From an uncultured Candidatus Rokubacteria bacterium (GTDB lineage: Bacteria > Methylomirabilota > Methylomirabilia > Rokubacteriales > CSP1-6): 64,000 nt of DNA. Each line of letters opens with the position of its first letter. Positions within the stretch are counted from its first letter, which is position 1. Made by a program: the position numbers and the translations under genes. The notes under the pieces were generated by a model. The model made no database searches. It saw only the letters and a program-made list of their open reading frames with translations, and was not told the DNA's origin. Shown one piece after another: positions 1 through 64,000 of the stretch. Location: assembly GCA_963758635.1 (NCBI GenBank), contig CAVWWD010000007.1, positions 64,001-128,000 of the forward strand, given 5' to 3'.

Positions 1-739
1 ACAGCCGTCCCGTGGGCAGCACCGTGTCCAGCGCCACCACCTCCACGTGCCGATGCCGGAGGACGCTCTCGTAGACGCTCCGGTAGGCCGGCGGATCGTA
101 GGGCACGCCGGCGTCGGCGGTGGGCGGCGGCGTCGCGATCCCGAGCTGCGCGGCGAGCCGCGCCAGGTCCTGCCACAAGGCGCGCAGCACCTGGGGCGGC
201 GCGTCCTCGCGCTCTCGCGGGTGGAGGGGACGGGCCGCGCGGCGCTCGCGCTCCGCTTCGAGGAACTCCCTCACGGCTGCTGAAGGCACCGCGATGGCGA
301 AGCGGCACCCATCGTCGGCCAGGAGCGCCTCCGCGGCGTCGCCGTGCTGCTGCGCCAGCTCCACGAAGCGGTTGCCCACGAACGGTGTCTCGCCCAGGAG
401 CAGCTCGCGCGGGTCCGCATGGCTCGCGTTCCACGCGGCGACGGCGCTCCGGATCCAGAGCCCCGCGGCCTTGCGGATCACGGCATGCGTGACGCCATCA
501 CCGATCGGGTAGCGCTGACCGGCCGGGCTCGCCTCGAACACGGGTCGCGCCACGTCCCACTGGAGCAGATGCACGCGCCGGCCGTGGGCCGTGGCGAGGT
601 GCGTGACCTGGTGGACGACCAGGCTCTTGCCCGTGCCGGGTAGCCCGGCCAGGAACACCATGCGCCTCGCGGCGAGGCCGCGGAGCTGGGTTTCGAGGAC
701 GGGATCGGCGCGGACGACGAGGGACGACGAGAGGGCCAT
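1..739 (-). CDS. Hypothetical P-loop NTPase-like protein (runs off the window edge)
   Basis: Manual translation from ATG at 739: MALSSSLVVRADPVLETQLRGLAARRMVFLAGLPGTGKSLVVHQV... It has Walker A GLPGTGKS and is open to position 1. It is absent from the ORF track because no stop is in the window. Confidence 0.7.
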   Translation of the reverse strand, partial: MALSSSLVVRADPVLETQLRGLAARRMVFLAGLPGTGKSLVVHQVTHLATAHGRRVHLLQWDVARPVFEASPAGQRYPIGDGVTHAVIRKAAGLWIRSAVAAWNASHADPRELLLGETPFVGNRFVELAQQHGDAAEALLADDGCRFAIAVPSAAVREFLEAERERRAARPLHPREREDAPPQVLRALWQDLARLAAQLGIATPPPTADAGVPYDPPAYRSVYESVLRHRHVEVVALDTVLPTGRL

Positions 740-792
740 CGCTCAACCGCCGGCCCCCCGCGGCTCGATGAGACGGGGGGCAGGAACGAGGT

Positions 793-2058
793 TCAGGGGT
801 AGAGGCCGCGGACGCGATAGCCCTCGGCCACGCGCCGGACCCCTTCCATGAGGGCCGCGGTCCGCAGGTCCACGCCGTTCTTCTGACCCGCGGCCCACAC
901 GCGGTTGAAGGCGCGCGTCATGATCTCCTGCAGCCGCGCGGTGATCTCGCTCTCCTTCCAGAACCAGGACTGCAGCCCCTGCACCCACTCGAAGTAGGAC
1001 ACGACCACGCCGCCCGCGTTGGCGAGGATGTCGGGGATCACCGTGATGCCGCGCTCGCGCAGGATGACGTCGGCCTCGGGCGTGGTCGGGCCGTTGGCCC
1101 CCTCGGCGACGATCGCCGCCTTGATCCGGTCGGCGTTGCCCTGGTGGAGCACCGAGCCGACCGCGGCGGGGATCAGCACGTCGCAGGGCTGCTCCAGCAG
1201 CTGCTCGTTGGTGAGCGGCTCCGAGCCCGGGAAGTCCACGACGCTGCCCGTCTCCTTCACGTGCGCCTCGACCTGCCGGATGTCGAGCCCGGCGGGGTTC
1301 CAGATGCCGCCCTTGTAATCGCTCACACCGACGATCATGGCGTTGTCGCGCCAGAGGAGCCGGGCGGCCACGCTGCCCACGTTGCCGAAGCCCTGGACGA
1401 CGATCTTCTGCTTCTTGAGGTCGTGCCCCAGGTGGCTCATCGCCTGGTAGAGGGTATAGACGATGCCACGGCCGGTGGCCTCGCGACGTCCCGCCGACCC
1501 GCCCACGATGAGCGGCTTGCCCGTCACGACGCCGGGCACGCTCTTGCCCTGGGTCATGGAGTACGTGTCCATCATCCAGGCCATCGTCTGCTCGTCGGTG
1601 CCGAGGTCGGGCGCGGGGATGTCGATGTCGGGGCCGATGAACAGGATGATCTCGGCGGTGTAGCGGCGGGTCAGGCTCTCGAGCTCGGCGCGCGACATCG
1701 ACCGCGGCGCGCAGCGCACGCCGCCCTTGGCGCCGCCGTAGGGCAGCTCCATGAGCGCGCACTTCCAGCTCATGAACATCGCCAGCGCCGAGACCTCGCC
1801 CAGGCTCACGTCGTCGGCGTAGCGCAGCCCGCCCTTCGTGGGGCCGAGCACGGTGTTGTGGTGGACGCGGTAGCCGGTGAACACCTGGGTGTGGCCGTCG
1901 TCCATCCGGACGGGCACGGCGACGACGAGCGCGCGGCGCGGATGGCGGAGGCGCTCGTGCACGTCGGGATCGAGCTCGAGCTTCGCGGCCACGCGGTCGA
2001 GCTGGGCGAGGGCGGTGCGATGCAGCTCGGAGTCGAATTCGCCGCCGGTCGAGCTCAT
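793..2058 (-). CDS. Glu/Leu/Phe/Val dehydrogenase (glutamate dehydrogenase type)
   Basis: Motifs [38 protein letters not shown] and [26 protein letters not shown] lies upstream of ATG 2058. Confidence 0.95.
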
Positions 2059-4231
2059 GGGGTCCCTCCTGCCGAGGATACTCCGCGCGTCGCGCCGGGC
2101 GCGAGCCGGAGCACGGCCAGGGATCGCGCATCGAGGGGATAGGCGCCGCCGGGCTCGAAGGCCGGCGCCTCGCCGACGGCCCAGTCGCGCGTGTCGAGGA
2201 CCAGGTGCCAGCGCGCGCCTCGGCGGCCGGCGGGCAGCAGGAACGGCACGGGCGCGGGCCCCGTGTTCAGGAGCACGAGGAAGGAGTCGCCAGTGATGGG
2301 CTCGCCGGCCTCGTCCACGTCGGGGATGGCGTCGCCGGCCAGGCGGAGGCCGAGACAGCGCGTGTCCGCGTCGTGCCACTCCTCCGCCGTGAGCTCCCCG
2401 CCGCCGGGCGCGAGCCACGACGAGGTCCTTGAGCTCGGCGCCCCCGACGTTCTTTCCGCGGAAGAAGCTCCGCCGATGGAACACCGGATGGGCGAGCCGG
2501 AGCGCGATCAGCCGGCGCACGTAGTCGAGGCGCCCGGCCGCGGCGGGGGAGAGCGGCCACGGGAACCAGGAGAGCTCGCCGTCCTGGCAGTACGCGTTGT
2601 TGTTCCCGCGCTGGGTGCGGCCGACCTCGTCGCCCGCGGTCAGCATCGGCGTGCCCTGTGACAGGAGGAGCGTGGCGAGGAAGTTGCGCGCCTGCCGGTC
2701 GCGGAGGGCCAGCACGTCGGGATCGTCGGTGGGGCCCTCCACGCCGCCGTTCCACGAGAGGTTGTGATCGGAGCCGTCGCGGTTGTCCTCGCCGTTGGCC
2801 TCGTTGCGCTTCGTCTCGTAGCTGACCAGGTCGGCGAGCGTGAAGCCGTCGTGGCAGGTGACGAAGTTCACGCTGGCGTGGGGCCGGCGGCCGCTCCACT
2901 CGTAGAGGTCGCTCGACCCGGTGAGCCGGTAGCCGAGCTCGGCGGCCTGGCCGGGGTCGCCCCGCCACACCCGACGGATCGTGTCGCGGTAGCGGCCGTT
3001 CCACTCCGCCCATCCCGCGGGGAAGTTGCCGACCTGGTAGCCGGCCTCGCCCAGGTCCCACGGCTCGGCGATGAGCTTCACCCGCGAGATGACGGGGTCC
3101 TGCCGGATCGAGGTGAAGAACGCCGACAGCCGGTCCACCCCGTGCGCGCCGCGGGCGAGGGCGGCCGCGAGGTCGAAGCGGAAGCCGTCCACGTGCATCT
3201 CCTCGATCCAGTAGCGCAGGCTGTCCATGACGAGCTGGAGCGCGGCGGGGTGGCGGGTGTCGAGCGTGTTGCCGCAGCCGGTGTAGTCCAGGTACTCGCG
3301 GCGGTTCTCGGGCCGGAGGCGGTAGTAGGAGGCGTTGTCGATGCCACGCAAGGACAGCGTGGGGCCGCGATGGGTGCTCTCCGCGGTGTGGTTGTAGACC
3401 ACGTCGAGGAGCACCTCGAGGCCCGCGCGGTGCAGCTCGCGCACCATGGCCTTGAACTCCGTCGACCTGGGCGCCCGGCGCTCCCGGCGCGGCCAGGCGC
3501 GCGTCCGGCGCGAAGTAGCCGATGGAGTTGTAGCCCCAGTAGTTGGCGAGCCCGCGGGCCACGAGGGGCCGCTCGCTCACGCTCGCGTGCACGGGCATCA
3601 GCTCGACCGCGCTCACGCCGAGCCGTGTGAGGTGCTCGATGGCGGAAGGCGACGCGAGGCCGGCGAACGTGCCGCGCCGGGCCGGCGCCACGTCGGGATG
3701 ACGCGCCGTGAAGCCCTTCACGTGCGCCTCGTAGATCACCGTGCGGTGCCACGGCGTGCGCGGGGGGCGGTCGCCCTGCCAGGCGAACGCGGGGTCGACC
3801 ACGACGCTCCGGAGCGTGTAGGGCGCGCTGTCGCGCGCGTCCGGCACGTCGCCGTCGGGATCGTCCGGGCGATAGCCGCAGAGCGCGTCGTGCCAGCGGA
3901 TCTCCCCGTCGATGGCGCGCGCGTACGGATCGAGGAGGAGCTTGGCGGGGTTGAAGCGATGTCCCTCGGCGGGCGCGTAGCGACCCTGGACGCGATAGCC
4001 GTAGAGGAGGCCGGGGCCCGCGCCCTCCAGGTACACGTGCCACACCTGGTCGGTCCGCTCGCGGATGCGCAGCCGGCCGCGCTCGCGACCGCCGGGCCCC
4101 GGCTCGAACAGGCACAGGTCCACGGCCGTCGCGTTCTCGCTCCAGAGCGCGAAGTTGACGCCGGCGCCGTCCCACGTCGCGCCGAGCGGGGAGGGAGAGC
4201 CCGGGCGCGTCCGGAAGGGCGGGCGGCTCAC
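2055..4231 (-). CDS. glgX: Glycogen debranching enzyme (frameshifts at ~3460 and ~2415)
   Basis: [57 protein letters not shown] and [11 protein letters not shown] are spread over three frames. The GTG start overlaps the glgB stop. Confidence 0.92.
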
Positions 4232-6450
4232 GCGGGGTCGTGGCGCAGGAGGAGCGCGCCGAGCGGCGGCAGGGTGAGCGTCACCGAGCACGGCTGCCCG
4301 TGCCACGGGACGGGCTCGGCCACGACGCCGCCCGCGTTGCCCACGTCGCCGCCTCCGTAGCGGCGGCCGTCGGTGTTCAGGACCTCGCTCCACGCGCCGC
4401 CGCGGGGCACGCCCACGCGATAGCCGTGGCGCGGGACGGGGGTGAAGTTCGCCACGCAGAGAACGGGCGCCGCCGCCGCCGCGGCGCCGAAGCGGCAGAA
4501 CGCCACCACGCTCTGCTCGGTGTCGGAGCAGTCCATCCACGCGAAGCCGCCGGGCTCGTGGTCGGCCTCGTGGAGCGCGGGCTCGGCGCGGTAGAGGCGG
4601 TTCAGATCCTCCACCAGCGCCTGCACGCCGCGGTGGTACGGCCCCGCCTCGAGGAGGTGCCAGTCGAGGCTCTCGTCGTGGTTCCACTCGCGCGGCTGCC
4701 CGAGCTCGCCGCCCATGAAGAGGAGCTTCTTGCCCGGGTACGCCCACATGAACCCGTAGAGCAGGCGGAGGTTCGCGAAGCGCTGCCACTCGTCGCCCGG
4801 CATCTTGCCGATGAGCGAGCCCTTGCCGTGCACGACCTCGTCGTGGGACAGCGGCAGGACGAAGTTCTCGCTCCACGCGTAGAGGAGGCCGAACGTGAGC
4901 CGGTTGTGGTGGTACTTCCGGTGCACCGGCTCGTTGCGCACGTAGTCGAGCACGTCGTGCATCCAGCCCATGTTCCACTTGAGCCCGAAGCCGAGCCCGC
5001 CGAGATACGTGGGCCGCGACACCTGCGGCCACGCCGTCGACTCCTCGGCGACCATGAGCACGTCGGGATGGGCGCCGTACACCGCCTCGTTCAGGCGGCG
5101 GACGAACGCGATGGCCTCGAGGTTCTCCCGTCCGCCATGGACGTTCGGCACCCACTCCCCGGGTCGCCGCGAGTAGTCGCGGTAGAGCATGGAGGCCACC
5201 GCGTCGACGCGGAGGCCGTCCAGGTGGTAGCGCTCGAGCCAGAAGAGGGCGTTGCCGATCAGGAAGTTCGCCACCTCGCGGCGGCCGTAGTTGAAGACGC
5301 GCGTGCCCCAGTCCGGGTGCTCGCGCTGCCGCGGATCGTCATGCTCGTAGAGGTGCGTGCCGTCGAAGTAGACGAGCCCGTGGGGATCCTGGGGGAAGTG
5401 CGCGGGCACCCAGTCGAGGAGCACGCCGACGCCGCGGCGGTGCAGCTCGTCCACGAAGGCCATGAAGTCCTTCGGCTCCCCGTACCGGCGCGTCGGCGCG
5501 TGATACCCGATCGTCTGGTATCCCCACGAGCCGTAGAACGGGTGCTCCATCACGGGCAGGAGCTCGACGTGGGTGAAGCCCATCCCGACGACGTAGTCAC
5601 CGAGCTGCCGGCCCAGCTCGCGGTAGTCGAGGAAGCGGTGGCCCTGCTCGGGCACGCGCCGCCACGAGCCCAGGTGCACCTCGTACACGCTCATGGGAGC
5701 GCGGAGCGCGTGCCGGGCGCCGCGGCCGGCCATCCACTCGCCGTCGTGCCAGCGGTATCCGTCGAGGTCGTAGACGACGGCGGCGGTGCGGGGCGTCTCG
5801 GGCTCGAGGGCGAAGGCGTACGGGTCGGTCTTGGCGGCGAGCGGCCCGCCCGAGGCGGGGAGGATCTCGTACTTGTACCGCGCGCCCGGCTGGACGCCGG
5901 GGAGGAAGATCTCCCAGATCCCGTTGCCCGGGTGCAGGCGCATCGGATGCACGCGCCCGTCCCAGCCGTTCCAGTCGCCCACCACGCTGACCCGGCGGGC
6001 GTTGGGCGCCCACACCGCGAAGCTGATGCCGTCCACGTCGAGGATGCGCTCCGGGTGGGCCCCCAGCTTGTCGAAGATCCGCTGATGCGTCCCCTCGCCG
6101 AGCAGGTGGAGGTCGAAGGCCGAGAGCCTGGAGGGAAAGCGGTACGGGTCCTCGATCTCCCGCGTGCGGCCGTCGGCCTCGGTGACGCAGAGGCGGTACG
6201 ACGGGAACGCGCCGGCGGGCGCGCTGCGCGCCGGCACGGACGCTTCCCACAGGCCGGCGGGATGCATGGCCCGCATCGGGCGGGGCTGGCTCGCGCCGTC
6301 CGGGCCCCGGACGGCCACCGCGCGGGCGCCGGGCAGGAACGCGCGGATGGTGAGGACGCCGCCCGCCTCGCGATGCGGGCCGAGCACGGCGAACGGGTCT
6401 CCGTGCTCGCCGATGCTCAACGCGTGGACGATGGGCGCGGGCAGGGTCAC
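4228..6450 (-). CDS. glgB: 1,4-alpha-glucan branching enzyme
   Basis: [61 protein letters not shown] start at 6450 preferred. Confidence 0.96.
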
Positions 6451-6456
6451 ACGTCC

Positions 6457-6462
6457 ATTGTA
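6457..6462 (-). promoter_or_regulatory. -10 box (TACAAT) 6 nt upstream of the glgB GTG; probable leaderless promoter
   Basis: Minus strand reads TACAATggacgtGTG with no SD in between. Confidence 0.5.
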
Positions 6463-6594
6463 CGTGTGGTCCCTGGATGCCCTGCGCGGATCCAGAAGCT
6501 CACGACGCCCGAGTCCTGCTGGCTCCGCGGGAGACGCGGTCATGGCGTCCTGCCTCGCTTTCCTCGACCTGGGACCGGCGAACGGTTTCGCGGA

Positions 6595-7112
6595 TCAGCG
6601 CATGCGGCGAGGTGTCCGTCGTCACGGTCAGCACCGGGCACGACGCCAGGCGCCACCACCTTCTCGGCCACGCTGCCGATGAGCGCGTGCTGGAGGCCCG
6701 TGCGCCCGTGGGTGCCCATGACGATGAGGTCGGCGCCCTGCTCCTGCGCGATGCGGACGATCGTCTCCGCGGGCGGGCCCACGGCCAGCTCGGCGCCCCA
6801 GCGATGCCGGAACGCGTGCGGAATCATGTCGTGCAGCCGCGTGAGCACGACATCGCCCTGGTCGTGCCGGACGACCGTCGTCGGGGGCGCCGGCCAGGGC
6901 GCGCCGAGGCGGGCGCTCGCGCCCGGATCGAACGCGCCGGGATGCCCCGCCGCCGTCCCGACGTAGTACACGTCCGTCTGTGTCCCCGACGGCACGACGT
7001 GCAGCAGCGTCACCCTGGCGTCGTGGGCGCGCGCCTCGTCGAAGGCGTACTCAAGGGCATGCGCGGCGGTGTCGGAGAAGTCCGTCGGGACGAGGACATG
7101 GGTGACTGGCAT
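6595..7112 (-). CDS. Universal stress protein (frameshift near the 3' end, ~6650)
   Basis: MPVTHVLVPTDFSDTAAHAL...ADLIVMGTHGRTGLQHALIGSVAEKVV. The continuation RLASCPVLTV is in the shifted frame. Confidence 0.9.
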
Positions 7113-7198
7113 GACCGCTCCCCTTGCGCGGGGCCGCCGCGCCCGGCCGTGGTGCGGCGGATCGGCCCCGACCGAACAGTGTGAGCGCACGCATGGCG

Positions 7199-7591
7199 TC
7201 AGCGGTACTCGCGGAGGATCCGTCGCGCGACGACCATCCGGTGCACCTCGTCGGGGCCGTCGTAGATCCGCGCCGCGCGGGCCTCGCGGTAGAAGCTCTC
7301 GAGCGGGACCTCGTCCGAGATCCCCATGGCGCCGTGGGCCTGCACGGCGCGGTCGATGACGTCGTGCAGGACCTTGGCGCCGAAGAACTTGATGAGCGAG
7401 ACATCGGTGCGCCAGTCGAGCTTCTGGTCCATCTTCCAGGCGGCCTGGAGCGTCAGTAGCCGCGCCGCTTCCATCTCGGCCCGCGAGTTGGCGACCCAGT
7501 CCTGCACGGCGGGATAGACGTCGCGCTCCATGATCTGGGTCGTCACGCGCCTGAGCTGTTCCTGCTCGGGGGTGGGGCTGAAGTCGATCAT
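7199..7591 (-). pseudogene. Internally deleted acyl-CoA dehydrogenase (N-terminal ~27 aa fused to the C-terminal domain)
   Basis: MIDFSPTPEQEQLRR (ACAD N-terminus) is joined in frame to AARLLTLQAAW...AVQAHGAMG...ARIYDGPDEVH (ACAD C-terminus). Total length is only 130 aa. Confidence 0.75.
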
Positions 7592-7755
7592 GGTGGCTCC
7601 TCCGGCCGTTTCCGACGGACGGTGACGCGGGCCTCGCGCTGTCCCAGGCGCCGCTCACGCTCGCCGGCGCCTTGGTTGGAGTGGCCGGTGCAACGGCCGT
7701 GCCCCGACGGTCACGTGCGCATCGCGAGCGGAGAAACGCCGAGCCCGAGTGTACT

Positions 7756-9227
7756 TCACGGGACTCGTGCGTGCCGCGGCCCCCGGGAGCCCATGGGCCG
7801 CGTGGCGAGACGGCGCATCTCAGCGGGGCGGCCGCGCCTCAGCCGGGCCCCGCGTGGGGCGCTGGAGCACCACCGCCGAGCCGCGGTGCGGATTCGAGGG
7901 GCGGCGTTCGAGCGGGCCAACGACATGAAGGTGCTGGGCTCGTACGTCGTTCCGCGCGACGCCGCCGGGCGCGGCCCCGCGGTGGGACGGTGAGTCCGCT
8001 CGCCCCGGCCGCGCCCTATCGTTCCCGCGCGCCCGCCGCCGGGGACGGGAATTCGATAGAGCCGCGCGCAGTTGTCCCAGAGGATCTTGCGGCGAACCTC
8101 GTCGCGGAAGGGCAATCCGAAGAACTGCGCCATGGCCTCCGGGAAGGCGCCATCGGAGTGCGGGTAGTCGGTCGAGACCACGAAGTAGTCCGCGCCCATC
8201 TTGTCGACCACGTCCACCGCGGGCTCCTCGTCCACGTCGAGCGCGATGTAGCACTGCCGCTTGAAGTACTCGCTCGGCGTCATCGAGAGCTGGTGTTCGC
8301 AGCCCGGGCCGAACTTCTCCCACTGGTCGTCGAGCCGCCACAGCCACCAGTGGAGCCACCCGGCCGTCCCTTCGAGGAAGGCGCAGCGGAGCCCGGGTGA
8401 CGCTCGAGGATCCCGCCCGTGGTCATGCTGGCGATCGCCCCCATCAGCTCCACCGGGTTGCGGATGGCATGGGCGATCGGCTGGAAGTTGGCGTGGCCCA
8501 CGTAGCGCCGCCCCGCGTCGTCCTTCAGCGAGGTGTTGCCGGTCGGATGGAACCCGATCGGCACGTCGAGATCCTCGAGCGCGCTCCACAGCGGGTCGCA
8601 GGCCTCGTCGTGCAGGTGCTGACCGTTGACCGGGTTCGGGGTGCCGATGACGGCGACGGCGCCGAGCTCCTTGACGCAGCGGCGGGCCTCCTCGATCGCG
8701 GCGGAGATGCTGTGCATCGCGACCTGGGCGGCGAACTTGAGCCGCGCGGGATGGCGCCGGCAGTAGTCGGACGCCCAGTTGTTGTAGGCGCGGGCGAGGG
8801 CGGCGGCGTAGTCGGGAGCGAGGTCGTCGTGCATCAGGATCTGGCGCCCGCGGGTGCCGTACATCACGGCGACGTCGACGCCTTCGATGTCCATCGCGGT
8901 CAGGGTGGAGTCGGGGTCGAACCCACGCCCGCGCGCCACCTGGAAGTGCGGGTGCCGCGCGCGGCTCCGGCGCCGCAGCTCGCGGCTCGACGCGGTGGCG
9001 CCGCTGGCGGTGGCGTGCGCGGGGATGGCCAGGCCCTGCACCTCCATCCCCATGATGGTGTCGGCGTTTCCCTTGTCGTCACCGCTGGCGCTCAGGCTCT
9101 GCCGCTGGCCCCCGAAGAACCGCGGCAGGTTGGCGCGGTGGGGGCCTTCGAGGTAACGGCTCCACAGGTCGTCCGGCTCCATCATGTGCAGGTCGCTGTC
9201 GAGGATCAGGTATCCGTCACGTGCCAT
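7756..9227 (-). CDS. Amidohydrolase family 2 protein (frameshift ~8395; true 3' end uncertain, conserved part ends ~8050)
   Basis: ILDSDLHMMEP, PIGFHP, FLEGTAGW, STDYPHSD, KILWDNCARLY. GGAGG RBS present. Confidence 0.88.
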
Positions 9228-9305
9228 GTCACACCTCCAGGGTTCTGGGGTTCTCGGACGCCCGGGGCGCTCGCGCGGCCACCCGCCGACCTGCCGCCCG
9301 ACCGA

Positions 9306-9353
9306 TCAGACGGCCGTCATCGGGCGCATGGTCCGCACGGCCTGGATCGCCAT
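9306..9353 (-). CDS. Putative 15-aa leaderless leader peptide MAIQAVRTMRPMTAV
   Basis: ATG is 7 nt downstream of a near-consensus -10 box. The ORF ends 78 nt upstream of the amidohydrolase start. Confidence 0.45.
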   Translation of the reverse strand: MAIQAVRTMRPMTAV

Positions 9354-9360
9354 GGGGCCG

Positions 9361-9389
9361 ACTCTAGGGGCGGGGATACCTTCTGTCAA
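9361..9389 (-). promoter_or_regulatory. sigma70-type promoter TTGACA-N17-TAGAGT
   Basis: Perfect -35 box at 9384-9389, 17-nt spacer, -10 box at 9361-9366. Confidence 0.75.
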
Positions 9390-9483
9390 CGCGGGCCGGC
9401 CGGCGGCCGCCGGTGTCACCGGCACGGGACCGGTCAGGTCCGGGATCGGCCGGCTGCGGAGAGGGCGCGGCGAGAAGCCGAGC

Positions 9484-10841
9484 CTAGAAGCTGCGGATGA
9501 GGCGCTCGACCCGCTCGTCGTGGCTCTGGAACGGATCCTTGCAGAGGATGGTCTCGCGCTCCGGGTCGTTGAGCTTCAGGTAGACCCAGTCCACGCGGTA
9601 GTCCTTCCCCTTCAGGTTGGCCTGGCGGATGAACTCGCCGCGCAGGCGCGCCCGGGTGGTCTGGGGCGGCGCGTGCTTGGCCCGCTCGATGGCCTCGTCG
9701 GTGGTGACGCGGTCGACCATGCCGCGGCCCACGAGCCTGAAGTAGAGGCCGCGGTCCGGCCGGATGTCGTGGTACTGCAGGTCGATCAGCGAGACCTTGG
9801 GGTCCCGCCACGACAGCCGGTTCTTGGTCATGAAGTTCTCGATCAGCTCCTTCTTGATGACCCAGTCGACCTCGCGGGACAGCTGCATGGGGTCCTGGGT
9901 GAGCTGCTCGATCACGTACGTCCACTTGGCGAGCACGTCCTTGGTGACGGGATCGGCGTCGATGGTCTGGACGTAGCGCGTGGCGTGCTCGAGGTACTCC
10001 GTCTGGAGCTCGAGCGCGGACATCGACGCGGCCGTCCTTGAGCCGCACCGTCTCGCGGAGCGTCGGGTCGTGGCTGATGTCCCGGATGGCCTGCACCGGC
10101 GACTGGAGGCTGTAGTCGCGGTCGAAGTGGCCGTCCTCGATCATGTCGAGGATCAGCGCGGTGGTGCCCACCTTGAGGTAGGTGGCCATCTCGGACATGT
10201 TCGAGTCGCCCACGATCACGTGCAGCCGGCGGTAGCGCTCGGCGTCGGCGTGGGGCTCGTCGCGCGTGTTGATGATCGACCGCGACGACGTGGTGGCGCC
10301 CGAGATCTCCTGGCAGATGTGCTGCGCCCGCTGGGACAGGCAGTAGTGGAAGCCCCGCGGCGTCTGCAGCACCTTGCCCGCGCCCGCGAAGATCTGCCGC
10401 GTCACGAAGAAGGGGATGAGCCCCTCGGCGAGACGCTGGAACGAGAACGTCACGGCTGACCAGGTAGTTCTCGTGGCAGCCGTAGGAGTTCCCCGCGGAG
10501 TCGGTGTTGTTCTTGAAGAGGAGGATGTTGCCGGAGATGCCGTCCTCGCGCAGGCGCTTCTCCGCCTGATGGAGGAGGTCCTCGACGATACGCTCGCCCG
10601 CCTTGTCGTGCGTGACGAGCTCGGTGACGTCGTCGCACTCGGGCGTGGCGTACTCGGGGTGGAAGCCCGTGTCGAGATAGAGCCGGGCGCCGTTCTCCAG
10701 GAAGACGTTCGCGTTCCGGGCGCCGGGGATGACCTTCTCGAAGAGGTAGCGGGCGACGTTGTCCGGCGAGAGGCGCCGCTGGCCGTTCAGCGTGCACGTC
10801 AGGCCGTACTCGTTCTCCATGCCGAAGATGCGCCGCTTCAT
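9484..10841 (-). CDS. pafA: Pup--protein ligase (frameshifts ~10447 and ~10027)
   Basis: [99 protein letters not shown]. Confidence 0.93.
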
Positions 10842-10904
10842 GTGGGCCTCAGGGTAGCAGGGGCTCGGACCCTCCGCAAGAATTCCTGCGTGTGGGAGCG
10901 GGCG

Positions 10905-11598
10905 TTACGTGGTCGCGGGGAGGAGCTGGTGCAGCACCTCGGACGGGATCCGGCGGAACTTCCGCCGCTCCTTCGTCCGATCGAGCACCGCCACCTCGAG
11001 GTCGCGCTCGGTGAGCGTCTTGTTCTGCGTGACCATGAGGGCCCGGACGCCCAGGTGCAGCGCGGCCTCGAGGTCGAGGCTGTCCTGGAAGTTGTCCTTC
11101 AGGTAGCGCCGGATCTCGTCGGACTGGCCGCCCATGGCCGCGTAGTTCTTCTCGTCCTCGATGGTTCCGTCGTAGAGGATGTGGTAGATCTCGTTCTTCG
11201 CGCCGTTGTCGACGCCGACCTCGACCACCAGCACCTCCACCTCGAAGGGCTTGATGTCCTGGGTGAAGATGTTCCCGAGGCCCTGGGAGTAGGCGTTGGC
11301 GAGGGCCTTGGCGCGTCACGTCGCCCCGGCTGTAGGAGTAGCCACGGAGGTCGGCGTGCCGGACCCCGGCCACCCGCAGGTTCTCGAACTCGTTGTACTT
11401 GCCCACGCCGGCGAACGCGATGCGGTCGTAGATCTCCGAGATCTTGTGGAGCAGGGTCGAGGGGTTCTCGGCCACCAGGAGCACGCCGTCGCGGTACTCG
11501 ATGGCCACGATGGCCTTGCCGCGGGAGATGCCCTTGCGGGCATACTCCGCCTTGTCCTTCATCATCTGCTCGGGCGACACGTAGTAGGGCAGCGGCAT
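10905..11598 (-). CDS. prcA: 20S proteasome alpha subunit (frameshift ~11312)
   Basis: [61 protein letters not shown]...RKFRRI. Confidence 0.93.
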
Positions 11599-12395
11599 CA
11601 GAGACGCCCTCGGTCGCCGAGGATGGCCTCGCAGTGCCGGCGGATCTCGTCGTCCGGCACCTGGCTGAGCCCCGAGCGGGTGATGGTGGTCACGGTGGGG
11701 AAGATGCCCCGGTTGAGGTCGGGGCCGCCGGTGCCCAGGTCCTCGTCCGCGGCGTCCATGATGGCCTCGATGGCCACGCGGAGCGCCTCGTCCTTGGGGA
11801 GGTCGCGGCGGAACCGCTTCTTCAGCGAGTCGCGCGCGTCCTTGCCGCCCGAGCCCTGGGCGAAGTAGTCGGTCTCCTCGTACCGGCCACCCGTCACGTC
11901 GTACTTGAAGAGCCGCCCCACCCCCGCGCGCTCGTCGAAGCCCGCGAAGATCGGCACGACCACCAGCCCCTGCATCGCCATGGGCAGGTTCATCCGGATC
12001 ATCTGGCCGAGCCGGTTGGCCTTGCCGTCCAGCGAGAGGTTCTCGCCCTCGACCTTTTCGTAGTGCTCGAGCTCGGTCTGGAAGAGCCGCGCCATCTCCA
12101 TGGCCGGACCCGCCGCGCCCGCGATGCCCACCGCGGAGAGGTCGTCGGCCTTGAAGATCTTCTCGATGCGTCGGTGGGCGACCTGGTAGCCCTCGCTCGC
12201 CTGGCGATCGCCGGCCATGACGATGCCGTCGCGGTAGCGCATGGCGAGGACGGTGGTGCCGTGGGGGACTCCGGGCGTGCCCGCGTCCTCGTGTCCCGGC
12301 GGCCTGGCGGAGGGCAGGAGATGCGGCGCGCTCTGACGGACGAACTCGGTGAAGCTCGAGCTCAGGGAGCCCGACCGGGGCTGGGCCTCGAACAT
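11598..12395 (-). CDS. prcB: 20S proteasome beta subunit with propeptide
   Basis: PHG|TTVLA autocleavage site with catalytic Thr, [34 protein letters not shown]. Confidence 0.96.
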
Positions 12396-12402
12396 TGGAG
12401 TC

Positions 12403-13902
12403 TCAGAAGTCCCCGGCGGGCTTGCCCAGGTTCCGCAGGAGGTCGGCCGCGGTCGGCGAATCGGCGAAGAGCTGCCGCACGTGCGCCTCCGTGCCGCGCA
12501 GCGGCTCCATCATGAAGATCTTCTTGAGCGGTCCTTCCTTGAGGTCGAAGATGACGGAGTCCCACGAGGCGGAGACCACCTCGTCCGAGTACTTCTGCAG
12601 GCACATCCCCCGGAAGTAGGCCCGCGTGTCCTTGGGCGGATCGAAGATGGCCTTGGAGACCTCGTCCTCGGTGACGAGGCGCTCGACGGCGTCGGACTCC
12701 TCCAGCTTGTAGAAGAGGCCCTTCCCGGGACGGATGTCGTGGTACTGCAGGTCGATCATGGCCACCCGCGAGTCCGACCACGAGAGCCCGTGCTTGTCGC
12801 GGTAGCTCTCGATGAGCCGGCGCTTGATGACCCAGTCGAGCTCACGCTCCAGGCTCTCGGGATCGCGCGCGAGGCGGTCGAGCACCGACGTCCACCGCGC
12901 GAGGACGTCGTGCACCCACGGCTCGGGGGGGCGGCTCTCGTAGTACCGGCGGGCCCGGTCGAGGTACTCGCGTTGCAGGTCGATCGCGGTCAGCGCGCGC
13001 CCGTCCTTCAGGCGCACGGTCTCCCGGCAGGCGAGGTCACGCGAGATCGTCCGGTGCGCGATGACCGGGCCGTCCAGCGAGAGGTCGCGCTCGATGAAGT
13101 CGTCCTCGATCATGCTGAGGACGATGGCCATGGTCCCCATCTTGAGGTAGTTGGACACGTCGGCCATGTTCGCGTCCCCCACGATCACGTGGAGGCGGCG
13201 GTACTTCTCGGGGTCGGCGTGGGGCTCGTCGCGGGTGTTGATGATGGGACGGCTGTGCATCGTCTCGAGTCCCACCTCGGTCTCGAGGAAGTCCGCGCGC
13301 TGCGCCATCTGGTAGTCGCAGTGCTCGGTGTTGTTCTCCGCCCCCACCTTGCCCGCGCCCGTGAAGATCTGGCGCGAGGCGAAGAAGGGCATGAGGTGCT
13401 GGACGATCCGTGCGAAGGGCACCTTCCGGTCCATGAGGTAGTTCTCGTGGGTCCCGTAGGAGTTGCCCTTGCGGTCCGTGTTGTCCTTGTAGATCAGGAT
13501 CCGCTGCTCGGGCGGCGACACTGCTTCCGCCCGCGAGCGTGAGAGGTTCAGGATGCGCTCGCCCGCCTTGTCCCAGATGACGCAGTCGCGGGGGTTGGTG
13601 GTCTCGGGCGAGGAGTACTCGGGATGCGCGTGGTCCACGTAGAAGCGCGCCCCGTTCGACAGGATCAGGTTGATGAGGCGCGACTCCTCCTTCGAGGGCA
13701 CGTCCTTGTCCTCGGCGTACTCGAAGCCGCGGGCGTCCTTGAGCGGGCTCTCCGCCTCGTAGTCCCAGCGGATGCGCGAGGAGCGGTACGTCTCGTAGGA
13801 GTTGATCAGCAGCAGCGACGAGAGGATCGGGTTGAAGTCGGGCTGGTTTCGGACGGTGATGCCATACTCGGTCTCGATCCCCATCACCTTCGGAATGGCC
13901 AT
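12403..13902 (-). CDS. dop: Pup deamidase/depupylase
   Basis: VMGIETEYG, LSNGARFYVDHAHPEYSSPE, SYGTHENYL, QRADFLETEVGLET, DTRAYFRG, SASWDSVIFD, EPLRGT. Confidence 0.95.
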   Translation of the reverse strand: MAIPKVMGIETEYGITVRNQPDFNPILSSLLLINSYETYRSSRIRWDYEAESPLKDARGFEYAEDKDVPSKEESRLINLILSNGARFYVDHAHPEYSSPETTNPRDCVIWDKAGERILNLSRSRAEAVSPPEQRILIYKDNTDRKGNSYGTHENYLMDRKVPFARIVQHLMPFFASRQIFTGAGKVGAENNTEHCDYQMAQRADFLETEVGLETMHSRPIINTRDEPHADPEKYRRLHVIVGDANMADVSNYLKMGTMAIVLSMIEDDFIERDLSLDGPVIAHRTISRDLACRETVRLKDGRALTAIDLQREYLDRARRYYESRPPEPWVHDVLARWTSVLDRLARDPESLERELDWVIKRRLIESYRDKHGLSWSDSRVAMIDLQYHDIRPGKGLFYKLEESDAVERLVTEDEVSKAIFDPPKDTRAYFRGMCLQKYSDEVVSASWDSVIFDLKEGPLKKIFMMEPLRGTEAHVRQLFADSPTAADLLRNLGKPAGDF

Positions 13903-13923
13903 GCGTCCCCCGCTGGTGGGTCG

Positions 13924-13969
13924 AAAAGAAAAGTCGGGCGGGGAGACGCCGGCGTCCCCCGCCCGACTT
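13924..13969 (-). terminator. Intrinsic terminator between arc and dop
   Basis: Long GC hairpin AAGTCGGGCGGGG...CCCCGCCCGACTT followed by TTCTTTT on the minus strand, immediately after the arc stop. Confidence 0.75.
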
Positions 13970-13971
13970 GC

Positions 13972-15804
13972 TTACAGGTACTGACCGGTGTTGATGACCC
14001 GCTCGACGGCCCGCTGCTTTTCCTTGGTCTCGCCCATGAGCGGCTTCACGTAGACGATCCGCTCGCCCTTCTTGCCGGCGATCTTGGCCCAGTCGTCGGG
14101 GTTCGTCGTGTTCGGGAGGTCCTCGTTCTCCTTGAACTCCTCCCGGACCGCGTTGAGCATGTCGTCCAGCGAGATGCCCTTCTCGCTCGTCTGGATGTAG
14201 CGCTTGAGCGCGAGCTTCTTGGCCCGCCGCACGATCGACTCGATCATCGCCCCCGAGGAGAAGTCCTTGAAGAACAGGACCTCCTTGTCGCCGTTGGCGT
14301 AGGTGACCTCGAGGAACCGGTTCTCGTCGTCGAGCTTGTACATCTCCTCGACGGTGGCGGCGATCATGCGGTCGAGGGTGGGCTGGATCTCGCCGCCGTG
14401 CGCGCTCGTCTCCGCGGGGTGGATCGGCAGGTCGGTCAGCATGTACTTGTTGAAGATGTCGACCGCTGCCGTCTGGTCCGGCCGCTCGATCTTGATCTTC
14501 ACGTCGAGCCGACCCGGCCGCAGGATGGCGGGGTCGATGAGATCCTGGCGGTTCGAGGCGCCGATCACGATGACGTTCTTCAGGTGCTCGACGCCGTCGA
14601 TCTCCGCGAGGAGCTGCGGCACGATCGTGGTCTCCACGTCCGACGAGATCCCGGATCCGCGCGTGCGGAAGAGGGCGTCCATCTCGTCGAAGAACACCAC
14701 CACCGGCACGTCCTCGGCGGCCTTCTCGCGGGCCTTGATGAAGATCTCGCGGATCTTCCGCTCCGTCTCGCCCACGTACTTGTTCAGGAGCTCGGGGCCC
14801 TTGATGTTCAGGAACCAGCCCTTGACCTTCTCGCCGCGCTTCTCCGAGATGCGGGCGGCGAGGTTGTTGGCGACCGCCTTGGCGATCATGGTCTTGCCGC
14901 AGCCCGGAGGCCCGTAGAGGAGCACGCCCTTGGGCGGCGCGAGCTGGTGCTCGCGGTAGTAGTCCGCGTACAGGTACGGCAGCTCGACGGCGTCCTTGAT
15001 GGTCTCGATCTGCGTGACGAGGCCGCCGATGTCCTCGTAGCTGATGTCCGGCACTTCCTCGAGCGTGAGGTCCTCGACCTCGCTCTTGGGCAGCTTCTCG
15101 AGCAGGTAGCCGCTCTTGCCGTCCATGAGGATGTGGTCGCCGACCTTCAGCTTCTCGAGCCGCAGCGGGTCGGCGATGATGCCGACCTTGTCCTCGTCGG
15201 CGCGGAGGGTGACGATCGCGCGGGCCGTGTCCAGGACTTCCTTGAGGATGACGACCTCGCCCTGGATCTCGTACCCGGCGGCCTCCACCACGTTCAGGCC
15301 CTCGTTCAGGATCAGCTCCTGGCCCGGCTTGAGGTCGCCCGCCTTGAGGGAGGGGTGGAGGTTCACCTTCACCTTGCGGCCCTGCGAGAGGATGTTGACG
15401 GTGCCGTCTTCATTGTCCGAGAGGAAGACGCCGTAGGTCGAGGGCGGGGCGCAGAGCTTGTCGACCTCCTCGCGGAGGGACGTGATCTGCTCCCGGGCCT
15501 CGTAGAGCGCGTTGACGAGCTTCTCGTTCTGGTTGAAGGACTGCACGAGCTGCCGGTTCGCCTCGCGCAGCTTGTTCTCGAGGACCATCGCCTCCTTGGG
15601 CGCGTCCTCGGTCTTCTTGCGGAGGCGGACGGTCTCCGCCTCCAGGGAACGGACATAGGTCTGGAGGTCCTGCACCTGGACCTCGTACTCCGTGAGACGT
15701 CGCCGATAGTTCGAGTCGGTCATCGGGAGGAACTTGGAGAGACCCTTCATCCCTTCGGCGGAGGGGTCTCGGTTGGGCGTCGGCTTCTTCTCGAACTCCT
15801 TCAT
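13972..15804 (-). CDS. arc: Proteasome AAA ATPase (ARC/Mpa)
   Basis: N-terminal coiled coil, PPSTYG, Walker [26 protein letters not shown], Walker B FFDEMD, C-terminal GQYL proteasome-docking motif. AAGGA RBS before ATG 15804. Confidence 0.96.
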
Positions 15805-15879
15805 CTCGGCCCGTTCCTTTCTCGGTGAGCCAGCAAGCGCTGCCTCGACTCCGGCCGCGTCCGGTTGCGCGGCGCCCTC

Positions 15880-15909
15880 AGTATAGGTGGGCGCTTTCGG
15901 TACAGTCAA
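15880..15909 (-). promoter_or_regulatory. sigma70-type promoter of the proteasome locus, TTGACT-N18-TATACT
   Basis: -35 box at 15904-15909 and -10 box at 15880-15885, about 75 nt upstream of the arc start. Confidence 0.7.
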
Positions 15910-16277
15910 GGCAAATGCCCCTTCCGAGCCATTGAATTCATTCAAATTTTCCCGATTCCCCCCATGGGGTCGGACCAATGGCTCTCACCGTCTCAAACAC
16001 CCCTCCCGCAGACCCGGTTCCATCCGGTTCCGCCGCGGGGCCCCGCTGGCCCGGCCCCCTGCCGGCACCTTCGCAGTGTGCGGGAAGCAAGATGAGTGCC
16101 GCGGTGACGCGCAAAACGCGACGTCCACCATATCGAGGACATGACACGGGCTTGGACGAGCCGCGTGGATCGCGCCGACCCTCGTAGATTGCTGCGCGCG
16201 CGGTCAGGCTGCCCAAGCGTGTCGCTCGTACCCGTCGATCGTCGCGGGCCCGGGTCGTTTGGTCGTATAACTGGGGC

Positions 16278-17816
16278 ATGGCGTCCCGCTGCATGCGACT
16301 CGCTCTCGCGCTCGTGGCGCTGGCGGCGTGGACGGGTGCGGCGCGCGCGCAAGGAGAGGTCGCGGCGCTCCGCGTGGGCCTCCCCGCGGTTCCCGCCTCG
16401 CTCGATCCCGCGACCGCTCGCGACGCGTCCACCGCGATGATCGCGCGCCAGGTCTACGACACCCTCGTGCAGTACCGCGAAGGCGGCAGCGACATCGAGC
16501 CGGGCCTCGCCACGCAGTGGTCGGTGTCGAAGGACGGCCTGGCCTGGACCTTCAGGCTGCGCGAGGGCGTGCGCTTCCACGACGGGACGGCCCTCGCGGT
16601 GGGCCACGTCGTGACGAGCCTCGAGCGCCAGCTCGTGCCGGGGCATCCGCTCGCGCCCGCGACACCGGCCGTCGGGCCGCGCCTGCTGCGCGGCGCGCCC
16701 GGGGTGGTGCGCGAGATCACCGCGACCGACGCCAGCACGATCCGGATCAAGCTCAACCTGCCGTACGCGGCGCTGCCGACCGTGCTGGGCCATCCGGGGC
16801 TGGCGATCGTGCTCCCCGCGGCCACCGACGGGGCGACACGATGGCTGGGCACGGGGCCGTTCGCGGTGACGGAGATCGGCGGGGGCCAGATCGTCCTGGA
16901 CGCGCATCCCGGCTACTGGGGGGCCCGGCCCCGCCCGAGCCGCGTGGTGTTCGCCGCCGAGCCCGATCCCGCGCGCGCGATCGCCGCCCTCGACGCGCGC
17001 ACGCTCCACATCTGGCTTCCCGCCGGAGCGCCTCCGCGTGGGGCGACCGGTGTCTCGGTCCCGGGCTGGCGCCTGGGCTATCTTGCCCTCCAGACCGAGA
17101 AGGAGCCGTTCTCGCGGCGGAAGGCGCGGCACGCGGTCGCCGCCGCCATCGACCCGGCGGCCATCGGCGCCGCGGTGGAGCCCCAGTCGGTCGTCGCGCA
17201 GTCGTTCCTGCCTCCGGGCGTGTGGGGGCGTCGCGCCGGCCCGCCCATCACGCTCGGCGCCCCGGACGTCGCGCGGCGGCTCCTCGGCGAGGCGGGGCTG
17301 GGGCGAGGCGCGTCGGCCACGCTCCTGGTCGCCGCCGACGTCGAGGAGCAGCGCCGGCTCGCCGAGGCGCTCCGCGTCGGCCTCGATCGGGCGGGCATGG
17401 CGCTCCGGTTGCAGCCGGCGCCGGCGACGAACGTCATGGCGCTGGCGCAGAACGGCGAGCACCAGATGGTGCTGATGGAAGCGGAGGCGGAGGGCGGCGA
17501 CCCGCACATCCTCCTCTACCCGCTGTCGACCAGCGAAGGGGCGACGCGCGGTCCCTCGGCGTGGAACCTGTCCTTCTTCCGGAACGCCCGCCTCGACGAC
17601 CTCCTGATCCGCGCGAGCCAGCTCTCGTTCCGGCCGGAGCGTGAGCGTGTCTACGCGCGCGCGCAGGCGCTGCTCGGCGAGGAGCTGCCGTGGATCCCAC
17701 TCTACGTGCGTCGCCACTGGGCGGTGGTGCGGCCGGAGGTGAAGGGCCTTCGCCTGCACCCGAGCGGACAGCACCGATTGGACCGGGTCAGCCTCGACTT
17801 CCCCAGGTCACCGTGA
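16278..17816 (+). CDS. ABC transporter peptide/nickel-family substrate-binding protein (family 5)
   Basis: Signal peptide, LDPA, QVYDTLV, PGLATQWSVSKDGLAWTFRLREGVRFHDG, GTGPF. TATAAC lies 6 nt before the ATG. No permease genes are adjacent. Confidence 0.9.
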   Translation: MASRCMRLALALVALAAWTGAARAQGEVAALRVGLPAVPASLDPATARDASTAMIARQVYDTLVQYREGGSDIEPGLATQWSVSKDGLAWTFRLREGVRFHDGTALAVGHVVTSLERQLVPGHPLAPATPAVGPRLLRGAPGVVREITATDASTIRIKLNLPYAALPTVLGHPGLAIVLPAATDGATRWLGTGPFAVTEIGGGQIVLDAHPGYWGARPRPSRVVFAAEPDPARAIAALDARTLHIWLPAGAPPRGATGVSVPGWRLGYLALQTEKEPFSRRKARHAVAAAIDPAAIGAAVEPQSVVAQSFLPPGVWGRRAGPPITLGAPDVARRLLGEAGLGRGASATLLVAADVEEQRRLAEALRVGLDRAGMALRLQPAPATNVMALAQNGEHQMVLMEAEAEGGDPHILLYPLSTSEGATRGPSAWNLSFFRNARLDDLLIRASQLSFRPERERVYARAQALLGEELPWIPLYVRRHWAVVRPEVKGLRLHPSGQHRLDRVSLDFPRSP

Positions 17817-18811
17817 TAGACCTCTCCCCGATGCCATCGATCGCCGACACCGCCACCGAGATGGTCCAGTGGGTGTTCCCCGAGCACGCGGGCGCTCCCG
17901 GGCAGATCCACGGCGGCCGGATGATGCAGTGGATCGCCACGGTCGGGACCATGGCCGCGGCGCGGGTGGCGCGGGGCACCGTGGTGCTGGGCGCCATGGA
18001 CGACATCGACTTCCTGCACCCGGTGAAGGTGGGCGAGCTCGCCGTGCTGCGCGCCCAGGTCGAGGCCGTGGGCCGGTCGTCGCTCGAGGTCGGGGTGCGC
18101 GTGTTCGCGGAGAACGTCACGACGGGCCGCCGCGCCGTGACCCTCAGCTCCCACCTCGTGCTCATCAAGGTCGACGAGGACGTGAAGCCCCAGCCCGTCC
18201 CGCAGGCCATCGAGCCGCGCGGCGCGGAGGAGGAGGCGCTTCACGCCGCCGCGCTGGAGCGCCGGCAGCAGCGCCGGGCCCGCCTCGTCCGCCGCGCCGA
18301 GCGCGCCCGCGAGGTGTCGGACGAGGACGCCGCCGACGTACGCTGGCGCTTCGAGTCGGCCCGGTCGGTCCTGCCCGAGGACACGCTCTTCGGCCACCTG
18401 ATGTTTCCCGGCAAGCTCCTCATGGACATCGACGAGGCGGGTGGCATCCTGTCCATGCGCTATTGCCGGGGTCACGTGATGACGGCGTGCCTGGACGCGC
18501 TCGACTTCCACGCGCCGATCTCCACGCACGAGGTGGTGACGTTCAAGGCCGCCCTCAACCACGTGGGGTCGTCGTCGCTCGAGGTGGGGGTCAAGGTGCT
18601 CACCGAGGTGCCCACGACGGGCGACACGCGGCACGCGTGCACGGCATACCTCACGTTCGTGCACCTCGGGCCGGACCTCCGGCCCCGGCCGTGTCCGCCC
18701 CTGGTGCCGGACACGCCGGCCGAGCAGCGACGCTGGGCGGAAGCGGTGGAGCGGCGGGCACGGAGGCTCGAGCGGGTCAAGCGTCTGAAGGCGTCACTGG
18801 ATCGGGGATGA
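17813..18811 (+). CDS. Double hotdog-fold acyl-CoA thioesterase
   Basis: Two hotdog domains (IHGGRMMQW...IDFLHPVKVGE...VGRSSLEVGV; MFPGKLLMDIDE...VGSSSLEVGV). Start is GTG 17813 or ATG 17831. Confidence 0.88.
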   Translation: MIDLSPMPSIADTATEMVQWVFPEHAGAPGQIHGGRMMQWIATVGTMAAARVARGTVVLGAMDDIDFLHPVKVGELAVLRAQVEAVGRSSLEVGVRVFAENVTTGRRAVTLSSHLVLIKVDEDVKPQPVPQAIEPRGAEEEALHAAALERRQQRRARLVRRAERAREVSDEDAADVRWRFESARSVLPEDTLFGHLMFPGKLLMDIDEAGGILSMRYCRGHVMTACLDALDFHAPISTHEVVTFKAALNHVGSSSLEVGVKVLTEVPTTGDTRHACTAYLTFVHLGPDLRPRPCPPLVPDTPAEQRRWAEAVERRARRLERVKRLKASLDRG

Positions 18812-18863
18812 GCGGGGCAGGGCGGACCGGCCGCGGCTGATCACCCAGGAAGGCGAGGGCATC

Positions 18864-19616
18864 ATGTCGGGACACTCACGGTGGTCGCAGATCAAGCGGA
18901 AGAAGGGCAAGACCGACGTGCAGCGGGGGAAGCTGTTCTCGAAGATCCTCCGCGAAATCACGGTGGCCGCGCGGGCGGGCGGGGGCGATCCGAAGGGCAA
19001 CATGCGCCTCAAGGCCGCCATCGAGTCGGCCCGCGGCGCCAACATGCCCGCCGAGAACGTCAAGCGCGCCGTCCAGAAGGGCACGGGCGAGCTGCCCGGC
19101 GAGCAGTACGAGGAGGTGACGTACGAGGGGTACGCGCCCGGCGGCGTGGCCGTCCTCCTCAACACGCTCACCGACAACAAGAACCGCACCGGCCCCGAGA
19201 TCCGGCACATCTTCGAGAAGCAGGGCGGCCGCATGGGCACGCCGGGGTCGGTGGCGTGGATGTTCGACCGGCGGGGCGTGATCCAGGTCGACGCCGAGCG
19301 GATCAAGGAGGATGACCTCCTCGAGATCGCGCTCGACGCCGGCGCCGTCGACGTGAAGCAGGTCGAAAAGGCCTTCGAGATCACCACGGCTCCTGATGAA
19401 ATCGAGCGCGTCCGGCTGGGGCTCGAGCAGAAGGGCGTGCCCGTGCTGGAGGCCTCCGCGGCCTTTCTGCCCCAGAACACCGTGCGCGTGGAGGGCAAGG
19501 ACGCCGCGGCCGTCCTGCGGCTCATCGAGGCCCTCGAGGAGCAGGACGACGTCCAGTCCGTGCATTCCAACTACGACATCCCCGACGAGGTGCTCGACGC
19601 CATCTCCGCGGCCTAG
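18864..19616 (+). CDS. yebC: YebC/PmpR family protein
   Basis: MSGHSRWSQIKRKK, YEGYAPGG, TDNKNRT, LEEQDDVQSVHSN. Confidence 0.96.
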   Translation: MSGHSRWSQIKRKKGKTDVQRGKLFSKILREITVAARAGGGDPKGNMRLKAAIESARGANMPAENVKRAVQKGTGELPGEQYEEVTYEGYAPGGVAVLLNTLTDNKNRTGPEIRHIFEKQGGRMGTPGSVAWMFDRRGVIQVDAERIKEDDLLEIALDAGAVDVKQVEKAFEITTAPDEIERVRLGLEQKGVPVLEASAAFLPQNTVRVEGKDAAAVLRLIEALEEQDDVQSVHSNYDIPDEVLDAISAA

Positions 19617-19683
19617 GACCGGCGATCGGGACCCGGCGCCGCGGCCCGACGGTCGCCACGAGAGCCTCGAGCGCCTGCGGCCG

Positions 19684-20214
19684 ATGCGGACCGGGACCCT
19701 GCGCGTCATGGGGGTGGACCCGGGCCTGACCGACACCGGCTTCGGCGTGGTGGAGGCCGGGCCCGACGGCGTCGGCGTCGTCGACGCCGGCGTCATCCGG
19801 ACCGCTCCCGGCCAGCTGCTCGAAGCGCGGCTCAACGCCATCCACGGAGCGGTCGCGCGCCTGGTCGGCGCCTGTCATCCCAGCCTCGTCGTGGTGGAGG
19901 ACCTCTACGCGGAGTACCGGTTTCCGCGGACCGCGCTGCTCATGGCCCATGCCCGGGGCGTCATCTACCTCGCGGCCCGTCAGCTCGACGTGCCGGTCCT
20001 CGCGCTGTCGCCCTCGGAGGTGAAGCGGGCGGTGACCGGCAACGGAGCGGCGGGGAAGGGCCAGGTCCAGCGCGGCGTCCAGACCGTGCTCGGGCTGGCC
20101 GTTCCGCCCCGCCCGAGCCACGTGGCCGACGCCCTCGCCCTCGCCGTGACGGGCATGGCGCGCGTGATGGGCCGGCTGCCGACGGGCCGCGCGCGGGTCC
20201 AGGCCCGACCGTGA
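19684..20214 (+). CDS. ruvC: Holliday junction resolvase
   Basis: [47 protein letters not shown]. Confidence 0.93.
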
Positions 20215-20865
20215 TCGCCTCGCTCCGCGGGCGCCTGCGCGCCAAGCTCGAGGACCGCGTCATCCTGGAGGCGGCCGGGGTGGGCTACGAGGTGTTCCTG
20301 CCCCCCGTCACCCAGCGCGCGCTCGCCGGCGCCAGCGCCGGCGACGGCGACGGCGCCCGAGGTCGAGCTGGCGATCCACTATCATGCGACGCAGAACCAG
20401 CCGCGCCCGGTCCTGATCGGCTTCAGCACCGAGCTCGACAAGGAGTTCTTCGAGAAGCTCATCACGGTGAAGGACGTGGGGCCGCTCGTGGCGGCCCGGG
20501 CCCTCGCCGCGCCGGTGGCGGAGATCGCGTCGGCCATCGCCCGCCAGGACGAGCCGTACCTGCGCCGCCTGCCCGGCATCGGCCCCCAGAAGGCGAAGAA
20601 CATCGTGGCGCAGCTCCAGGGGAAGGTCGCGAAGTTCGCGCTCGTGACGACGGGGGCGCCCGGCGAGCGCGCCCCCGTCGCCGCCGCCCCGCCGCCGCCC
20701 GACGAGGACGGCGTCCGCGGCATGGTGTTCGAGGTGCTGGTGAAGCAGCTCGGCCACCGTCCGAGCGAGGCGGCCCAGCTCATCGACAGCGCGCTCAAGC
20801 GCCGGCCCGGCCTCGCCACGCCCGAAGAGCTGTTCGACGAGATCTACCGCGGGCGCGACCGATGA
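20211..20865 (+). CDS. ruvA: Holliday junction branch-migration protein RuvA (frameshift ~20355)
   Basis: [40 protein letters not shown]. Lies between ruvC and ruvB. Confidence 0.9.
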
Positions 20866-21923
20866 GCGACGCCACGCCCGCCCGCGACATCGCCCAGGTC
20901 ACGAGCCGGCTCGTGCTCCCGGAGGAAGTCCAGGTCGAGCGCCAGCTCCGGCCGCAGCGCCTCGAAGAGTACGTGGGCCAGCGCGCCGCGGTCGAGAGCC
21001 TTCGCATCTCGGTGGCCGCGGCCCGCCAGCGCGGTGAGCCGCTCGACCACGTGCTCCTGTCCGGCCCGCCCGGGCTCGGGAAGACCACGCTGGCCACGAT
21101 CATGGCCAACGAGATGGGCGCGTCGCTCGTGAGCACCGCCGGCCCGTCGCTCGAGCGCGGCGCCGACCTGATGGGGATCGTCGACCGAACCTCGGCGAGC
21201 GCGACGTGCTGTTCATCGACGAGATCCATCGCCTGCCGCGGATCGTCGAGGAGCTGCTCTATCCCGCGATGGAGGACTTCTCCATCAACTTCGTGATGGA
21301 CAAGGGTCTCAACGCGCGGAGCATGAAGATCCCCCTCCGCCCGTTCACGCTCGTCGCGGCCACCACCCGGCCCGGCCTGCTCACGTCGCCGCTGCGCGAG
21401 CGCTTCGGGATCTTCCACCACCTGGACTTCTACTCGGTCGACGAGCTGATCCAGATCGTGGTGCGCTCCGCGTCGATCCTCGGCGCGGAGGTCGCGCCCG
21501 ACGGCGCGGGAGACGGTGGCGCGCCGGGCGCGGGGCACCCCGCGCATCGCGAACCGGCTGCTCCGCCGCGTGCGGGACTACGCGCAGGTGAAGGGCGATG
21601 GCATCGTGACGGCGGCGGTGGCGCGGGCCGCGCTCGACCAGGAAGGCGTGGACGAGGCCGGCCTCGACCGTCTGGACCGGCGCTTCCTCGTCGCGATCGT
21701 CGAGCACTACGGCGGCGGTCCGGTGGGGCTCGAGGCGATCGCCGCCACCATCAACGACGAGGCGGAGACGCTGGCCGAGGTCGTCGAGCCGTTCCTGCTG
21801 AAGATCGGCTATCTCGTGCGGACGCCCACCGGGCGCAAGGCCACGCCCGCCGCGTACGCGCACCTGAACCGACCGCGGCCGCCCGCGCCGAGCGGGCAGA
21901 GCGAGCTGCCGCTGTCGTCGTGA
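20862..21923 (+). CDS. ruvB: Holliday junction helicase RuvB (frameshifts ~21185, ~21510)
   Basis: [61 protein letters not shown]. Confidence 0.93.
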
Positions 21924-22156
21924 CGAGCCTCGTGGAGCTGGGCAAAATCCTCGTGGCTTTCGGCATCGTCATGGTACTCGTGGGGGTGGTTCTGCTCCTG
22001 TCGGGAACCCTCTCGGACAAGGTGCCATGGCTCGGACGACTGCCCGGCGACATCCACGTCAAGCGCGACGGCTGGAGCGTGTACGTCCCGCTCGGCACCT
22101 CGCTCCTGCTCTCGATCGTCCTCACGCTGGTCGTCGCCTTCTTCAGCCGGCGCTGA
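21920..22156 (+). CDS. Small membrane protein (DUF2905-like)
   Basis: LGKILVAFG...[11 protein letters not shown]...[15 protein letters not shown]. This is the typical position after ruvB. Confidence 0.85.
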
Positions 22157-23265
22157 TCGTCGCGCTCGTCCTGCTCGCCGTGGCGCCGGCGGCCGCGCAG
22201 CCGGCCACGCCGGTGCGCGAGATCCGCGTGGCCGTGCTCGACGGCGTGCCCACCCTGGAGATCGGCGGCGGCCCGCTCGAGCTGCGCGACCTTGAGGGAC
22301 GGCCGCTCTCCGGCAGCGGCGCGACGTGGCTTCGGCTGGTGTTCCGGGGCAACGGCGTGGAGGTGCGGCCGAGCCGGTTCCCCGTGCAGCCGGGGCTCCG
22401 CATCACGTCGGCGCGCGGCGCGGTGCGGGTGAACGCTCGCGACTACCCGGGGACGATCGAGGTCTCGGCGACCGGCGATGGACTGCTCGTCGTCAATCAG
22501 CTCCCGTTCGAGGACTATCTCGCGGGGACGGTCCTGGCGGAGGCGGGAGAGCGGGCGCCGCTCGAGATGCTGAAGGCCCAGGCCATCGTGGCGCGCACCT
22601 ACGCGGCGTACCACTGGCGGCTCAACGCGGCCCGGCCGTTCCACATCCTGTCGAGCACGGCGAACCAGCAGTACCTCGGCACGGTGGCGCCCGCGTCGCC
22701 GGTGCGGGTGGCGGTGCGCGAGACGACGGGCCGCGTCCTCCTGTGGGACGGCGACGTGTTCCCGGCCTTCTATCACACGGACAGCGGGGGCCACACGGAG
22801 GATCCGCGGGTGGTCTTCGGCACCGGCGCGATGCCCGCGCTGGTGCCGGTCCGCGTGGAGTTCGCCACCGACTCGCCCCATCGCCTCTGGAACCTCGACC
22901 TGCCCCTCGCTGACATCTCGGCCTCGCTCCGGCGCGGCGGGGTTGCCGTCGGGCGGATCCTCGCCCTCGAGGTGCTCGAGCGGAGCGTCTCGCTGCGCGC
23001 GGCCCGCATCCTGGTCCGTGGCACGCAGGGCAGCGCCTCCCTCCGCGGCAACGAGTTCCGGCGGCTGGTGGGCTACGACACGCTCAAGAGCACGCTGTTC
23101 GCGGTGGCCATCGACGGGGACGTCGCGCGGTTCGCCGGGCGTGGCTACGGTCACGGCGTGGGCATGGACCAGGCGGCGGCCCGGGCCATGGCGCAGCAGG
23201 GCTACACGTGGGAGCAGATCCTCGCCTATTACTACCCGGGCGCGGCATTCGGCGCCATCCGCTGA
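22153..23265 (+). CDS. SpoIID/LytB domain protein (start uncertain)
   Basis: [57 protein letters not shown]. Confidence 0.9.
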
Positions 23266-23278
23266 CCACGGCCCCGCG

Positions 23279-24349
23279 ATGGCCCTGACCTGGGACGAGT
23301 TCCAGCGTGTGGACATGCGGGTGGGCGTGATCGACTACGAGCTGCCGCCTTCGTCGATCGCCCAGGAGCCGGCCACACCCCGAGACGCCTCGCGCCTGCT
23401 CGCGCTCGACCGCACGGCGGGTCGCTGGGAAGATCGGCGGTTCGTCGATCTGCCGGAGCTGCTCCGCCCCGGTGACTGCCTCGTCCTGAACACCACTCGC
23501 GTGATTCCCGCGCGGCTCCTGGGCGACAGCGTGCCCGGTGGCCGGCCGGTGGAGCTGCTGCTCCTGCGCGCGCTCTCGCCCGTGCGGTGGGAGGCCCTGG
23601 TCCGCCCCGGGCGCCGCTGCCGGGCCGGCGCGCGCGTCGCGCTCGCCGGTGGCGCGGCCGTCGCGACGATCGTGGCCGAGCGGCCGGGCGGCGCCCGCGA
23701 GGTGGAGCTGGAGGCGCCGTGGCCGGTGGCCGAGCTGCTCGCGCGTCACGGGCTCCCGCCGCTGCCGCCCTACATCGAGCGCCATCGCGCGCCGAAGCCG
23801 GACGACGCCGAGCGGTACCAGACCGTGTACGCGCGCGAGGGTGTGTCGGTGGCCGCGCCCACGGCGGGGCTCCACTTCACGCCCGAGCTTCTGGCCCGGC
23901 TGGCCGCGCGCGGGGTGGAGACGCACGACCTCCGCCTGGACGTGGGACCGGGCACCTTCCGGCCCATCGTCGCCTCCGCCCCCGAGCAGCACGCGATGGA
24001 GGCCGAGCCCGCGTGGATCCCTGCCGGCACCGCCGAGGCCATCGCGCGCGCGAAGACCCAGGGCCGGCGCGTCGTCGCGGTGGGCACCACCACCACGCGG
24101 GCGCTGGAGTCCGCGGCGGTGGACGGCGGCGTGCGCGCGGGAGCGGGGGAGGCCGGGCTCTTCATCCGACCGCCGCATCACTTCCGGGTCGTGGACGCGC
24201 TCCTCACCAACTTCCACCTGCCGCGGACCACGCTGCTCCTGCTCGTCTGCGCCTTCGCGGGACGCGAGCTCGTCCTCGACGCGTACACGCACGCGGTGGC
24301 CGCGGGCTATCGCTTCTACTCGTTCGGCGACGCGATGCTCCTGACCTGA
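23279..24349 (+). CDS. queA: tRNA preQ1 SAM ribosyltransferase-isomerase QueA, with a CsaA-like 18-aa N-terminus
   Basis: DYELP..IAQEP, RDASRLL, TRVIPARL, PPLPPYI, RYQTVYA, SVAAPTAGLHFT, VAVGTTT, TNFHLP, YRFYSFGDAML. Confidence 0.95.
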   Translation: MALTWDEFQRVDMRVGVIDYELPPSSIAQEPATPRDASRLLALDRTAGRWEDRRFVDLPELLRPGDCLVLNTTRVIPARLLGDSVPGGRPVELLLLRALSPVRWEALVRPGRRCRAGARVALAGGAAVATIVAERPGGAREVELEAPWPVAELLARHGLPPLPPYIERHRAPKPDDAERYQTVYAREGVSVAAPTAGLHFTPELLARLAARGVETHDLRLDVGPGTFRPIVASAPEQHAMEAEPAWIPAGTAEAIARAKTQGRRVVAVGTTTTRALESAAVDGGVRAGAGEAGLFIRPPHHFRVVDALLTNFHLPRTTLLLLVCAFAGRELVLDAYTHAVAAGYRFYSFGDAMLLT

Positions 24350-24508
24350 TGACCCCCGCAGAATGCGGTAACCGCCACGGGCCGCTACCGTCCCACCGCT
24401 CGGCGCTAATGACCCGCGCAGAATACAGTAACCGCCACGGGCCTCTACAATCCCACCGCTCGGCATTCGTCTGATGCGCGGGGCTCGGTAGTCTGATGCG
24501 CGGGGCTC
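24349..24508. repeat. Intergenic nested direct repeats (2 x ~56 bp at period 60; 2 x 18 bp at period 22)
   Basis: ATGACCCsCGCAGAATrCrGTAACCGCCACGGGCC...TCCCACCGCTCGGC occurs at ~24349 and ~24409. GTCTGATGCGCGGGGCTC occurs at 24469 and 24491. Confidence 0.85.
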
Positions 24509-24513
24509 ACTAG

Positions 24514-25653
24514 ATGGCGATCTGGTTCGAGCTCGACGCCACGGACGGGACGGCGCGCCGGGGACGCATCGTCACCGCGCGCGGGGTGGTGGACACGCCC
24601 GCCTTCATGCCCGTCGCCACGCAGGGCACCGTCAAGAGCCTCGTGCCCGCGGACCTGCGCGCGGCGGGGGCCCAGATCGTGCTCGCCAACAGCTACCACC
24701 TCTATCTCCGGCCGGGCCACGAGCTGGTGCGCGAGCTGGGGGGCCTGCACCGCTTCATGGCGTGGGACGGGCCGATCCTGACCGACTCGGGAGGCTTCCA
24801 GGTGTGGAGCCTGTCCAAGCTCCGCACCGTGCGCGAGGAAGGCGTGGAGTTTCGCTCGCACGTGGACGGCTCGCTCCACTTCCTGTCCCCGGAGTCCTCG
24901 GTCGAGATCCAGCGGGCCCTCGGCGTGGACATCATGCATCCGCTCGACGAGTGCCTGGAGCACCCCGCCACCGAGGCCGCCACGGAACGCTCGCTCGCCC
25001 TGACCCTCCGGTGGCTGGCGCGGGCGCGGAAGGCCCAGGGCGAGAGCCCGGACGGCCCGGCGCTGTTCGGCATCGTGCAGGGCGGGGTCCACGAGCGGCT
25101 ACGCCGGCGGGCCGCGGAGGAGACGGTGGCGCTCGGCTGCGCCGGCTACTCCATCGGCGGCCTCGCGGTCGGGGAGTCGCGCGCGCTCATGTACGAGACG
25201 GCCGAGCTGGTTGCCGGCCTCCTGCCCGCCGCTCAGCCGCGCTACCTGATGGGCGTGGGCAAGCCCGGCGACCTCGTGGAGGCGGTGGCGCGCGGCGTCG
25301 ACATGTTCGACTGCGCCATGCCCACGCGGAACGCGCGCAACGGGCAGGTCTTCACGCCCGACGGTCCGCTCACGATCAGCCAGGCGCGATTCCGGCGCGA
25401 CCCCGGACCGATCGACCCGGCGTGCCCCTGCGAGGCGTGTCGCCTCTTCTCGCGGGCGTACCTCCGGCACCTGTTCACGTCGCGCGAGCTCACCGCGTAC
25501 CGGCTCCTCACCGTCCACAACGTCACCTTCTACCTGGGGCTCATGGCGCAGATGCGCGCGGCCATCGCGGGCGGCGCGTTCGGCGTGTTCCGGGCGCGCT
25601 TCCGGGATCGCTACGGCGCCGGCGCCGAGCCCGAGCCGCCCGCGGCCGAGTAG
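24514..25653 (+). CDS. tgt: tRNA-guanine transglycosylase
   Basis: TPAFMPVAT, NSYHLYLRPG, LTDSGGFQV, FGIVQGG, RYLMGVG, DMFDC, Zn site CPCEAC...HN. Confidence 0.97.
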   Translation: MAIWFELDATDGTARRGRIVTARGVVDTPAFMPVATQGTVKSLVPADLRAAGAQIVLANSYHLYLRPGHELVRELGGLHRFMAWDGPILTDSGGFQVWSLSKLRTVREEGVEFRSHVDGSLHFLSPESSVEIQRALGVDIMHPLDECLEHPATEAATERSLALTLRWLARARKAQGESPDGPALFGIVQGGVHERLRRRAAEETVALGCAGYSIGGLAVGESRALMYETAELVAGLLPAAQPRYLMGVGKPGDLVEAVARGVDMFDCAMPTRNARNGQVFTPDGPLTISQARFRRDPGPIDPACPCEACRLFSRAYLRHLFTSRELTAYRLLTVHNVTFYLGLMAQMRAAIAGGAFGVFRARFRDRYGAGAEPEPPAAE

Positions 25654-25777
25654 CGCGTAGCGCGCCGGCTCGGGCCGGCGGAACGAGGTCTGATCGTCGT
25701 TGGTCCCCCGAAGCACGTGGGGTACAATGCGACCCCGATGCCGCACCGACGAAGGCTCGAAATGCGCGTGACGATCC

Positions 25778-26113
25778 ATGGTTGAGCTCGCTTACGCGGC
25801 CGCGCAGTCCCCCGGCGGCTCGGGGTCCGGGCTCTCGCAGCAGCTCTCGTTCCTGCCGTTCCTCGCCGCGATGATCGCGATCTTCTATTTCCTCGTCATC
25901 CGTCCGCAGCAGAAGCAGCGGCGGGAGCGCGAGGCGCTGCTGCGCGCGGTGAAGCGCGGGGATCGTGTCGTCACCACGGGCGGCCTCCACGGGACGGTGG
26001 CGGGCCTCGACGAGCACACGGTGACGCTCCGGGTGGGGGACCAGTCCAAGCTCGTGTTCGACCGCGGGGCCATCGGGCGCATCGTCCCCGCGGCGGGGGA
26101 GAAGGATACCTGA
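25778..26113 (+). CDS. yajC: Preprotein translocase subunit YajC
   Basis: FYFLVIRPQQKQ, GDRVVTTGGLHG. Lies between tgt and secD. Confidence 0.95.
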   Translation: MVELAYAAAQSPGGSGSGLSQQLSFLPFLAAMIAIFYFLVIRPQQKQRREREALLRAVKRGDRVVTTGGLHGTVAGLDEHTVTLRVGDQSKLVFDRGAIGRIVPAAGEKDT

Positions 26114-27726
26114 TGCGCCAGAACCTGCCCCTGCGCATCGCGGTCGTGGCCGTGGTGATCATCGCGTCCCTCGTGTACCTCTACCCGCCCCCCGGCGTGC
26201 GTGAGCTCCTGTATCCGCAGCGTGGCGCGCCCGCGGTGCCCGGCATCCTGCCGCGGACGCTCAACCTGGGCCTGGACCTGCAGGGCGGCATCCATCTGGT
26301 GCTCGGCGTGGACCTGGACAAGGCCCTCGAGGCGCAGGTGGAGCGCGCGGCGACCACCGTCCGGGCCGCCCTGGACAAGAAGGGCATCGCCGCGGCGAAG
26401 ATCGAGCGCCGTGGCAGCACGGAGCTGGTCGTCACGCTCGCCTCGCCCCAGACGTGGAGCGCGGCCCAGACCGTGTTCGCCGAGGTCGCCCAGTTCGAGG
26501 TCAAGGAGGCGGACCAGGCGGCGGGGCGAGCCGTCCTCGCCCTCCGCCCGCGCGAGGCGTCGACGCTGCGCGAGCTGGCGGTCCGGCAGGCGCTGGAGAC
26601 GATCAGGAACCGCATCGACCAGTTCGGCGTCGCCGAGCCGTCGATCCAGCAACAGGGGGACAACCGCATCCTGGTGCAGCTGCCCGGCGTCCAGGATCCC
26701 GACCGCGCCAAGGCCCTCATCGGCAAGACCGCGCTCCTCGAGTTCAAGCTCGTGGTCGAGGGCGCGGACATCGATCGCGCGGTCGCCCAGGGCGCGCCGG
26801 AGGGCCAGGAGGTCCTCAACCAGCGCCGGATCGACAAGCAGACCCGGCAGGAGACGCGTGTCCCGTTCGTGGTCGACAAGAAGACGCGCCTCACCGGCGC
26901 CGACCTCGCGACGGCCCGCGTGTCGATCGACCAGAACACCAGCGAGCCCTACGTGTCGGTGGAGCTGAACGCCGCCGGCGCCAAGGCCTTCGCGGAGCTG
27001 TCCGAGGCCAACGTCGGGCGGCGGCTCGCCATCGTCCTGGACGGCAACATCCACTCCGCGCCGGTGATCCGGGAGCGCATCCCGTCGGGCCAGGCGCAGA
27101 TCACCGGCGGCTTCACGAGCGAGGAAGCCACCGACCTCGCCATCGTGTTGCGCGCGGGCGCGCTCCCCGCGCCGGTGCAGGTGCTGGAGGAGCGCACGGT
27201 GGGCCCGTCGCTCGGCCGCGACTCGATCCGCCAGGGCGTCGTCGCCATCCTGGCCTCGACCGCCCTCGTCGCGTTGTTCATGCTGGTCTACTATCGGCTC
27301 TCCGGCCTCATCGCCAACGTCGCGCTGGGCCTGAACCTGCTCATCCTGCTCGCGGTGATGGCCGCGTTTTCCGCGACGTTGACGCTGCCGGGGATCGCGG
27401 GCATCGCGCTCACCGTGGGCATGGCGGTGGACACCAACATTCTCATCTTCGAGCGCATCCGCGAGGAATTGCGGAGCGGCAAGACGGTGCGGGTGGCCAT
27501 CGGCGCGGGGTTCTCGCGCGCGTTCAAGACCGTCGTCGACACCCACGTCACCGTGCTCGTCTCGGGGCTCATCCTCTTCCAGTTCGGCACCGGGCCGGTC
27601 AAGGGCTTCGCCGTCTCCCTCATGATCGGCATCGCGGCGAGCCTGTTCACCGCGGTCTTCTTCACCCGGCTCCTCTTCGACCTCGTGTACTTGGGGTCGC
27701 GGCGGGTCGAGTCGATCTCCATCTAA
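26113..27726 (+). CDS. secD: Protein translocase subunit SecD
   Basis: LNLGLDLQGG, IRNRIDQFGVAEP, LRAGALPAP, GMAVDTNILIFERIREE, GPVKGFA. Confidence 0.97.
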   Translation: MRQNLPLRIAVVAVVIIASLVYLYPPPGVRELLYPQRGAPAVPGILPRTLNLGLDLQGGIHLVLGVDLDKALEAQVERAATTVRAALDKKGIAAAKIERRGSTELVVTLASPQTWSAAQTVFAEVAQFEVKEADQAAGRAVLALRPREASTLRELAVRQALETIRNRIDQFGVAEPSIQQQGDNRILVQLPGVQDPDRAKALIGKTALLEFKLVVEGADIDRAVAQGAPEGQEVLNQRRIDKQTRQETRVPFVVDKKTRLTGADLATARVSIDQNTSEPYVSVELNAAGAKAFAELSEANVGRRLAIVLDGNIHSAPVIRERIPSGQAQITGGFTSEEATDLAIVLRAGALPAPVQVLEERTVGPSLGRDSIRQGVVAILASTALVALFMLVYYRLSGLIANVALGLNLLILLAVMAAFSATLTLPGIAGIALTVGMAVDTNILIFERIREELRSGKTVRVAIGAGFSRAFKTVVDTHVTVLVSGLILFQFGTGPVKGFAVSLMIGIAASLFTAVFFTRLLFDLVYLGSRRVESISI

Positions 27727-27733
27727 GGCTCCC

Positions 27734-28669
27734 ATGCTCCAGGTCTTCCGCGATCCCCAGTACGACTTCATCGGGCGCCGCCGCTGGGCGTATCTGCTGT
27801 CCATCGCCTTCATCTTGCTGGGCGTGGGGTCGATGGTGGCCAAGGGCGGGCTCCGCTACGGCATCGACTTCTCCGGGGGCACGCTCATCCAGATCCGTTT
27901 CGAGCAGCCGGTGCCGGTGGACCGCATCCGCGCGAGCCTCGAGCGGATCAAGATGGGCGAGAGCGTCATCCAGGAGTTCGGTGACCCGCGGGAGTTCATC
28001 CTCCGGCTGCCGCTGCTGGAGACCTCGGCGGAGGCGGTCACGCGGCAGGTGCAGGGGGCGCTGGCCCAGGCCGGGCTCGGCAACGCGGAGATCCGACGGG
28101 TCGAGTTCGTGGGCCCGCAAGTGGGCCGGGACCTCCAGGTCCAGGCCATCTACGCCACGCTCTGGAGCATGATCGGCATCCTCATCTACATCGCCATCCG
28201 CTTCGACCTGAAGGGCGGGCTGGCGTCGCTCGCCGCCATCGTCCACGACGTCCTCGTCTGCCTGAGCGCCATGTCGCTCACGAACCGCGAGATGTCGCTC
28301 CCCGTCCTCGCCGCGCTCTTGACCATCATCGGGTACTCGGTCAACGACACCATCGTGGCCTACGACCGGGTGCGGGAGAACCGCGGGAAGGGGGCCCGGA
28401 GGGGACAGACCTTCGAGAACCAGATCAACACCGCGATCAACCAGACCCTGTCCCGGACCGTCCTCACCGCGTTGACGGTCTTCTTCTCCACCGCCGTGCT
28501 GTACCTGTTCGGCGGCAAGGTGCTGGAAGACCTGGCGTTCGTCCTCACGGTGGGGGTGATCACGGGCACGTTCTCGACCATCTACATCGCCGGGTCCCTC
28601 ATCGTGGAGTGGACCAACTGGATGGAGCGCCGGACCGGCCGCGCCAAGAAAGTGATGGCTAAGGCCTGA
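27734..28669 (+). CDS. secF: Protein translocase subunit SecF
   Basis: GIDFSGG, VGPQVG, HDV, IGYSVNDTIVAYDRVRE, NQTLSRT. Confidence 0.97.
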   Translation: MLQVFRDPQYDFIGRRRWAYLLSIAFILLGVGSMVAKGGLRYGIDFSGGTLIQIRFEQPVPVDRIRASLERIKMGESVIQEFGDPREFILRLPLLETSAEAVTRQVQGALAQAGLGNAEIRRVEFVGPQVGRDLQVQAIYATLWSMIGILIYIAIRFDLKGGLASLAAIVHDVLVCLSAMSLTNREMSLPVLAALLTIIGYSVNDTIVAYDRVRENRGKGARRGQTFENQINTAINQTLSRTVLTALTVFFSTAVLYLFGGKVLEDLAFVLTVGVITGTFSTIYIAGSLIVEWTNWMERRTGRAKKVMAKA

Positions 28670-28713
28670 CCCGGGTGGCAGAATCAGAGGTCAACCCATA
28701 GAGGACGAGAGGG

Positions 28714-30861
28714 TTGACCCAGCTCCAGACCCTGATCGACGAGATCCCGAAGTACCAGCCGGGCGCGGACCTGGTCGTGCTGGAGCGCGCCTACCGCTAC
28801 TCCGAGCGCTCCCACCAGGGCCAGCAGCGCGCCTCCGGCGAGCCGTACCTGTCGCATCCCCTCGAAGTGGCCGGGCTCCTCGTGGACTTCAAGATGGACG
28901 TCACCACCGTGACCGCCGGGCTCCTGCACGACGTGCTCGAGGACACCAGCGCGACGAAGGCGGACCTGGAGCAGGAGTTCGGGCGCGAGATCGCCGAGCT
29001 CGTGGACGGGGTCACGAAGATCGGCAAGCTCGCCTTCTCCTCCCGCGAGGAGCGGCAGGCCGAGAACTTCCGCAAGATGGTGGTGGCCATGGCCCGCGAC
29101 CTGCGGGTCCTGATGATCAAGCTCGCCGACCGTCTCCACAACATGCGGACGCTCGACTACCTGCCGCCGGACAAGGCGAAGAAGATCTCCACGGAGACGC
29201 TCGAGATCTACGCGCCGCTCGCGCATCGCCTGGGCATGGCCAAGGTCAAGGCCGAGCTCGAGGACCTCGCGCTGCGCACGCTCAGCCCGGAGGACTACCA
29301 GACGCTGATGCGGCGGGTGGCCAAGCGGCGTCTCGAGCGCGAGAACGAGATCAACCAGCTCATCGCGATGCTGCACGGCAAGCTCGCGGAGGTGGGCATC
29401 GAGGCGCGCACGAGCGGGCGGCCCAAGCACTTCTACTCCATCTGGAAGAAGATGCACGAGGGCGGCCGCGAGTTCGACGAGATCTACGACCTCACCGCGG
29501 TGCGGGTGATCGTCAAGACCGTCCGCGACTGCTACGGCGCCCTCGGCGTCATCCACTCCCTGTGGAAGCCCGTGCCCGGCCGCTTCAAGGACTTCATCGC
29601 GATGCCGAAGGTGAACATGTACCAGTCCCTGCACACCACGGTGATCGGCCCCAAGGGCGACCCCGTCGAGGTGCAGATCCGGACCATGGACATGCATCGC
29701 ATCGCCGAGGACGGCATCGCCGCCCACTGGCTCTACAAGGAGCGCAAGAGCGACCGCGACCGGTTCGACGACGCCTTCACGTGGCTCCGCCAGCTCATGG
29801 AGTCGCAGAACGAGGTGAAGGACCCGCAGGAGTTCCTGGACTCCGTCCGCGTGGACCTGTTCCCCGACGAGGTGTACGTGTTCACCCCCAAGGGCGACGT
29901 GAAGTCGCTCCCCGAGGGCGCGACGCCGATCGACTTCGCGTACACCGTGCACACCGACGTGGGCCACCACTGCGTGGGCGCCAAGGTGAACGGCAAGCTC
30001 GTGCCGCTGCGCTACACGCTCCAGCAGGGCGACATCGTCGAGGTCGTCACGTCGCCGGCCCAGCACCCGAGCCGGGACTGGCTCAAGATCGTCAAGTCCA
30101 ATCGCTCCCGCGCCAAGATCAACCAGTGGCTCAAGGTCGAGGAGCGGGCGCGCTCCCTCACCCTCGGCCAGGAGCTGTTCGAGCGCGAGGCGAAGAAGTA
30201 CCGGCTGTCGCCGGGCACGCTGCTCGCCTCGGACGAGATGAAGCGCGTGGTCACGGACCTGGGCTTCCCGTCCACCGACGACCTGCTCGCCTCGATGGGC
30301 TACGGCAAGACCTCGGTGCAGCAGGTGCTCGGCAAGCTCGCCCCCGCCGCCGTCCACGACGTGGACCGGGACGCCCGGGTGGCCAGGCCGGCGCCCCGCC
30401 GCCCCGAGGGCGCGGTGCGGATCCGCGGCGTGGACGACCTCCTCGTGCGCTTCGGCAAGTGCTGCGCGCCCGTGCCCGGCGACGGCATCGTGGGCTTCAT
30501 CACCCGGGGTCGCGGCCTCACCGTGCACGCGCGCGACTGCCTGACCGTGGCCAAGGGCGTGCTCGAGAAGGAGCGCCTGGTCGCGGTGGAGTGGGACGGC
30601 GCCGAGGAGCCGGCCAAGCGGCCGGTCAGGATCGCCGTGTACATCGGCCGGGACCGGCCCGGGCTCCTCGCCGAGATCACCACCGCGATCTCCTCGCGGC
30701 AGGGCAACATCACGAAGGCCGACATCACGGTGACCGAGGACCGGAAGGGCATCAACCACTTCGTGGTGGAGGTGGGCGACCTCCGGCAGCTGCAGGACAT
30801 CATGCAGGCCATCCGCGAGGTCCGCGACGTCATCAACGTCGAGCGCGTCCGCGGCCTCTGA
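28714..30861 (+). CDS. relA: Bifunctional (p)ppGpp synthetase/hydrolase (RelA/SpoT family)
   Basis: HD domain (LLHDVLED), IKLADRLHNMRTL, GRPKHFYSI, YQSLHT, TGS domain (TPIDFAYTVH), C-terminal ACT. TTG start. Confidence 0.96.
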   Translation: MTQLQTLIDEIPKYQPGADLVVLERAYRYSERSHQGQQRASGEPYLSHPLEVAGLLVDFKMDVTTVTAGLLHDVLEDTSATKADLEQEFGREIAELVDGVTKIGKLAFSSREERQAENFRKMVVAMARDLRVLMIKLADRLHNMRTLDYLPPDKAKKISTETLEIYAPLAHRLGMAKVKAELEDLALRTLSPEDYQTLMRRVAKRRLERENEINQLIAMLHGKLAEVGIEARTSGRPKHFYSIWKKMHEGGREFDEIYDLTAVRVIVKTVRDCYGALGVIHSLWKPVPGRFKDFIAMPKVNMYQSLHTTVIGPKGDPVEVQIRTMDMHRIAEDGIAAHWLYKERKSDRDRFDDAFTWLRQLMESQNEVKDPQEFLDSVRVDLFPDEVYVFTPKGDVKSLPEGATPIDFAYTVHTDVGHHCVGAKVNGKLVPLRYTLQQGDIVEVVTSPAQHPSRDWLKIVKSNRSRAKINQWLKVEERARSLTLGQELFEREAKKYRLSPGTLLASDEMKRVVTDLGFPSTDDLLASMGYGKTSVQQVLGKLAPAAVHDVDRDARVARPAPRRPEGAVRIRGVDDLLVRFGKCCAPVPGDGIVGFITRGRGLTVHARDCLTVAKGVLEKERLVAVEWDGAEEPAKRPVRIAVYIGRDRPGLLAEITTAISSRQGNITKADITVTEDRKGINHFVVEVGDLRQLQDIMQAIREVRDVINVERVRGL

Positions 30862-30881
30862 CCGGGGCGGCCGCGCGCCCC

Positions 30882-31253
30882 ATGAATCGCGACGCGTTCG
30901 AGGCTCTGGTCGAATCAGCCCTGCGGCAGCTTCCGCGGCGCTTCAAGGACAGGCTCGCCAACGTCGCGGTGGTCGTCGAGGAGTGGCCCGACGACAACAC
31001 GCTGCAGGAGATGGGGATCGAGCCTCCGGACACGCTCTACGGCCTCTACCGTGGCGTCGATCTCACCCACCGGGACTCCGGGTACGGCAACGTCCTGCCC
31101 GACACGATCCACATCTACCAGGGCCCGATCGAGGAAGACTGCGAGGACGTCGAGGAGATGGCGGACCTGGTGCGGGACGTGGTCATCCACGAGATCGGGC
31201 ACTACTTCGGGCTGGACGACGAGACGATGGAGCAGATCGAGGAGGAGGAGTAG
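30882..31253 (+). CDS. Zincin-like metallopeptidase family small protein
   Basis: FEALVESAL..LP, LYGLYRG, LPDTIHIYQGPI, VVIHEIGHYFG (HExxH). Confidence 0.88.
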   Translation: MNRDAFEALVESALRQLPRRFKDRLANVAVVVEEWPDDNTLQEMGIEPPDTLYGLYRGVDLTHRDSGYGNVLPDTIHIYQGPIEEDCEDVEEMADLVRDVVIHEIGHYFGLDDETMEQIEEEE

Positions 31254-31349
31254 CCTCTTCCGCGCTGGCCCGGGCAGGGCCGGCCCCGGGGGAGGAAGGC
31301 GGTGGCGCATCGGGCGAGGGGGGGAGGGCGGAGGCGTGCGCGCGTCGTC

Positions 31350-31469
31350 GTGCCGCTGGTAGCTCTGTCGCTGGCCCTGCTGTCGAGCCCTCTCGCGGCG
31401 GGCGCGGCACAGCTGGAGCTGAGCTGGGCCGACAACTCGGATAACGAGGCGGCCTTCTCCAGCGGGTGA
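31350..31469 (+). pseudogene. Remnant of a secreted FN3-type surface protein
   Basis: VPLVALSLALLSSPLAAGAAQLELSWADNSDNEAAFSSG* parallels ALSLTWSDNSSNETGF at ~34850, then stops. Confidence 0.55.
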
Positions 31470-31557
31470 GCACCGGGAGCGCGCCGGCGCCTTCGCCGAC
31501 GACTCGCCATCGCAGCCGGGCCAGGCGCACGACCAACATCGACAGGGAGGTCTCGTC

Positions 31558-32551
31558 ATGAGCAAGAGGCTCGCAGTGGGCTTGATGGCCGTGGCCGTGC
31601 TATCACTGCTCGCCACGGTGGCCGGAGCCGCAGACCTTGGCCTCATCACGGGCGGAGAGCGGGGCACCTACTACCAGTTCGGCTTGAACCTCCAGCAGCT
31701 GGTGAAGCCGGGCGGCACGAACCTCAGCGTGTATCAATTCGAAGGGCTCCATCGAGAACATCTACGCCGTCTACCAGCGACCCAACACGCAGATGGGCAT
31801 CGTGCAGTCGGACGTCCTCGCCTTCGTGAGCCGGGTCCAGGCGGACCCGGTGCTGACCCGCATCGCGCGGAAGACGCGCATGGTGTTCCCGCTCTACAAC
31901 GAGGAGATCCACGTGCTCGGCCGTCGCGGGATCACCGACTTCGACGATCTGGCGGATCGGCGCGTGGCCATCGGCCGGGAGGGCAGCGGGACCTACCTCA
32001 CCGCCCGCCTGCTCTTCAAGGTCTCCGAGGTGACGCCGAAGGAGATGGTGCTCATCGACACCGACGAGGCCCTGGCCGAGCTCAAGGCGGGCCGCATCGA
32101 CGCCATGTTCTACGTGGCCGGCTACCCGGTGAAGCTCTTCACCGAGCAGGTCACCGAGGCGGACGGCCTCGCGCTGGTTCCCATCCTCAACAAGAGCGTC
32201 ACCGAGTTCTACCCGAGCGTCGAGATCCCGGCGAACACGTACGCCTGGCAGCCGACGCCGGTGAACACCGCGGCGGTCAAGGCGGTACTGGTGTCGTTCG
32301 ATTTCCGTGGGCCGCACTGCGACCTCGTGGGCCGCTTCGCCCAGACCATCGCCGACAACATTGAGTGGCTGACGAAGAACGGTCACCCGAAGTGGAAGTC
32401 CGTGGATCTCGAGTACCCGCTGAAGGGCTGGGAGCAGTACGACTGTGTCCGCAAGTACCTCCGGAAGCCCATCCCCGCCGCGGCAACCAAGCCGCGAAGC
32501 ACCGAGACCAACCCCGTCATGGACGCCATCAAGGACATGCTGTCGAGATAG
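31558..32551 (+). CDS. TAXI-family TRAP solute-binding protein (frameshift ~31737)
   Basis: Signal peptide, TGGERGTYY, GSIENI (shifted frame), GIVQSD, LYNEEIHV, VAIGREGSGT, IDAMFYVAG. Confidence 0.88.
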
Positions 32552-32593
32552 CGCTGCGCTCGGAGCCGGCACATCACGCCGAGGAGGTCAGTA

Positions 32594-34439
32594 GTGACGG
32601 AGCACACCAGACCGACCGTGACGAGGAAGCCCGATCAGCGGCTGTCCTGGAGCCCGGACGCAAAGGACGATCCGTGGACCGGACAGTCGCTCAAGGCGCG
32701 ATACCAGTTATCCGGCCGGCTCCTGAGCGGCGCATCCGGCGACCTGTACCGCGCGCACGACGGCGAAACGGACGCGGACGTGACGATCAAGCTCCTGGCC
32801 GGACACGCGAGCGCGAGCGACGACGTGCTGCCAGGGCTGCGAGATGAGCTCCTGGCGACCCGGGCCATCGCCCGGATCCGCCCCAACGTGGCGGTCGTGC
32901 GCGACTGCGACCGGACGGAGGAGGGCCAATCGTTCGTGGTCATGGAGCCTCTCGAGGGACGAAACCTCGTCGACGTCGTTCGCCAGGAGGGGCCGCTGGG
33001 GGTCGAGCGTGCGCTCCGGCTGGCGTTGCAGGTCGCCGAGGGGCTTCAGGCCGCGCACAGCCTGGTGCTCGTCCACGGAGCGCTCGGAGCCGAGCACGTG
33101 CTGGTCGGCGCGCACGATGCGGTCAAGATCATCGGCTTCGAGGCGGCGAGGCTCGCCCCGCGCGGATCCAAGACGGGCGCGCCGCCGGATTCGCGGGGCG
33201 GAATCGTCGCCTTGCTCCCAGGTCAGGCAGGGGAGCTGAGCGAGCAAGCCGACGTGAAGGCCGTCGGTACCCTGCTCATCGACATGCTCACCGGTGACGC
33301 GGACCGAGGCCGCGAGACCCTTGCGGCTCGCGGCGCGGGCGTGCCCGCTGTCGAGATTCCTGCCTCGGTGAAGGCGCTGATCGCAGAGCTCCAGAGCCAC
33401 GCACCGGCACGCGAAGGCTTCGACATGACCGCGGTGGCGAACGCGTTGTGGATGGAGCTCCATCGGACGACCGAGCCCACCTTGACCCGTTTCCTGCGGC
33501 CCGCACGTGCCGCGTGGGATCGGCCACCATGGCGGGCGGCGACCGTGGGGGTCCTCGTCGGCGCGGGCGTCACGCTGGCGGGCTGGATCGCATACGGAGT
33601 GATCATCGGCGGGCTCTCGATCGCGACCGTGAGCCCCAGCAAGCCGGAGTCCGTGGACACGCGCGTTGCGTCGCCGGTCGTGCCAGCGGTGGGGTTGCCT
33701 GCTCCCGGTGGTCCATCGGCGGGGTCGAGTCAGAACACCATGGCAGTCACGCCCGCGACTCCGCCGGCTTCCTCGAGCGAGAATACCCCTACAGGGCATC
33801 TGGCCGCGTCATCGTCCGAGAAAATTCCAGTCGAGACGCATCCACGGGCGGCGTCGGAGAAGCCGGTCGTTCCTGGTCCGTCGGCGCGCGGATAGGCCGG
33901 TCGTTCCTGGCCCGTCGACGGTGTCGGAGAAGCCGGTCGTTGCTCGCCCGTCGACGGCGTCGGTGGCGACGCCTCCGGTGTCGACGGCTCCGAACTCGAC
34001 TCCTCCGGCTTCGACTCCTCCGGTCTCAGCGCGTGCGACTACCCCGACCTCGACTTCTCCGGTGACAAAGTCTTCGCTCCCTCCATTTCAGAGTCCTGTC
34101 GAGGCGGCGCGACCCGCGCCCGGCGCGGCGGCCGCTCGCCGTGTAACCGAAAGCAGCCCGCCGCCATCGAATCGGGCGTCGGGTCCGTCGGCGGCGTCTC
34201 CGTCTCCGGCGGCCGTCACCGCGCCACCGGTCGTGAAGTCTCCCGCACCGCCGGAACCGCCGGCCGTCACCGGACCAGCGGTGCCCGCGCCTTCCCCGAG
34301 ACCAGCAGCGAGCGCGCGCTCCGTGGAACCAGCGCCTGAACGCACACCGCCGCCCCCACGTCAGGAAGGGCGATCCGAGCCGGACCCCGGCGCGATCATC
34401 GACTGGCTCGTGAACGAGTATCCGCGCCAGCAACGTTGA
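32594..34439 (+). CDS. Membrane-anchored Ser/Thr kinase-like protein with degenerate catalytic motifs and a Pro/Ser/Thr-rich extracytoplasmic tail (reading frame breaks at ~33890)
   Basis: RYQL..LYRAHD..VTIKLL, PNVAVVRD, FVVMEPLEG, LQVAEGLQAAH..LVHGAL (HRD lost), VKIIGFE (DFG lost), TM helix ~33545-33620, C-terminal DPGAIIDWL. Confidence 0.75.
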
Positions 34440-34683
34440 CGGGGCGGGTTACATGCGTGGCGGGCCGCACTGCGCATCCGGATCGCCGGGTCGCGGGTGC
34501 GATGGCTTGTTGACATGATCACGACGTCGGCGCACCATTGGCGAGCCTCGTTCGGTCTCGAGGCGCTCCTGTCGGTCGCTACTGACTGGTGGGATTGGCT
34601 CGAGGGTCGAGGGAGCGCGCCATCGCGCGCGTGTGGTCGGGTCCGTCGCATCACACGGCCAAGGTCTGAGAAAGATAGGGGGT

Positions 34684-36496
34684 ATGGGACTCGAGCACGG
34701 GCGCGGGACGGCAGTCGCCGGGGGCCCTGACGCGTTTGGCTGCCGTCGTCGCGGAGGGAAGCAGTGGCCGGGAGCGAGCCGCCTCGGTCTGGCCGCCTTG
34801 GTCGTCGCCCTCGTCGCGGCAGTGCTCGCGAGCCCGTCGATCGCGGCGGCCGCGCTCTCCCTGACCTGGAGCGACAACTCGAGCAACGAGACCGGGTTCA
34901 AGATCGAGCGGAGAACCGGCACGACCGGCACCTTTGCTCAGGTCGCGACGACGGGGGCCAACGTCGCGAGCTACACCGACACGACCGCGGTCGCCGGCAC
35001 CACCTACTGCTACCGCGTGCGTGCCTACAACGCGGCTGGCAACTCGGCGTATACGCTCGAGCAGTGCGCGCCCGAGCCGGCGATGCCCACCGTCACGATC
35101 GTGGCGAACGACCCCACCGCGACCGAGGCGGGAGTGACCACGGGGGCGTTCACGGTGAGCCGCACCGGCTCCACGGCGGCCCCGCTCGCGGTGTCGTGGA
35201 GCATCAGCGGCACCGCGGTCGACAACATGGATCGTCTTCCCATGCCGGTCGGACCGACGATCCCGGCCGGGGCCAGCTCCGTGGTCGTCACGGTCGACGC
35301 CGCTCGACGATACGCTGGTCGAGGGCCCGGAGACGGTGATCGCCACCCTCACCGCGGGTCCCGGCTACACCGTCGGCAGTCCGAGCACCGCCACGGTCAC
35401 GATCGTCGACAACGACGTGGCCCTCCCCGTCGTGACGATCGTCGCGAGCGATGCCAGCGCGACCGAGACCGGCCCCACGACGGGCACCTTCACGATCAGC
35501 CGCACGGGCGCGACGGGGAGCGCGCTGACCGTGTTCTTCTCGGTGGCCGGCACGGCGGGCGCGTCGGACAGGCAGGCGCTTCCCGCCAGCGTGACCATCC
35601 CGGCGGGCGCGTCGTCGGCTCCGCTGGTCGTGACGCCCGTGGACGACAGCGTCGCGGAGGGCAACGAGACCGTGGTCGTGTCGCTCGGCTCGAGCGCCGC
35701 CTACGCGATCGGCACGCCGGCGAGCGCCACGGTCACGATCGTCGACAACGACACGCCGCTGCCCGTGGTCACGATCGTGGCCAGCGATCCGACGGCGACC
35801 GAGGCGGGCCCCACGACCGGGTCGTTCACGGTGAGCCGCACCGGCCCGACAACGTCCGCGCTCAACGTCGCGTGGACGATCACGGGAACGGCAGTCAAGA
35901 ACGTGGACCGTCTTCCCGTGCCGGCGGCCCCGACGATCCCGGCGGGGGCCAGCTCCGTGGTCATCACGGTGACGCCGCTCCCGGACACGCTCGTCGAGGG
36001 CAGCGAGACCATCACGGCCACGCTCGCCGCCAGCTCCGCCTACACGATCGGCAGCCCGGCGAGCGCGACGGTGACGATCGCCAGATGACTCGACCGGAGG
36101 AGGTGCGGGCGAGATCACCCTCGACAACGGCCAGCCGGGGACGAGTTTCACGGGCGTCTGGGCGGTCTCGATCGGGCCCAATCCCTTTGGCACGAACTCG
36201 CGGTACTCGAGCGGATCCGGGACGGACACGTATCGCTGGACGCCGACCATCCCGACCACGCGTAGCTACCGCGTGTACGTCTGGTGGACGTCCCACCCCA
36301 ACCGGTCGACTGCGGCCCAGTACACCGTCGTGCACGCGGGGGGACCTTCACGACGACGAGGAACCAGCAGTCGGGCGGCGGGCAGTGGCAGCTCCTCGGG
36401 ACCTTCCAGTTCAATGCCGGCACGGGCGGCCGCGTGCAGGTGTCGGATGTCAACGGGCAGGCGGCCGCGGACGCGGTGCGTCTGGTGCCGCAGTGA
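34684..36496 (+). CDS. Secreted surface protein: FN3 domain + three Calx-beta-like repeats + C-terminal beta-sandwich domain (several frameshifts)
   Basis: Signal-like segment, LTWSDNSSNETGF...YCYRVRAYN, three repeats VTIVASD..ATE.G..TG.FT.SRTG...TIPAGASS...EG.ET..., then YRVYVWW...GGGQWQLLGTF...AADAVRLV. Confidence 0.78.
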
Positions 36497-36558
36497 GCCG
36501 GCCGCGTTCAACGAGAGGTGCGGTGGACACGACGACCGGAGACGGACGGAGGGAGCGC

Positions 36559-37113
36559 ATGACTCGAGGACTCGTTGCGCTGATCGTGGGAGCGCTGATC
36601 GTGGGCGGGGGGCTCGAGCCGGCCTCGGGCTCCGGCCCAGACCTCGTGGTGGTGGCGACCGGAGCGGATGCCGCGGGGGAACCGATGACCCTCTCCTGTG
36701 GGATGGCCTTTGCCGCCGTGCCGTCGAACCGCTTTACGGGCGGATGTCAGATCAGCGTGGGACGGGACCATGTGCTGCTCGGGGGCATGGACGTCGACGG
36801 CGTCCCACTCCTCACCGTTGTCCTGAACGGCGGGCTCACGGTCCACGGCGTTGCCCAGGCAGGCTCGGGCCGCTTCCGCCAGGCCGCGACTGACGGGATC
36901 GCCGGGTTTCCGATGTTGATCGAGATCGATCCGTTGTCGCGGGCGTGGGTCATCCGAGGCGACGTGCCGGACGGCCTGCGCCAGACGATCAGCCGCGGGA
37001 CCCTGAACGACGGCGCGATCAACCTCGCGATGCCTGCGTCGGTGGCCCCGCGTGGCCCCGAGCGCGGTATCGGAGAGGAGGAGCCGACGCCACGAAGGCC
37101 GAGAGCGCGATGA
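36559..37113 (+). CDS. Hypothetical secreted protein
   Basis: GGAGG RBS, then MTRGLVALIVGALIVGG signal-like N-terminus. No recognisable motif. Confidence 0.6.
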   Translation: MTRGLVALIVGALIVGGGLEPASGSGPDLVVVATGADAAGEPMTLSCGMAFAAVPSNRFTGGCQISVGRDHVLLGGMDVDGVPLLTVVLNGGLTVHGVAQAGSGRFRQAATDGIAGFPMLIEIDPLSRAWVIRGDVPDGLRQTISRGTLNDGAINLAMPASVAPRGPERGIGEEEPTPRRPRAR

Positions 37114-37179
37114 GCCGCTGATTCCGGAGTGACCGGTCGCGGCTATAGTTGTCGGAAGCCGATGGCAAGAACCCGCCCA

Positions 37180-38540
37180 TGAAAGGGCCTCTTTCAGCGC
37201 TGGCATCGATGACGGTCCTCGGGGCGATCATCGTGATCGCGCCGCCCGCCGGCATCGCCCAGCCTCGGGGTACACCCCCCGAATCCGCGTCGCCGCCGCC
37301 CGCGGAGGCGCCCGAGAAGCCCGGGATGCCGAGCCTGCCCGGCGAGCCAACCGTCACCTCGCCCTTTGGCCCTTTCGGCGCGTTCGGTCCCCTCGCCCCC
37401 GTCCTCCCGCCCGCGGTGCCCGGGACGGTCGGCCCGTCCGGTCTGTACCTGAGCACGACCTTCTCGGTCGAGGAGGAGTTCAACGACAACATCTTCTCCA
37501 CGTCGACCGGCCGCGAGTGGGACTTCATCACGCGGTTCACGCCGGGTCTCACGCTGGGCTACCGCTCCGAGCCCCTGACCGTCGAGGCCGGCTACGCGTT
37601 CTCCTCGGAGGTGTTCGCAAGGAACTCCGAGCTGAACGACGCGTTTGCGCGGCAGCTCGCCACCGCCACCGTGCGGTACCTTCCGACGCGGCTCCTCCGG
37701 ATCGGTCTGGCCGCGAGCTACCTCAAGACCAACGACGCAAACACTTTCCTGCCCCAGTTCTCGCCCGAGACGCGGCGCCAGATCGGTCGACAGACGGCCG
37801 AGGGGATCGACGCGTCCGGCACCATCGGCTACCAGTTCACCCCGCGCTTGTCGGGTGAGGCCACCTACCGGTGGGCGCGCCGTGAAGTCGAGGACGGGGC
37901 GACCGACACGTCCAACACCGGAAGCGTCGATTTGACATATCTGGTCACGCCCATCGACACGATCCTGGGCACGGTCGGGTTCGGCTTCTTCGACACCACC
38001 AGCAGCCCCACTCTGACTTCCCAGAACATCACAGACGAGATAACGTCGCAGTACGCGACCGCCGGGTGGAGGCGCCGCTTCACGCCGAACTTCGAAGGTA
38101 CCGCGCGGCTTGGGGTTCGCGTGAGCGAGACGCCCGACGTGTCCGTCAGCCCCGAGGCGGCCCTGACCCTGAACTACACCACGGCGACCGTGCTTTACTC
38201 GCTCTCCTACGCGCACACGGCGAGCCCCTCCCTGGGCGAAACGGGCCTGTTCACGGTTGACGCGTTGACCGGAGGCGTCACCTGGCAGGTGCTCCGGACT
38301 CTCAGGGCCGTCCTCGGTGCGACCGTCGCCCGGAGCGCCCCGATCGGAAGCAGCACGACTGGCAGCACGGCGATCACGTATGGTGTGACGGTGGGCATCA
38401 CCTACCAGGTGACCCGATGGGCCAGCGTGCGGGCCGGATACGTCTTCTACTACCAGGACGTCGAGGGGCAGGGCGACAACGTCATGCGCAATGTCTTCAC
38501 GATCGGCGTCGATCTGGGGGCTGGTCTCCGGATCTACTAG
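37180..38540 (+). CDS. Outer-membrane beta-barrel protein, EPS-locus associated
   Basis: Signal peptide, Pro-rich linker, EEFNDNIF...DFITRFTPG, alternating aromatic beta strands, terminal aromatic residue. Directly upstream of the wza-like gene. Confidence 0.78.
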
Positions 38541-38591
38541 CTCGTGGACGGTCGGGACCAGGCCGCGGACGCCTGGGAGAGGGAGCGGACG

Positions 38592-39206
38592 ATGCGGAGT
38601 CGGCGCACGGAAGGCAGGAGCGTGCCGCGAGCGGCGCTGTTCACGGTTCTGGCCGTGGTCATCATCGGAGCGGCGGTTGAGCCGTCGCGGGCCCAGCCGC
38701 AGCGAGAATCGGCCACGCCGCCCACGGACTATCGCATCGGGCCTCAGGACGTGGTCCAGGTACTCGTCTGGAAGAACGAGGCCATCAGCAAGACTGTCCC
38801 GGTGCGGCCGGACGGGATGATCTCTCTGCCGCTCGTGAACGACGTGAAGGCTGCCGGACTGACGACGCTCGAGCTGCGCGACGTGCTCCAGAAGAAGCTG
38901 ACCGAGTACATTCCGAATCCGGAAGTGTCGGTGATCGTGAGCGAGGTCCACAGCTACCTGGTCTCGGTGATCGGTGAAGTTCCCAAGCCCGGGCGGTACG
39001 AGCTCAAGAGCTGGACAACCGTCCTCAACGTCATCGCGCTGGCGGGGGGCTTCAGCCAGTTCGCCGATCGGAAGAGGATCGTGGTGCTTCGACAGCAGGA
39101 CGGCAAGGGTCTCAAGCGCATCCCGTTCAACTACAACAAGGTGGTCACCGGGGAGGATCAGGACAACTTCTTCGTCCTGCCCGGCGACGTAGTGCTCGTC
39201 CCGTGA
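38592..39206 (+). CDS. Polysaccharide export protein (Wza/OPX family, short form)
   Basis: YRIGPQDVVQVLVWKNE, VRPDGMISLPL, AAGLT, VIGEVPKPG, ALAGGF, LPGDVVLVP. Confidence 0.92.
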   Translation: MRSRRTEGRSVPRAALFTVLAVVIIGAAVEPSRAQPQRESATPPTDYRIGPQDVVQVLVWKNEAISKTVPVRPDGMISLPLVNDVKAAGLTTLELRDVLQKKLTEYIPNPEVSVIVSEVHSYLVSVIGEVPKPGRYELKSWTTVLNVIALAGGFSQFADRKRIVVLRQQDGKGLKRIPFNYNKVVTGEDQDNFFVLPGDVVLVP

Positions 39207-39767
39207 CTGCGCTCCAGTAGCCCTTCAAAGCAGGTCGCCCGGACTCGCGGCCGGCGTCTGGTCGTTCCCCTTTCGTCCGGTGATGGCGATTTGTCACCGG
39301 GCGGCGTGCTCGGGATCAGTCCGTGGAAGCGGCGTGCCACGCGATGCGAACCACGAACGGCTGTATGCGCGAGGCGGCGCGCTCCGAAGCCCCGCTCTCG
39401 CATGTCCGGCCCTTGCCTGCCTCGCGGGGAGCGCCCCCGAAAAGTCCCGGTATGAAGCCAGGTGCCTATATGAAGCTCGGGTGCCTATATGAAACGGGAT
39501 GCGGCCCAGCGGTCTTTGGGAACAGGTCCTCTCCCAATTTCGGAGAGGACAACACGGGAATGGCGGCGTACCAGTACATGCCGTCTGCAGCCTGCCGAAA
39601 GTGGGCGTCGCAGTTGGCCCCATTTCCCCAAGACTTGCAGCGACTTGGAACAATTGGCGAAACACCGGACTCGATGGTGCCCTCCGGTCGATACGAGGTG
39701 CGGTTCGCCCCTTTCGGGCAGCAAGCGTCGCCCGAAATTTGAAGTCTCGTTCCGCTCCCCGCCCCCT

Positions 39768-39783
39768 GGGCACGTTCGTTGCT
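39768..39783 (+). promoter_or_regulatory. sigma54 -24/-12 promoter upstream of the Wzc-like gene
   Basis: GGGCACGTTCGTTGCT matches the consensus TGGCACG-N4-TTGCW. Confidence 0.7.
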
Positions 39784-39905
39784 CGTGTTGCCGGCGTGCC
39801 CGGCGCCAGTGTCATGCCGGAGCGCAGTGAATCCGAGAGCCGATCGTGCCAAGGGGCTCATCCCGGTCTGCCCGATGGGCGGTGCGGGGAGGGCGCGGGA
39901 GTGAG

Positions 39906-41480
39906 ATGAGAGCAGACTCTGGTTTCGACGTCGCGCGGATGTGGGCCATCTGGCATCGACGAAAATGGCTCGCGATCATAGCCCTCGTGTTGCCCTTGAG
40001 CTTTGTCGTCAGCTTCCTCGTGGTTCTGCCGAGGATCTACCGGGCGACGGCGACGGTGTTGGTCGAGCGTCAGCTGGTTCCGGAAGAGTTCGTGCGCCCC
40101 ACAGTCACCAGCGGGGTCGAGACGCGGCTCCAGACCATCAGCCAGGACATCCTGAGTCGCGAGCGGCTGGAGGCGCTCATCAAGCGGTTCAATCTTTACG
40201 TGAAAGACAACCCTCGATACACGATGGAGGAACTGCTCGAGCGCACGCGCGATGACATCCAGGTCGAAATCAGATCAGCGGATTTCAGCCGGCGTGACAC
40301 TGCGATTGCATTCACGATCACGTACCGCGGGAAGGATCCCGCCACCGTCGTGAACGTGACAAACATGCTCGCCTTGACCTACGTCGAGGAGAATACGAAG
40401 GTCCGCACGCGGCAGGCGACGGAGACGGCCGAGTTCCTCAAGACCCAGCTCCAAGACCTGAAAAGGCGGCTCGAGGAGCAAGAGAAGCGCCTTGGGGAGT
40501 TCCGGCGGCGAAACATCGGCGCGCTGCCGCAGCAGATGGATGCCAATCTGGCCACCCTGGAGCGGCTCAACCTGCAGCTTCGACTCAACGGTGATGCTCT
40601 CGGTCGGGCTCACACCCGTCGAGAGTCACTCACGGCCGAGCTCGGTATTGTCACCCCCTCGGAGCCGGGCAAGGGCCCCGAGGTCGGCTCAGTGAGGCTT
40701 GTACGCCTTCGACAGGAGCTGCAGGAGGTCAAAACCCGATACACGGCGAAGCATCCAGACGTCGTTCGTCTGGAGACGGAGATCAGGCGGGTCGAGGCCG
40801 ACCTCGCAGCGGACCCGGCGAGCGGCCATAAGTCCACGGAGCGCGAGCTAATCGCGTCCGCGGATCCACAGGTTCGCCGCGTCCGGCAGTCCCTGACGGA
40901 GGCCGAGGCGGAGATCGCGAACCTCAAGAAGGAGGCTGCGTACGTTCGCGACTCCATCGCCACTTACCAGCGTCGGGTCGAGAGCACGCCGCAGAACGAG
41001 GGACAGTATCAGGAGCTCAGCCGGGACTATGACTCGACGAAGCAGCTCTACGCCACGCTGCTCAAGCGATTCGAGGATGCCCAGCTCGCGGAAACCATGG
41101 AATCGAAGCTCCAGGGCGAACAGTTCCGCATCATCGATCCGGCGATGGCTGCGCGCCCCGTGTCCCGACTGAAGATGGCGCTGGCCGCTCTCGCTCTGTC
41201 GATTGGCCTGGCCGTCGTCTCTGTGGTCCTGGCTGAGAGCATGGACAGCTCGTTCCACGCGATCGACGATCTCCGACAGTTCACCAGGGTACCGATCTTG
41301 GCGAGCATCTCCCGCATCGTCACCGAGGCCGACGTGAAGCGGACGCGCCAGCGCTTGCGTCTCGCTGCCGTGTCGGTGGTGGTCACGCTCCTGCTCATCG
41401 TGGCCGGCTCGTACGGGCTTGCCCACAATAACGAGCCGCTGGCCCGTCTGCTGACCATTGGACGGTCGACCGCACGGTAG
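39906..41480 (+). CDS. Polysaccharide chain-length determinant (Wzz/Wzc/GumC-like, no kinase domain)
   Basis: WHRRKWLAII TM, PRIYRATATVLVE, ILSRERL, coiled coils, YTAKHPDV, QFRIIDPA, two C-terminal TMs. Confidence 0.9.
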   Translation: MRADSGFDVARMWAIWHRRKWLAIIALVLPLSFVVSFLVVLPRIYRATATVLVERQLVPEEFVRPTVTSGVETRLQTISQDILSRERLEALIKRFNLYVKDNPRYTMEELLERTRDDIQVEIRSADFSRRDTAIAFTITYRGKDPATVVNVTNMLALTYVEENTKVRTRQATETAEFLKTQLQDLKRRLEEQEKRLGEFRRRNIGALPQQMDANLATLERLNLQLRLNGDALGRAHTRRESLTAELGIVTPSEPGKGPEVGSVRLVRLRQELQEVKTRYTAKHPDVVRLETEIRRVEADLAADPASGHKSTERELIASADPQVRRVRQSLTEAEAEIANLKKEAAYVRDSIATYQRRVESTPQNEGQYQELSRDYDSTKQLYATLLKRFEDAQLAETMESKLQGEQFRIIDPAMAARPVSRLKMALAALALSIGLAVVSVVLAESMDSSFHAIDDLRQFTRVPILASISRIVTEADVKRTRQRLRLAAVSVVVTLLLIVAGSYGLAHNNEPLARLLTIGRSTAR

Positions 41481-41632
41481 AGCTTCGTCTTGCCCGCTCC
41501 TCACGAGGCCTCCTGCCGCAAAGTGCTTCAGTGACCGTGCAGGTCAAGGGCTGATTCGCTGCTTTGCGCCGCCCCCGTCCCTTCCTTCTGCTCGCGTGCC
41601 TGGAACGTGTTGGGCAGCCTCGCCCCACAGAA

Positions 41633-42082
41633 ATGCAAGCCAGTGGTGCCCTCGGATGCGCGAGAGATGTCCGAGCATACACGCGAAGACGGGTTCTCGC
41701 GTTAGCTGCAGGCGCCTGGGCTGCGCAGACTGGCCTGCTATGGGCGGGGCATCCCTCCAGCCGATTTGTCACCATCAACCCCGAATCACTCAAGGCCCTC
41801 ATGGAGAGCCAGCGGGCGCCGGTGCTCCTGGTCGATCTCCGTCCCGCCCGGGAATACCGCCGGGGCAGAATTCCCGGCGCCGTTTCGATGTCTGCCGAGG
41901 CTATCGAGCATCGCATCGGGGAGATCCCGCCCCTGACCGTCGTGGTGCTGTATTGTGCGTGTCCTCTCGACGACGTGACTCCTCTCTACGAGAGGCTGCG
42001 CAGCCGGGGCCACCGCAATCTCCTGGTTCTGCAGGACGGATTCCCGGGCTGGCAGGCCCGTGGCTACCCGGTCGAACAGTGA
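41633..42082 (+). CDS. Rhodanese-like domain protein with a possible Tat signal
   Basis: TRRRVLAL twin-arginine-like segment, LVDLR..EY..GRIPGA, VVLYCACP, LQDGFPGW. Confidence 0.78.
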   Translation: MQASGALGCARDVRAYTRRRVLALAAGAWAAQTGLLWAGHPSSRFVTINPESLKALMESQRAPVLLVDLRPAREYRRGRIPGAVSMSAEAIEHRIGEIPPLTVVVLYCACPLDDVTPLYERLRSRGHRNLLVLQDGFPGWQARGYPVEQ

Positions 42083-42113
42083 CCAGCACACGGCTCTTCC
42101 GCCGAAAGGGGCG

Positions 42114-45100
42114 ATGGGTTCGCAGTTCCGAAGAGGAGACGCGATGACGCTTGCGGTGGCGCGCCGGCCGGCCAGCCCAGTCCTTTTTGCATTGCTCGCC
42201 GTCTTGCTCGTAGGTGTCAGTCCGTGCGCGGTCAGTGCTCAATCCCCACCGGGTCTGGTGGCGGCGTGGGGGTTCAACGAGGGGGCGGGGGCGACGACGG
42301 CGGATGCGTCGGGGAACGGCAACACGGGGACGATCTCGGGGGCGACGTGGACGCCAGCGGGGCGGTACGGGAATGCGCTGACGTTCAACGGAGTGAACGA
42401 CCTGGTGGTGGTGAACGCGTCGAGCTCGTTGAACCTGACGACGGGGATGACGCTGTCGGCATGGGTGTATCCGACAGGGCAGCAGTCGGGGTGGCGGACG
42501 ATCCTGCAGCGGGAAGTGGACGCGTATTTCCTGGACGCGAGCAGCGCGAGCGGAACGCGGCGCCCGGCGGGCGGGGGGACGTTCAACGGGGGCGTGAGCT
42601 TCGTGAGGGGCAACACGTCGCTGGCGCAGAACACGTGGACGCACGTGGCGTTGACGTGGGACGGGGCGACGATGCGGCTGTGGGTGAACGCGGTGCAGGT
42701 GGCGAGCCGGGCGCAGGGCGGAGTAGTGGAGGGCAACACGAACCCGCTGCGGATCGGGGGAACACGCACGGGGAGTGGTTCCGGGGGCGGCTGGACGAGA
42801 TCCGGATCTACAACCGGGCGCTGAGCCAGGCGGAGCTGCAGACGGACATGGCGACGCCGCTGGGCGGGGGCGCGCCGCCACTTGACACCACGGCGCCGGC
42901 GGCGACGATCACGACGCCGACCGCGAACCCGAGTCGCGGTCACGGCGAGCCCCCTGAACCTCGGGGGGACGGCGAGCGACAACGTCGGGGTGACGCAGGT
43001 GACGTGGGTGAACGACCGCGGGGGGAGCGGGACGGCGGCGGGACGACGAACTGGACGGCGTCGGGGATCGCGCTGCAGGCGGGGGTGAACGTGCTGACGG
43101 TGACGGCGCGGGATGCCGCGGGCAACACCGGGACCGACACGCTGACGGTGACCTACACGCCGCCCGACACGATAGCGCCGACGGTGACGATCACGACGCC
43201 GACCGCGAACCCGACCGTCACCGTCACGGCGAGCCCCCTGAACGTCGGGGGCACGGCGAGCGACAACATCGGCGTCACGCAGGTGACGTGGGTGAACGAC
43301 CGCGGGGGGAGCGGAACAGCGGCGGGGACGGCAAGTTGGACGGCGTCGGGGATCGCGCTGCAGGCGGGGGCGAACGTGCTGACGGTGACGGCGCGGGATG
43401 CCGCGGGCAATACCGGGACGGACACGCTGACGGCGACCTACACGCCGCCCGACACGACGGCGCCGACGGTGACGATCACGACGCCGACCGCGAACCCGAC
43501 CGTCACCGTCACGGCGAGCCCCCTGAACATCGGTGGCACCGCGAGCGACGACGTCGGGGTGACGCAGGTGACGTGGGTGAACGACCGCGGGGGCAGCGGC
43601 ACGGCGGCGGGGACGACGAGCTGGACGGCGTCGGGGATCGCGCTGCAGGCGGGGGTGAACGTGCTGACGGTGACGGCGCGAGATGCCGTGGGCAATACAG
43701 GGACGGACACCCTGACCGTGACCCACACGCCGGACACGACGGCACCGACGGTGACGATCACGACGCCGACGACCGATCCGACCCTCGCGGTGACGGCGAC
43801 ACCCGTGAACCTCGGGGGGACGGCGAGCGACGACGTCGGGGTGACGCAGGTGACGTGGGTGAACGACCGCGGGGGGAGCGGGACGGCCGGTGGGACGACG
43901 AACTGGACGGCGTCGGGGATCGCGCTGCAGGCGGGAGTGAACGTGCTGACGGTGACGGCGCGGGATGCCGCGGGCAACACCGGGACCGACACGCTGACGG
44001 TGACCTACACGCCCGCCGTCCCCGTTGGCCTCGTGGCGGCGTGGGGGTTCAACGAGGGGACAGGGACGACGACGGCGGACGCCTCGGGGAACGGCAACAC
44101 GGGGACGATCTCCGGGGCGACGTGGACGACGGCGGGCCGGTATGGGAACTCGCTGACGTTCGACGGAGTGAACGACCTGGTGGTGGTGAACGCGTCGAGC
44201 TCGTTGAACCTGACGACGGGGATGACGTTGTCGGCGTGGGTGTATCCGACGGTGGCGCAGACCGGGTGGCGGACGATCCTGCAGCGCGAGGTGGACACGT
44301 ACTTCCTGAACGCGAGCAACTCGAACGGGCCGCGGTTCCCTTCGGGTGGGGGACGTTCAGCGGGAGCGTGAACGTCGTGAGCGGCGACACGTCGCTGGCC
44401 CTGAACGCGTGGACGCACGTGGCGTTGACGTGGGACGGGGCGACGATGCGGCTGTGGGTGAACGGGGTGCAGGTGGCGAGCGGGGCGCAGGGCGGGGTGC
44501 TGGAGGCCAACACCAACCCGTTGCGGATCGGGGGAACACGTACGGGGAGTGGTTCCAGGGGCGGCTGGACGAGATCCGGATCTACAACCGGGCGCTGAGC
44601 CAGGCCGAGCTGCAGACGGACATGGCCACGCCGGTAGGCGAGGGGGCGCCGCCGCCGGACGCGACGCCGCCGGTGGTGACGATCACGGCGCCGACCCCGA
44701 ACCCAAGTCTGGCGGTCACGGCGAGCCCCCTGAACCTCGGGGGACGGCGAGCGACAACATCGGGGTGACGCAGGTGACGTGGGTGAACGACCGGGGGGGA
44801 GCGGGACGGCGGCGGGGACGGCGAGCTGGACGGCATCGGGGATCGCATTGCAGTCGGGGACGAACGTGGTCATGGTGACGGCGGCGGACGCCGCTGGCAA
44901 CACGTCGACGGACATCCTGATGGTGACCTACACTCCCGGCGGCGGGGACGTCACCCCGCCGATGATCACCATCACCAGCCCGACCTCGAACCCGGCCTAC
45001 ACGGCGCCGTCGACGCCGCTCAGTCTCGGCGGCACCGCGAGTGACAACGTCGGGGTGACGCAGGTGACGTGGGTGAACGACCGAGGGGGAGCGGGACGGC

Positions 45101-46868
45101 GGCGGGGACGGCGAGCTGGACGGTGTCGGGGATCGCGCTGCAGGCGGGGACGAACGTGGTCACGGTGACAGCGCGAGATGCCGGCGGCAACACGTCGACA
45201 GACACGCTGACTGTCACCTTCACTCCGGGGGACTCCACCCCGCCCACCGTCAGCATCACGTCTCCGAGCGCCGGTGCCACTGTGGCGAGCACCATCACGC
45301 TCACAGCCTCCGCCTCCGACAACGTCGCCGTGGCCGGCGTTCGCTTCTTCGTGGACGGGGTCCCCATCGGGGCGGAGGACTCCACCGCCCCGTACTCGAG
45401 ACTCTGGAACACGAGCACGGTGCCTCCCAGCGTGCACGTCCTGACCGCGCAGGCGCGGGATGCCGCCGGTAACGTCACCACGTCCGCGGGGGTCTCAGTC
45501 ACCGTCCGATCGGCGACGCCCGCCGACATCGGGCAGTGGTCCGCCCCTTCGCCGTGGCCGATGGTGGCGGTTCACGCTACTCTCATGCCCAACGGGCGGG
45601 TGCTTGCCCTCGACGGGGCCGCCGAGGGCGGAGCTGCGTGGGTCTGGAATCCGGCGAACAATCAGTTCACGGCCGTGTCGCAGCCGGACAACCTGTTCTG
45701 TTCCGGCCACACACTCCTTGCCGACGGGCGGGTATTTGTCGTCGGCGGGCACATCAGCAATTTCGAAGGGATCCGGGACGCGAACATCTTCGACCCGGCC
45801 ACGAACACGTGGGCCCCGCAGCCCTCCATGACCATCGGGCGATGGTATCCGACCGCGATCACCCTGCCCGACGGCCGCGCGCTCGTGGTGTCCGGCGACG
45901 TCGACTGCTACGGGTGCAGCGCCCAGATCCCCGAGATCTACAACCCGACCACTCACCAGTGGACGCGTCTGACCTCGGCGGCGCTGTCCTTGCCGCAGTA
46001 TCCGCACCTCTTCGTACTCCCGGACGGGCGCGTGCTCCTCACCAGCGCGTTCGATGATCCCGTAGCCACCCGCGTGCTCGACGTCAATACCCAGACGTGG
46101 ACCGTCATCGACTCACGGCTCCTCGACGCCCACAGCGCCGCCATGTACCGGTTGGGCAAAGTCGTGAAGTCGGGCACGTCGGCGAACTCGGATCCGCCTT
46201 ACTTTGCCTCGGACGCAACCACGTACGTCCTCGACATGAACCAGGGGTCACCCGCCTGGCGGGAGGTGCCGCCGATGGCGTTCCCACGCTCGTATCACAA
46301 CCTGACCATCCTCCCGGATGGCAGCGTCCTGGCGACCGGCGGGACCCGGGTGACCGACCCGACCGACCAGAGCCAGGGCGTGTTCGCAGCTGAGCTCTGG
46401 TCACCGGAGACCGAGACCTGGACGACCATGGCCTCGAATCAGGTCGTCCGCGTCTACCACACGACTGCCCTCTTGCTCCCCGACGGCCGGGTGGTCATGG
46501 CGGGGAGCGGTCGGTTCGGGGGAGTTGACGAGCTCTCCGCGGAAATCTACTCGCCGCCCTACCTCTTCAAGGGATCGCGGCCGGTGGTGAGCGCGGTGCC
46601 CGCCCAGGTGCCCTACGGCTTCAGCTTCCCGGTGGTGACACCGGACGCCGCGCGGATCGCAGCGGTGTCGTTGATTCGCCTGGCCTCGGTCACTCACGGG
46701 TTCGACATGAACCAGCGCTATCTGAGCCTCGCCTTCACCGCGTCGGCCGGGCAGCTGGACGTCCAGGCGCCCGCCAACGGGGCCACGGCGCCGCCGGGCG
46801 ACTATCTCCTGTTTCTCGTCGACACGAATGGCGTCCCGTCGATAGGGGCATTCGTGCGGCTCCCGTAG
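42114..46868 (+). CDS. Large secreted protein: two LamG-like domains, ~7 Ig-like repeats and a C-terminal galactose/glyoxal oxidase-type (copper radical oxidase) domain; multiple frameshifts at G runs
   Basis: GLVAAWGFNEG...WTHVALTWDG...LDEIRIYNRALS twice; DTTAPTVTIT...GTASD.VGVTQV...TARDAAGN repeats; NLFCSGH, RWYPT, RVYHTTALLLPDG, VTHGFD, APPGDYLLF. Confidence 0.88.
42884..45510 (+). repeat. Near-identical ~285-bp coding repeats (Ig-like domains) plus a duplicated ~600-bp LamG block
   Basis: GTGACGCAGGTGACGTGGGTGAACGACCG recurs at ~42990, 43275 (variant), 43559, 43841, 44765 and 45055. Confidence 0.9.
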
Positions 46869-47786
46869 GGCGCACCGCCAGCCGGACCGCGACATGCCCG
46901 CGTCCGGCTCCCTGCGTTTCCGCACCAAGGAAGCGTTGAGCGGATGACGCAATCGATACCAAGTGTGCCGGGGACAGAAATAAGTGACCGTTTTCGCGCG
47001 AGGCGGACTGAGGGCCAAAGAGACGAACGCTCGGCGTTCGCCTCGAAGTCCAAGGACGCGGCGGTCCAGCGAATCAACGCTGGTGAGAAAGGCGGCACGG
47101 TAGCGATGGAGTGAGAACCGTCGGGGGATGATTCAGAATTGACCACGTCGGCGCGGGGCGGGTCACGATCCTCGGCTCCGGCGAACCACAACCGACCGGA
47201 CCCAGACGCCGCTTGGGACAGTTCCAAGGCCCCCCGGATGGTGCGGCGAGCAGGCTGCACTCGACTGCAGATACTCAGAGGACTAGGTCACAGTTTCATC
47301 ACCTGGCTACACGGGCAACGAGTCCTGGCGGCACGCCGGGGGAGGCCCACAGAGCACGGGCGGAGGCGCAGGGAGCGAAAGGCGACTAGTATCGCTGACG
47401 GTCAACTCGACGGCCGCCCCAGTTTCCGCGTCCTGGGCCAGACACACGGTGGTGTCCTGGAACGCCGATCTTCGGGCGCCCTGCACCCGGTACCGAGCCC
47501 CGCCCCTCAGATCCCGGGCTGAGGGAACATGAACAATCAGCCCGCGATGGCCAGCAGTTGTCACACGTCATCACCCGCTCGTCTGTCCACCTGGCAGCAA
47601 GCCGTATACCACTACCGTTAGTTCACTCGCATGATCGCGGCAACGGGTTCGAATAACCGGATGCCCCTGCGTCGGATCGCAACACGCTGCACAGTGTCTG
47701 CAGTTTGCCAACCAACAGCAATCGCTGCCTCGGCCACTACGTTCTGGATGCGCCAAAACAACAAGGCTCGTGCGATTGCCCGGTTC

Positions 47787-47802
47787 TGGCACGAATACTG
47801 CT
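47787..47802 (+). promoter_or_regulatory. sigma54 -24/-12 promoter upstream of the NRPS
   Basis: TGGCACGAATACTGCT, about 95 nt before the NRPS start. Confidence 0.72.
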
Positions 47803-47897
47803 GTCAGTCGCGTGCCCAGATTCTGGCGATCATCTAGAGCCCTGGTTGGGTCGTCGGCAGTCCGTCATTACATGAATCGTAAGCCTCAACACGACGC

Positions 47898-50800
47898 GTG
47901 GCCATGAGCATCATCCGCCGGTATCACCCTTCCCACGGGCAACGAGCTCTGTGGTTTCTCCACGGTCTAGCTCCCCAGAGCGCCGCGTACAACGCCATGT
48001 CCACGTGGCGCATCCAGTCGCCCGTCGACCTCGGCGCCCTCCGGAGGGCGTGGGCTGGCGTGACACGACGGCACGATTCCATCAGGACAACCTACCGAGT
48101 CGTGGACGGAGCGCTCGTGGCCGAGGTGGGCGACCGCGGCCAAGACCTCCTGCTGGTCGACGCCAACGGGTGGGCTCCCGAGGAGCTTATACGGCGGGTA
48201 TCGCAGGAGGCCCACCGCCCCTTCGACCTCGAGCGTGGACCGCTGTTCCGGGCGATGCTCTTCAGCGCCTCGCCCGAGGACCACGTGCTCCTCATCTCGG
48301 CGCACCACATCGCGGCAGACGGCTGGTCGAACCGGATCCTCATGAGGGAGCTCGGGGCGCTCTACGGCGCCCACACCATGGGGCGCTCGCCGGCATTGCC
48401 CCCCGCCGGACCTTCCTGCGAGGAGTTCGCTCGCTGGCAGGCCGAAATGCTGGCCGGGCCGGCCGGGGAACGTCTCTGGTCGTTCTGGCGCGACCAGCTC
48501 TCAGGTGAGCTGCCGAGGCTCGACCTTCCCGCCGATCGACCGCGCCCCTCGGTCCAACGCCATCGCGGCGCCGCCGAGACGATCGACCTCGACGGCGAGC
48601 TCGCTCTGATGATCGGCCGGCTGGCTCGCTCCCACCACACGACTCCGTTCGTCGTCCTGCTGTCCGCCTTTCAGGTTCTTCTCGCCCGCTACACGGGTCA
48701 GGATGACATCGTCGCTCGGCTCCATCGCGTACGGCCGACCCGTGCCGCGCTTCCGCCGGACCTTCGGCAATCTGATGAACCAGGTCCTCCTGCGTGCTGA
48801 CCTCTCGGGCCAGCCGAGCTTTGCGGACGTGGTGCAGCGGGCCCGGCAGACGGTGCAGGGCGCTCTCGCCCACCAGACATATCCGTTTCCCCTCCTCGTG
48901 GAGCGGCTCGCGCCGGTCCGGGACCCAGGGCGGGCCGCCCTCTGCGACGTCACCTTTGGTCTCACCTACCTGATCGGCGAGGGCCGGGCCACGCTCGACT
49001 GGGGCCAGTTGTCGCTGACCGCACTCCCGGTGCCGCGGCGCGCGAGCCAGAGTGACCTCGATGTGCAGATCGTCGAATCGGCTCACGGCATGACCGCCGT
49101 GTTCCAGTACGACACGGATCTCTTCGACGTCGAGACGATTCAAAGGATGGGCCGGCACTACCGCCGGTTGCTCCGCGCCGTCTGCGCCCAACCCGCCCAG
49201 CGTATCGCGGAGGCGCCCCTTCTCGAGGAAGAAGAGCGTACGGCGCTCGTGGCCGGATGGACCAACGCGAGGCGCGATGGCGTCGAGTCCGCGCGGGTCG
49301 AGACTCTCGTCGAGGCGCAGGTCGACCGCGCCCCCGACGCCGTCGCGCTCTCGGGCGGCGGTCGGAAGCTCAGCTACCGAGCACTGGACGAGCGGGCGAA
49401 CCAAGTCGCTCACCGTCTGCGGCGGTTGGGAGTCGGCCCCGACATGTCGGTGGGCATCTGCGTGGACCGCTCGCCGGATCTGGTGGTCGGTCTCCTCGGC
49501 ATCCTGAAGGCCGGCGGGGCCTACGTGCCGCTGGACCCGTCGCTCCCGCCCGCCCGCCTCGCGTTTGTCGTCGACGACGCCAAGGCCTGTGCCCTCGTCA
49601 CGGAGGAGCGCTTTCGACCGCTCTTCGCCACCTCGTCCATTCCCACCCTCTCGCTCGACGCCGAAGTAGCCAGCCTCGACGGCGAACTGGTCACCCGGCT
49701 CGCCATCGGCGAGTTTCGGTCTGGCCGGGATCGCGCCTACTGTGCGTATACCTCGGGGTCTTCGGGAATCCCCAAGGGCGTCGAGGTGGAGCACCGCGGG
49801 GTGGTCAACGCCGTCGGGGATGTGATCAGCCGTTTGCGACTCGGCCCGGCCGACGTGTGGACAGCCATCACCACGGTGGCCTTCGACGTGGCGTCGCTCG
49901 AGATCTGGGGAGCGCTCGCCGCCGGGGCGCGGCTGGAGATGGTGGATGCGGGCACGGCGGCCGACGGGGAGCAACTGGCCGCCGCCGTGCGCAATACCGG
50001 TACCACCGTGCTCCTCGGCACCCCGACGTTGTGGCGGCACTTGCTGACGTCGGGCTGGTCGGGACAGCCGGGTCTCAAGATGATCTGCGGTGGTGAGCCG
50101 CTCACTCGGGATCTCGCCGAGGCCTTGCTCCAGCGCGGCGCGGAACTGTGGAACCAGTACGGGCCGACCGAGGCGACGATGTACGCGACGACGGAGCAGG
50201 TCATGCGGGACGGGGCGCCGCCGACCATCGGCCGCGCCATCGCCAACATGCGGGCGTACGTGCTGGACCCGCGCGGCGAGCCCGCCCCGGTCGGTGTGGC
50301 GGGCGAGCTGTGGGTCGCGGGAGTCCAGGTCGCCCGGGGCTACCTGAATCGCCCAGTCGAGACCGATCGGTCCTTCGGGGCAGATCCTTGGGTTCCCAAC
50401 AGCCGCCGCTATCGCACCGGAGATCTGGCGCGCTATCGCTCCGATGGCCGGCTCGAGTACCTCGGACGCCTCGACACCCAGGTCAAGATTCGCGGGTATC
50501 GCGTCGAGCTTGGCGAGATCGAAGCGGTGATCGAGTCTCATCCGGCCATTCGCTCGGCGGTGGTGCTGGCGCCGCCAGGCGGAAGTGCTGGCGAGGGACT
50601 GACCGCGTACCTGGTGGTCAGCGATCGCGAGTCATCGCCGCCCGCCGAGGACCTCCGCGCGTTCCTCCAGGCCCGCCTGGGCAGCTACATGATCCCGTCC
50701 ACGTTCATGCTCCTCGACGCGCTCCCTGAGACCCCGGGCGGCAAGGTGGATCGTCGAGCCGTGGCTCGCGCGCCCGCGACCCGGCTCGAGCGCCAAAGAA

Positions 50801-53800
50801 CCCTCCTCCTGCCTCGGACGGGACTGGAGGAGACGGTCGCCCGGATCTGGGCGGAGGTGCTGGAGCTCGAGCGGGTCGGGGGCGACGACAATTTCTTCGA
50901 GCTTGGCGGGCACTCGCTGCTGGCCACGCAGATCGTCTCGCGCATCCGGGAGACTCTTCAGGTCGACCTCGCGTTGCGCGATCTGTTCGAGGCGCCGACC
51001 GTCGCCGGCCTCGTCGAGCGCATCACCGACAGGCTCGGCGACGGGCTGGCTCCTCGGGGGGCGCCAATCGAACGACACGGACACGGGGGGCCGGCGCGGC
51101 TGTCGTTCTCCCAAGAGCGAATGTGGTTTCTCAATCGGCTCGCCCCGGAGAGCGCCGCGTACAACGTGCCGGCCTCGGTGCGCATTCGAGGTCCACTGAA
51201 TCTCGATGCGCTCGTTGCCGCGCTCCGCGACGTTGTCCGCCGGCACGAACTTCTCGGCGCCGTGTTTCCCATGATGGATGGTCGTCCGGTCCAGGTGGTC
51301 ACCGGGGAACAGGTGAGCATGCCGCTCGTCGATCTCCAGGGCGAGCCTGCGGCGTCGCGAGAGGCCCGCGCGCGGGACATCCTGCGGGAGGAAAGTCGTC
51401 GTTCCTTCGACCTGATCAGGGGGCCGGTCTTCCGGATGCTCGTCGTCCGGCTCGCCGCCGCCGACCACATCCTCCTGCTGAACATGCACCACATCGTCAC
51501 TGACCACTGGTCGTTCGGCGTCCTCAGCCGCGAGCTCATCTCCCTCTATTCGGCTCACTGTGCCGGTGAGCCTCCCTCTCTCTCGTCCCTTCCCATCCAG
51601 TTCGCGGACTACGCGGCCTGGCAGCGCGAGTGGCTGACCGGGCCGGTACTGGCGAATCAACTCGCCTACTGGCGCCGTCACCTTGGCGGCGCCCTGCCGA
51701 TCCTCGAACTGCCCGCGGATCGCACGCGGCCGGCGGCGCCGAGCTACGAAGGCGGGTGGGAAGCCCGCCGCCTGGCGTCGACGCTCGTGACGGCGGTCGA
51801 GACGCTCAGCCGTCAGGAGCACGCCACCGTGTTCATGAGTCTCATGGCGGCGTTCACCGCCCTTCTCGCGCGATACTCCGGTCGCGAGTGATGTCCTGGT
51901 CGGCGTGCCGATCGCCAACCGGAATCACCTCGCCTCGGAAGACCTCATTGGAAATCTCGTGAACACGCTGCCCATCCGCACGGATGTGTCCGGCGATCCC
52001 ACGTTCCGCGAGCTCTTGCGGAGCGTGAGAAGCACGCTCCTCGATGCCTATGCGCACCAGGACATGCCGTTCGACCGGCTGGTCCTGGAGCTCCAGCCCG
52101 AGCGCTATGCGAGCCACACCCCCCTGGTCAACGTCCTGGTGAACCTGCTCAATGCGCCCATGCCGCGCAGACGCTTGGCGGAGCTCGCCTGGGAGCCGTT
52201 CCCGTTCGATCGCGGGGCCGCGCAGTTCGACCTGAGCTTGACGGTCGACTGGCGCCGCGAGGGCCAACTCTATCTCGAATACAGCTCGGATGTGTTCGAG
52301 CGGACGAGCGCGCGCCGGATGCTCGATCACTTCTCGACGCTCCTGCACGCCGCGGTGGCGGATCCCGATTGCCGCCTCTCTGAGCTCTCGATGCTGACTC
52401 CGGCCGAGCGCGAGCAGCTCGTGGTGACGTGGAATCGTCACGGAGCTCCCGATCCTCCCGCGGCCTCGATTCACGGGCTGTTCGAGGCCCAGGCGGATCG
52501 CACGCCCGACGCCGTTGCCGTGATGGGACCCGACGACACGCTGACCTATCGCATGCTGGAGGGGAGGGCCAACCAGCTCGCGCGCCACCTTCGGGCGTTG
52601 GGGGTGGGCCTGGAGACGCCGGTCGGTGTCTGCTTTGGTCGGTCGGCCATGACCCTCGTGGCGCTGCTCGGCGTGCTCAAGGCTGGCGGTGCCTTCCTCT
52701 CACTGGACCCGAGTTATCCGGCGGAGCGCCTCGCCTTCATGATGGAGGACTCCTGCGCCCCGGTGCTGATCACCGACGCGCAGCATGCGCCGGCGCTGAT
52801 GAGGCCCGGCGTCCGGGTGGTGCTCCTCGACCGGGAATGGCCGACCATCGAGCGGCAGAGCCAACGGCGGCTCGCCGATGCGATCGGCGGCGATCACCTC
52901 GCGTACGTCATCTACACGTCGGGGTCGACCGGAACCCCCAAAGGTGTTCTGGGGCTGCATCGCGGGGCCGTCAACCGCTTCAATTGGATGTGGCGCACGT
53001 ATCCGTTCCAGAGCGGGGAGGTGTGCTGCCAGAAGACGTCGACCAGCTTCGTAGATTCGATCTGGGAGATCTTCGGCCCCCTGCTCCGGGGCGTGCCCGC
53101 TGTGGTGATCCCCGATCAGGTGGTCCGCGAGCCGCGCCGGCTGATCGAGGTGCTCGCCGAGCACCGTGTGACGCGAATCGCCCTGGTCCCGTCTCTGCTG
53201 AGAGCCATGCTCGAAAGCCAGGCCGATCTGGGCGCTCGCCTTCCGCATCTCAGGCTGTGGGTGTCGAGTGGAGAGGTCCTCGACCCTGATCTCGCTCGGC
53301 GCTTTCGGCAATGCGTTCCCTCCGCTGTGCTGCTCAACCTTTACGGTTGCTCGGAAGCGGCGGGCGATTCGACGTTTCACGAGGTCACCGACGCAGACGC
53401 GCGTGCGGCCGTGCCCATCGGCCGACCGATCGACCACACGGAGATCTACATCCTCGACGATCACCGACGGCCCGTTAACGTCGGCGTGATCGGCGAGCTC
53501 CACATCGGTGGCCGAGGCCTGGCCCGCGGCTACCTGAACCGGCCGGAGCTCACGGCCGAGAGGTTCGTCGCGAATCCCTTCGGCGATCGGGCGGGGGAGC
53601 GGATGTACAAGACCGGTGACCGCGCCCGTTACCGGAGCGACGGGACCATCGAGTACCTGGGCCGCGTCGACTCCCAGGTCAAGATCCGCGGGTTCCGCAT
53701 CGAGCTCCATGAGATCGAATCCGCCCTGGCCGCGCACCCCGATGTCGCCAGGGCCATCGCGGTGACGCGGAAGGACAACGCGGCCGACCAGCGCGTCGTC

Positions 53801-54274
53801 GGCTATGTCGTCCCCAAGAATGGCGCGCGCCCGCGCGACATCCTCGAATTCGTGCGCCGATGGCTTCCGGGCTACATGGTGCCCTCGGCCCTGGTCTTCG
53901 TGGAGGCCTTGCCTCTCACTCCGACCGGCAAGGTGGACCGACGGGCTCTTCCGGCGCCGGAGGCGCTCCGGCGCGACGCGGCCGATCGGCCCCGTACCGC
54001 CATCGAGGCGGCCCTGGCGGAGGTGTGGGCGCGATTGCTCGAACGCCGCGAGGTCGGCATACACGACAACTTCTTCGACCTGGGCGGGCACTCGCTCCTG
54101 GCTGCCCAGCTCGTCGACCGGATAGAGGAGGCGTTCCTGATCACCCTCCCACTCCGCAGCCTCTTCGACGCTCCCACGGTGGCGAGGCTGGCCGCATTGA
54201 TCGAGGCACTCCCCCTGACCGCGTCGGCAGCGCCGTTCCGGACCGATGAGGACCGCATCGAGATCGAACTATGA
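47898..54274 (+). CDS. Two-module NRPS, C-A-T-C-A-T (frameshifts ~48715 and ~51885)
   Basis: C1 HHIAADG; A1 YTSGSSGIPKGV, YGPTE, YRTGD; T1 FFELGGHSLL; C2 HHIVTDH; A2 YTSGSTGTPKGV, YKTGD, GKVDR; T2 FFDLGGHSLL. No integral TE. Confidence 0.93.
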
Positions 54275-55916
54275 GCGACGTCCCCTGGCCGGCGATGGGG
54301 GTTCGCATCCGAGCGTGACACTGCTGCGATTCATCCGACGTCGTTCGTGGATGCTCGGGATCGGAACCCTGGCGACGGGCATGGCCAGCGGGCTCTGCGC
54401 GGCGGCTCTCATCGCGCTGATCAACAGGGCCCTCAGATCGGACTCATCGGTCACCGCGCTGGTCTGGGGATTCGCGGGCCTCGCCGCGGCTCGAGTGATT
54501 TCGGGGGCAGCCGCCCAGATTCTCACGAATCACTTCTCGCAGCGCGTGCTCGCGGACCTGTGTCGAGATCTGAGCCGGCGACTGCTCGCCGTACCGCTGC
54601 CACGGCTCGAGGTCATCGGCATGCCACGGGCGCTGGTCACCCTCACCGACGACGTGGCCGTCATCGCCTGGGCCATCCAGAGCTTGCCCGGGCTCGCCAC
54701 CAATCTCGCCATCCTCGGGGGGTGCGCCGCGTATCTCGGATGGCTGTCCGGGCCGATCTTTCTGGGCGTGTCGGGCTTCGTAGCGGCTGGCACGGGCATC
54801 TTCCTGCTGATGCTCCGACCGGCACGACGGCAGTGGAGCCAGATATGGCGGCACCGAGAGCGCCTCGTCGGCCATCTCCACGCACTGATCGACGGAGTGA
54901 AGGAGCTGAAGCTTCACGCCCCACGCCGGGAGGCATTTGTCTCGGGCTCCATCGGGAGCGCCCTGGACGCGATTCAACGCGCGAGCCTGCGCGGGGCCAT
55001 CTACCAAGCGCTCGCCAGCGGCTGGAGCCACGCGGTGTTCCTCCTGCTCATCGGGATCCTGGTGTTTGGTATGCCGAGCCTGCGCGAAGGCCCCAGCGAG
55101 GCGCTCACCGGCTACCTGCTCGTGGCGTTCTACATGATCGGTCCACTCTGGGGCGTCATCGACACGTGGCCGAACATCTCCCGGGGTAGCGTCGCCGTCG
55201 AGCGGGTGACCGAGCTGACCAGCTCGCTCCATCCCGGGCTGTCCACCGAGCGAGCGGCCCAGGCCCCGGTGGGGTGGGAGCGGCTCGAGCTCAAGGGCCT
55301 CGTGTTCGCGTACCCCGCCGAGGACGGCACCCGCCGCTTTCAGCTGGGCCCCTTCGACTTCACGCTCCAGCCGGGCGAGATCGTGTTCGTCGCCGGTGGA
55401 AACGGCAGTGGCAAGTCCACGTTCGCGAAGGTCCTCACCGGCCTGTACCCGTTGGAGGCCGGAGAGGTCAGGCTGGACGGTCATCTCGTCACCGAGCCGG
55501 AGCGCGAACGGTATTGCGAGCGCTTTTCCGCGATCTTCTCGGACTTCCACGTCTTCGATCGCCTGCTTGGGTTCGCCGGTCCCAACGTCGACGCGCGGGC
55601 CCGCGCGCACCTGGCGCGTCTGGAGCTGGACGGCAGGGTGCGAGTGGAGGACGGGGTCTTTTCGACGACCGCACTGTCATCGGGGCAACGCAAGCGACTG
55701 GCCCTCCTCGTCGCGCTCATCGAGGATCGGCCGATCTACGTGTTCGACGAATGGGCGGCAGACCAGGATCCGCACTACCGGGACATCTTCTACGGGGAGG
55801 TCCTGCCCGATCTCCGGCGGCGAGGCAAGGCGGTGGTGGTGATCAGCCACGACGATCGCTACTACGGGCTCGGCGACCGCACGGTGCGGCTCGCGTACGG
55901 CCAGATGGTTCCATGA
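54271..55916 (+). CDS. Cyclic-peptide export ABC transporter (PvdE/SyrD/YojI family); start is ATG 54271 with a G-run frameshift, or GTG 54315
   Basis: Fused TMD + NBD: DGVKELKL, FQLGPFD, GGNGSGKST, SAIFSDFHVF, LSSGQRKRLAL, FDEWAADQDP, ISHDDRY. Confidence 0.93.
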
Positions 55917-56923
55917 CTGCGCGCGAGCTCCTCCAGCGACTCGCGGTCCTGGACATCCGCATCTCCGCCAATGGCGACCAGCTTCGCGTGAACGCCCCGC
56001 AGAGCGTCCTCACCGCGGAGCTGTCGGCGGAGCTGGCCGCGCGCAAGCCCGAGATCCTCAGCCTCCTCGAGATCTCCGGTCGGACGCGAACGTCGCTGAT
56101 TCCGATCCAGCCATACGGGGCGCGGCCGGTGCTGTACGGAGTGCCACCGGATGGTGACGCCTTCTGCTATTTGCCGCTCTCACGCCAGCTGGGGCCGAGC
56201 CAGCCGGTCTTTGCTTTCGAGGCTCCTGGACTCGAAGGGGCCCAGGCTCCCCTGGCCAGCATCGAGGCCCTCGCCGCGCACTACCTGGCGGACTTGCGGG
56301 CTTTTCAGCCCGATGGCCCTTACTACATCAGCGGGTACTGTCTCGGCGGGATCGTGGCGTTCGAGCTCGCACGGCAGATCCGAGAGCAGGGGGAGCACGT
56401 GGCCCTGCTCGCACTGATCGAAAGCCCATCACCGGAAGGGTTCAGGACCTGCCGTAGCCGGATCAGCTTTTTCCGGCGACGGCGGGACGAGATCTTCGAG
56501 CGAGTTCGCAAGCTGGCCGGACAACCGTGGCCGGCGCGGCTGGCCTTCCTGCGGAGCCGCCTGGCTCGGGCTCTTCGCCGCAGTGATTCGACGGCTCTGG
56601 TCGGGTCAGCTCGCGGATGGCAGGAGGAGCAGAAGCTGAAAGTTCATCTGGCGATGACCGCGGCGGCGCACACCTATGTGCGCGAGGCCCGTCCCTACCC
56701 GGGGCGGATCGTTCTCTTCCTGGGAAGCCAGGAGCTGAAGCGTCGGAGGGCCTACCTTCGCCAGCTCGAGTGGGCGAACGTCGCTGGTGGCGGGCTCGAG
56801 GTTCATGTCGGACTCGATAGCTGCACAGACTACCCGATGTTGCTCAGCGACCCCCCGAGCGTCCGCGCCCTGGCCGATCACCTGACGTCCTACCTCGAGT
56901 GCCCGCCGCGGCCGCGGGCGTGA
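55913..56923 (+). CDS. Stand-alone thioesterase-fold protein with an N-terminal TubC-type beta-hairpin docking domain
   Basis: ELLQRLAVLDIRISANGDQLRVNAP..VLTAEL...KPEILSLL; then SLIPIQP, SIEALAAHYL, QPDGPYYISGYCLGGIVAFELA. Confidence 0.85.
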   Translation: MTARELLQRLAVLDIRISANGDQLRVNAPQSVLTAELSAELAARKPEILSLLEISGRTRTSLIPIQPYGARPVLYGVPPDGDAFCYLPLSRQLGPSQPVFAFEAPGLEGAQAPLASIEALAAHYLADLRAFQPDGPYYISGYCLGGIVAFELARQIREQGEHVALLALIESPSPEGFRTCRSRISFFRRRRDEIFERVRKLAGQPWPARLAFLRSRLARALRRSDSTALVGSARGWQEEQKLKVHLAMTAAAHTYVREARPYPGRIVLFLGSQELKRRRAYLRQLEWANVAGGGLEVHVGLDSCTDYPMLLSDPPSVRALADHLTSYLECPPRPRA

Positions 56924-57043
56924 TCCACGAGCCAGCGCACGTTCGCAGTACGTCCCTGCCCGACCTCTGAGCATTGCTGCCACGCCGGCTTGGCCGCAAT
57001 CGGCCAGGGCCGGCCGGGTCGTGGCTGTCGCTTCGCGGCATCG

Positions 57044-57059
57044 CGGCACGAGATTTGCT
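57044..57059 (+). promoter_or_regulatory. sigma54 -24/-12 promoter upstream of the HTH gene
   Basis: CGGCACGAGATTTGCT. Confidence 0.7.
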
Positions 57060-57133
57060 CGACTGCCGCCTGCCAGTGACCGGCCGAGAGATCGCGGACG
57101 ACGGGCGCATTTGCGTTCAACCTGGGAGGCTCG

Positions 57134-57562
57134 ATGAGCGACTTGCCCGTATTGCTGATGTGCGTGGACGAAGCCACGAAGAATCTCGTGGCAAGCCTAC
57201 TCCGCGAGCGAGGATACGAGGCGATCCTCCCCCGCTCGCGCGCGGAGGCGATCGCCGCGCTCGCCTTGAGCGACCCACACCTTGCCGGGAGGTGGTCCGC
57301 CTCGGAGGACCCGGTCGAGCCGCCCAGGGCTCTGGAGGCGCGCCACACGGGCGCCGTGCTGCTGAAGGAGATTGCCCGCAGGGCGGCCCAGCAGGCTGAG
57401 CGGGACGAGATTCTCAGAATGCTCGATCGCACGCGCTGGAATCGCGTCCGGACGGCGAGGCTCTTGAACATCAGTTACCGCGCTCTGCTCTACAAGATGA
57501 AGGGCGCCGGCCTTGGGCGCGTTTCTCGAGCCGCCCGCTCCAGCCACCTGGACTCCGCGTAG
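57134..57562 (+). CDS. Fis-type HTH protein with a partial receiver-like N-terminus and no AAA+ domain
   Basis: GGAGG RBS; VLLMCVDEATKNLVASLLRERGYEA; C-terminal LKEIARRAAQQAERDEILRMLDRTRWNRVRTARLLNISYRALLYKMK, typical of the NtrC-family HTH. Confidence 0.8.
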   Translation: MSDLPVLLMCVDEATKNLVASLLRERGYEAILPRSRAEAIAALALSDPHLAGRWSASEDPVEPPRALEARHTGAVLLKEIARRAAQQAERDEILRMLDRTRWNRVRTARLLNISYRALLYKMKGAGLGRVSRAARSSHLDSA

Positions 57563-57737
57563 TGTGCAGGATGTTGCATCGGGCGGAGTCGCCTGTCCGC
57601 CTGCCATTTCGACGAGTTGGACGCCGCGGCAAACTGCCTGGCTCGCTGGACCTTCCGGTTGCCGATAGTGTGCAAGGGATTGTCATTCGTACTCGAGGAA
57701 GTTTCTGCTATCCCGCAGATTTCCCCGCCGAAGCGAG

Positions 57738-57753
57738 TGGCTAGGATCTTGCT
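57738..57753 (+). promoter_or_regulatory. sigma54 -24/-12 promoter upstream of the NusG paralog and sugar operon
   Basis: TGGCTAGGATCTTGCT (GG-N10-GC with TTGC). Confidence 0.62.
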
Positions 57754-57882
57754 GTTGTCCGCTGGGGCCGCACGTGTCGCTCGAACGAGGGCGAGTTCGG
57801 CGGACGGCTTCAGGGAGTCCGGCTCAGGCGGGTAGAACGTTGTTCGGCCTGGGAAGCGTGCCAGGTCAAAGGGGGCGAAGCC

Positions 57883-58425
57883 TTGCCAGAAACGGGAATA
57901 ACTCATGCGTCCGAGGGTGCGAGCCGCCCGCGGTGGCACGTGCTCTGGACGCGCAGCAACTGCGAGCAGCTGGTGGCCGATCAGCTGGGGGCAAAGGGCT
58001 TCGACGTGTTCCTGCCACGAATGGGCGCGTGGTCGAGGCGTGGAGGGCGCCCGCACTTGTCGCAGCTCCCCATGTTCAGTGGATACCTGTTCGTCCATCG
58101 CCTGATGGACAAGGCGAGCTACACCGAGGTCCGAAAGTCGATTGGTCTCGTATCCATCCTCGGGGAGCGGTGGGACCGCCTCGCGACCGTCCCCGATTCC
58201 GAGATCGCGGGCATTCAGCAGGTAGAGCGTTCGAGGCTGCCCGTCCTCGCGCATCCGTACCTCCGGGAAGGCGAGCGTATCCGGATCGCGCACGGCCCTC
58301 TGGCGGATGTCGAGGGGATCTTCATCCGGGCCAATCCCAGGAAGGGGCTGCTCGTCATCTCGATCAACATGCTGCAGCGGAGCGTCGCGGTAGAGGTGGA
58401 TTGCACGCTGGTCGCGGCGGCCTAG
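57883..58425 (+). CDS. NusG-family operon-specific antiterminator (RfaH/UpxY/LoaP-like)
   Basis: WHVLWTRSNCE, FDVFLP, PMFSGYLFV, VPDSEI, KOW motif GERIRIAHGPLADVEG, MLQRSV. Confidence 0.9.
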   Translation: MPETGITHASEGASRPRWHVLWTRSNCEQLVADQLGAKGFDVFLPRMGAWSRRGGRPHLSQLPMFSGYLFVHRLMDKASYTEVRKSIGLVSILGERWDRLATVPDSEIAGIQQVERSRLPVLAHPYLREGERIRIAHGPLADVEGIFIRANPRKGLLVISINMLQRSVAVEVDCTLVAAA

Positions 58426-58527
58426 CGGTGGCCGTGCGCGCGAAGGATCGGGCCGCCGCGTGAGAGACCCTGGACAGTTGGCGCTCGAGCCGCACGGCAC
58501 GCGGCTCGACGGCCGAGGTGCACGAAC

Positions 58528-59556
58528 ATGCGCGTTCTAGTCACCGGCCACAACGGCTACATCGGGACCGTCATGGTGCCGATGCTGCTCGGCGCCGGCC
58601 ACGATGTGGTCGGCCTCGACAGCGACCTCTTCGAGCAGTGCACGTTCTGCCCCGGGATCCAGACCATCCCGGAGCTCCGGATGGACCTGCGGGACGTGCC
58701 GCCAGGGTCTCTGGAAGGATTCGACGCGATCGTCCACCTGGCGGCCCTCTCGAATGACCCGCTGGGCGACCTGAACCCGGACATCACCTACGACATCAAC
58801 CACGCCGCCTCGGTCCGCCTCGCGCGGCTCGCGAAGGCGGCCGGCGTGCCGCGCTTCCTCTACTCCTCCTCATGCAGCAGCTACGGGAAAGCCGGTGACG
58901 ATCTGGTCGACGAGACCGCCACGCTTCACCCGATCACTGCATACGCCATCTCGAAGGTGCGCGTCGAGCGGGACGTGGCGAGTCTGGCCGATGACGCGTT
59001 CAGCCCGACCTTCCTCCGGAACGCCACGGCCTACGGGGTGTCGCCGCGGCTGCGGTTCGACCTGGTGCTGAACAACCTCGTGGCGTGGGCGTTCGCCGAG
59101 GGTCGCGTCCACATCAAGAGCGACGGCACGCCCTGGCGCCCCATCGTCCACATCGAGGACATCGCGCGCGCGTTCCTCGCCGTGCTGGCCGCCCCCCGCG
59201 AGGCTGTGCACAACCAGGCGCTCAACGTCGGTCAGACCGAGGAGAACTACCGCATCCGCGAGCTGGCCGAGATCGTCCGGGAGGTGGTTCCGGGGTCGGT
59301 CATCGACTACGCGAAGGACGGCGGCCCCGATCCCCGGTGCTACCGGGTGGACTTCGGCAAGATCGGGCGCCTGGTGCCCGAGTTCAAGCCGCAGTGGAAC
59401 GCCCGCCGCGGCGCCGAGGAGCTCTACGCCGCCTATCAGACCATGGGGCTCCGGCTCGACGACTGCGAGGGTCCCCGCTTCAAGCGGATCGACCACCTGA
59501 AGCAGCTCCTGGCCACCGGCCGGGTCGATGCGGCGCTGCGCTGGAGGGCCGCATAG
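58528..59556 (+). CDS. NAD-dependent nucleotide-sugar epimerase/dehydratase (extended SDR)
   Basis: [30 protein letters not shown] (YxxxK), LRNATAYG. Confidence 0.92.
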
Positions 59557-60785
59557 TGGCCGGGTGTCTCTTCTGCTCGGCGCCGCTCCAGCACTCCGTC
59601 GTCGATCTGGGCATGTCGCCCCTCTGCGAGAGCTTTCTCACCGCCGACCAGCTCAACCAGATGGAGCCCTTCTATCCGCTCCACGTCTACGTCTGCGAGC
59701 AGTGCTTCCTCGTCCAGGTCCAGGAGTACGTGAGCCCGGAGGGGATCTTCACCGAGTACGCCTACTTCTCGTCCTACTCCGACAGCTGGCTCGCCCACGC
59801 CCGCGCGTACGTAGACATGATCACGACGCGACTCGGCCTGACCGCCGCCAGCCAGGTCGTCGAGCTCGGCAGCAACGACGGCTACCTCCTCCGACATTTC
59901 CTGCCCAGGGGCATCCCGGTCCTCGGGGTCGAGCCGGCGAAGAACGTCGCGGCGGCGGCGGTGGCCAGAGGCGTGCCGACCGTCACCAAGCTCTTCGGGC
60001 GCCGGACCGCGCGAGAACTCGTGGCCGAGGGCGTCCAGGCTGATCTCCTCTGCGGGGCCAACGTCCTCGCCCAGGTCCCCGATCTCAATGACTTCGTAGG
60101 CGGGATGAAGCTCTTGCTCAAGCCCGGGGGCATCTTCACCATCGAGTTCCCGCACCTCCTGCGCCTGATGGAGGAGAACCAGTTCGATACGATCTACCAC
60201 GAGCACTTCTCCTACTTCTCGTTCCTCGCCGCCGAGCGCATCTTCGCTGCCCACGGGCTGACGCTGTTCGACGTCGAGGAGCTGCCCACCCACGGCGGCT
60301 CGCTGCGGATCTACGGACGGCATGTCGAGGACGGTGAGATGGGCATCGGCGCGCGGGTCGTCGAGCTCCGGGCGCGGGAGATCGCGAGCGGGTTCACCCG
60401 CCTCGATCGCTACCTGTCCTTCACCGAGCAGGTGCACGAGACGAAGCGGAGGCTCCTCGAGTTCCTCATCGGCGCGAAGCGGGCGGGGAAGTCCATCGCC
60501 GGCTACGGCGCGCCCGGCAAGGGGAACACCCTCCTGAACTACTGCGGGATCCGCACCGACTTCCTCGAGTACACCGTGGATCGGAACCCCTACAAGCACG
60601 GTCGGTTCCTGCCGGGCACCCACATCCCGATCTTTCCGCCCGACCGCATCTGGGCGACGCGTCCGGACTACCTCCTGATCCTGCCGTGGAACTTGAAGGA
60701 CGAGATCATGGAGCAGATGGCGGGGATCCGCGGCTGGGGTGGGCAGTTCGTCGTCCCGATCCCGGACGTCAAGGTCTATCCGTGA
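59556..60785 (+). CDS. NDP-hexose C-methyltransferase family protein
   Basis: Zn motif CLFC...CEQC, ELGSNDGYLL, FDTIYHEH, HGGSLR, GYGAPGKGNTLLNY, LPWN. Confidence 0.9.
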   Translation: MAGCLFCSAPLQHSVVDLGMSPLCESFLTADQLNQMEPFYPLHVYVCEQCFLVQVQEYVSPEGIFTEYAYFSSYSDSWLAHARAYVDMITTRLGLTAASQVVELGSNDGYLLRHFLPRGIPVLGVEPAKNVAAAAVARGVPTVTKLFGRRTARELVAEGVQADLLCGANVLAQVPDLNDFVGGMKLLLKPGGIFTIEFPHLLRLMEENQFDTIYHEHFSYFSFLAAERIFAAHGLTLFDVEELPTHGGSLRIYGRHVEDGEMGIGARVVELRAREIASGFTRLDRYLSFTEQVHETKRRLLEFLIGAKRAGKSIAGYGAPGKGNTLLNYCGIRTDFLEYTVDRNPYKHGRFLPGTHIPIFPPDRIWATRPDYLLILPWNLKDEIMEQMAGIRGWGGQFVVPIPDVKVYP

Positions 60786-61333
60786 TCTTCACCGAGACCG
60801 CGCTCGCCGGCGCCTTCGTCATCGACGCCGAGCGACTCGATGACCATCGGGGCTTCTTCGCCCGCACGTGGTGTGCCCTGGAGTTCGCGGCCCACGGCCT
60901 CGACAGCCGCCTCGTCCAGTGCAGCGTCTCATTCAACGAGCGGAAGGGCACTCTCCGAGGCATGCATTACCAGGTTCCGCCGGCGGCCGAGGTGAAGGTC
61001 ATCCGGTGCACGGCGGGGGCGATCTTCGATGTGATCGTCGATCTCCGGCCGGACTCCCCCACGTTCGCCCGCCACGTCGCGGTGGTTCTGAGCGCGGAGA
61101 ACCGGAAGATGCTCTACGCGCCCGCCGGCTTCGCCCACGGCTTCCAGACGCTCGTCGACGGCACCGAGGTCTTCTACCAGATGTCGGAGTTCCATGCGCC
61201 CGAGCACGCGCGCGGCGTCCGCTGGGACGATCCCGCCTTCGACATTCGCTGGCCGGACGACGAGCGGATCATCGCCGAGCGGGACCGGACGTATGAGGAC
61301 TTCAGGGGCGCGTGGCGGAAGGTGGGGTCGTGA
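60782..61333 (+). CDS. rfbC: dTDP-4-dehydrorhamnose 3,5-epimerase family protein
   Basis: DHRGFFAR, GTLRGMHYQ, IFDVIVDLRPDSPTF, PAGFAHGFQTL, RWDDP. Confidence 0.92.
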   Translation: MIFTETALAGAFVIDAERLDDHRGFFARTWCALEFAAHGLDSRLVQCSVSFNERKGTLRGMHYQVPPAAEVKVIRCTAGAIFDVIVDLRPDSPTFARHVAVVLSAENRKMLYAPAGFAHGFQTLVDGTEVFYQMSEFHAPEHARGVRWDDPAFDIRWPDDERIIAERDRTYEDFRGAWRKVGS

Positions 61334-62647
61334 CGCTCGGCGAATTCCGGCGGTCCCTCGACCGCGCCGATCTGGGGCGGCGAATGTACGCCCGGGTGGC
61401 GGACCTCTACCCGCTCTGCCGGAGCATCACCGGCGATGGCCTCCGGGAGACGCTCCGGCGTCTCGGCGAGGAGCTGCCCGGCCTCGAGATCCACGAGGTT
61501 CCCAGCGGGACGCAGGTCTTCGACTGGACGGTCCCCCCGGAGTGGAACATTCGCGACGCGTGGATCAAGGACGCCGCGGGCTCGCGCGTCATCGATTTCC
61601 GGAGCTCGAACCTCCACGTCGTCAACTACAGCCCACCGGTGTCCGCGCGCCTCTCCCGCGCCGAGCTCGTGCCGCATCTCCACACGCTGCCCGACCGGCC
61701 GGACTGGATCCCGTACCGGACCTCGTACTACGCGGAGCGCTGGGGCTTCTGCCTCAGCCAGCGCGCCCTCGAGGCGCTGCCCGAGGGCGAGTACGAGGTG
61801 TGCGTGGACTCCACGCTCGCACCCGGGCACCTCTCCTACGGCGAGTGCTACCTGCCCGGGGAGACCTCGGACGAGGTTCTCCTGTCGTGTCACGTCTGCC
61901 ATCCGTCACTCGCCAATGACAACCTCGCGGGGGCGACGGTCGCCGCCTTCGCCGGCCGCCTCCTCGGCGGGCTCCGGCGCCGCTACTCGTACCGCCTGCT
62001 CTTCGTGCCCGGGACGATCGGCTCCATCACGTGGCTCGCGCGGAACGAAGCGACCGTGAGCCGGATCGCCCACGGCCTCGTGCTCGCCTGCCTCGGCGAC
62101 GGCGGCCACCCCACATTCAAGAAGAGTCGCCGGGGGGATGCGGAGATCGATCGAGTCGCCGCCCACGTCCTCCGCCGCCGGCGGCGCCCACGACATCGCG
62201 GAGTTCTCGCCCTACGGCTACGACGAGCGCCAGTACTGCTCGCCCGGGTTCGACCTGCCCGTGGGCTGCCTCATGCGGACGCCGCACGGGCGGTACCCCG
62301 AGTACCACACGTCGGCCGACAACCTGGACCTCGTCCGCCCCGAGGCGCTCGCCGATTCGCTAGACCTGCTCCTCGAGATCCTGGACGTGCTCGAACACAA
62401 CCGGACCTACGTGAACCAGAACCCGAAGGGCGAGCCGCAGCTCGGAAGGCGCGGCCTCTACCGGTCGATGGGCGGTCTCGCCGACGCCGGCGCGGTGGAG
62501 ATGGCGCTCCTCTGGGTGCTGAACCTCTCCGACGGCCGCCACTCCCTGCTCGACATCGCCGAGCGCGCGGGGCAGGGGTTCGACGGCGTCTGCCGGGCGG
62601 CGGAGCTCCTTGTGGAGCACGGCTTGCTGAAGGAGGCGGCGGTATGA
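61330..62647 (+). CDS. DUF4910-type polysaccharide-locus protein (M28 aminopeptidase-like fold + winged HTH); frameshift ~62175
   Basis: YPLCRSITGDG, FDWTVPPEWN, IPYRTSYY..WGFC, HVCHPSLANDNL, GYDERQYCSPG, YHTSADNL, SDGRHSLLDIAER. Confidence 0.85.
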
Positions 62648-62663
62648 CACAGGAGGGCATGCG

Positions 62664-63577
62664 ATGAGTACGATCTGGTACGAGGGCGGGTGGACGACGC
62701 CCAGCGGCGAGCGCGCCTTTACCGCGGGCATCTCGTCCTCTACGCGCCGCGGCCGAACTCGCTCCGGTTCTGCGAGTTCGCGCGGGAGATGATCGCGGAG
62801 GCCTTCGGCGGCATGGATCCCCTGACCGCCCAGGCGCGCCTGCCCGTCGAGCGCTACGTCGAGATCCTGGCCAAGCTCAAGCCGGCCTTCATCCACCATC
62901 CGCGGTCGAAGTCGTTCATCCAGGAGCTCCTCCGCGACCTCGGTTGCGACCTCGCGCGGACCTACTTCGACGTCCCGCGGATGCGCACGGCGACCTCCGA
63001 CAACTACCTGACCTCGGGCATCGCGTATGCGTTCCATCCTCATCGGGACACCTGGTATTCGGCGCCCTTCTCCCAGATCAACTGCTGGATGCCGATCTAC
63101 GACATCGTGGCCGAGAACGGGCTCGCCTTTCATCCCCACTACTGGGATCACCCGGTGAAGAACGGCTCGCGCGACTACGATTACGCGCGGTGGGTGCGGG
63201 AGTCGCGGCAGACGGCTGCCCAGCACGTGGGAGCCGACACGCGGAAGCAGCCGCGGCCGGAGGAGCCGATCGCGCTCGACCCGCAGGTCCGGCCCCTGCT
63301 CCCCGCCGGCGGCATCATCCTCTTCTCGGGGGCGCAGCTGCACTCGACCGTCCCGAACACCTCCGGGGTCACCCGCTTCAGCATCGACTTTCGCACCGTC
63401 CACCTGGACGACGTCGAGGAGAAGCGGGGCGCCCACAACATCGACTCCGAGTGCACGGGCACGACCATGGGCGACTACCTGCGAGGCACGGACCTCGCTC
63501 ACGTACCGGCCGAGCTCATCGCCCGGTACGAAAATGCCCCATATGAGCCCGCCCCGGCACTGCCGGCCGGAGTCTGA
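62664..63577 (+). CDS. Putative Fe(II)/2OG-dependent dioxygenase-fold protein (G-run frameshift ~62688)
   Basis: AGGAGG RBS before ATG 62664; HxD in HPHRDTW, NCWMP, distal His in QLHST, and RFSIDFR. Confidence 0.65.
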
Positions 63578-63581
63578 GGCG

Positions 63582-64000
63582 ATGGCGCTGGTCGCCGACC
63601 CGTTGCCTTCGACCGTCCCCTGTCCGCTGGCCGATCAGCGCGTGCTCGTCACCGGTGCCAGCGGATTCCTCGGGCGCCGCACTGACCCGGCGGCTCCGGG
63701 CCGCGGGCGCCGAGGTCCATGCGGTGTCCCGGGCCGCACGCGGCGGCGGAATCGACCGTCTGCGCTGGTGGCAGGTCGACATGGAGCATGCCCACGACGT
63801 GCACGCGCTGGTGAGCGAGATCAAGCCGGGGATCGTCTTCCATCTCGGAGGGCATGTGACGGCCGCGCCCGAGGTCGAGCTGGTCGAGAGCACCTTCCAC
63901 AGCCTCTTGGTGAGCACGGTAAATCTGCTCGGCGCAGTCACCAGGACCGGATGCCGGCGCCTCGTGCTCACCGGTTCGCTCGAGGAGCCGCGAGGCGACG
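63582..64000 (+). CDS. NAD-dependent epimerase/dehydratase (partial; frameshift ~63675)
   Basis: VLVTGASGFLG, VFHLGG, TVNLL, LVLTGSLEE. Truncated by the window end. Confidence 0.85.
   Translation, partial: MALVADPLPSTVPCPLADQRVLVTGASGFLGRRTDPAAPGRGRRGPCGVPGRTRRRNRPSALVAGRHGACPRRARAGERDQAGDRLPSRRACDGRARGRAGREHLPQPLGEHGKSARRSHQDRMPAPRAHRFARGAARR

Follow-up and report, generated by a model that had tools for sequence, protein, structure and literature searches.

A Pup-proteasome operon without pup in a soil rokubacterium, and a canonical tag gene elsewhere in its genome

Introduction

The Pup-proteasome gene set of Mycobacterium tuberculosis comprises mpa, dop, pup, prcB, prcA and pafA, and the usual position of pup is between dop and prcB. 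Some Gram-negative phyla have an analogue of Pup, UBact, a small tag that is encoded together with Dop/PafA-like and proteasome genes.

In the excerpts of the literature drawn on here, the arrangement of these genes is described in firm terms: a 2012 review calls the gene order "rigidly conserved" and places arc in a separate operon (PMC3511204), and pup is stated to adjoin a PafA-family gene "invariably" (PMC2588565). Gram-negative lineages (Nitrospirae/Leptospirillum and others) with actinobacterial-type proteasome and pupylation genes have been known since 2007-2008 (PMC2588565, PMC3511204), and Dop/PafA homologues are described as occurring "very sporadically" in candidate division NC10 (PMC7947786).

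Here we analyse a stretch of 64,000 nucleotides (the window) from a Candidatus Rokubacteria (Methylomirabilota) genome. A preliminary description, made from the letters of the window, had read in it a complete set of actinobacterial-style Pup-proteasome enzyme genes with no pup among them, and had proposed that the tag was relocated, divergent or deleted, whether by biology or by the assembly.

Results and Discussion

The enzyme genes and their host

The operon lies on the minus strand in the order arc, dop, prcB, prcA, pafA, and models confirmed both the gene identities and the canonical order first read by eye, including the GQYL tail of Arc. Its features are as follows.

15880..15909, minus strand: promoter-like elements TTGACT and TATACT with an 18-nt spacer, some 70 nt ahead of the arc start
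13972..15804, minus strand: arc/mpa, proteasomal AAA ATPase, 610 aa (TIGR03689, 747.4 bits; cut-off 504.75)
13924..13969, minus strand: 17-bp hairpin and U-run, directly 3' of the arc stop
12403..13902, minus strand: dop, depupylase/deamidase, 499 aa, intact (PF03136, 598.4 bits)
12396..12402, minus strand: dop-prcB spacer of 7 nt, the position of pup in canonical loci
11598..12395, minus strand: prcB, 20S beta subunit, 265 aa (TIGR03690, 307.1 bits; cut-off 191.9)
10905..11598, minus strand: prcA, 20S alpha subunit, in two frames (aligned with relatives' PrcA)
9484..10841, minus strand: pafA, Pup ligase, in three frames (PF03136 pieces)

The arc start was placed at the ATG at 15804, in an ORF that is open to 15978, and the Arc proteins of relatives begin at an identical MKEFEKK; the protein consists of a coiled coil, two OB domains, an AAA domain and the C-terminal GQYL. 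The promoter-like site upstream is a consensus match only, one of two such sites in 7.2 kb where shuffled sequences lead one to expect 0.4. Judged from its sequence, the hairpin behind arc resembles an intrinsic terminator or attenuator: it folds at -40.5 kcal/mol (z = -3.7), a value equalled by 1 of 200 shuffles, was missed by a simple terminator scan and contains G-runs that differ by single bases among sequencing runs. Dop is told apart from PafA by its scores (TIGR03688, 625.4 bits, cut-off 492.3; PafA model, 421.7 bits, under the cut-off of 551.3). PrcB carries a 46-residue propeptide followed by Thr1, Asp17 and Lys33, and the prcB stop and the prcA start share 1 nt.

The set can be called complete in that every enzyme gene is there, but prcA and pafA are not intact as assembled, being interrupted by three frame breaks (discussed below). 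The three pafA pieces span PF03136 positions 1-156, 152-293 and 294-440, and the intact proteins of a relative score 320.8 bits (PrcA, TIGR03691) and 634.7 bits (PafA, TIGR03686; cut-off 551.3). Across the whole genome PF03136 matches dop and the three pafA pieces only, and the organism hence has one dop and one pafA.

The host, a soil diderm of the Rokubacteria, is not an actinobacterium, as had been surmised from the window. A Wza-like protein (Poly_export+SLBB) is encoded at 38541-39206, and across the whole genome Omp85/BamA is matched twice and LpxC once; the outer-membrane barrel of the preliminary description gained no support, the ORF at 37149-38540 having no match in a Pfam search at 1e-5.

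A canonical pup on another contig

The 67-aa product of a gene at G000:C5:620465-620656, flanked by dcd and by an FmdB-family zinc-ribbon gene, ends in QRGGE and is the single genome-wide match to the Pup family PF05639 at E<=10 (74.9 bits, cut-off 27; seven candidates scored); it also exceeds the cut-off of TIGR03687 (64.1 bits against 41.45). Its C-terminal half, the part that the Pup models match, is invariant across 23 aligned sequences. The UBact model NF033388 found nothing over its cut-off in the whole genome, the best match being 18.7 bits against 35. The search with Pup and UBact models that the preliminary description had suggested thus returned one canonical Pup, on contig C5, and no UBact: the tag is relocated, as one of the proposals had it, and it is not divergent. 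With a canonical pup elsewhere in the genome, an outcome that the preliminary description had itself named as its refutation, the anomaly of a missing tag vanishes, and what is left is an ordinary Pup-proteasome gene set.

Within the operon, the first reading of the junction was exact. From the dop TGA (12405-12403) to the prcB ATG (12395) there are exactly 7 nt, gactcca, and the sole PF05639 match lies outside the window. Small indel errors are demonstrable in this assembly, which might raise the suspicion that a pup gene of about 200 bp was lost from this junction during assembly. The chance of this is negligible, since public short-read contigs of three runs (X1, 383 nt; X2, 512 nt; X4, 385 nt) span positions 12061-12572 without a gap and with 1-6 mismatches, and prcB follows dop just as directly in 29/29 and 79/80 dop loci of relatives (two surveys), none of which contains pup (0/29 and 0/80, or 0/109 together). 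The genome's own pup, moreover, sits elsewhere, in a context that is conserved among relatives. The bridging contigs and the loci of relatives therefore both show the proposal of a deleted tag, biological or artefactual, to be wrong.

All six components are above NCBI equivalog cut-offs, prcA and pafA by way of the intact relative, and the system shares with that of actinobacteria the GQYL tail of the ATPase, Thr1/Asp17/Lys33 of PrcB and a Pup ending in GG[E/Q]. As in actinobacteria, arc is set apart from dop, here by the terminator-like hairpin. The two systems differ in their hosts, here a Methylomirabilota diderm, and in the place of pup, which in actinobacteria lies between dop and prcB and here lies on another contig, at a distance from dop of 48 kb in a closed relative (G047, 2.75 Mb).

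The split layout across relatives

Pup was found in 39 of 41 genomes at the level of the order and in 135 of a phylum-wide sample of 151, and the split layout is present in all Rokubacteriales genomes examined. None of 12 pup loci of relatives contained dop, prcB or arc within 1.5 kb on either side. Outside the order the layout varies. The canonical order arc-dop-pup-prcB-prcA-pafA occurs in 5 of 20 further Pup loci, in three families (f8, f9 and f12) of the same class; the canonical sister-family loci (G048, G101, G055, G141 and G049), which belong to the same phylum and have the same genes at 54-63% protein identity, keep pup between dop and prcB, unlike the operon described here. In one locus from a further family (f11) the order is pup, zinc ribbon, arc, dop, prcB, and two genomes (G049 and G083) have two copies of pup. 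Family f4 has larger dop-prcB spacers, of about 270-640 nt; in six such loci, inspected for a remnant of pup, they contained no Pup-like ORF and gave no tblastn match with Pup.

In a PafA-rooted Dop tree (37 Dop and 3 PafA rows, leaving out L135, whose Dop is broken, and L140, whose Dop is partial) the Rokubacteriales form a well-supported clade (100/99); outside it, operons with and without pup are intermixed at weakly supported nodes (81/76, 88/89). The sister group is too weakly resolved for events of loss to be counted or given a direction. We tentatively infer that pup relocated by way of a duplication, which left one copy in the operon and placed another next to the zinc-ribbon gene, and that the copy in the operon was later lost.

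Systems of the Nitrospirae/Leptospirillum type likewise occur in diderms, but in the published descriptions, so far as the excerpts cited above extend, they have pup within the locus, unlike here. A search of the literature on pupylation and proteasomes in Rokubacteria, Methylomirabilis and NC10 found no paper on the pup-split layout; this is a known system in an unusual and apparently unpublished gene layout.

Frame breaks in prcA and pafA

Each of the three breaks is an extra single base, one in prcA (near 11313) and two in pafA (near 10445 and 10027). Relatives' PrcA aligns in two frames, by its residues 1-95 and 96-230, at 89-97% identity, and the pafA pieces are 84-97% identical to the intact PafA of a relative. 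If prcA and pafA were true pseudogenes, the system would be a decaying one, an operon without a working ligase or 20S core; the clustering of the breaks within 1.3 kb, their confinement to these two genes among those of the operon and the fact that none is located in a long homopolymer run would fit such decay. Near-identical short-read contigs of four public runs (X1-X4) from three studies, which match at 99-100% along 123-376 nt, do not, however, have the extra bases: that at 10026 is absent in 4/4 runs, that at 10445/10446 in 3/4, and that at 11312-15 in contigs of X2, X3 and X4 (3/4), although some contigs keep this last base (4.35 of 8.85 depth in X2; 13.2 of 17 in X4). At two of the three break sites X1 contributed no contig, and the contigs could stem from sister strains of the assembled cell, in which case the frameshifts might yet be real in this one organism.

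At least four comparable breaks, moreover, fall in unrelated genes of the same 64 kb, those for RuvB (broken twice, into three frames), a DUF4910 protein and an NRPS condensation domain (at model position 269/270), and the assembly has about one single-base frame break per 9 kb. Apart from the breaks, the identity of the prcA and pafA pieces to the intact proteins of relatives shows no other damage. We consider decay unlikely; since the extra bases are absent from contigs of the four public runs, the breaks are likely consensus errors of the assembly and not pseudogenisation.

Predicted function

We read the window as containing the arc, dop, prcB, prcA and pafA genes of a rokubacterial Pup-proteasome system whose single canonical pup lies on another contig, and we predict, with a probability of roughly 0.85, that this system works as it does in actinobacteria. 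By analogy with the mycobacterial system, PafA would join the C-terminal Glu of Pup to lysines of substrates; deamidation would be unnecessary because the tag already ends in Glu, and Dop would serve chiefly as a depupylase. Binding of Pup would fall to the coiled coil of Arc, and docking on the 20S core of PrcA and PrcB to its GQYL tail, with Arc unfolding the substrate.

The separation of pup from its enzymes across the order, and its close pairing with a gene of another kind (25 of the 33 Pup loci examined), could also be taken to mean that the operon uses some other, unrecognised tag, UBact-like or new, and that the Pup of contig C5 has a separate purpose together with the zinc-ribbon protein. 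The genome is an estimated 87% complete, and a second tag gene could therefore lie on unassembled DNA. We hold the use of another tag by the operon to be very improbable: the tag found is a canonical Pup and the best UBact match stays below its cut-off, a single dop and a single pafA are available to act on any tag, the half of Pup that the models match is invariant among the 23 sequences, and sister families have the same Pup inside the operon.

The zinc-ribbon neighbour of pup

The gene with which pup is tightly paired in those 25 loci encodes an FmdB-family zinc-ribbon protein (TIGR02605, 43.1 bits; cut-off 31.3), the weakest match among the four members of that family in the genome. Its residues C8, C10, C26 and C29 do not vary among 23 sequences, and its tail ends in a Cys/Gly-rich motif. 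In the Methylomirabilota the gene occurs beside an off-operon pup, between pup and arc, and upstream of arc where pup is in the operon; this last position, away from pup, is that in G141.

Homologues of Ruc are described as having an N-terminal zinc ribbon, about 50 residues long and containing four Cys, followed by a variable low-complexity tail, and Ruc of M. tuberculosis (Rv0991c) itself as a redox-regulated zinc-ribbon chaperone, the only member for which redox-switched chaperone activity is known (PMC7448276). The neighbour of pup shares this architecture, a likeness drawn from the published description only; in the part of that source used here Ruc is not described as a pup neighbour, unlike the gene found in this genome (PMC7448276). 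We tentatively suggest, as a conjecture with the odds still well against it, that this FmdB/Ruc-family protein, which tracks pup through all the rearrangements seen, may serve the Pup system as a dedicated accessory factor, perhaps a redox-sensing adaptor or chaperone that would link oxidative damage to pupylation, and that pup may have left the operon so that tag and factor could be regulated jointly and apart from the enzymes.

Implications

A Pup-proteasome operon that lacks pup need not imply a new or missing tag, and annotators of Rokubacteria and other Methylomirabilota should look for pup beside an FmdB-type zinc-ribbon gene. They should also be warned that single-base frame breaks such as those of this assembly can mimic pseudogenes. 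The order of pupylation genes, termed "rigidly conserved" in the excerpted text of the 2012 review (PMC3511204), is not fixed, being split throughout an order of diderms that abound in soil. The only lead remaining is that pup and the zinc-ribbon gene are conserved as a pair, which makes the latter a candidate for a new accessory factor of pupylation that can be tested cheaply.

Gene Content and Order of the Pup-Proteasome Operon

Five genes lie together on the minus strand of the window between 9484 and 15804:

Start 15804, minus strand: arc, with Pfam Prot_ATP_ID_OB_N, Prot_ATP_ID_OB_C and AAA domains
13902..12403, minus strand: dop, between arc and prcB (PF03136, 598.4 bits)
12395..11598, minus strand: prcB, 5' of prcA (TIGR03690, 307.1 bits)
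11598..10905, minus strand: prcA
10841..9484, minus strand: pafA

The arc product matches NCBIfam TIGR03689 at 747.4 bits (cut-off 504.75) and ends in GQYL; its reading frame stays open to 15978, and the start found in relatives (MKEFEKK) corresponds to 15804. A promoter-like site lies upstream (15909-15880), and a 17-bp hairpin with a U-run (-40.5 kcal/mol, z = -3.7) immediately 3' of the arc stop resembles a terminator, which fits the separate transcription of arc described as usual in excerpts of PMC3511204. The G-runs of this hairpin (window 13923-13944) show single-base length differences among public sequencing runs, which may stem from differences between strains or from errors in homopolymers. 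The assignment of dop is specific (TIGR03688, 625.4 bits, cut-off 492.3; the PafA model scores under its own cut-off on this gene), and PrcB carries Thr1, Asp17 and Lys33 after a 46-residue propeptide. Exactly 7 nt separate the dop stop from the prcB start, whereas prcB and prcA share a single base, at the stop of the one and the start of the other. Given these gene identities and the 7-nt spacer, the preliminary description of an arc-dop-prcB-prcA-pafA operon was correct. G+C is 0.64-0.68 over the Pup-proteasome genes (window 10001-16000) versus 0.70-0.74 on both sides.

Location of pup in the Genome

For the tag gene lacking from this operon, relocation, divergence or loss had been proposed. 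The Pup model, searched against all six frames of the entire genome (87% complete; 6.17 Mb in 12 contigs), gave only one match, on contig C5 of the genome under study (G000), beside a zinc-ribbon gene:

G000:C5:620465-620656: pup, a 67-aa ORF with the C-terminus QRGGE (Pup model 74.9 bits, cut-off 27; TIGR03687 64.1 bits, cut-off 41.45)
G000:C5:620250-620460 (L002 9751-9960 in the extracted locus; outside the window), minus strand: FmdB/Ruc-family zinc-ribbon gene (TIGR02605, 43.1 bits, cut-off 31.3)

This single match is canonical and thus places pup elsewhere in the genome, an outcome that the preliminary description had itself named as contrary to its account; relocation stands, divergence and loss do not, and the puzzle of the missing tag is resolved. 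A search of the genome with the UBact model yielded nothing above cut-off (best 18.7 bits vs 35), and the only Pup-ligase family matches in the genome are dop and the pieces of pafA. A dCTP deaminase gene lies upstream of pup, and the zinc-ribbon gene, encoding a 70-aa protein with an MPIYEY.C..C start and a Cys/Gly-rich tail (GGGCCGGGCGCH), begins 2 nt downstream of the pup stop.

Frame Breaks and the dop-prcB Junction

As assembled, prcA spans two reading frames and pafA three, a feature absent from the preliminary description; alignment to intact relatives places extra bases near 11313, 10445 and 10027. Logan contigs from four public runs (three studies) were aligned to window 9400-14000. 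Sister strains may be the origin of these contigs, and the run that holds them best may be the source sample itself. The contigs omit the base at 10026 in four of four runs, that at 10445/10446 in three of four (run X1 having no contig at the site) and that at 11312-11315 in three of four, there in only part of the depth; those omitting the bases carry 0-2 mismatches over 123-376 nt. Unrelated window genes are similarly split, at contiguous Pfam model positions: RuvB falls into three frames (19617-22156, RuvA/RuvB), a DUF4910 gene (61300-62647) breaks at model position 174/175, a condensation domain of a non-ribosomal peptide synthetase (51839-51891) at 269/270, and an acyl-CoA dehydrogenase (7199-7654) retains only its C-terminal part in a split frame, with at least seven frame breaks in 64 kb. 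The public contigs and the like splits elsewhere therefore indicate frequent single-base assembly errors, to which the three breaks in prcA and pafA most likely belong.

An assembly deletion of pup between dop and prcB, also raised initially, is contradicted by contigs of 383, 512 and 385 nt that bridge the junction without a gap, and by relatives: prcB directly follows dop in 29 of 29 dop loci from their genomes and in 79 of 80 from public contigs (flank up to 6 kb; the remaining locus stops before prcB), with pup near dop in none of either set.

Gene Layout across the Phylum

Of the 41 genomes in the order, 39 encode Pup, as do 135 of 151 genomes sampled across the phylum. Within 1.5 kb either side of 12 relatives' pup loci, dop, prcB or arc never occurs, the zinc-ribbon gene occurs in 11 and dcd in three; in G047, a closed genome of 2.75 Mb that belongs to a different family, 48 kb separate pup from dop. 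Twenty further Pup loci, all from other families, include five with the canonical order arc-dop-pup-prcB-prcA-pafA (families f8, f9 and f12), and in one of these (G141) the zinc-ribbon gene sits upstream of arc. The order in G140 (f11) is pup, zinc ribbon, arc, dop, prcB, prcA, pafA, and in 13 of the remaining 14 loci (f1, f3, f4, f7, f11 and f13) the zinc-ribbon gene lies 2-39 nt 3' of pup, the pair having no adjoining Pup-proteasome gene, although in G083 an arc fragment follows ~1.7 kb beyond it. The fourteenth locus is the second pup copy of G049, with its zinc-ribbon gene 1.8 kb away. Overall, it begins 2-39 nt after pup in 25 of 33 loci examined across the phylum, a non-random sample picked by author and by best score; this conserved pairing offers a lead on a candidate partner gene.

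Two genomes, G049 and G083, each carry two pup copies, which suggests that pup was duplicated and the operon copy then lost. In a tree of 37 Dop rows rooted with three PafA rows, the Rokubacteriales form a single clade (100/99) throughout which operon pup is missing; the sister group is too weakly resolved for counting events.

Some f4 relatives have dop-prcB spacers of about 270-640 nt instead of a few bases (L035 2988-3629, L047 2988-3629, L038 1152-1501, L036 2988-3260, L040 1119-1501), in which no Pup-like ORF was found; a conserved stretch just 5' of prcB resembling CTGTATAATCC is a possible internal promoter. Some f4 genomes also encode a third Pup-ligase-family paralogue, with 48-51% identity to Dop over ~360 residues (G029:C92:2055-9044, G036:C10:101945-103030, G034:C4:145620-146753, G038:C18:211733-212824). 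Together with a Pup-like partial match, which covers model positions 25-69 and sits in an open frame of 330 aa ~6 kb from the G029 paralogue, it may represent a second pupylation-like module.

Host Envelope and Proposed Function

The genome's matches to Omp85/BamA (two) and to LpxC (one), together with a Wza-like export protein encoded in the window, bear out the earlier view of a diderm host. An apparent polysaccharide export cluster (window 37149-41480) starts with an ORF of 463 aa that matches no Pfam family, previously a possible outer-membrane barrel, followed by the Wza-like Poly_export and SLBB protein and a third protein, possibly a chain-length regulator, with a weak GNVR-domain match under the Pfam cut-off (27.0 vs 27.7 bits). 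Window 48613-55916 encodes part of a non-ribosomal peptide synthetase, with A-T-C-A-T modules, and after it an ABC exporter.

That some Gram-negative lineages have proteasomes of the actinobacterial type and pupylation has been known since 2007-2008 (excerpts of PMC2588565; De Mot 2007, as cited in PMC3511204). Excerpts of PMC7947786 mention Dop/PafA homologues for candidate division NC10; the literature searched contained no published description of pup split from the dop-prcB operon in this lineage. By mycobacterial analogy (excerpts of PMC3511204 and PMC7947786), PafA would join the terminal Glu of Pup to lysines, Dop would take Pup off again and deamidate GGQ forms (GGQ is the ending of 5 among 26 listed Pup sequences), and Arc would bind Pup, unfold the substrate and pass it to PrcAB; we infer such a working from this likeness, no sequence feature speaking against it. 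The Pup-proteasome system of this diderm soil lineage is real and probably complete and functional, with a split gene layout that is unusual yet lineage-wide.
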